32,000 bases of DNA from Candidatus Heimdallarchaeota archaeon B3_Heim (GCA_003144275.1 NJBF01000008.1:60001-92000), one strand, 5' to 3'; numbered from the stretch's first letter, positions 1-32,000 are shown. Made by a program: numbers and translations. The notes: a model not told the origin generated them from the letters alone.

Positions 1-261
1 ACAACCGCTATGGCCTCCAACGTCGATGATACTTACAATGCTGGAACAGGGATTCAAACAAGTTTGAATGAATTAGTAGAAATAATCGGAGAAGTCACTA
101 CACTTCCTATAAAGAAGGTGTTCAAACCTCCAAGACCAGGAGACGTCAAAAAAATTGCTTTAGATATCACTAAGGCAAAAAAAATTCTCAAATGGACACC
201 ACAGACAACATTTAACACAGGTATTCAAAATACATGGGATTGGTTCAAAAATACACACTAG
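1..261 (+). CDS. NAD-dependent epimerase/dehydratase (UDP-glucose 4-epimerase-like), C-terminal part; gene begins before the window
   Basis: Frame is open from base 1 (TTAMASNVDD...). YNAGTG...TSLNEL and PPRPGDVKKIALDITKAKKILKWTP match the C-terminus of extended SDR epimerases. Confidence 0.85.
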   Translation, partial: TTAMASNVDDTYNAGTGIQTSLNELVEIIGEVTTLPIKKVFKPPRPGDVKKIALDITKAKKILKWTPQTTFNTGIQNTWDWFKNTH

Positions 262-1265
262 CTTTCAATCAGGGTATTTATAAACGTCATTTTATCTTCC
301 AACCATTCCTCATTGATTTCTGTTCCACCAAACCAAGTCCAGAAAGATGCAACTACCCATGGATCTAATTTCACGTCTAATCTTGGACTCTGTGCCACTA
401 GAAAGAAGGCCTGCCAAAGTTCTCCGACTGCAGTTTCAAATAGTCGACTTGCTACGGAAACGGTTTTCCCGTTGTTTCTGATATCCATACTCTGGTTAAG
501 TCGAAGCTCTGACTCATTTATTGATACAAAAGCTGATAAAATCCACATTTCACGATCAGTACGCAAATGTTGTTGGAATAACCGATCAGCTAGAAGCTCT
601 AATTCTTGACGTGCATTAGATAACCTCGCAGGATTAAAGTGAGAAATCCGTAAGAGCTGGTTAAAAAAATCATATAGATTCAAATCAGCATTTCTTAAAG
701 AATCAAGTAAAAAAGGGGCGGTTCCTAATCCAAACGCGTTTTGGTTCATTAAAGGAATACATATGGCTTCCTCCGCTGCTTTAATTAGCCAGATATATGC
801 ATCTGCAATCATATCTTCCTGAATTCGATTTTTTACTCGCCCTAAAAGCATCCTAGCTGTTTGCCTTTTCAAATCAATTACTTCTGGTTGCCATTCAACA
901 TGTTCAGCTTGAGATTTCCAGTCATCCAATTTCCCCCGAGGGTCGTATATTATGTCACTGGATTGTAAAAGTCTCATAACTGTTGCAACTTGCCAATAGG
1001 GAACATTTTTGCCCTTAAGGACGTCTTCGAAAAATCCTCGTGGGGATAGTGTTAGTTTTACTTCAATATCGGAGAAGTCCTCTAAGTCTGTTAAAGTAGT
1101 CTCTTTTAAATCACGAGTTTTTTCTCTAATAGCCCAAAAGACGATTCTCGAATCTAAATTGTCGTATTGATCATGGATTAAAAATCTTCCAAGTTCCTGA
1201 TCCTCTGTTGTTATCCTTGTAAGTAAAATTTCGATAATTTGATTAATAATCTGCTGATCTACCAA
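258..1265 (-). CDS. Hypothetical protein, possibly a degenerate nucleotidyltransferase fold plus helical (HEPN-like) domain
   Basis: 335-aa ORF with TTG start. IIYDPRG resembles the end of KNTase/MNT-type nucleotidyltransferase domains and is followed by helical segments. No intact catalytic GS..DxD motif is visible. Confidence 0.55.
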   Translation of the reverse strand: MVDQQIINQIIEILLTRITTEDQELGRFLIHDQYDNLDSRIVFWAIREKTRDLKETTLTDLEDFSDIEVKLTLSPRGFFEDVLKGKNVPYWQVATVMRLLQSSDIIYDPRGKLDDWKSQAEHVEWQPEVIDLKRQTARMLLGRVKNRIQEDMIADAYIWLIKAAEEAICIPLMNQNAFGLGTAPFLLDSLRNADLNLYDFFNQLLRISHFNPARLSNARQELELLADRLFQQHLRTDREMWILSAFVSINESELRLNQSMDIRNNGKTVSVASRLFETAVGELWQAFFLVAQSPRLDVKLDPWVVASFWTWFGGTEINEEWLEDKMTFINTLIES

Positions 1266-1378
1266 TAATTCATCTCCAAATCATTATGGACTACCTATAG
1301 GAATCCTCTTTCAATCACTTATTCGATTCCGAATTCTTTTAAAAAATCTCTTACCTTTATACTAATCGACAAATATAG

Positions 1379-3751
1379 GTGTATTCTATGTCCAAGGTCC
1401 ATTTGAGTCAAATATTGTTATTCTTATTATGTTCCCCAATTACACTGATTGTCGGTCAATCATTTATTACTGAAACTGCATCTATTCCCGCTCAAGAGGC
1501 ACTTCCCGAGAGGATAAAGGTAGATATAACATTAAATGTCTTAGTTGTCTTAATGGAGCTTTCTGACGATCCACACCATGAAACTCACACTGTTCAACAT
1601 TTTACTGATTTATTTTTTTCTAATGAATCCTTTAGTATTCGTCAATATTATATAAATTCATCTTATGGCTCAGTGGATTTATCTGGAGATGTACTTGGAT
1701 GGTTTCAGGCAGTAGAGCCTCTTTCTTATTATGGTGGGGGTACACGTATGCCTCCTGGTCAGGACACAAATCCAGATTTACTTGCAGGGGAAGCATATGA
1801 ACAAGCCTTGGATGTTGGTAAAGACCCCCTAAGTTACGATTTATTTGTAGTAATTCATTCGGGAGATGGTCAAGAATACTCGGGAAATTCAAATGACATT
1901 TGGTCGCATCAATGGGGGGTATCCACAGACTCTGGTTGGGTAGCTTATTCTATGAACCATGAATATGTGGATTATAGCACTCCTTCTCATGAGCTAGGAC
2001 ATGCATTATATTTCCCAGATTTGTATGACTACAGAGATTACGAACATACCTTCGCTGGCGAATACGGTATGATGGGAAGAGGTAGTAGTCATTTTTCGAT
2101 TTGGAATAAATATTATAGTAAGGTTTCTCTTGCATCTTCTGCTCAATTCCTTTCTGCGGATTATCGGCTACAAGTAACAAATTACACAACAGATACTTTG
2201 TCTACAATAACTCCCATCGGTGTAGAATCCCCTCAGGGAATAATGTGGCTTGAGATTGGATGGAATTCCTCAGGATATATTGATCCTAACCATGGGTCAG
2301 GGTGGACTATTACAGTTCGTGAAGATCTGGATTATGATAAGCTCTTACCCAAATTTGGAATGGTTGTAGCAGAAATTCAAGTAGGGCCGCGAACTTATAC
2401 ACAAGTCGAAGGTGAATATCCTCCATGGAATGTAATTGATGCCCACCCAGAAACAGAAGAAAATAAAGACGATGCTCCTTTTTCATCTTCATCGGGTGAC
2501 ATAGGAACATTTGTTTCGGGTGCAGGGTGGGCTGCCCAAATTTTGGAAACGTTTACGAATAAATCTTATCGTATTCGGATAACTAATGAGAGTAATATAC
2601 CTATAATTAATTTAAATGAGCCCAATGAAGTAATCACTGGAAATTATGACCTACATTTTTCAGTTGACCATCTTAACTCATCAAGTATAACTTCAGCTGA
2701 GGTTTCTATCGATAATGGTCCTTGGGAATTAGCTACACCTGATCTTTCTCCAAATATGTACGTTTATTCATGGGATTCGACCCAAGAACGAGAGGGATCG
2801 CATATTATTCGTGCTCGAGCAGCTGATAACACAAGTTCTCCATATATTGGATACTCTTCATTCATTTCTGTAGAGATTGACAATCGGAATGGTTCGATTC
2901 TTGTTGTAGATGATGATTTAGGTCGTGATGCGGAAATAAGTGTATTAGAAGCGTTAGATACATTAGGATATGCGAATGAGTACGAAATCATGTGTACTTC
3001 TTCTTTTACTGATGCTGAAGTTACTGCTGAAGAATTAGCTCAATACAATACAATTATTTGGGTTGGAAATCCCGAAATTTCTCCAATAAGTAACTCTCAC
3101 ATTAATAACAATGAGTTCAAAGAGATAAAGAAATATTTTAACTCAGATCTTGGTGATGAACGATCTCCTGGTATTATCTTCATGTCTTCTTATACGATCT
3201 TTGATTTTAGTAATCAGGGAGCCGAGTTCCAAAATGAATACCGTGATATTTTCCAAGCGGAATCCATATTAAATTTTCGATCCCCTGCTTCCATGTTAGA
3301 AGGGTTACTGTTCTTAGAAGAACTACCTCAATTTACACTCGGAAATACCGATACACTTCGGGCAACCAGAGGTTCTGATGGAGAACTGGTTAATTTATTG
3401 ATAGGTGCTACCCCCATCCTTATAGATATTGATCCTCAATTTTCTTCCTACAGTACAAAAGGATATGTTGTTGATAATGGACAATATAAATTAGTCAACT
3501 ATCAATTTCAACCTGATATGGTTCCTGACGACATTCTACCCCAATTACTTAATTTATCTCTGAACTACCTATACATACCAGCCAATGGAACAGTTATTAC
3601 CACAACCACAACGACCACACCTACAGTTATGGATCCTGTCCCAATTATAGGCTTTTTTGCCGTAAGTGGATTGGTAGCATCGGTTTTATTCGTAAAATTT
3701 AGACCAAGACCTCGTAAAGGAGAATCAATCTGGGTTAATCGGAAAAACTAA
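1379..3751 (+). CDS. Secreted, membrane-anchored M6-family (immune inhibitor A-like) zinc metalloprotease
   Basis: N-terminal signal-like hydrophobic stretch; VIHSGDGQE; HELGHALYFPDLYDY zinc motif; GEYGMMGRG; Ig-like segment (VSIDNG...YSWDST...HIIRARAAD); Thr-rich linker, C-terminal TM helix and basic tail. Confidence 0.85.
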   Translation: MYSMSKVHLSQILLFLLCSPITLIVGQSFITETASIPAQEALPERIKVDITLNVLVVLMELSDDPHHETHTVQHFTDLFFSNESFSIRQYYINSSYGSVDLSGDVLGWFQAVEPLSYYGGGTRMPPGQDTNPDLLAGEAYEQALDVGKDPLSYDLFVVIHSGDGQEYSGNSNDIWSHQWGVSTDSGWVAYSMNHEYVDYSTPSHELGHALYFPDLYDYRDYEHTFAGEYGMMGRGSSHFSIWNKYYSKVSLASSAQFLSADYRLQVTNYTTDTLSTITPIGVESPQGIMWLEIGWNSSGYIDPNHGSGWTITVREDLDYDKLLPKFGMVVAEIQVGPRTYTQVEGEYPPWNVIDAHPETEENKDDAPFSSSSGDIGTFVSGAGWAAQILETFTNKSYRIRITNESNIPIINLNEPNEVITGNYDLHFSVDHLNSSSITSAEVSIDNGPWELATPDLSPNMYVYSWDSTQEREGSHIIRARAADNTSSPYIGYSSFISVEIDNRNGSILVVDDDLGRDAEISVLEALDTLGYANEYEIMCTSSFTDAEVTAEELAQYNTIIWVGNPEISPISNSHINNNEFKEIKKYFNSDLGDERSPGIIFMSSYTIFDFSNQGAEFQNEYRDIFQAESILNFRSPASMLEGLLFLEELPQFTLGNTDTLRATRGSDGELVNLLIGATPILIDIDPQFSSYSTKGYVVDNGQYKLVNYQFQPDMVPDDILPQLLNLSLNYLYIPANGTVITTTTTTTPTVMDPVPIIGFFAVSGLVASVLFVKFRPRPRKGESIWVNRKN

Positions 3752-3767
3752 ACAAGATTAGAGTCTC

Positions 3768-4775
3768 TTACATCGATTGATCCTCTGTAAGTACGGCCAG
3801 AATGATACCTATTCCAATGAATATTCCTCCCAATAATGTTGTGAATGGTAATCTTTCTGACAAAAATATAAATCCTAAAATTGATGCACCAGCTGCTTCT
3901 CCTAAAACCGTTAAAGATACAACCTGTGCAGAAAGTTTTTTCATAGAGTATGTATACAGAGCATGACCCAATAAACTCGGCCCTATGGCTAAAGCAAGAA
4001 ACCAGGTCATATCAGATGAAGGAAATATCCAAACATTTTCTGAAAGGCCTAAAGAATAAAGAAATAGGAATATGGTGCAATAAGCGTTAACAAAGTATGT
4101 ATAAGCAATATTAGAAACATTGAAACGACTTCGCATTTGTTTTCCGATAATGAAATAACAAGCAACCATTAGGGCACCAAATAAGGCTAAAAAAACCCCT
4201 TCTTGAAAGGAGCCGAGTAATTGACTAGAAACCTCACCAAACGCAATAAGTATAATTCCAAAAAAACATAGAATCAATCCAATCACTTGGGAAGAAGTAA
4301 TCGTCTCACGGAAAAGAGCAAAGGAAAGAAAAATTACCCAGAGCGGAGACGAGTTTACAACGATTACCGATGCTGCTACAGAAGTATACTCTAAACTCTG
4401 AATCCAGGAGAAAAAATGAAGTGAAAGAAAAAAACCTGCTAAGATAAAGTATTTCATATGGCCGAAGCTTGAAACAGAACGAAATTGTCTTCTAATTTCT
4501 GCGGAGAGTAGTAAGGGTGAAAGTAAGAGCACTACCAAAAACAATCTCCAAAATGCGATGGTTATTGCCGTTGAAATGCTATATCGAATAAAGATTGAAG
4601 CTCCTGATACTGCTATTGTAGCAATAATTAAGGCAACATATTCGAATCTGATTGGAAATTTGCTCGTAATTTGTGAGATTTCTTTCATTGCACATTCTTT
4701 AGGAATAAACACTAATAACTCTTCTGGAGGACGAATCTTAAAGAGAATGGACGACTTATAGAGATAAATAGTCAT
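3768..4775 (-). CDS. DMT/EamA family transporter (true start may be the ATG at 4688)
   Basis: About 10 hydrophobic helices; AGFFLSLHFFSWIQSLEYTSVAASVIVVNSSPLW and GHALYTYSMKK are typical EamA repeat motifs. Confidence 0.9.
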   Translation of the reverse strand: MTIYLYKSSILFKIRPPEELLVFIPKECAMKEISQITSKFPIRFEYVALIIATIAVSGASIFIRYSISTAITIAFWRLFLVVLLLSPLLLSAEIRRQFRSVSSFGHMKYFILAGFFLSLHFFSWIQSLEYTSVAASVIVVNSSPLWVIFLSFALFRETITSSQVIGLILCFFGIILIAFGEVSSQLLGSFQEGVFLALFGALMVACYFIIGKQMRSRFNVSNIAYTYFVNAYCTIFLFLYSLGLSENVWIFPSSDMTWFLALAIGPSLLGHALYTYSMKKLSAQVVSLTVLGEAAGASILGFIFLSERLPFTTLLGGIFIGIGIILAVLTEDQSM

Positions 4776-5646
4776 GTCTAAAGAAAAAACTATACTTCCG
4801 CGAATAGGAGCACATAAATCTATAGCGAATGGAATAGATAGAGCAGTTGATCGAGGACTTGAAAGTACCTGCGAATGCCTTCAGATTTTTACTCGTCCAC
4901 CTAGACGTTGGGAAGCAGGTAAATTCTCATTAGACAAAATTCGAGTTAAAAGCTTTCTAGATAAAGCCGAAAACGCCAAATATTTCGATACCGCGATCCA
5001 TATGCCGTATCTTCCTAATTTGTCTTCCCCCGACGACGGCCTCTACAACAGATCGATCAAAGTTCTCCAGGAAGAGATCGTAAAATCGCACCTTTTACAT
5101 TCCCCCTATGTCATTTCACACCTTGGAAGCCCGAAAAAGGAATCACGAGATTTTGCTGTTAAACGTACAGCTAAAGCTTTAGATCAAGCACTTGAATCAC
5201 GAATAGCGCCTACAATGATTCTATTGGAAAATTCAACAGCAAAAAGAAGAGATTGGGGGAAAAATATTGAAGATATCACCAATGTCATAAATACCGTGAA
5301 CCAACCGCAGTATGTAGGAATGTGCTTTGATACCGCACACGCTTTTGCCTCTGGTTATGAGATTTCGTCTCCTGAAATACTTCATGAGGTATTTGACAGT
5401 ATTGACGAGCTGGTAGGGAAAAATAAAGTCCGAGTAATTCATCTCAATGATTCTAAGGGCCAATTAAATTCAGGAATCGATCATCATGAACACATTGGTC
5501 GGGGAAATATAGGCATTGATTGTTTTCGGGAATTAATGCAACATCCTAGATTTAATAATATTTCTATGATTCTTGAAACTCCCAAAGATGAAAAAATTGA
5601 TGATAAAAAGAATCTCGATCTCCTTCGGAGTCTCAGAAAGAAATAA
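4774..5646 (+). CDS. nfo: Endonuclease IV (deoxyribonuclease IV, AP endonuclease 2 family)
   Basis: IGAH, QIFTRPPRRW, HMPYLPNLSS, LLEN, CFDTAHAFASGY, IHLNDSK...DHHEHIGRGNIG and ILETP metal-binding motifs. Confidence 0.95.
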   Translation: MSKEKTILPRIGAHKSIANGIDRAVDRGLESTCECLQIFTRPPRRWEAGKFSLDKIRVKSFLDKAENAKYFDTAIHMPYLPNLSSPDDGLYNRSIKVLQEEIVKSHLLHSPYVISHLGSPKKESRDFAVKRTAKALDQALESRIAPTMILLENSTAKRRDWGKNIEDITNVINTVNQPQYVGMCFDTAHAFASGYEISSPEILHEVFDSIDELVGKNKVRVIHLNDSKGQLNSGIDHHEHIGRGNIGIDCFRELMQHPRFNNISMILETPKDEKIDDKKNLDLLRSLRKK

Positions 5647-5684
5647 AATGTCTCAGCAAATGGTTTTGTTGAGGTAACTCTAAC

Positions 5685-6251
5685 GTGAAAATATCTAATA
5701 TCGATCTGAAGACTGCATACCGATTTTTATATCCACGATTCACAATTATCGTATCATCTGGAACGCTTTCTAATCCAAATGCCCTCACTATCGCTTGGTC
5801 TACCCCTCTTTCAGCAGATCCGCCATTACTTGGTGTTCTCATTGCAAATAAGAGGTATTCTCATGAAATAATAAAAGAAACCAAGTCTTTTGTTGTAAAT
5901 ATTCCCCATTACAATCTTGTTAAAGAAACCCATTTTGTTGGACAGATTTCTGGTCGTGAAGATCCAAAAAAAATTGAAAAGGCTGGTTTCACATTAGAGC
6001 CATCCAAAAAAATTGCCGCACCCCGCATAAAAGAGTGTAAAATTAATTTGGAATGCAAACTCGTTGATATAATCACCACAGGTGATCATGACATGTTTGT
6101 TGGTGAAATCATTGAAATAGCGGTTGATTCAACTATTCGTGATGAGTGGTCTTATGATCTATCAAAACATCAATCAATTTATTGGAGACAATCTAAATTT
6201 AGCAGTGATGCTTACCGATTAAATGTCGTGAATGAGGAAGATTTAACTTGA
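5685..6251 (+). CDS. Flavin reductase-like FMN-binding protein
   Basis: PNALTIAW..PLSADPPLLGV, RYSHEIIKETKSFVVNIP, APRIKEC..NLECKL, GDHDMFVGEI; GTG start. Confidence 0.9.
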   Translation: MKISNIDLKTAYRFLYPRFTIIVSSGTLSNPNALTIAWSTPLSADPPLLGVLIANKRYSHEIIKETKSFVVNIPHYNLVKETHFVGQISGREDPKKIEKAGFTLEPSKKIAAPRIKECKINLECKLVDIITTGDHDMFVGEIIEIAVDSTIRDEWSYDLSKHQSIYWRQSKFSSDAYRLNVVNEEDLT

Positions 6252-7270
6252 AACACACTTCCCCCAGCTTAATAGTGGAAAATCAAACAGTTTTCTTTGA
6301 ATCCTCAGAAAATATGCGTGAAATCGAGTCAGATTCAGTGACTCTAATTGTCACTTCTCCTCCTTATTGGAATGTCAGAGATTACGGTTCTGAGCAGATA
6401 GGATTCGGACAGATCTATAAAGAATATGTTAATTCTTTAGATAAGGTTTGGAAAGAATGTGAACGAGTACTTCAGCCAAATGGTAAAATAGCTATTAATG
6501 TCCAACCGCTCCCAATAGATAGTAAAAATTCTGGATTTGGACGTCGAGTTATATTAAATTTAATGTATGACATTGAACGCTTTTTTCGAGAAAGTAATTT
6601 CTATTTATCTGGAATGCACTATTGGGATAAAGCACCTTATATTTCTAACGTATCTTGGGGTAGTTATCCTAAACCTACCAATATTGCCTCAAACACTAGT
6701 TTTGAACAAATCTTTGTGTTTGTAAAGGGGGGGAAGACACGCAAAGTTCCTCCCGAAACCATGCAAAAAAGTTTATTATCAAAAGATGAATGGAGACATT
6801 TCGCTGTTCGAGGAATCTGGGATGATATCTCCCCTGTAATTAAAATTGACTCTAAGGGTGTTAATAAATTTGGTCATTCTGCACCCTTTCCTGAAGAAAT
6901 CCCCTATCGAATCATTAAAATGCATTCTGCTAAGAATGAAACGGTGCTCGATCCTTTTTTAGGTTCAGGAACAACCTTGAAGATTTGTCGCATTACTGGA
7001 CGAAAGGGTATAGGATACGAAGTTAATGAGAACTATAGAGAGTTGATTAAAACAAGAATTCTCGAAGATTGGGAATTTCCTCCAATTGAAGCACAATATA
7101 AGACGATGGGAACGACCTTTTTCTATGAAACACTTCAATATGTTCATAACAGAATAGTAAGCGAACCTGCAATTTCTCTCAAAGAGATAATAAATGAACT
7201 TAATAGGAAGTTTCCGAAGAAATTTACCAAATCTTGGATATCACATCTTAACAGTCTAAATATGGAGTAG
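6248..7270 (+). CDS. Site-specific DNA methyltransferase, beta class (N4-cytosine or N6-adenine), orphan
   Basis: Motif IV TSPPYW precedes motif I DPFLGSGTT; HSAPFPEEIPYRII; GIGYEVN. TTG start overlaps the upstream stop (TTGA). Confidence 0.92.
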   Translation: MKHTSPSLIVENQTVFFESSENMREIESDSVTLIVTSPPYWNVRDYGSEQIGFGQIYKEYVNSLDKVWKECERVLQPNGKIAINVQPLPIDSKNSGFGRRVILNLMYDIERFFRESNFYLSGMHYWDKAPYISNVSWGSYPKPTNIASNTSFEQIFVFVKGGKTRKVPPETMQKSLLSKDEWRHFAVRGIWDDISPVIKIDSKGVNKFGHSAPFPEEIPYRIIKMHSAKNETVLDPFLGSGTTLKICRITGRKGIGYEVNENYRELIKTRILEDWEFPPIEAQYKTMGTTFFYETLQYVHNRIVSEPAISLKEIINELNRKFPKKFTKSWISHLNSLNME

Positions 7271-7580
7271 TGTCTGAAATTCTCGTTTAGACATGTTTAT
7301 TCAATAAAAACTCATTTAATTCAGGTATTATTGATATAAAATAAGCTAATACTTGGTCATATCAATTTTTTACCTGCTTTTCCTGGTTAAGACGAAGATA
7401 TTATAGTCCACTAATAATTAAAGTCAATTTGGCGAGTTGAAAATTCATTTTTCTTATTGAATTCTATGCATTGAGATAAGAACATCTAGTATGCTAACGA
7501 ATTACTAAACACAACATCATATCATGAAGATCCTATACATGAAGGGTACGCAAACTAGGTAATGTTAGATACCAAAACAA

Positions 7581-7597
7581 AGGAATAACTTTATAAA
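7581..7597 (+). promoter_or_regulatory. Putative archaeal BRE/TATA promoter of the histone gene
   Basis: Purine-rich AGGAATAAC followed by TTTATAAA (7590-7597), about 65 nt upstream of the ATG. An AGGTGA Shine-Dalgarno at 7650-7655 implies a leadered mRNA. Confidence 0.55.
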
Positions 7598-7663
7598 GAT
7601 AGGGAAATTCAAGTAATTGTCGAAAAAGAATCGACGTATTTTTGAGAAAAGGTGAAATAAATT

Positions 7664-7867
7664 ATGGTAGGATTTGCAAGTGCTCGCGTAGAGAAGCTTA
7701 TTCGTAATGCTGGTGCACGCCGTGTATCCGCAGACGCAATCAGTCGGCTTAACGAGGTTTTAACCGACTATGGTATGGAACTAGCCAAATACGCAGTCGA
7801 AATTGCTCGTCACTCTGGTCGTAAGACCGTTAAGGAAAATGATGTTAAATTAGCCGCAACCAAATAA
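7664..7867 (+). CDS. Archaeal histone (HMf-like, single histone fold)
   Basis: ARVEKLIRNAGARRVSADA...AVEIARHSGRKTVKENDV is a canonical archaeal histone fold; strong SD upstream. Confidence 0.97.
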   Translation: MVGFASARVEKLIRNAGARRVSADAISRLNEVLTDYGMELAKYAVEIARHSGRKTVKENDVKLAATK

Positions 7868-7901
7868 GGTTTAGACTAATTATATTTCATAAAATCCTTC
7901 A

Positions 7902-7916
7902 CCTCCCTTTTTTTTT
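7902..7916 (+). terminator. Oligo-T archaeal terminator after the histone gene
   Basis: CCTCCC followed by a T9 tract about 40 nt downstream of the stop. Confidence 0.5.
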
Positions 7917-8001
7917 CTTACTAATAACATAAGAAGTCTTCTTTAAACGGAAAGATCATCGAGCAACGAATAACTTTTAATTAAATTGTCAAGCAGATAA
8001 A

Positions 8002-8415
8002 TTAGTTTTCAATCGCTCGCTCTTCACGAGTTACTGCTTTCAATTTTTCAGTTTGTAGTTGCTGAATTCGGTCTATTTCAGCTAATAGATTCCGAATACT
8101 GGTTGGTTTCGTAAAAAAACCAATAGCACCTGATTCCAGTGCCTCTTTCTCGACTCTCTTTTCAGCCGAGACGAATAAAACTTTAGCTTGAGGTGTTTTT
8201 TTTAATATCTCCTTCATTGCAACGAGTCCATCCAGAACTGGCATACGGTAGTCCATGATTATGATATCAGGTTTAATAGGTAGCTCTGAAAATTTCTCAA
8301 TGGCTTCTTTTCCGTTACTGGCATTCCCAATGACATCATGACCTTCCATCATCAATAGCTTAGAATATATCATGAGGAGGTCTCTTTCATCATCTACCAA
8401 GAGAATGCGTGCCAT
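8002..8415 (-). CDS. Stand-alone response regulator (REC domain, CheY-like)
   Basis: ILLVDDE, IIIMDYRMPVLDG (phospho-Asp), VLFVSA, FFTKP. No output domain and no adjacent kinase. Confidence 0.95.
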   Translation of the reverse strand: MARILLVDDERDLLMIYSKLLMMEGHDVIGNASNGKEAIEKFSELPIKPDIIIMDYRMPVLDGLVAMKEILKKTPQAKVLFVSAEKRVEKEALESGAIGFFTKPTSIRNLLAEIDRIQQLQTEKLKAVTREERAIEN

Positions 8416-8613
8416 TATTAGTCCTCAAATTGATAATATATAATGAATCTATACCCATTTTTTGACGAAAATGGTATTTAGGGAGATTTGTTTAGTAATT
8501 TTAATATTACGTTACCTCATTTATTAAACTCACTATATAATTTCGCAGTTCTTATTTGAAGAGCTGACAAGTCAAACTTCTGATTTGCCGATTTGATATA
8601 CTATAAAGTAATT

Positions 8614-9726
8614 TCAACTTGTTTGTTCTGTTTCACCTAAAAATGTCAGGATTGGCATAAAAGAATCCATGTAATCAAGTGTAGTGATTGTGTGAGGAAG
8701 TGAAAGGAAGTTTCGATACTCTACATTAAACAGAATATCATTGTCACTCATTAAGGATATTAAATGAGTTTCAGCCACTTTAGCTTCCTCAAAAGAGCTA
8801 AAAACCGCCGTTACTATGACATCGAACCCAAATCTCATCAAAATAATTGGTGTTAGCACTTTATCAATAAGGCTTAGCGACATCTCAATAGTTGAGGCCT
8901 GAGATGAAATGATACAGTAGCGGCAAAGTAGAAGTATATTAAGCCCTAGTTTCTTAGTGTTGGGAAATAATCGGGGTACTATTACTCCTGAATCAACAAG
9001 TTTTTTCAACCACCTTGTAGTAGTCGTCCTTGGTCTTCCAGTTAGTTGAGATACTTCCCTTGGAGTTCGTCCTGGCGCTTCGAGAAAAGAATAGAGGATT
9101 TCTTGTCCTACTTGTGTTATTCTCAGTTGAGGATCTTGGGGGGGCAGAAAAATAGGTTTCTCTAGTTTTTCTTCTAAGCTTAAACCAAAAAGTCTGAATA
9201 ATGATTTAGAATAATCTAGAAATCTTGGAAATTCTGATAATCGAATGGGAAAATGTAATTCTTGTTGGAAACTGAAATTTATTCCCAAATTCAATAGGTT
9301 GTTTTCTAGTTGATCTGATATTTCTTCAAATTTATTATAATTTTCATAACAGCTCAAAGTTAACGCCAAGTTACTCTCAACGGCTGAAAACAGAAGTCTA
9401 TTGGAATTTTTTAGAATATCTAGAAAATTAACTGACTTTTTTTCATCAGATGAATCAGATACACCATAATAGGAAGATAGTTCCGATATGACTCGTATAT
9501 TGAGGGTGATAAATTCTATGTTGAGATATGCCACATTAGGTAAATAAACGAGCGTATAGTACTTTTTGGCCTTTAGCCGTTTCTTTATGGTTGAGAATGT
9601 GGAACGTTTGATGCCAATTTTTAATGCAAGTTCGAAATCGGGAATTTCTGGATATTGGACAAGGTAGGCCATCACGAGTTGCTCTCGTTCACTTAATCCA
9701 CCTACGAAATCTGATTCATTTTTCAT
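8614..9726 (-). CDS. Double winged-helix (Lrp/AsnC-like, 2x wHTH plus ligand domain) transcriptional regulator, paralog 2
   Basis: N-terminal HTH (LSEREQLVMAYL..YP..PDFELALKIGIKRSTFSTIKKRL) and a second HTH (PREVSQLTGRPRTTTTRWLKKL) followed by PNTKKLGL. Start placed at ATG 9726; the ORF track starts at 9747. Confidence 0.75.
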   Translation of the reverse strand: MKNESDFVGGLSEREQLVMAYLVQYPEIPDFELALKIGIKRSTFSTIKKRLKAKKYYTLVYLPNVAYLNIEFITLNIRVISELSSYYGVSDSSDEKKSVNFLDILKNSNRLLFSAVESNLALTLSCYENYNKFEEISDQLENNLLNLGINFSFQQELHFPIRLSEFPRFLDYSKSLFRLFGLSLEEKLEKPIFLPPQDPQLRITQVGQEILYSFLEAPGRTPREVSQLTGRPRTTTTRWLKKLVDSGVIVPRLFPNTKKLGLNILLLCRYCIISSQASTIEMSLSLIDKVLTPIILMRFGFDVIVTAVFSSFEEAKVAETHLISLMSDNDILFNVEYRNFLSLPHTITTLDYMDSFMPILTFLGETEQTS

Positions 9727-9743
9727 ACAGAATATCCATCCTA

Positions 9744-10901
9744 TCAAATAGAATTCTTGATTACGGTATTTTTATTGAATGGCTTCAAGTTATACCTCTC
9801 TGAAGCTTTTAAATACTCCAAAAGTGGATTTAAAGAGCGATGAAAATCTTTAACAAATGATAAATTTCCTGTCGAGGTCACTATTTTGTCTTTTATTTGA
9901 TTGGGGGTATTCGTAGTGTTACGAATGGTTTTTATAAAGGCATTCTCATCTTTACGGAAACTAGAATAATCTTTCGATACAGAATTTATCACTATTTCTC
10001 TGTGACTAATAAAGAGATTGAATGGGTGCATATTGTATTGCACACTTTCAATTAAACGTTTCCTATCTTTGTCATTAAGCCCTCGTATCGAAATAAAATA
10101 TGCTACCTGTATTTTCATACCAAGCATAACTAAATTGGGCATGTATCGGGTAAAATAGAGTTCATTTCTTAGAAAAAATTGCACCCAGCGAGAAATTGTA
10201 TTCCTAGGTTTACCAACAATTTCTGCTAGCTCAATTATCGATTTACTTGGGTAATTAATTAAATTATTGAAAATTTTCCACCCTACGGGAGATATTTGGT
10301 CAATTACATCTTCACTAGAACATAATAGAGGAGAAGTTGAGTGTTTCTCTTCAATCAGAATTCCCCAAACTGATGCCAGTTGTTTTCCGTATTCCATGAA
10401 ATTTAACACCCCTTGTTCCGTAGCGGGACCTGTATATAGGTGGAAATTATGTGGATCGGACAGACCAGATTCATAACAAAAGCCGGCTAGTGTTTTATGT
10501 GCTAACGTCACATCAGTTAATGATTTACTAATTAGAAGCGAAAATCCACCATGAGTATCAATAATAGACGAAACAATGCTTGGAAAGTGTTGAATGCGTT
10601 CTTGTAGACTGGAAGGTTGATTATTCATCAATCTCGCAAGTATAACAGGATTCAGATGAAAGGACTCTAATGCGATTACTTCAGCTTTTAGTGATAGGAA
10701 ATTTGGAATATTCACTGGTCGAATCGCTAATGAACTAATAAGTTCTTTTTTAATTGTTGAGAATGTTGAACGTTTTACTGATAGTTTTCGGGCAATTTCA
10801 TAATCAGAATCTATGGGATACAAACATAAACCAACGATCACTCGCTTCTGATTCATCGTTAAGCTATGGGTACCAATCATCCTAAGATATTCCAAATTCA
10901 A
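9744..10901 (-). CDS. Double winged-helix (Lrp/AsnC-like) transcriptional regulator, paralog 1 (start may be ATG 10880)
   Basis: Same architecture as its neighbour: SDYEIARKLSVKRSTFSTIKKEL, then SIIELAEIVGKPRNTISRWVQFF and PNLVMLGM. Confidence 0.75.
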   Translation of the reverse strand: MNLEYLRMIGTHSLTMNQKRVIVGLCLYPIDSDYEIARKLSVKRSTFSTIKKELISSLAIRPVNIPNFLSLKAEVIALESFHLNPVILARLMNNQPSSLQERIQHFPSIVSSIIDTHGGFSLLISKSLTDVTLAHKTLAGFCYESGLSDPHNFHLYTGPATEQGVLNFMEYGKQLASVWGILIEEKHSTSPLLCSSEDVIDQISPVGWKIFNNLINYPSKSIIELAEIVGKPRNTISRWVQFFLRNELYFTRYMPNLVMLGMKIQVAYFISIRGLNDKDRKRLIESVQYNMHPFNLFISHREIVINSVSKDYSSFRKDENAFIKTIRNTTNTPNQIKDKIVTSTGNLSFVKDFHRSLNPLLEYLKASERYNLKPFNKNTVIKNSI

Positions 10902-11043
10902 TATTTACTGTGAAAAATAATTGAATGATGTACTGATACACCCTACTTATAATATATTAGGTACAAAAAATAATAAATCTTGAAATGAAAAAGGGGAAGT
11001 GGGCACCAGCTCTCAACAACGAGTAGCTCCTTCTTCATCGTAA

Positions 11044-11531
11044 TCCCAGGGCTTATTTACGAAACTACCTCTCTCTCCTCCATTTTTCCCTCTACAAGAA
11101 GAATTGTGAAAGCACTTTGTTCGCAGCCAGAACTAGTTGTCCTCAAACGGAAAATTTGCCTCTAGTACATCGTCTAAGGCCCAATTGCGAAGAATAGATC
11201 CAATTTGATCAGATATATACTTTTTCCCACATTATAATGCGGTCTTAACTAAGCCAGGCATTGATTTAACAACAGTTTCCAAAAATACCCCCTTTACGAA
11301 CTTAAAAGATATTATTCTTATTAAAGAGATCGATGATGGCATAATATAACAAGTTTCAATCGAATTTTCCGTGTTAAAGCAACAAAAATGGTATTAATTC
11401 CCTAAAGTTATAAAATAGCAAGAATTTCATTAAAAGGACATGAAGTTCTCACTACATTTAGAAAATATTGGTCTGATCCGAATACAGCAAGTGATACGGC
11501 CATGATCGTATTTGTTGCCAAATTTGAGTAA
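11044..11531 (+). pseudogene. Possible decayed gene remnant of unknown identity
   Basis: Protein-like text across stops: EL*KHFVRSQN*LSSNGKFASSTSSKAQLRRIDPI*SDIYFFPHYNAVLTKPGIDLTTVSKNTPFTNLKDIILIKEIDDGII*, and in another frame KIARISLKGHEVLTTFRKYWSDPNTASDTAMIVFVAKFE*. Confidence 0.25.
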
Positions 11532-11656
11532 CAATATTTGTTGAAGAAATTACTAAAATAAATAGTTCGAAAGGGAGTATAATCAAAAATTAGGACATGA
11601 AATCAGATATGCGCATTTTTATTGAAGTCCCCATGAAGACTGGAGGAGAAAAAGAA

Positions 11657-12409
11657 TTAATAAGTGTTAAAAAAGTCAATATGTCTAAACTGAGGGGGGT
11701 TATAAAGAGCATCATTCAGTAAAACGTTAGAAAGAAATTCAAAGAGTCTCAACACAGAGTCAGGATGATTGGCTGAACAACCTAAATTTAATTTCGTTGA
11801 GAATTTTTTCATATTTAATTCCTCTAAGGAATCACCAGTCTCTTTACCAGTAATCCAATGCTCTTTTGCCTCATAATCCCACTTCTCAATCTGACTGGGA
11901 GGATAATTTTCTCTAATCTCTTCAAGCTGTTCTTCCGTGTAGACATAGTCTGTAAATACACAATCTAAATCTAAAGCGACAAAGAATCGCTTGACTGATG
12001 AAGGTAGGTATTTATGCAAATAAAAACCATAAGCATAGGTACTTGGTTCTGTAAAGAATTTACTATAATAAAGTAGTAGAATAATTGAATCTTTATTTAT
12101 GAGATTGGACAGTTCCGAGTCTTTAATCATTTTCTCTGTATGCCCTTTTTTTCGCATAAGAACATTGAAATAATCAATTCTACCAAGATGGTGCAAATAA
12201 TACTCCGTGATATTTAATGTCGTTTTAATTAATCCTCTTTGTTTTAATTCTTGGATAAATTCATCAGATTTCACTAAATCTAAGAATTTTCTAAGTCGGT
12301 CAAAACTAGGAGAACCTTTATAGTTTTCTGTTTCGCTAATAGGGGAAAAAATAACGATATTTGTCTTATCTAAACCACTGTTACCCAACGAGTGCACCCT
12401 CACAATCAT
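11657..12409 (-). CDS. Hypothetical protein, possibly a highly degenerate small-GTPase fold
   Basis: 250-aa ORF. The order of segments NIVIF / YLHHLGRIDY / IILLLYY / FFVALDLD / GCSANHPDSVLRLFEFL resembles Ras-like beta1, G3, beta4, G4 and G5 regions, without a P-loop. Confidence 0.5.
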   Translation of the reverse strand: MIVRVHSLGNSGLDKTNIVIFSPISETENYKGSPSFDRLRKFLDLVKSDEFIQELKQRGLIKTTLNITEYYLHHLGRIDYFNVLMRKKGHTEKMIKDSELSNLINKDSIILLLYYSKFFTEPSTYAYGFYLHKYLPSSVKRFFVALDLDCVFTDYVYTEEQLEEIRENYPPSQIEKWDYEAKEHWITGKETGDSLEELNMKKFSTKLNLGCSANHPDSVLRLFEFLSNVLLNDALYNPPQFRHIDFFNTY

Positions 12410-12611
12410 TATCTGATTGATAAAATACTCGGATATTTAAAATTACCCTAGAACTTTGTATTCATGTAGGACCATGAATTCGTTGACACATATAATTTAC
12501 CAGTTACTACAATCCATTCTTCTCTCCATAACTGGACACCACATCGAGAGGATACCTACTAAGAGTCGAACAAGGGAAAAAACAGAAATGGAAAAAAATC
12601 TATTTCTCAAA

Positions 12612-13220
12612 TTATATTAGATCTAGAGCATCTTTTAGTTGGTCTTTTTCTTTTTCTGAAAGGCCTTCCTTACTGGGTATTAATAAATCAGATTCTCCAG
12701 CTAAGGACATTGAAACTTGTAGAGATTTGTCGAGATAGTAAGTGGCTTTGTCTTCCATTTTTTTATACTTATACGCCGCTGAAATGATGTACAAACTAGT
12801 AGCAATACCCTTTACATAACCAATATCTTGTGTCACTGCCAAAGCTTCTTCGGTAAAATCAAAAGCTTTGATGAAATCTTTTCTCTCCATTGCGAGGACC
12901 CAAGCTAAATTTAACAATGCTTCAGCAGTACCTTTTTTGTACTTATGAACACGAGCATTTGCTAGTGAAGTGGCGGTAATTTCCAGGAACTTTTCAAAAG
13001 AATTGTTTTTCCAATGTAAAATACCCAAAGCATTCTGAACATCAATCTCAGGTTGAACAAAAGACAATTTCGCTGCTTCTTTCAGAGTCTCTTCTAAGAG
13101 CAAAATGGCTTTTGAATAAGCTCCTTCTTCTGCAAGGGAAACGGATTTTTGAAGGATCGCCTTAAATTTATCGATTACCTGAGGATCAAGGGTTTTCATT
13201 TTCTTGTTCATTTTGCTCAC
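12612..13220 (-). CDS. Tetratricopeptide-repeat (TPR) protein
   Basis: Repeated helical pairs: QNALGILHWKNN, AEALLNLAWVL...FIKAFDFTEEAL, IATSLYIISAAY...ATYYLDKSL. Confidence 0.8.
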   Translation of the reverse strand: MSKMNKKMKTLDPQVIDKFKAILQKSVSLAEEGAYSKAILLLEETLKEAAKLSFVQPEIDVQNALGILHWKNNSFEKFLEITATSLANARVHKYKKGTAEALLNLAWVLAMERKDFIKAFDFTEEALAVTQDIGYVKGIATSLYIISAAYKYKKMEDKATYYLDKSLQVSMSLAGESDLLIPSKEGLSEKEKDQLKDALDLI

Positions 13221-13462
13221 TTTGCGAACCTTGAGAAGCTACCAGTACAAAACTTCTGTATTCCTCTGCTACTCTATGAAAAATTTCTGAATTCGTTAAT
13301 TAAATATTTTGATAGTTCACTACCTAAATAATATTTCCCATTGAAGTTATCTCTAACACTCAAACTTTCTATAGAATATAGATTTAGACTAGAGAATTAC
13401 CACTGTAAAATGCTTGAAGTCGGAAGGAATTAAGAAAACTACTACCTAGAATGTGTTAAACA

Positions 13463-14179
13463 ATGCGTTGTCTAGGAGATTATGTTCTAGGGGAATTTCT
13501 TGAAAGACCAAATAGATTTTTGGCTCGAGTACGCGAAATTCCGTCACAAACAGAACACTATGCTCATGTTCCGGATCCTGGACGTTTACGTGAGCTTTTA
13601 GTTCCATCCGTAGAGGTTCTTCTTGCGAGAAGTGATAATCAAAGAAGAAAAACTAAATTTTCTCTCGTTGGAGTGAAAGCTGGTTCCATATGGGTGAATA
13701 TAGACTCACAACTGAGTAATCAGCTGTTCAAAGAGGATTATGCAAAAATTGAGCGGTATCGGGATTTTAAACTCTTGAAATCAGAGTTCACATTTCAAAA
13801 GTCACGTTTTGATTTTTTGATGGAAGATCATAGTAATTCCTCGGCACCTAAAAAGACCCTTATTGAAGTGAAAAGTGCAACACTCGTTAAGGATCATACT
13901 GCGATGTTTCCTGACGCACCAACGGCAAGAGGCGCACGACACGTGAAGGAATTAACGGAGGCACTATCTGTTGGTTATAACGCTGAAATTGTGTTTATAA
14001 CAAAACGGAATGATGCCATTAATTTCACTCCCTATAGAGAAATGGATCCCAATTTTTATGAGGCATTAGTTATAGCGAAAAAAACTGGAGTAAAACTGTG
14101 TGCAGTTGTTTGTAATTATGATCCGATCGAATCACAAGAGCTCACTATTATCAAAGAAATACCTATTTTTGGAGTCTAA
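13463..14179 (+). CDS. sfsA: DNA/RNA nuclease SfsA
   Basis: FLERPNRFLA, AHVPDPGRLREL, RKTKFSL, SRFDF, LIEVKSATL, MFPDAPTARGARHVKEL. Confidence 0.95.
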   Translation: MRCLGDYVLGEFLERPNRFLARVREIPSQTEHYAHVPDPGRLRELLVPSVEVLLARSDNQRRKTKFSLVGVKAGSIWVNIDSQLSNQLFKEDYAKIERYRDFKLLKSEFTFQKSRFDFLMEDHSNSSAPKKTLIEVKSATLVKDHTAMFPDAPTARGARHVKELTEALSVGYNAEIVFITKRNDAINFTPYREMDPNFYEALVIAKKTGVKLCAVVCNYDPIESQELTIIKEIPIFGV

Positions 14180-14362
14180 TATAATATAAACAGTAATAAA
14201 GGTAACAAGTTCGATTTCTATTAAACTCTCATTATCTCTTCCGAAAAAGGGGAAAAATTAACCTCTGTGTCTGAAATTGACTTAAATCTCCAAGATTAAA
14301 CCGAAAATTACTTTAATCTGAGCGTTTTACATATTTATAAGATCTTTCGAAACTCGCTGTGT

Positions 14363-15475
14363 TTGACGGTAACGAGAGTGTGGAAGCAAGTAATTGCCCA
14401 TGTTGATTTAGATGCATTTTTTGCTAGTGTCCATCTGAAAATTCATCCTTTTCTAAAAAATTATCCGGTAATTATTGGCTCAGATCCCCAAGCAGGAAAA
14501 GGACGAGGTGTAGTCTCTACCTGTTCGTATGAGGCAAGAAAATTCGGACTCCATTCGGGCATGCCAATTTCAACCGCGTATCGACAATGTCCAGATGGAA
14601 TATATATATGCTCGGGACGTGAGATATCGTTCACCAATTATCATAAAGAATCTAAGAAAGTAATGGCAATTTTAAAAGAATACACCCCAATTTTTCAAAG
14701 TTCAGGACTAGATGAAGCATATTTAGACTTAACACAAGTTTGGGAAGAGTATGGTGATACACCAAGAGCGGTTGCTCAAGATATTCAAAATAGGATTCAA
14801 AACAAGCTCTCATTACCAATTTCGGTGGGAATAGCTGAATCAAAATCCATAGCTAAGATCGGAAGTGACCTTAACAAACCTAATGGTATTGCAATTGTAT
14901 CGAATACTGATATTCCCATCAAGCTTCATGCTTTGCCAGTAAGGAAAATTAATGGAGTGGGAAAAAAGACCGAACAAGTGCTTAATCGGAAAGGATTAAA
15001 GACAATAGGAGATATCGCAAACACTACTCGGGAGAAAATCTTTTTACTCTTAGGGGATTATGGCTTGCATTTACAGAAAGTCGTACATGGTGAGAATTAT
15101 CGACCTGTTGGAAATTTTCGTGGGGAAAGAAAATCAATAAGCTCTGAGAGAACATTTCGAACAGACCAAAATGATTGGAAGGTTATTAACACCAAAGTAA
15201 AAGATATCACCTCTAAACTGGTTAGTAGACTTCAAGAATATCGTCTCTTGACTAAAACTGTTAGTATTAAAATCCGTTTCGAAGGTTACATTACTTATAC
15301 TCGTAGTTCTAGCTTTACTAATTATCTTAATGATGAATCCGCTATCCTAGGGAAGACCAGATACTTATTGGATGAGTTTAGAAATTCACAAAAGAAAGTA
15401 CGTTTAATTGGCGTGAGGGTTTCGAGTTTAAAGAAACAAGGCGGTCAAACGGTATTAACTCAATTTCTTTCTTAA
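14363..15475 (+). CDS. dinB: DNA polymerase IV (Y family, DinB)
   Basis: HVDLDAFFASV, STCSYEARKFGLHSGMP, GLDEAYLD, SVGIAESKSIAKIGSDLNKPNG, INGVGKKT, RKSISSERTF; C-terminal PIP-box QTVLTQFL. TTG start. Confidence 0.97.
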   Translation: MTVTRVWKQVIAHVDLDAFFASVHLKIHPFLKNYPVIIGSDPQAGKGRGVVSTCSYEARKFGLHSGMPISTAYRQCPDGIYICSGREISFTNYHKESKKVMAILKEYTPIFQSSGLDEAYLDLTQVWEEYGDTPRAVAQDIQNRIQNKLSLPISVGIAESKSIAKIGSDLNKPNGIAIVSNTDIPIKLHALPVRKINGVGKKTEQVLNRKGLKTIGDIANTTREKIFLLLGDYGLHLQKVVHGENYRPVGNFRGERKSISSERTFRTDQNDWKVINTKVKDITSKLVSRLQEYRLLTKTVSIKIRFEGYITYTRSSSFTNYLNDESAILGKTRYLLDEFRNSQKKVRLIGVRVSSLKKQGGQTVLTQFLS

Positions 15476-15603
15476 CTCAGACAAATACAATGTGTTTAAT
15501 TGAAATTCAGCATAATCTAGCTCTACTTATTCAAGAACATTAAAAAAATTACAGCTGAAAGAGAACATAGTACAAATATTATTTTCTATAGAGGTCTCCC
15601 AAA

Positions 15604-17166
15604 ATGGTTTATCGTTTATCAAAAATGCGTTTTAAGACAAAAGTGCTATTTTTCTGTGTGATCTGGATTTTTTCCGCAATGATAGCTACCGTAGGTGCGA
15701 TGTTTATTACAACGGCAGCAATTCTTCCTAGTACTCCCTACAATATTGACGAAAGTCCACTGATTAGAGAGATTCGCCTAGATATGGGTAAATGGTATAG
15801 CTGGAATTATTTTAATGAAGAAACTGGGGACTGGTTCCAAAATGTAACAGTTTCAGAACAGGAAGGAAAATTACTTGTCTATACTTTGGGTGGAACCCGT
15901 ATTCCTGACTTTAGGCCTTATCGACTCGAGGAGGTTAGGGCGAATGGATGGGTTACTTTCTTCCCAGAAGCAGAAATCCTTAACTTCTTTTATCATGACC
16001 CATCAACAAACAATTTCACAGTTTACGATGTCCATATTGGTTTTCGTGAAGCTATATGGGTTAATATGGAGACACATGAGTTAGTTCCCCATTATCAACC
16101 CCAAAAGTCATTTCCAATATTTCAGCGAGCCGAAGAAGGAGCCAGCACTGGAGCTGATCGTTCTGGGGAAATCATAGGAAATTATTATGAGGTTAGCAAC
16201 AGACCAATTCTAGACTGGTTGAAACAGATAGTTATTGCAATTGGTGAAAATTTCATAAACGAGTTTCTCTTCGTAGGAAGTTTATTACTCATAACGGTAG
16301 CAATTGGAGGAGGTGCAAGTATCCTCACTGCATTTTTATTGATCATATTCCGTATTGTCAAGTTAATTGGAGGAAGATTTTGGACATATATGGTTCTTAA
16401 GATGCTTAATGGCAAGACAGGGAAATTAATTAATATTATCCCATTTTTTGACTTCGAAGGTGAAACTTATATTGAAGAAAGCTTTGTAAATGTCATTAAT
16501 CTATCTGGTGTTCGATCTACTCTCGGAGAATTATATAAACAAAGAGCTTACGATATTTTATTCTTCCCCACGGCATTAGCAGCCATTTTAACTATATTAT
16601 TTGTACAAAATTCTCCTTTTGAAGACAAAGTTACCGCCCTTGTTTGGAGTCCAATCTTATCTCCGTTTGTTCTACTAATTCTTCTCTTCTACATTCCAGT
16701 TATCTGGAGTTTTAACGAGGGAGGATTCAAACGAATTAAATCAAGTCCACAGGGGGATATTGTTGCGGTAAAACCTCTCGGAAAGATATTAAGAGATGGA
16801 CTAGGCATTATTATTGGATTTTCTGGTATAATATCCCTTGGAGCGCTTGCAGTACAAGTCACAGAAAGTTTTGCTGGACAAGCTACCTCCACAGAGGGAA
16901 TACAGGTTGCTGGGTTTTCATTAGATCTTTTTGGAATAGCTCTACTAGTTCTGTGGACAATAGGCCTCTTTTTGATTTTGCTTGCTTCAATACTAGTCGG
17001 TGCATCGTTAATAGCAGTATCATACCTGCAATCCACACATTTGAATACAATCAAAGAGCTTCGTGAACGATCAGAGAAAGATCAAGTGATAAGTAACTTT
17101 GGATCGCTATCAGCCAATTTTAAACCAAAAGGAATTGAAACCATTTACTCAACGGATGATGAATGA
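15604..17166 (+). CDS. Multi-pass membrane protein of unknown function
   Basis: 520-aa ORF with an N-terminal TM helix, a soluble region of about 170 aa and several further hydrophobic helices. Confidence 0.75.
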   Translation: MVYRLSKMRFKTKVLFFCVIWIFSAMIATVGAMFITTAAILPSTPYNIDESPLIREIRLDMGKWYSWNYFNEETGDWFQNVTVSEQEGKLLVYTLGGTRIPDFRPYRLEEVRANGWVTFFPEAEILNFFYHDPSTNNFTVYDVHIGFREAIWVNMETHELVPHYQPQKSFPIFQRAEEGASTGADRSGEIIGNYYEVSNRPILDWLKQIVIAIGENFINEFLFVGSLLLITVAIGGGASILTAFLLIIFRIVKLIGGRFWTYMVLKMLNGKTGKLINIIPFFDFEGETYIEESFVNVINLSGVRSTLGELYKQRAYDILFFPTALAAILTILFVQNSPFEDKVTALVWSPILSPFVLLILLFYIPVIWSFNEGGFKRIKSSPQGDIVAVKPLGKILRDGLGIIIGFSGIISLGALAVQVTESFAGQATSTEGIQVAGFSLDLFGIALLVLWTIGLFLILLASILVGASLIAVSYLQSTHLNTIKELRERSEKDQVISNFGSLSANFKPKGIETIYSTDDE

Positions 17167-17337
17167 GGATTAACGGAGTTAATTATTGTTAATTTTCCCC
17201 CCATTCTCCCTTTTTTATCTAATTACGAGTATATAGACAATTTACGAATATCAAAATCATTCCCCTTGTAAGAATCTGCGATGGCCGAATGCAAGTCATA
17301 TTAAAAGATGATGATTACAGCTACATAGGTTATAACT

Positions 17338-17868
17338 GTGGATAAGATACAACTTCGAGCATTCTATGAGGAATATGAAGCAATAGATGCTAATAATTAC
17401 TCTCAAATCTTTGATTTAATCAGGAGAATCGCGAGTACTGTTCTAAAAAAATCACGAGCGGGTATTCTAATAGGTTTAGAGGATTTAGGTTTTCACCCAC
17501 AAGGGTTTGTAGGAGGTTATCATCGCGTTGGTACGAATGAAATTTATCTTAACCGCAATGTATTGCAAATAATGAGAGAAGAAACACCAAAAGGCCACTA
17601 TAAGGCTTATTTATTCCATTTACTCCTACACGAATATATCCACTCTATAGGATATACCGAGGAAGAAGATACTCAAAAAATGACACGATTTATATCTAGG
17701 ACAATTTTTGGTACAAGACATCCTGTTTTCAAAATTGCGGCCTACGGACTGAATGCATTATTTCCCCATGAATTCTATGAGGGCCACTTCGAACCCGATG
17801 ATCATTTACCAAGAAATATCGAATTTATTCAACTTCACCATCATGATAGTCGATTAACCTATATGTAA
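17338..17868 (+). CDS. Putative zinc metallopeptidase (HExxH) family protein
   Basis: GGYHRVGTNEIYLN followed by LLLHEYIHSIGY. GTG start. Confidence 0.7.
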   Translation: MDKIQLRAFYEEYEAIDANNYSQIFDLIRRIASTVLKKSRAGILIGLEDLGFHPQGFVGGYHRVGTNEIYLNRNVLQIMREETPKGHYKAYLFHLLLHEYIHSIGYTEEEDTQKMTRFISRTIFGTRHPVFKIAAYGLNALFPHEFYEGHFEPDDHLPRNIEFIQLHHHDSRLTYM

Positions 17869-18038
17869 TTCAGGAAACTACAATAAGTTAAAGTTAATCC
17901 TTTATTTTCTATTTGAGAATACTTTCCCTACCTAGATATTGATGGAGAGAGAACTTTTAAAATCGTAGCAAAACAGTCCATACTTAAGTTTACATTAATT
18001 ATAGAATTGGTCAAAAGAAACATTTCAGAGAGGATTTT

Positions 18039-18278
18039 ATGAAAAAAATTGGTGGATTAGCGAAAGGAGCTGCAAAAGGGGCCGTTAAAGAAGCAATGAG
18101 TACCGCATTACAAACAGCAGTAAAAGAAATAATTGTTGAAACTGGTGCAAAGGATATAGCAAAAGATCAGTTGTTAGAAGTAGGGAAAAAAGTTATGGGA
18201 GATAAATCAATCCCAAACAAGCAAAAATTACAGAAAGAAATACTCAAAACATTGATTAAGAAAGAATTAGGACTATAA
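18039..18278 (+). CDS. Small basic helical hypothetical protein
   Basis: 79-aa ORF with GAGG SD upstream (cagagaggattttATG); Lys/Ala/Gly-rich amphipathic sequence. Confidence 0.7.
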   Translation: MKKIGGLAKGAAKGAVKEAMSTALQTAVKEIIVETGAKDIAKDQLLEVGKKVMGDKSIPNKQKLQKEILKTLIKKELGL

Positions 18279-18307
18279 GGAATAGCTCCCTTATTCTATC
18301 CAATCCT

Positions 18308-20446
18308 TCAACTTTTTTCACCTGTGGATTCTGTAATATCGCTAGATTTTTCGGGACTCGGAGTCCTCTCATCTGACTCAATGGGCAAATCTAGCGGATC
18401 TTTACTACATTTTCTTCTTTCTAGGCGGATTTTCAATGAGGTCAGCTCCAGAAATATGACGAGGACTATCATAATGACAATACGAGGCATCGCATAAAGA
18501 TCACCTTGAATCCCTTGATAGCAGGAACCTAAGAATAAGCCAAGTATGAGAAGTCGACTGAAATTTCTGAAAAAAATAATTATAATTCCATCAGGTTTCT
18601 TTCGAACAAACTGGAACCATTCAATCACGACTAAAATGAAAATTTGAGCTGTAAGCGCTCCTAACAAATACCAACTCCAAATAGTAAATCCTCCAATCTG
18701 ATACAAATCACCACTATTAATAGAAGCAAAAGAATAAGTTGGAATAGCATATGAACCATCCATACTTGTACCAGTAAGTAATATCAAAAGGAAGAGGAGA
18801 ACCTCGTACACCGAGCCCAATAATAATACGAGTGCAATAACAAAGGCTTTTATGAAAGAAAATACGGGTGTGAGAATTATGTACAAAGCTGAAGCTAGGA
18901 TACTAAGCATTTGATAGGAACCCCTCAAAATTTTATGCAGTTTTGAATCACTCACCTCTCTGGATGGATCCATGGAGGATTGAGACCTTTGCCTCTTAGG
19001 AACAGTCACAATTTCTGAATTAGAAGGAGAGTCCGGGATAAGAGTCTCTAGAATTTCGTGACGTGATGAAACCAAAGCAGGATCTTGACCCAAATATTGT
19101 AGCCCACTAACAATTGATCTTTTTACAGCTAAATGCCTTTGAAAACCAACCGTGGTTTCAAAGAACACGTATGTCAGAATAAGGAGGGGAGTAAAGATAT
19201 ACATACTAGAGTAGGAATAATTGTAAGTATATGCAGTAACCATCATTAAAGTTCGAATCCCAAGTATTCTACCAACCCAAAAACTCACAGTATTCAATTT
19301 ATAGTTGGAATGAGAAACCCCAGCTTCTGAGAAGCTCAAGACGATCATAGCAATTAAAATTGCGCTCGTTATGAACAGATGAATATTTAGTGGACCTATT
19401 AATCTTGAGGTGAAAAAAGAATCTTGAAAAAATCCACTTTGCCACCCATATCCCCAAGGGAAAAGCAAGCTAAATAGTAAAAAAGGCCCCCCGATGGAAA
19501 GTACCAGCTTTTCATATCTGGAATAATATTGAAAATAATCACGCCAATTATGAAATATTTGTTTGAAGTCTGACAAAATTTTACCAGCATCAACTGAATG
19601 GGCAACTCTAATCAGGAATGGAGAAATAGTTCTTATCCAAAAATCAGTTTTTAATTGTCTTTCCAACAATATTTGTAGAACAATTAACAAGGGGAAAAAT
19701 AGGGCAATTCTCCAAGGTAGGGGTAACAACGAGGCTTTAAAAATTAGAACAAGAAATCCTATTCTTGCGATGATAATTAAAAAATCGTCATCCAACTTTC
19801 GCAGAAAACCCTTGGATAATAAGCTTTGTTTCCATCTGTGAATCAGCCATCCTTCGAAGAAAAGGAAATTAAATACCCATAAGGCACCAATGGAGATATA
19901 ACTATCGGTAAAATATTCTACGACATAAAGATAGTAGTGACTTGCACCAATATCTCCAAATGGTCTCGTTGCGACCATTATAATTAGCATTATAAAGGTA
20001 AAAGCAGAGATAACCCTATAGATTGCAAAAAGTTTATATTGTCGTAATTGCTCCAGATATTTACGAGTAGAGGAGGAGAATGTGGGGGAGTCTTTTGATT
20101 TAGAGCCACGAAAGGAAAGTGGTGGCTTCTTTACTGAAGCTTTTTTTGATCCATGTCCTGCCTTGGTCTTATCTAGGTGACTGGTCTGGTCATTTTTTGG
20201 TTCTAAATATTGGTCACATATTTCAGAGGGAGAACCACATTCTTCCATCGCTTCTAATACGTTCGAATGTGAAATGGTTTCCCCTGTGGCAAGCTCATTG
20301 CTTCGAATAAACATAAAATCATTGATTTCATTTAGTAGTGAGTCTATTTCATTTGGATGCATTTTACAGGTTGATTTCAAGTATTCTTCAACATTATCGA
20401 TATACGAGCGGATTAACACCTTGGCATCGTTATTAATTTTCTTCAT
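18308..20446 (-). CDS. HAAS-domain multi-pass membrane protein (PadR partner)
   Basis: N-terminal IRSYIDNVEEYL...EIDSLLNEI...MEECGSPSEICDQY matches the HAAS helical domain; many TM helices follow. Starts 5 nt after the PadR stop. Confidence 0.75.
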   Translation of the reverse strand: MKKINNDAKVLIRSYIDNVEEYLKSTCKMHPNEIDSLLNEINDFMFIRSNELATGETISHSNVLEAMEECGSPSEICDQYLEPKNDQTSHLDKTKAGHGSKKASVKKPPLSFRGSKSKDSPTFSSSTRKYLEQLRQYKLFAIYRVISAFTFIMLIIMVATRPFGDIGASHYYLYVVEYFTDSYISIGALWVFNFLFFEGWLIHRWKQSLLSKGFLRKLDDDFLIIIARIGFLVLIFKASLLPLPWRIALFFPLLIVLQILLERQLKTDFWIRTISPFLIRVAHSVDAGKILSDFKQIFHNWRDYFQYYSRYEKLVLSIGGPFLLFSLLFPWGYGWQSGFFQDSFFTSRLIGPLNIHLFITSAILIAMIVLSFSEAGVSHSNYKLNTVSFWVGRILGIRTLMMVTAYTYNYSYSSMYIFTPLLILTYVFFETTVGFQRHLAVKRSIVSGLQYLGQDPALVSSRHEILETLIPDSPSNSEIVTVPKRQRSQSSMDPSREVSDSKLHKILRGSYQMLSILASALYIILTPVFSFIKAFVIALVLLLGSVYEVLLFLLILLTGTSMDGSYAIPTYSFASINSGDLYQIGGFTIWSWYLLGALTAQIFILVVIEWFQFVRKKPDGIIIIFFRNFSRLLILGLFLGSCYQGIQGDLYAMPRIVIMIVLVIFLELTSLKIRLERRKCSKDPLDLPIESDERTPSPEKSSDITESTGEKS

Positions 20447-20451
20447 ATAAT

Positions 20452-20868
20452 TTACCTCTGTTCACGCTTAAAGGATTGAATTTCATTATACCAGCCTTGA
20501 ATAGAATCATGGTAAGTAAAATACGTTTGAATCATTGATTCGATCATCAATTCACCAGCAGATGTAATAGTATAAATACGACGGGGCATACCTGGAGATT
20601 CTAAATCTTCTGCAATTATTGATGTAATTAAACCATCTTTTTCCATTCGATTGAGCATTGGATAAACAGTACCAGCCTTTAACGGAATATTAGATTCCCT
20701 AAGCATTTTAATCAACCCATAACCGTGTGCCTCTTCAGTACGTAATCGGATAAGCAATAAAATCATCAATTTTAGTAATCCACGGCGAAAATCACGTTCC
20801 CAATCTCGGATTATTTTGGGAGTATCTCTGGAATTCTCATCTGTGTTATCGGTATTCTCAGTTGACAG
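20452..20868 (-). CDS. PadR family transcriptional regulator (N-terminus extended beyond the ORF track; possible CTG start)
   Basis: HGYGLIKML, LKAGTVYPMLNRMEKDGLI, PRRIYTITSAG. The in-frame upstream sequence encodes WERDFRRGLLKLMILLL, the conserved PadR first helix, and stays open to CTG at 20868. Confidence 0.85.
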   Translation of the reverse strand: MSTENTDNTDENSRDTPKIIRDWERDFRRGLLKLMILLLIRLRTEEAHGYGLIKMLRESNIPLKAGTVYPMLNRMEKDGLITSIIAEDLESPGMPRRIYTITSAGELMIESMIQTYFTYHDSIQGWYNEIQSFKREQR

Positions 20869-20943
20869 CTTTCATGCCCCGAGGACCTTTATTGCTCGAA
20901 ATATCCTACTGTGAATCAGTTCAAAGAATCAATAGCTGAACTT

Positions 20944-20970
20944 GCACAGCTATATATATAGGTGTACCTA
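20944..20970. promoter_or_regulatory. TATA-containing imperfect palindrome upstream of padR (candidate promoter/operator)
   Basis: GCACAGC-TATATATATA-GGTGTAC (24-bp dyad with 4 mismatches) overlaps TAGGTGTACCTA (12-bp dyad with 2 central mismatches). Confidence 0.35.
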
Positions 20971-21131
20971 CAGGAATCCGTTCTCCATTCTTCCCAGTCT
21001 ACTCGTGCTCTTAACCGTTCTACCTTCTTATTTATGTTTATCTAGGCTCGAACGCGCTCCAAATCTACATAGTTCTACTTCTGGTATAAGATTCTCTTCT
21101 CGTCAAGTATAGATTTACCTATTTTCTCCAA

Positions 21132-21761
21132 CTACCGACGTGCCTCAAAATACTTTTTTCTCTGATTTACTATTGACTCAAAAATTATTTTTTCCTCCAT
21201 ACCACTGGCGACTCCTCTTTTTACTTCCTCAAAATATCGATAATTGTTCAAATCGCGATCGTGAGCATTATAAAACATGATCCAAGTTTGGCTATTGATT
21301 ATTGCTATTGGAATTTGATATTCTGATTCCCAATCCCATTTATGATACTCTCCTGAATGGGACATCCATACTAACTCGTGTAGCGATGACGGTCTATATT
21401 TCCATGTAAGGGCTAGTCCTTCTCGATAATTCTCGCCAAGACAATTACTAAGGTTAATCTCGTAGTCATCATCTACAATTACGGTAATATAGAACGTATT
21501 CTCTTCATTAACATACCACGAGACAACAGGATAGATATGGTCAATGTCAATATCTTCCATATAGTCCCACTTATTTATAATAACGGTTTCAATAAAAAGG
21601 CGTGGAATAACATACATATAATGTTCTTCTTTCAATTCCAATAATTGACCTAACTCAGTTTCGGTTTTCACGTTCATAATATCTTTATCGTATTGAATAA
21701 AAGTGTAAAGTGATCCTACTTTCTCGTAACCATCACGACTTTTTATATACATTCTGTTCAT
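21132..21761 (-). CDS. Hypothetical protein, probably a fragment of a longer interrupted gene (frame continues across three TAGs to TGA at 20916)
   Basis: 209-aa ORF. Downstream in frame: RR*LEKIGKSILDEKRILYQK*NYVDLERVRA*ININKKVERLRARVDWEEWRT. Confidence 0.55.
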   Translation of the reverse strand: MNRMYIKSRDGYEKVGSLYTFIQYDKDIMNVKTETELGQLLELKEEHYMYVIPRLFIETVIINKWDYMEDIDIDHIYPVVSWYVNEENTFYITVIVDDDYEINLSNCLGENYREGLALTWKYRPSSLHELVWMSHSGEYHKWDWESEYQIPIAIINSQTWIMFYNAHDRDLNNYRYFEEVKRGVASGMEEKIIFESIVNQRKKYFEARR

Positions 21762-22096
21762 CCTTTACCTGAAGTGATAGATATTAGATAATCCAACTTT
21801 CATCTTATTTCTTAGATTTATTCTTTTTAAGACTTTCTTTCACCGTTTTATTGTTTCAAAACACAGAATACAAGGTGAGGACTCCATCACATTAAAAACA
21901 TCGATCAGGTGAACCTTCGACTTATTGAAGTAGTTACGGTTGAAATTGTAGTAGTTGTTTTCCTTACTCTTATTTTTGGTTCAATCCAGATCTTTTTGAT
22001 TGTAATAATTTCTCCGTTGCGTTCATCTTAGATATATATGGGTATGACAAAGTAGTGTCCGAAAACCAAGAACGAACCCAACTGTTTGAAGCAGAT

Positions 22097-23785
22097 TTAG
22101 AGAAACCTTAGCCTTTTTTGAAGGTCCTCCCACGATCCTCCTCCAAATTTAAGCAGGTATTCAGTAAGTTTAACGAGAAGAGGTTCCTCATCCAGAATCC
22201 AGAGTAAAAGAGGAGACAGTTTTCCCCATTCAGATTCGTAATCGATACCAGGAAAAAAGCAATGAATAGTTAGATAGACAGCTGTATTATCAAAAGCCGC
22301 TCTAAAAGAAGTTCTTCTACCTGATTGTGGGGGACGATTCGATAAAATCTGCATGATATGATGGGACAGAGTGCGATCATCAGTTGCGGTCTCAAAGTAA
22401 AGGAGAGAAAATTCCTTGGCTAAGGTTTCCCCTTCCATGGTAGAGACCACAGGTTGGGGTGTACAGACTCCAATTAAGGCAATGGGCCGTTCATTTAAAG
22501 GAGTGGATGTTGGAAGAGTCTGAAATTTTTCTTTTAGGAGATTAAAGGATGGTCGATCACTTTTATCGAAAATAATTAGTACTCCGCCCACCTTTTGTAA
22601 AGCAGAATTAAGAGTGTCTCCAGAAAGGGATTTCAGACTTATCTGAAACAGGAGACTTACAATAAGATCTTTTATCTTAACTTTTTTTATTTCATTCTCA
22701 GAAATCCATGCTTCCCAATCCCGAAGTTTGATCCCCCTGCGATAGAGCTCTAGGAGGGGCCCCCAGTTCTCAGGAGTCAGCGGATTTCCTCGGACATATA
22801 GCACCTGCAGATGCTTGAGCTGAGTTAAGGTTGGCGGAAGAGATAACAATTTATTATCTTTCACGCGCAATGCGGACAGGTGGATAAGCGAATGTATCTC
22901 CTCTGGGAGCTGAGTCAATTGATTGGCATTCAGGTTTAAATTCCGAAGATTCGACAGAATTAACACAGGATAGGGGAATACCAAGAAACGATTCTTTTGC
23001 AAGTACAAGTTCCGAAGGTGATGAAGGTTTCTGATTGACTCAGGAAGAATGGTTAGGGAATTACTCGTGATTGAGAGTTTTTGAAGAGTTTGTAATCCTC
23101 CGAGGGTCGGGGGAAGCATTTTTAAGTGATTATTATCCAACGATAAATTTTGTAAATTGGGAAGAGTTCCGAGGGAGTCAGGAAGCGAGCTCAGCTGGTT
23201 ATACCGACACCAAAACTCACGGAGCTGTGTCAATCCCCCTATAGTCTTCGGTAGAGTGGTTAAGTCGTTATGATCTAAATCCAACCGTGTTAATTGAGTC
23301 AGATTCCCGAATGAGTCAGGTAAAGATCTTAACTGACAACAAGTGAGTTTTAGACTTTTCAGGTGCGCAAGACTCCCGAAAGAGATTGGGAGAGTCTGAA
23401 GCTCCTGTTTTTCTATGAATAAGCCAACTAGATGTTGGTCTTTGATGTCTAGATGAATCATGCCCGAATTATATGGGGTATCCATCTGTCCTCCCAGGTC
23501 CAACAATGCATAAGCTTCGTGTTGTACCAAAACTGAGTACAGCCAATAATTTCTCTGATACTTTGCATCCAGTTGCAAACGGATACTGTCCTCTGCGGTT
23601 CCAGGATCTACATATCCCACAATCTCAAACCAGCCCGTAGAGCATAACACTCGAATTAATTCTTCCGCAACTGCAGTTTCGAGTTTAAAAAAGTCAAGAA
23701 ACTCGTCAAATGTTAGTGATAACGTTCCCCCGGAATTATGAAATTCCCTCTGGATTTTTTGTAGTAGTTCCTGCCCACTCACCAT
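22097..23785 (-). CDS. Leucine-rich-repeat protein with N-terminal winged-helix-like segment and C-terminal degenerate small-GTPase-like region
   Basis: About 9-10 23-aa LRRs (L..LP.S.G.L..L..L.L..N.). GGVLIIFDKSDRPSFNLLK...RPIALIG...VVSTMEGETLAKEFSLLYFET resembles the second half of Rab/Ras domains. Confidence 0.88.
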   Translation of the reverse strand: MVSGQELLQKIQREFHNSGGTLSLTFDEFLDFFKLETAVAEELIRVLCSTGWFEIVGYVDPGTAEDSIRLQLDAKYQRNYWLYSVLVQHEAYALLDLGGQMDTPYNSGMIHLDIKDQHLVGLFIEKQELQTLPISFGSLAHLKSLKLTCCQLRSLPDSFGNLTQLTRLDLDHNDLTTLPKTIGGLTQLREFWCRYNQLSSLPDSLGTLPNLQNLSLDNNHLKMLPPTLGGLQTLQKLSITSNSLTILPESIRNLHHLRNLYLQKNRFLVFPYPVLILSNLRNLNLNANQLTQLPEEIHSLIHLSALRVKDNKLLSLPPTLTQLKHLQVLYVRGNPLTPENWGPLLELYRRGIKLRDWEAWISENEIKKVKIKDLIVSLLFQISLKSLSGDTLNSALQKVGGVLIIFDKSDRPSFNLLKEKFQTLPTSTPLNERPIALIGVCTPQPVVSTMEGETLAKEFSLLYFETATDDRTLSHHIMQILSNRPPQSGRRTSFRAAFDNTAVYLTIHCFFPGIDYESEWGKLSPLLLWILDEEPLLVKLTEYLLKFGGGSWEDLQKRLRFL

Positions 23786-23844
23786 AGGAGTCTCAGCTCT
23801 ACCTCGCTAATCAAAAATTTTTTTGTTAGAGAACCTTATCATCG

Positions 23845-24060
23845 CTAATCTCGTCTCCCTTTAGCTCGCCTTATGAGACAGAATAACCGGGGTTCTCGTT
23901 GATATGCGCCTTCCGAGGTAATATTCAATGGTTCCCAGCCCTCTTCAGCATATTCATTGATTAACTTCTCAAATCGTTCAATGCTTTGTGGATTTTGTGT
24001 TTCGGGTTGAGTAAGTATCTTATATTCCCATTTTGACATTATTTCATTGACTTGTTTCAT
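23845..24060 (-). CDS. DUF4177-like small protein
   Basis: KWEYKIL...FEKLINEYAEEGWEPL...LFCLIRR; ATG overlaps the upstream TGA (ATGA). Confidence 0.75.
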   Translation of the reverse strand: MKQVNEIMSKWEYKILTQPETQNPQSIERFEKLINEYAEEGWEPLNITSEGAYQREPRLFCLIRRAKGRRD

Positions 24061-24698
24061 GATATTTTCCCCTCAATGTTGCCATTGCTCCTGAAAACAC
24101 GTAACTGCTGATGATACAGATGCAACTCCCCATCCAACATCCAGCTCATAACGGCATCCACCACTTGAATTATCGAAGCAGTGTAAACTGATGTTTTGTA
24201 GTACACGATAATATTTTTCCAAATGTCTTGCTTTGTTCCCGATAACATGTACTCTTCTATAGTATGCTGAACTTCGAGTTGTATTTGCTTCGGTACTAAG
24301 TCCACTTTATACTGAAAGATGAATACACGCGCGTGGGGCTATTCTGCATTAGGTGATTCAGAGCTAAGTCAAAATAGTATTTCACTCTAGAGAGATTTTT
24401 TATTTACATAGAATCGAGGACGAAGACATATCCTTTAACGTTTGAAAATATATGGAGGGTTAATGCTCCTGTGAAACGGTCCAAAAATGAAGTAGCTTCC
24501 CCTAGGTCAAAAACCACTATTTTTCTGTGCCCCAGAGTAAACGTGTACCTCTCATAGTCGATAGTCGGAGCGTAATTTTCATATTTTTTTTGGCATCTGT
24601 TTGCGTTGCATAAATATCCTAATAGTGGATTTTCCTGAATTTGATAAACCCATTAGCAGTAATTTTGGTATCTTGTGTTTTTTCAATTCTTTTCCCAT
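24057..24698 (-). pseudogene. Rag/Gtr1-like (Arf-related) small GTPase pseudogene
   Basis: ATG 24698: KLLLMGLSNSGKST (G1). +1 frameshift in an A8 run (24584-24591). YAPTIDYE (G2), IVVFDLGEA (G3, degenerate), IFSNVKGYVFVLDS, TAA at 24404-24406, second frameshift near 24325, FIFQYKVD (G4), YKTSVY (G5). The track ORF 24057-24305 is the C-terminal piece. Confidence 0.85.
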
Positions 24699-24733
24699 TC
24701 TTTCAGTTTTCCTCAGCTGAAGAAAGACCTATT

Positions 24734-25705
24734 TCATAATCCTGCTCTCAGTTTACGCCCCTCTTCGCGATCATAGTCCAAACAGAACCCACACAGTTCA
24801 TCCGCATCGAGATCACGACAAAGGCAGCATAAAGTATTGACGAAGGACTCACAAATCCCCTGACATTCCGTACACGTCATGAGGGAAATGTCAACTCTAT
24901 GGCGTTGAAAATTGTTTGGAGGGGAAATAGTCGGTAACCGAATGCCAGCAGGACGGCCTTGCTGGACGGTGCGCTGAATCAGCTGTCTCTCCTCCAGCAC
25001 TTGCAGATATGCAGTAAATGTAGAACGTTCACGGGCACCTACGGCTAGTTCATCACATAAAAAGAGATATTGCCGACGAACTGCGGGACTAGTGACAATC
25101 TATGGAGAAGATTCCTCCACCACCTGGGCAATGCTTAGTAATACGAGCTGTTGATGAAAGCTAAGCTACTGAATCCGGAGTTCGGGGGAAATTCCCGCAA
25201 ATTTATGCTGACTGCGATGAACGTGGACACGATTCACCTGAGGGTCGGCCTCAGTTTCTGCCAATTTCGCGGCACGCCAGAGGAGCTCAATCACCGAGTA
25301 CGCATCCGAGGAGGATTGCGAAATTAACCGTAACGCAGGACCTTCGATGGTCGCCTGATTTAAACCCTGATGCGCTCGTTCACGGACGATCTGATACAAT
25401 TACTGCTCGATATAGGGCGAGAGGGGGGTAAATTTACTCTCTTCTGAGGGGAGTACACTCTCGGCAAGCTGTTGTCCGCTCGCACGGGAATCTGTCACCA
25501 GAAGCAGATTAAGTTTCTTTAACCCCCGAGTAGCAGGGGATGAGGCATCGATTGCTTCTTGCGCAGGAGTTAGAAGACAGAGAAATTGTGTGAGTTCCTC
25601 GGTAGCTACTCTCTCTGCATCATTCAGAACAATCAGGTAGTTCCGGTTGTCCTGTTCCAACAGATCCAGAAGTTCCGATGTGAGACGTTCCCTCGAAAAC
25701 GTGAA
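24734..25705 (-). pseudogene. cdc6: Cdc6/Orc1-family replication initiator relic, 5'-truncated, with three in-frame stops
   Basis: One continuous frame: YLIVLNDAE (degenerate Walker B), SPYIEQ*LYQIVRERA, SSDAYSVIELLWRAAKLAE...VHV (lid), RIQ*LSFHQQLVLLSIAQ, SP*IVT, YLFLCDELAV...TFTAYLQVLEERQLI...GRPAG (winged helix). Stops: TAA 25400-25402, TAG 25166-25168, TAG 25100-25102. Confidence 0.85.
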
Positions 25706-25857
25706 TCACTCCAGTTTAGATCAAACAATTACAAGTATCCTTTGATTGCAGAATTCTAGCATTTGTTCTATGTTTTTCCTATATACTAGAAATTCAATTT
25801 ATCCACAATTTCATATTTATTTGGAGGGTTTTAGATAACCGTTCAAGCTCGGTATCA

Positions 25858-27348
25858 TTAGGTATCAATGAGTTCAATTTTCTCTCCCACAAGGAACCCC
25901 GCGAAGTCTACGTCGCTATCCTCCCAAAAAATCTCAGTGTCGAAAGTTTGGATGACTTTTTCCAAATAAAATAGATAATAATACCTGTCATATTTTAAGA
26001 TCATCCGTTTTTCATGTGGAGAGAGATCCAGATATTTATTAATATCTGATGGGCCAATATTAAGAATATCCGACACTATTTTAATCTTGTTTGGAAATTT
26101 TGAGAAATGAAAAGCAATATTGTAAATCCTTGACTTTAGAATCATTTCGTCAGAAATTTCATTACTAAGGGAAGTATCCCTAAGTTTTAACCATTCTTTA
26201 AAAACTTCAGAGGGGAAGTACGGATCAAAATCCGAATCATATCCTATAAGAATATTTTTGCTTGTTCGGAAATATTTAGTCATATTATGGAATCTCAAAT
26301 GAGCAATGATCCGCGCAATTTCACTTTTGAGATCCTCGAATTTTTGTTCTATAGTCAGCTCGTTTACTTTATTTATATCTGGAAATCGAAATGGGCTAAT
26401 CACCTTATCATACCTTCTTTCTTTCGTCTTACTTTTGAAATGTGAGTGGACTCCCAAATAGATTGTTGCCAGGCTAAGATAGACAAAAGATAAAAAGAAC
26501 AGCGTACTAGCTTCCACTCCAATATAAAATCCTAGAAATTCAGACCTGAAGAAAGTTATGGCAAACCAGATCCCAAATACATTTATTATCAATAAAATGA
26601 ACGCCATTTCAGATACTTGGTTAACTCTCTTCATTATTCCTTCTTTCTCCTCCATCATGGTAGAAAGCCTTCTTAGCTTTAATTTATTCCAGTGTGTAAC
26701 TATCAGTGCTAGTTCTTTTGGTATCACATCCTCAGAAAGACTTTCTGCTTCAATGTTTTCAACTAGCTTCTTAACTTCAACTTCAGTATTATCTTCCCTC
26801 TTTATTTTTATCAACGTAAATAGAACTTCGTATATTGCAGTAAAACCTAATGTTTTGCTAAGTTTTTCATCTTGATGTAGTTTAATTTTATCTGTAACAC
26901 TTCCCCGAAAGAATTTTGTTTCATCATTTACTCTGTAAAAATATCTACCCCCGTACCAAATTCCTTTTGGACTCAGAGGGATATGGATTAGAATAAATGG
27001 GTTTATTATTCTTGGAAGATGAATGACCTCGATTTTTAAATTAAAGGGTGTTCCAAATGAGTCTGTGGCAATCTGATTGATCTTCTTGGTCCATTCTTTA
27101 ATATCAGTGATTCCTTGCCATGGATCCGCATTTTTTTCTTCCACACCAAGAACTATCATACCAGAAGCAGAATTTGCCATAGCAGCCATTGTCTTTGCTA
27201 AATTTTTTGGTTTTATCCTCCCACTCTTGAAATCTAAATAACTAGTTTCCCCTCTCTTCATATAGTGCTCAAGTGCTTCCTGAATCTGTTCGTGTGTTAA
27301 AAATCCCAATAACCCTTTTTCTGGATATTCTCTCTCTCTTTTTGCCAT
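25858..27348 (-). CDS. Schlafen/AlbA_2-domain protein with two central TM helices and a C-terminal soluble domain
   Basis: GETSYLDFKS, LAKTMAAMANSASGMIVLGVEE, GI, ILIHIPLSPK, FYRVNDET are AlbA_2 motifs; hydrophobic AFILLIINVFGIWFAITFF and TLFFLSFVYLSLATIYLGV. Confidence 0.85.
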   Translation of the reverse strand: MAKREREYPEKGLLGFLTHEQIQEALEHYMKRGETSYLDFKSGRIKPKNLAKTMAAMANSASGMIVLGVEEKNADPWQGITDIKEWTKKINQIATDSFGTPFNLKIEVIHLPRIINPFILIHIPLSPKGIWYGGRYFYRVNDETKFFRGSVTDKIKLHQDEKLSKTLGFTAIYEVLFTLIKIKREDNTEVEVKKLVENIEAESLSEDVIPKELALIVTHWNKLKLRRLSTMMEEKEGIMKRVNQVSEMAFILLIINVFGIWFAITFFRSEFLGFYIGVEASTLFFLSFVYLSLATIYLGVHSHFKSKTKERRYDKVISPFRFPDINKVNELTIEQKFEDLKSEIARIIAHLRFHNMTKYFRTSKNILIGYDSDFDPYFPSEVFKEWLKLRDTSLSNEISDEMILKSRIYNIAFHFSKFPNKIKIVSDILNIGPSDINKYLDLSPHEKRMILKYDRYYYLFYLEKVIQTFDTEIFWEDSDVDFAGFLVGEKIELIDT

Positions 27349-27426
27349 GATGTTTATCTATAGGGTAACCATTTTTAAGATTTCCTTGCTTTATTTAGTC
27401 TATTATCTGGATTAATTCGCCTTCAT

Positions 27427-28017
27427 TTGGAAGAGATGAATAAAACGAATATGTCATCTAAAAAAACACATAAATTATTCGTCTGTTCTGATTCTGAATT
27501 ATTAAGCTTCCTCTCAACCTTTTCAAGTAAGAAAATTGGTAAGAATACTCTTGAGCTATTAATCCAGTTTGAAGAGAAATTCCAAGAAAACGAACTGTAT
27601 CCTTTTTGTCCATTTCTCAGAGTTCCTACAACTAATGGCGAATCTAGTTGGATGTTCCTACCAGAATACTTTTTCACCTTTCTTAGTGAAGTATGGGATA
27701 ATTTCACAGAATTAATCTTGAAGGATACACGTCAAAAGGGAGATATCTTTGAATCAGAATTGAGACAAATCTTCACAAACGCGGGATTCAATGTTTGGAA
27801 GAAGCACAAAATACAAAATTTGATGAATTACATTAAACGTGATGGAACTGGTGATATTGATTTAATTATTCAAGATGAATCGACCGTATTATGGATACAA
27901 GCGAAGTCAGTATATTATAATCGAAAATCATATCAGACTGTTCTGAGAAAGGGTAGGAAACAATTGGTTTCTGCATATGAAACGTTTAGGAGGAATCAAA
28001 AAACATTTTCGTATTAA
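27427..28017 (+). CDS. PD-(D/E)xK (Mrr/NERD-like) nuclease domain protein, possibly a truncated remnant
   Basis: KGDIFESELRQIF...GDIDLIIQDESTVLWIQAKS...KGRKQL. Start is unclear; the frame is open for about 17 codons upstream without an ATG. Confidence 0.65.
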   Translation: MEEMNKTNMSSKKTHKLFVCSDSELLSFLSTFSSKKIGKNTLELLIQFEEKFQENELYPFCPFLRVPTTNGESSWMFLPEYFFTFLSEVWDNFTELILKDTRQKGDIFESELRQIFTNAGFNVWKKHKIQNLMNYIKRDGTGDIDLIIQDESTVLWIQAKSVYYNRKSYQTVLRKGRKQLVSAYETFRRNQKTFSY

Positions 28018-28518
28018 TAAAGTTGAAGTAAAGGGGGACCTAGAGAGTTATGGCTATTTTAGTAAAGCAGACTATCAGAAGTATATCGAAGGCATCACAT
28101 CGTAAAGTTAGATGATTCTATCTTAATAACTATTGAATATAGCTAACCAAGATAGTTCACCTATAAATATCAAACATTAATAGAGAGGGAGAGAGAAACA
28201 CAAAGTGAAACCACTAGATTATATTACAAAAAGAAAATAAAAAAAAATAATTTCGATAAAATAGTCTTTGTTGTTTTACCACCCCTTTGAAAACCTCTAG
28301 CCCAATAAAAAAGGGTATTTCTTTTATTTATTATTAATTTAGTGTCAATAGTGTCTTTCGATTAGAAAAATCCAAATCATCCGTATTCTGTTTGCTGAAA
28401 GAACTAAAAAAATAAAAGAATATTGGATTTGAGTGATTGTGGTTTTAGCGAATCTTCCATTGACCACTAAACTTAGTTTTATCTTTTAATCTTTGTTATC
28501 AATCGTTCAGTGGGATTC

Positions 28519-29001
28519 TTATTGATTAGAATTAATCTCCTCAATTGCTTGATTAGGAGTTAAGACCCTAATACTATATCTAGAAGAATTTCCATTTTCA
28601 TCTGGATTAAGTTTTTCGATTAATCGCATATCTGCCGTGATCAATGTAGCTCTAGAGACATAAGCAAGTCTAATAAGATATTTGTCATCTTCAGGTAATT
28701 CACTTTCATCTACTAGATGATGTTCTTCGTCATTCCAAATCTGAAATTATGCCTTATTCGGGAACAACCTAAAAAGTAAACCAGTTAATATACTCGCATT
28801 TGATTTATTTCTTTCCTTTAATATTGAGATATGCTTGTAATAATGCTTCAGCAATTCATTGCTTACAAGTATCGAATCACACTGATATCCTATATCAATG
28901 AAGATTTTCAAAGCAATCGTGCTATCTTGATTTTGATGATCCACTAAATTAGAAGCATGCCTTAAGAGACATTCATCAAGTATGTAGTTTCTCCCTGTCA
29001 T
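28519..29001 (-). pseudogene. PIN-domain ribonuclease gene interrupted by one in-frame TAA (28747-28749)
   Basis: MTGRNYILDECLL...LFPNKA*FQIWNDEEHHLVDESELPEDDKYLIRLAYVSRATLITADMRL...IRVLTPNQA. The N-terminal D, central DD and ITAD match the PIN acidic residues. The start overlaps the end of the ATPase gene. Confidence 0.8.
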
Positions 29002-30265
29002 TTTCTTTCCCTTCTGGTTTAACACCAACTAGTACATCAATGTAACGCTTATATTGTTCTATATTTGCTTCAAAAAAATCAGGTAATCCTTCTTTTAATC
29101 GTCCATTTTTATCAAATTCTAATTCTTTTCCATAACAACCATTTCTGTCGTCCTTAAAGTGATAGAGAGCTAGTTCATGTTTCTTCAATTCTCCTAAACC
29201 GATCTTAGTTAATGCATGGTAGACTATGTGTTCACTATGAGTAGTGATAAGCAATCTTTTATTACAGTCAAGTGCTTCTCTAATGAAAACTTCGATTAGT
29301 TTTGATTGAGCACGAGGATGCAAATGTATCTCTGGTTCTTCTATAATAATTATGCTTTCAGGAGAAGCAAGAGCTAGTTGAGTTAACAAGAAAGCAAGCT
29401 GATTTAGCCCAAATCCTTCATTTAAAATTGATATATTAGGTATTTGTTCCCTTTTTTTTCTATCAACTTGCTTAACACTCTCTAGCGTAATTTTTTTCCC
29501 AGGAAATAATTTATCCTTTAAAGGCTTTTTTAAAATTTGATTACACCAAGAAGAAACAATTTCTAGAATCTCTGGTTTGTAAGCAAGAGTACTAATCCAT
29601 TTTGAATTTATTATTTCAAATCTCTCATTAGAGGGAGTTAAAAGGTTTTCAACTGGGTTATCTTCAAGAAATTCAAAGGGTTTTAAAGTTCCCCTTATGG
29701 AAGGAACATACCACAAAGGAAATAGATCATCTTCAATTATACTAAATGATGATGATAATTCTCTCCTGGTTTGGTTTAATACCCGTCTCTCCTCACCGGA
29801 TGAACTACTCGAAGTTATGTCAAATGGTTTTCCGAATTTTTTCGTTGGAGATATACTAATTCTTGTATTTTTACTGTAATGTAGTTGTTCGGGATTTACT
29901 TTAGCGTCACTTCCTTTTATGATACCATAAGGAGGTATCTTCAATTCTGCAAAGTAAGAAATTTTTCCGTTGCTTATTGTGATTTCTTCTTCGTACTGAA
30001 GCTTTTTCTTCCTTCCTTTCAATGTGAATTCAATAGGTATGGTTTGATCTCTGTTAAAAAATACATCTTCCAATTCACCAAATCTAATATTTTCCCCATC
30101 AATTACCAAGGTTTCTGATTCTAATGACTGTTTCAACAATAACATAGCTTGACCAATAGAAGATTTTCCAGACCCATTAGCACCTATGAGGATTGTAATC
30201 GGTTTTAATTCAATATTTGCTTCAACAATCCCTTTAAAATATTTAATACCAAGATATTCCAGCAA
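28976..30265 (-). CDS. AAA_15/AAA_21-type (ABC-like) ATPase with DUF3696-like C-terminus
   Basis: Walker A GANGSGKSS, NEGFGLNQL signature region, Walker B IIIIEEPEIHLHPRAQ, LLITTHSEH, ELEFDKNGRL...PDFFE. TTG start with AGGAG SD. Confidence 0.92.
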   Translation of the reverse strand: MLEYLGIKYFKGIVEANIELKPITILIGANGSGKSSIGQAMLLLKQSLESETLVIDGENIRFGELEDVFFNRDQTIPIEFTLKGRKKKLQYEEEITISNGKISYFAELKIPPYGIIKGSDAKVNPEQLHYSKNTRISISPTKKFGKPFDITSSSSSGEERRVLNQTRRELSSSFSIIEDDLFPLWYVPSIRGTLKPFEFLEDNPVENLLTPSNERFEIINSKWISTLAYKPEILEIVSSWCNQILKKPLKDKLFPGKKITLESVKQVDRKKREQIPNISILNEGFGLNQLAFLLTQLALASPESIIIIEEPEIHLHPRAQSKLIEVFIREALDCNKRLLITTHSEHIVYHALTKIGLGELKKHELALYHFKDDRNGCYGKELEFDKNGRLKEGLPDFFEANIEQYKRYIDVLVGVKPEGKENDREKLHT

Positions 30266-30388
30266 ATCTATCTCTCCTTTTGCTTAAGTGTTTAGTTCAA
30301 TTTAAATAAAATAAATCAATATATCAAAATAATGAATTACATCATATCTACAAATTTAATTACTAATTGTTTCTATCTTTTTTCAATA

Positions 30389-31441
30389 TTAAAAATACTC
30401 GTCTAAGGTTGAATCACCTTTTTTTGTTTCTTCTTTCTTCTTTTTCTTTCTTCTTTCTTGTTTCCATCTTGCTGTAAGTTTACAATAGATCTGTGCCATC
30501 GATGATCGGTGACGATGAGTTTTGAAAGGAGCAATCAGCATTGAATACGAACTTATCAGAATGGTGTCATTGTAAACCTGATTTTCCGTTGGATCCCTTA
30601 TTATGATCTGTTTTGATTTTAGAAACACTTCTAAACACTGTTTTAGGTGATTTGGTTTCGGAAATGGAGGAGAAGTTATACCAGTAGCCCCTTCTTCCAC
30701 CATATTTTTGAATTTCTCATATAACGTTCGTAAAGTGAATTCAAATGGCTCTAAATCCCAAGCACCTTTTCGAAAAATTTTAGGAGTTAATAATAATTGT
30801 TGAATTCGCTCACAAGTATAAGGGATGTTTGCATTTCTTAGAAAAAGAGGCCAATGATAGTATGAAAGGATGATTTCAGGACCAATTACTTTTATTTGCA
30901 TAAACATATTAGAAATATTTTTCTTCAACGTTTTTTCCTTCAAAAAGAAGTGATAACAATCAGAATTTGGATTAAATTCCCAGAGAAGGATTCCGAAATT
31001 TCTAGAAAAAAAAGAATTACATTCAGTATGTTTCGAAACGTATTCTTCTTTAAAATCTTGAAATGCACCATAATCTTTTTTAGGTAGGACAAATACAACG
31101 TTTTGTTCTAGAAACGGTAAAACAATACCATAGAGGTCATTATACAACAGTAAATCCTTGATTTGTTTCATACCATAATTCTCAGAAAATGAAGCCACTA
31201 TCTCAATTATAACAGCAGTACGAGTATCTTTTGAAATATAAAGGAGATCTGGAGTCCTTATTCCGACCGTCTTTTTGTCATTCATAAATTGATAAATATT
31301 TGTTTCAATCCCTCGGAATTTAAAATCATTTTTCTTAATTATAGGAAGCATTTCTAAAATTATGCAGAAATAAACATTAATAGACTCGTTATAGATTTTA
31401 TACTCCTTTTCGAGCTCTTCCCAAAGTTTACGTTTTCCCAC
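30389..31441 (-). CDS. Hypothetical protein with PD-(D/E)xK-like motif and C-terminal PIP-box-like tail
   Basis: RTPDLLYISKDTRTAVIIEIVAS; basic tail followed by DSTLDEYF. GTG start with GAGGGG SD. Confidence 0.7.
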   Translation of the reverse strand: MGKRKLWEELEKEYKIYNESINVYFCIILEMLPIIKKNDFKFRGIETNIYQFMNDKKTVGIRTPDLLYISKDTRTAVIIEIVASFSENYGMKQIKDLLLYNDLYGIVLPFLEQNVVFVLPKKDYGAFQDFKEEYVSKHTECNSFFSRNFGILLWEFNPNSDCYHFFLKEKTLKKNISNMFMQIKVIGPEIILSYYHWPLFLRNANIPYTCERIQQLLLTPKIFRKGAWDLEPFEFTLRTLYEKFKNMVEEGATGITSPPFPKPNHLKQCLEVFLKSKQIIIRDPTENQVYNDTILISSYSMLIAPFKTHRHRSSMAQIYCKLTARWKQERRKKKKKEETKKGDSTLDEYF

Positions 31442-31461
31442 CTATACCCCTCGCTTTTGAA

Positions 31462-32000
31462 TTATGTTGAAACGGAAAGAGGTTTTATATGCCAGGGAGT
31501 CCCAACACAGGAGTGAATAGATTCGATTAAAGCGGTGAGAGATGTATTATCAAAGTTCTGGTCGGCAGAAATACGAATAATATTTCTTACAGCAATTAAA
31601 ACAAACAAACTACCTGTTTTAGGATCAAAGACATTCAAATGAAGAAAAGGATTTCCTGAATGAATAGTGGTTGAAAGAAATCGTTCTTCAAGGTCTTTAG
31701 ATAAAGAATCTATTATTTGATTGAATTCTTCCTTTATAAGAGGAGCTTCAAATTCCAGTTCTAATACCTTACCTTGTGGGGAACCCATTACAGAAAAAGT
31801 AATTGGTTGTATATCATATTTTGATTTGTTTTCATTTCTTTGAGCAGTAATGGCGTTGCTAAAAATTGTAAGAAAGTCGTTAATACTCCCTGTCATTATA
31901 CCAATAGTTCCATCTTGAAAAATTCTTAATTTCAGAGGGGGAACGCCTATAGGAATTTCTAGAGATACATAACGCCATTTATTTCGTTTTTTATCAAACC
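31462..32000 (-). CDS. Hypothetical protein, C-terminal part; gene begins beyond the window
   Basis: The frame of the track ORF 31462-31896 stays open to the window end (FDKKRNKWRYVSLEIPIGVPPLKLRIFQDGTIGIM...). It ends 20 nt before the next gene. Confidence 0.75.
   Translation of the reverse strand, partial: FDKKRNKWRYVSLEIPIGVPPLKLRIFQDGTIGIMTGSINDFLTIFSNAITAQRNENKSKYDIQPITFSVMGSPQGKVLELEFEAPLIKEEFNQIIDSLSKDLEERFLSTTIHSGNPFLHLNVFDPKTGSLFVLIAVRNIIRISADQNFDNTSLTALIESIHSCVGTPWHIKPLSVST

What the first reader, a model, noticed from the sequence alone, without database searches (positions are those of the whole stretch)
28519..32000. Candidate four-gene defence operon: unknown - PD-(D/E)xK-like - AAA_15-type ATPase - PIN
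Seen: four co-oriented genes, with gaps of 20 nt and 123 nt and an overlap between ATPase and PIN. Established: AAA_15/21 ABC-like ATPases partner with nuclease effectors in anti-phage systems (PARIS AriA with TOPRIM AriB, Septu PtuA with HNH PtuB, GajA/OLD types). Inference: here the partner is a PIN RNase, and two uncharacterised upstream genes (one with a PD...EIxAS core) may be sensor or extra effector subunits. I do not recognise this composition as a named system.
Basis: partly seen in the sequence, partly recalled or inferred. Interest (0 to 1): 0.75.

Follow-up and report, generated by a model that had tools for sequence, protein, structure and literature searches.

The report
Two unrelated gene pairs, not one operon
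The four neighbouring genes are two separate two-gene cassettes lying side by side in an archaeal defence island: a divergent, already broken copy of a known ATPase-plus-PIN anti-virus system, and a rare pair of unknown function that is predicted to form a complex.

Summary
The four co-oriented minus-strand genes, their 20-nt and 123-nt gaps and the ATPase/PIN overlap are real. The genes do not travel together.

**Genes 1-2 (337-339 aa and 350 aa).** This pair recurs as a pair in three other Hodarchaeales/Hodarchaeota loci, with no ATPase or PIN next to it. DNA similarity to the window stops at the cassette ends. By predicted structure and language-model features the two proteins resemble the uncharacterised MJECL33/MJECL32 pair, in the same gene order. 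Gene 2 has a restriction-endonuclease-like N-terminal fold, but its motif reads PD...E-I-V, without the lysine. A complex model supports binding (score 0.80, best control 0.00).

**ATPase plus PIN-like gene.**
- The pair recurs alone in 4 other Asgard genomes, several metagenome contigs and 30 of 80 bacterial loci. None of these carries genes 1-2.
- The ATPase best matches PADLOC NsnB (1.4e-49).
- The partner has a PIN fold (Z 8.6) and is homologous to the PIN protein of HEC-03 (hhalign probability 96%). HEC-03 is a published, lab-tested ATPase+PIN anti-phage system.
- In this window the PIN gene carries a TAA at a nearly invariant lysine codon, so this copy is probably dead.

This scan flagged both kinds of cassette before on other DNA. 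The four-gene system is not supported, and interest is modest.

The parts
31462..32000 (-). Gene 1 (cassette A, first gene). It is 337-339 aa and continues to 32475/32481 beyond the window end. It is an MJECL33-like partner protein of unknown function.
   Evidence: The ORF was read on the contig. Homologues of 335-338 aa at 40-64% identity lie directly upstream of every gene-2 homologue. There is no Pfam or PADLOC hit. The Atlas gives feature score 0.93 and TM 0.64/0.61 to clusters that carry PF25924 MJECL33. The predicted interface with gene 2 lies mainly in residues 226-311.
30389..31441 (-). Gene 2 (cassette A, second gene), 350 aa. It has an N-terminal restriction-endonuclease-like domain with motif P64-D65...E80-I81-V82 (no lysine) and a helical C-terminal half. 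It is MJECL32-like.
   Evidence: Only 3 homologues were found among 5.8 billion proteins. Two carry Hodarchaeota/Hodarchaeales names and one is an unnamed metagenome protein. The AF2 model has pLDDT 77. Weak but consistent PDB matches are XisH, YaeQ and BsmI, at E about 0.03. The best AFDB full-length match is to an uncharacterised protein, E 9.5e-12. The Atlas gives TM 0.60-0.66 to an MJECL32 cluster with two independent models. Invariant residues come from alignment A2.
30266..30388 (-). 123-nt AT-rich spacer between the two cassettes. It holds a TATA-box-like TTTATTTAAAT and a GGAGAG purine run just upstream of the ATPase TTG start.
   Evidence: The sequence was read directly. DNA similarity of gene-1/2 loci to the window ends at the gene-2 stop. 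DNA similarity of ATPase-PIN loci lies within the ATPase and PIN-like genes. A promoter role is inference only.
28976..30265 (-). ABC-type ATPase (cassette B, first gene), 429 aa, intact. Walker A is GANGSGKS, Walker B-like is IIIIEEPE, the H-loop is THSEH, and there is a C-terminal GLPDFFEAN helix (DUF3696-type tail).
   Evidence: Pfam AAA_15 2.2e-27 and AAA_21 6.1e-26. PADLOC NsnB 1.4e-49 over the full length; the HEC-03B model (the ATPase model in PADLOC naming) 2.8e-30, best stretch C-terminal; AriA 6e-30. Motifs come from alignment A5. The closest relatives reach Pfam DUF3696 weakly.
28519..29001 (-). PIN-like partner gene (cassette B, second gene), 160 codons, overlapping the ATPase by 26 nt. 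It is interrupted by an in-frame TAA.
   Evidence: Translation. An intact homologue is 47% identical. The AF2 model of that homologue has pLDDT 82.5. The best matches of its model are almost all PIN domains, Z 8.6-5.0. The family has 258 representatives. It is homologous to the HEC-03 PIN family: hhalign probability 96.3%, E 1.9e-9.
28747..28749 (-). In-frame TAA stop codon inside the PIN-like gene. It sits at the position of a nearly invariant lysine (K87 of the reference homologue).
   Evidence: Searches show the stop. One search aligns it with a lysine of the intact homologue. One search shows that this column is conserved in at least 90% of 73 family members. AAA to TAA is a single base change (inference). 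No reads could be obtained to confirm the base.

Best explanation
The stretch holds two independent, horizontally moving two-gene cassettes. They lie head to tail in a low-GC defence island of a Hodarchaeales (Asgard) archaeon.

**Cassette B (ATPase plus PIN-like gene).** It is a divergent branch of the HEC-03 type of anti-virus system. An ABC ATPase with a DUF3696-type tail is most likely the sensor and holder. It is translationally coupled to a small single-domain PIN-fold protein, the likely nuclease effector, which has three nearly invariant aspartates, one cysteine and one lysine. By analogy with HEC-03 and with the modelled Menshen NsnB-NsnC complex, the ATPase would hold the PIN protein by its C-terminal tails and release or activate it on infection. 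That step is inferred, not shown. In this genome the PIN gene has a stop codon at the conserved lysine, so the cassette is most likely inactive. This is a recent one-step loss, because the rest of the frame and the ATPase are intact.

**Cassette A (genes 1-2).** It is a rare, very divergent look-alike of the uncharacterised MJECL33/MJECL32 pair. The nuclease-fold protein lacks the canonical lysine. It is predicted to bind its partner through the C-terminal halves of both proteins. Its function is untested. A defence or conflict module is the best guess from context.
For: **Separate cassettes**
- Every gene-2 homologue has a gene-1 homologue directly upstream. None has an ATPase or PIN gene downstream.
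- Every PIN-like homologue examined follows an AAA_15/AAA_21 ATPase, and none has genes 1-2 nearby:
  - L008/L009, with DNA, checked with profiles of genes 1 and 2.
  - G084, G006, G059 and G320 (a fragment in G320), also with DNA and the profiles.
  - Three further contigs, judged from the called genes only.
- 30 of 80 bacterial loci with related ATPases have the same PIN-like partner. All 80 have zero hits to profiles of gene 1 or gene 2.
- blastn similarity of gene-1/2 loci to the window spans only L001 4391-6492, which is exactly the cassette. Similarity of ATPase-PIN loci spans only 2544-4240.
- Within the phylum, gene 2 was found in 2 other genomes of 400, one of them a stop-riddled 92-residue match at E 4.6e-5. 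The PIN-like gene was found in 2 others, and these are different genomes.

**Identity of cassette B**
- PADLOC NsnB 1.4e-49 and HEC-03B model 2.8e-30.
- PIN fold.
- Near-invariant D10, C42, K87, D109 and D127.
- The related bacterial ATPase loci also include pairs whose partner is a true HEC-03 PIN protein. All 7 such partners tested match the HEC-03A model, at 2.7e-13 to 4e-40. The one ATPase tested from these pairs matches HEC-03B at 4.1e-128.
- That partner family aligns to the window's family at hhalign probability 96.3%, E 1.9e-9, over 149 columns.
- HEC-03 is a two-gene ATPase+PIN system and both genes are needed for defence (paper).

**Identity of cassette A**
- Atlas features and structure.
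- MJECL33 lies upstream of and overlaps MJECL32 on the M. jannaschii element, the same order as genes 1-2. I assigned the old names from the order of the records.
- Complex model: score 0.80, best of 3 controls 0.00. The mark was reached by 58 of 80 solved complexes and 2 of 110 mismatched pairs. Runs agree in at least 82% of contacts, and partner pLDDT is at least 82.
Against: - No PADLOC model, including HEC-03A and the NsnC models, recognises the window's PIN-like family directly. The ATPase scores better against NsnB than against the HEC-03 ATPase model. Assignment to HEC-03 therefore rests on profile-profile homology and shared architecture.
- The link of genes 1-2 to MJECL33/32 rests on predicted structures and embeddings only. 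hhalign against the M. jannaschii proteins is not significant (probability below 1%). The Pfam models PF25924 and PF27326 were not available to me.
- Contigs of gene-1/2 relatives are short (4-5.6 kb). Absence of ATPase-PIN is shown only for 0.6-3.4 kb downstream.
- The four genes are co-oriented, so read-through transcription in this genome cannot be excluded.
- The TAA could not be checked against reads.
- No function was tested for any gene.
Confidence: 0.78

Rival explanations
1. All four genes form one defence operon, in which genes 1-2 are sensor or extra effector subunits of the ATPase-PIN pair.
For: The genes are co-oriented, with short gaps of 20 and 123 nt. All lie in a low-GC defence island. 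Gene 2 has a nuclease-like fold.
Against: There is no co-occurrence anywhere else. Three gene-1/2 loci lack ATPase-PIN, and about 40 ATPase-PIN loci lack genes 1-2. DNA similarity breaks at the 123-nt spacer. The spacer carries its own TATA-like element and a purine run before the ATPase start. HEC-03-type pairs work as two genes.
Confidence: 0.04
2. Cassette B is a reduced Menshen system (NsnB plus NsnC) that has lost NsnA, rather than a HEC-03 relative.
For: The best PADLOC hit of the ATPase and of its closest relatives is NsnB, 1e-49 to 3e-54, over the full length. In Menshen the NsnB DUF3696 tail is modelled to hold a PIN-like domain of NsnC. That domain's best PDB match is the same PAE2754 protein found here (PMC12065111).
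Against: - There is no ParB/DUF262 (GmrSD_N) gene anywhere in the 94%-complete genome. No conserved co-oriented upstream partner appears in the ATPase-PIN loci whose upstream genes I examined.
- The partner is a single domain of about 155 aa with nearly invariant Asp residues. NsnC, by contrast, is a catalytically dead PIN domain plus a C-terminal nuclease.
- The partner family is homologous to the HEC-03 PIN family.
- The pair is conserved as a pair in more than 35 loci.
Confidence: 0.1
3. The TAA in the PIN-like gene is an assembly or consensus error, or a minority variant. In that case cassette B is functional in the living population.
For: There is a single stop and no frameshift. The downstream 75 codons are still well conserved, 47% identity overall to an intact homologue. 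The ATPase is intact. The genome is a 103-contig assembly at 94% completeness.
Against: The base stands in the assembly as given. Loss of a toxic effector by a nonsense change is common in defence islands. The same island holds other decayed genes: a cyclase fragment, a NERD-like fragment and a broken Cdc6.
Confidence: 0.15
4. Cassette A is not a defence system. It would be a maintenance, addiction or DNA-processing module of a mobile element, or a regulator built on a dead nuclease fold.
For: The canonical lysine of (D/E)xK is replaced by an invariant valine in all four relatives. One relative lies beside a TnpB-like gene. The flanks differ in every locus, as for mobile cargo. No PADLOC hit.
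Against: Here the pair lies among defence genes. The M. jannaschii MJECL33/32 pair lies between VapBC, an ATP-dependent endonuclease, EVE and PIN genes and a type I restriction system. The strong conservation around the motif (EIVASFSENYG) argues for a working site.
Confidence: 0.3

Closest known systems
HEC-03 (Hma-embedded candidate 03; Payne et al., bioRxiv 10.1101/2024.01.29.577857; PADLOC-DB v2 models PDLC04147 and PDLC04148)
   Same: It is a two-gene system. An ABC ATPase is followed by, and overlaps, a small VapC-like PIN protein, and both genes are required for defence. The window's PIN-like family aligns to the HEC-03 PIN family at hhalign probability 96.3%. The ATPase hits the HEC-03 ATPase model at 2.8e-30.
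   Different: - The PADLOC HEC-03 PIN model does not detect the window's family (0 of 73 members).
- The best stretch of the ATPase match covers only its C-terminal third, and the ATPase scores higher on NsnB.
- This copy has a stop codon in the PIN gene.
- The host is an Asgard archaeon.
- Naming differs between sources. The paper calls the ATPase HEC-03A and the PIN protein HEC-03B. The PADLOC models are labelled the other way round.
Menshen (NsnA-NsnB-NsnC; Millman et al. 2022; domain analysis in PMC12065111)
   Same: The NsnB-type ABC ATPase with a DUF3696 tail is the best PADLOC match (1.4e-49). The downstream partner has a PIN-like fold, as does the N-terminal domain of NsnC.
   Different: There is no NsnA (ParB-DUF262) in the locus or the genome. 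The partner is a single domain that keeps conserved aspartates, whereas NsnC is an inactive PIN domain plus a C-terminal nuclease.
MJECL33 / MJECL32 of the Methanocaldococcus jannaschii large extrachromosomal element (Pfam PF25924 and PF27326; function unknown)
   Same: - The adjacent pair has the same order: the partner protein first, then the nuclease-fold protein.
- Atlas feature scores are 0.93-0.95. TM is 0.60-0.67 to clusters that carry these Pfam families.
- The only hhalign segment puts gene 2's TPD...E motif on MJECL32's TPD...ECK motif.
   Different: - No significant sequence similarity.
- Genes 1-2 are shorter (339/350 aa against 405/438 aa) and do not overlap (20-nt gap).
- The lysine of ExK is valine.
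- The family seen by sequence has only four members. The three other than the window's are two from Hodarchaeota/Hodarchaeales and one unnamed metagenome protein.
   Same: They share the ATPase superfamily. PADLOC hits are AriA 6e-30, GajA about 1e-15 and PtuA about 1e-13. They share the general logic of an ABC ATPase paired with a nuclease.
   Different: There is no TOPRIM, HNH or OLD domain in or next to the ATPase. These models score far below NsnB and the HEC-03 ATPase model.

Membership tests
HEC-03 | ABC ATPase recognised by the HEC-03 ATPase model (PADLOC PDLC04148) | tested here: inconclusive
   The hit is 2.8e-30 in two stretches, the best at residues 267-401 of the protein. NsnB scores 1.4e-49 over the full length. 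A true member, the L048 ATPase, scores 4.1e-128 over the full length.
HEC-03 | PIN partner recognised by the HEC-03 PIN model (PADLOC PDLC04147) | tested here: not met
   No hit for the window's protein, its pieces or any of 73 family members at E <= 0.01. All 7 partners from the sister clade hit the model at 2.7e-13 to 4e-40.
HEC-03 | PIN partner homologous to the HEC-03 PIN family | tested here: met
   hhalign of 22 partners of that clade (7 of them tested against PADLOC, all HEC-03A-positive) against alignment A4 gives probability 96.3%, E 1.9e-9 and 149 aligned columns. The conserved Asp, Cys, Lys and T-x-D positions align.
HEC-03 | Two-gene architecture: the ATPase is followed by an overlapping small PIN gene, with no conserved third gene | tested here: met
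   The overlap is 26 nt here, and 4-11 nt overlaps or short gaps occur in relatives. The flanking genes differ or lie on the other strand.
HEC-03 | Both genes intact (both are required for defence) | tested here: not met
   There is an in-frame TAA at 28747-28749 in the PIN-like gene. The ATPase is intact.
HEC-03 | Protection against phage | not testable with these tools
   It needs expression of an intact orthologue and a virus challenge.
Menshen | NsnA with ParB-DUF262 and ParBDB domains encoded upstream of NsnB | tested here: not met
   PF03235 gives no match in the whole genome at E <= 0.01, while the control genomes are positive. The upstream genes 1-2 have no Pfam or PADLOC hit.
Menshen | NsnB-type ABC ATPase with a DUF3696 tail | tested here: met
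   PADLOC NsnB 1.4e-49, protein 1-405 on profile 1-339 of 345. The tail motif is conserved. DUF3696 is reached weakly by relatives.
Menshen | NsnC built of an inactive PIN-like domain plus a C-terminal nuclease domain | tested here: not met
   The partner is a single domain of 150-177 aa with three nearly invariant Asp residues. There is no NsnC hit in PADLOC.
PIN domain superfamily | PIN fold | tested here: met
   The AF2 model has pLDDT 82.5. VIA-align Z is 8.6 (rmsd 3.6, 130 aligned) to HARP RNase P and 8.4 to a VapC. The 40 best rows are almost all PIN domains, and the next rows, at Z 4.7 and below, are unrelated folds. The top 50 Foldseek rows are PIN-like proteins, at weak E-values (best 0.016).
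PIN domain superfamily | Conserved acidic active-site residues (canonically D-E-D-D) | tested here: inconclusive
   D10, D109 and D127 are at least 90% conserved. No conserved Glu or fourth acid was identified. Their clustering in space was not checked.
PIN domain superfamily | Match to a Pfam PIN-clan model above its threshold | tested here: not met
   There are only scattered sub-threshold hits: PIN_3 1.1e-4, PIN_9 3.5e-3, NYN 3.8e-4, PIN 0.059 and DUF4411 0.083.
PD-(D/E)xK nucleases (gene 2) | Restriction-endonuclease-like fold | tested here: met
   The N-terminal 170 aa or so match XisH, YaeQ, BsmI, SfsA and PaqCI (Foldseek E 0.03-0.14, probability up to 0.95). They also match McrC, PDDEXK_7, PDDEXK_11 and YhcG clusters (TM by row up to 0.61). 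The matches are weak individually and consistent together.
PD-(D/E)xK nucleases (gene 2) | Catalytic motif D...(D/E)xK | tested here: not met
   P64-D65 and E80 are invariant, but position 82 is an invariant Val in all four relatives. MJECL32 has E-C-K at the aligned place. A lysine supplied from elsewhere (K12, K57 and K122 are invariant) is not excluded.
MJECL33/MJECL32 pair | Two adjacent co-oriented genes, the partner first and the nuclease-fold protein second | tested here: met
   The order is gene 1 then gene 2, with a gap of 3-20 nt in all four loci. The M. jannaschii pair has the same order and overlaps.
MJECL33/MJECL32 pair | Structural likeness to both families | tested here: met
   Gene 1: TM 0.64/0.58 and 0.61/0.64 to clusters with PF25924. 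Gene 2: TM 0.62/0.66 (Atlas model) and 0.60/0.65 (my AF2 model) to a PF27326 cluster.
MJECL33/MJECL32 pair | Match to Pfam PF25924 / PF27326 models | not testable with these tools
   PF25924 is not in the local Pfam copy, and I did not query PF27326. hhalign against the single M. jannaschii sequences is not significant.

The most novel reading that the evidence does not exclude
Genes 1-2 are a Hodarchaeales branch of an undescribed two-protein conflict system of the MJECL33/MJECL32 type, which occurs in both Archaea and Bacteria. In it the partner protein and a restriction-endonuclease-fold protein form an obligate complex. In this branch the canonical catalytic lysine has been replaced, so the complex either cuts by a rearranged site or acts by binding rather than cutting.
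Probability: 0.4. Interest if true: 0.6.

Novelty: new member of a known kind. Interest (0 to 1): 0.3.

Why it matters
The main value is corrective. Co-orientation inside a defence island is not evidence for a shared system. The comparative test splits this 'four-gene system' cleanly in two.

Three smaller points remain.

1. A sizeable sister clade of HEC-03 exists: 258 representatives at 50% identity, in Asgard archaea and many bacterial phyla. The HEC-03 and Menshen models of PADLOC-DB v2 did not recognise its PIN-like partner, so annotation pipelines would probably report at most an orphan NsnB-like ATPase.

2. The Asgard copy shows a one-step inactivation at a conserved lysine. That residue is worth mutating in tests of the family.

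3. Genes 1-2 add a very divergent archaeal branch, with a confident predicted heterocomplex, to the uncharacterised MJECL33/32 pair. This scan has flagged that pair repeatedly as a candidate new defence module.

Tried and rejected
- **Reads.** A search for public sequencing runs that hold 28300-29400 listed none. The TAA could not be checked, and no RNA holder was listed.
- **Family scans of genes 1 and 2.** Pfam and PADLOC gave nothing usable. PF25924 is not in the local Pfam library.
- **Sequence link to the M. jannaschii pair.**
  - tblastn of gene 2 against plasmids found no match.
  - tblastn of MJECL32 against plasmids found only itself.
  - hhalign of A2 against MJECL32 and of A1 against MJECL33 was not significant.
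- **Profile search with the gene-1 alignment.** It found only the same four proteins.
- **The search for related loci with the PIN-like alignments A4 and A3.** I used the ATPase alignment instead.
- **Insertion signatures around cassette B.** No flanking direct repeats were found, only two short intragenic chance pairs. No tRNA gene was found.
- **PADLOC PDC-M11A.** It matches 14 of 73 PIN-like members, but only on positions 3-76 of a 486-position model, as seen in the one hit examined. I rejected it as the family: it is a longer protein with a PIN-like N-terminus.
- **Recoding of TAA.** I considered and rejected it. The same gene ends with TAA, the ATPase ends with TGA, and the other three genes read normally under the standard code.
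- **PARIS, Septu and Gabija.** I rejected them because their models score far lower and no TOPRIM or HNH partner is present.

Full report
**Observation.** The window is G000:C4:60001-92000 of a 3.95-Mb, 103-contig assembly with 36% GC. The closest protein relatives are named Candidatus Hodarchaeota/Hodarchaeales, so the host is an Asgard archaeon. Four genes lie on the minus strand:
- Gene 1 runs from 31462 to 32481 on the contig (339 aa from a TTG, 337 aa as on record). It is cut by the window edge.
- Gene 2 is 30389-31441 (350 aa).
- The ATPase is 28976-30265 (429 aa).
- The fourth frame of 160 codons is 28519-29001.

The fourth frame has one in-frame TAA at 28747-28749. The last 6 kb of the window is low in GC (0.31-0.33, against 0.41-0.45 at 22-26 kb).

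**Do the four genes belong together? Genes 1-2.** Gene 2 has only three relatives among 5.8 billion proteins, at 36-52% identity. Two are named Hodarchaeota/Hodarchaeales and one is an unnamed metagenome protein. On all their contigs a 335-338-aa gene lies directly upstream, and it is homologous to gene 1 at 40-64% identity. A profile search with gene 1 finds the same loci and no others.
- Downstream of gene 2 these contigs carry opposite-strand genes, small ORFs or a TnpB-like gene. None carries an ATPase or PIN gene.
- blastn similarity between these loci and the window covers L001 4391-6492 only. That runs from 11 nt before the gene-1 start to the gene-2 stop.

**Do the four genes belong together? 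ATPase and PIN-like gene.** The only close relative of the fourth protein (47% identical, intact, 166 aa) follows and overlaps a 418-aa AAA_15/AAA_21 ATPase. The gene upstream of that ATPase lies on the other strand.
- Among 400 genomes of the phylum, the PIN-like gene or a fragment of it follows a related ATPase in G084, G006, G059 and G320. None of these loci has a match to profiles of gene 1 or gene 2.
- Gene 2 occurs in two other genomes of the 400: a sister species, and a different genome with only a stop-riddled 92-residue match at E 4.6e-5. Neither has the PIN-like gene.
- More distant family members sampled from metagenomes show the same ATPase-then-PIN arrangement.
- In 80 bacterial loci found with the ATPase alignment, 30 have a 104-183-aa downstream partner that matches the PIN-like profile. 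None has a match to gene 1 or gene 2.

The stretch holds two cassettes, and the join lies in the 123-nt spacer. The spacer is AT-rich and holds a TATA-like TTTATTTAAAT and a GGAGAG run before the ATPase start. A promoter role is inference only.

**Cassette B: the ATPase.** It is intact, with Walker A GANGSGKS, a GFG signature-like motif, IIIIEEPE, THSEH and a conserved C-terminal GLPxFFEAN helix. Pfam gives AAA_15 and AAA_21. PADLOC ranks NsnB of Menshen first (1.4e-49, full length). Next comes the model labelled HEC-03B (2.8e-30, best stretch C-terminal), then AriA (6e-30). Gabija and Septu models rank far lower. The ATPases of the related pairs behave the same way.

**Cassette B: the partner protein.** No Pfam or PADLOC model reaches significance on it. 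Other evidence does place it:
- An AlphaFold model of the intact homologue is confident (pLDDT 82.5).
- Its best structural matches are almost all PIN domains. Z is 8.6 to the HARP RNase P, 8.4-7.6 to VapC toxins, and lower to Nmd4, SMG5/6-type and Nob1 domains. Below the 40 best rows, unrelated folds begin at Z 4.7 (Foldseek).
- An exhaustive profile search finds 258 cluster representatives, nearly all single-domain proteins of 145-165 aa.
- In a 73-member alignment D10, A17, C42, K87, D109, D127 and L130 are at least 90% conserved.

**Which known system is cassette B?** The Menshen paper (PMC12065111) describes three proteins:
- NsnA: ParB-DUF262 plus a DNA-binding domain.
- NsnB: the ABC ATPase with a DUF3696 tail.
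- NsnC: an inactive PIN-like domain plus a C-terminal nuclease. The NsnB tails are modelled to clamp the PIN-like domain.

Here there is no DUF262 gene in the whole genome. The partner is a single domain that keeps conserved aspartates. The locus therefore fails two of the three defining features of Menshen.

HEC-03 (bioRxiv 10.1101/2024.01.29.577857) is a two-gene system of an ABC ATPase and a VapC-like PIN protein. It protects E. coli, and both genes are needed. Among the 80 bacterial loci, another set of ATPases carries 155-197-aa partners that my PIN-like profile missed.
- All seven of these partners that I tested hit the PADLOC model labelled HEC-03A at 2.7e-13 to 4e-40.
- The one ATPase I tested from these pairs hits HEC-03B at 4.1e-128.
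- An alignment of 22 such partners matches the window's family by hhalign with probability 96.3%, E 1.9e-9, over 149 columns. The conserved Asp, Cys, Lys and T-x-D positions align.

Cassette B is therefore a sister clade of HEC-03 with the same architecture. None of the PADLOC HEC-03 or Menshen models detected its PIN-like partner. Note the naming: the PADLOC labels A and B are the reverse of the paper's text.

**The stop codon.** The TAA aligns with K87 of the intact homologue, which is one of the nearly invariant columns. AAA to TAA is one base change. The rest of the frame is conserved and the ATPase is whole. The simplest reading is a recent nonsense mutation that disarms the effector. The stop truncates the protein before D109 and D127. 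I could not check the base against reads. An assembly error or a polymorphism remains possible, at about 15%.

**Cassette A.** Neither protein has a Pfam or PADLOC match.
- *Gene 1.* The ESM Atlas places it next to clusters that carry PF25924 (MJECL33) and PF27341, with feature score 0.93, 205 of 256 shared features and TM 0.64/0.61.
- *Gene 2, whole length.* The Atlas places it next to clusters that include PF27326 (MJECL32), with feature score 0.94-0.95 and TM 0.62/0.66. My own AF2 model (pLDDT 77) gives the same result: TM 0.60/0.65 over 275 residues. It also matches uncharacterised full-length AFDB proteins, best E 9.5e-12.
- *Gene 2, N-terminal domain.* The first 170 residues or so match restriction-endonuclease-fold proteins: XisH, YaeQ, BsmI, SfsA, PaqCI, McrC and the PDDEXK_7, PDDEXK_11 and YhcG families. 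Each match is weak, but together they are consistent.
- *The M. jannaschii pair.* On the extrachromosomal element, the two hypothetical genes that by record order are MJECL33 (405 aa) and MJECL32 (438 aa) overlap and stand in the same order as genes 1-2. They lie between VapBC, an ATP-dependent endonuclease, EVE and PIN genes and a type I restriction system.
- *Sequence similarity.* None is significant. The single segment hhalign reports puts gene 2's TPD...E-I-V on MJECL32's TPD...E-C-K. The lysine of (D/E)xK is thus an invariant valine in all four Hodarchaeales-type proteins, inside a strictly conserved EIVASFSENYG block.
- *Complex model.* A model of genes 1 and 2 supports binding. The score is 0.80, 0.80 and 0.70 in three runs, and the best of three controls is 0.00. 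The mark was reached by 58 of 80 solved complexes and 2 of 110 mismatched pairs. Contacts agree in at least 82%, and partner pLDDT is at least 82. My own shallow alignments were used, so the counts hold only roughly. The interface joins the most conserved, C-terminal part of gene 1 (226-311) to the C-terminal half of gene 2.

**Mechanism and what is shown.**
- *Shown:* two independently distributed gene pairs; the folds; the homologies; the conserved residues; the stop codon.
- *Inferred for cassette B:* the ATPase oligomer holds the PIN protein through its DUF3696-type tails and frees or activates it on infection, leading to RNA or DNA cleavage. This is by analogy with HEC-03, Menshen models and PARIS-like systems. 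In this genome it is non-functional.
- *Inferred for cassette A:* a heteromeric complex of a sensor or regulator (gene 1) with a nuclease-fold DNA-binding subunit (gene 2). It acts in defence or another genetic conflict. Catalysis is uncertain because the lysine is missing.

**Novelty and earlier notes of this scan.** The scan had already met both cassette types on other DNA: the MJECL33/32 pair in 11 findings, and DUF3696-type ATPase plus PIN pairs assigned to HEC-03 in many. I reached the same two assignments from PADLOC, the papers and the Atlas before I read those notes, and I tested them here. The in-frame TAA had also been noted on this window. Three things are new here:
- the four-gene reading is refuted;
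- an Asgard branch of each cassette is identified;
- the HEC-03 sister clade escapes the PADLOC models.

I file the finding as a new member of a known kind, of modest interest.

Noticed in passing
beyond the window end: L001 7258-11806 (window coordinates 33258-37806): A divergent plus-strand cluster starts 1.2 kb past the window. It holds an 83-aa fragment that matches a PADLOC oligonucleotide cyclase (2.9e-9), an 838-aa SMC/Rad50-like ATPase that best matches LmuB of Lamassu (3.3e-31), and a 525-aa AAA+ protein. Another first-reader note covers it.
   Followed up: partly
window 25858-27348 (-): A 496-aa protein has an N-terminal Schlafen/AlbA_2 domain (Pfam 1.2e-12) and no PADLOC match.
   Followed up: partly
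window 27427-28017 (+): A 196-aa ORF just downstream of the PIN-like gene, on the other strand, weakly matches the PADLOC viperin-associated NERD model (5.1e-5, profile positions 388-458 of 542). It is probably a leftover fragment of a longer defence gene.
   Followed up: no
L029 (G059:C285) 4526-8735: In a sister species, a 36%-identical ATPase-PIN cassette sits between a complete N6/N4 DNA methylase gene and a 137-aa methylase fragment (profile positions 135-220). The cassette may have landed in or beside a restriction-modification locus.
   Followed up: no
L033 (JGI 3300031587 contig, 42.9 kb) 1692-9656: An ATPase-PIN pair whose PIN protein clusters with one from Candidatus Njordarchaeum guaymaensis lies between a phage portal gene, an NYN gene and a DpnII restriction-methylase pair. 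It may ride on a virus or provirus.
   Followed up: no
L071, L075, L078, L080-L082, L102, L113 (Nostoc and other cyanobacteria): A subset of the ATPase loci has a 368-388-aa gene that overlaps the ATPase start by 4 nt, and a 312-329-aa gene 3 nt after it. The sizes and spacing fit canonical three-gene Menshen. This is judged from sizes only; the domains were not checked.
   Followed up: no
PADLOC-DB v2 models PDLC04147 / PDLC04148: The model labelled HEC-03A (159 positions) matches the PIN proteins, and HEC-03B (458 positions) matches the ATPases. The preprint text calls the ATPase HEC-03A and the PIN protein HEC-03B. The two are easy to confuse when citing.
   Followed up: yes
L115 (M. jannaschii pDSM2661_1) 12149-30945: The presumed MJECL33/32 pair lies in a dense run of conflict genes: VapBC, an ATP-dependent (OLD-like) endonuclease with a partner, an EVE domain protein, a PIN protein and a type I restriction-modification system.
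   Followed up: no
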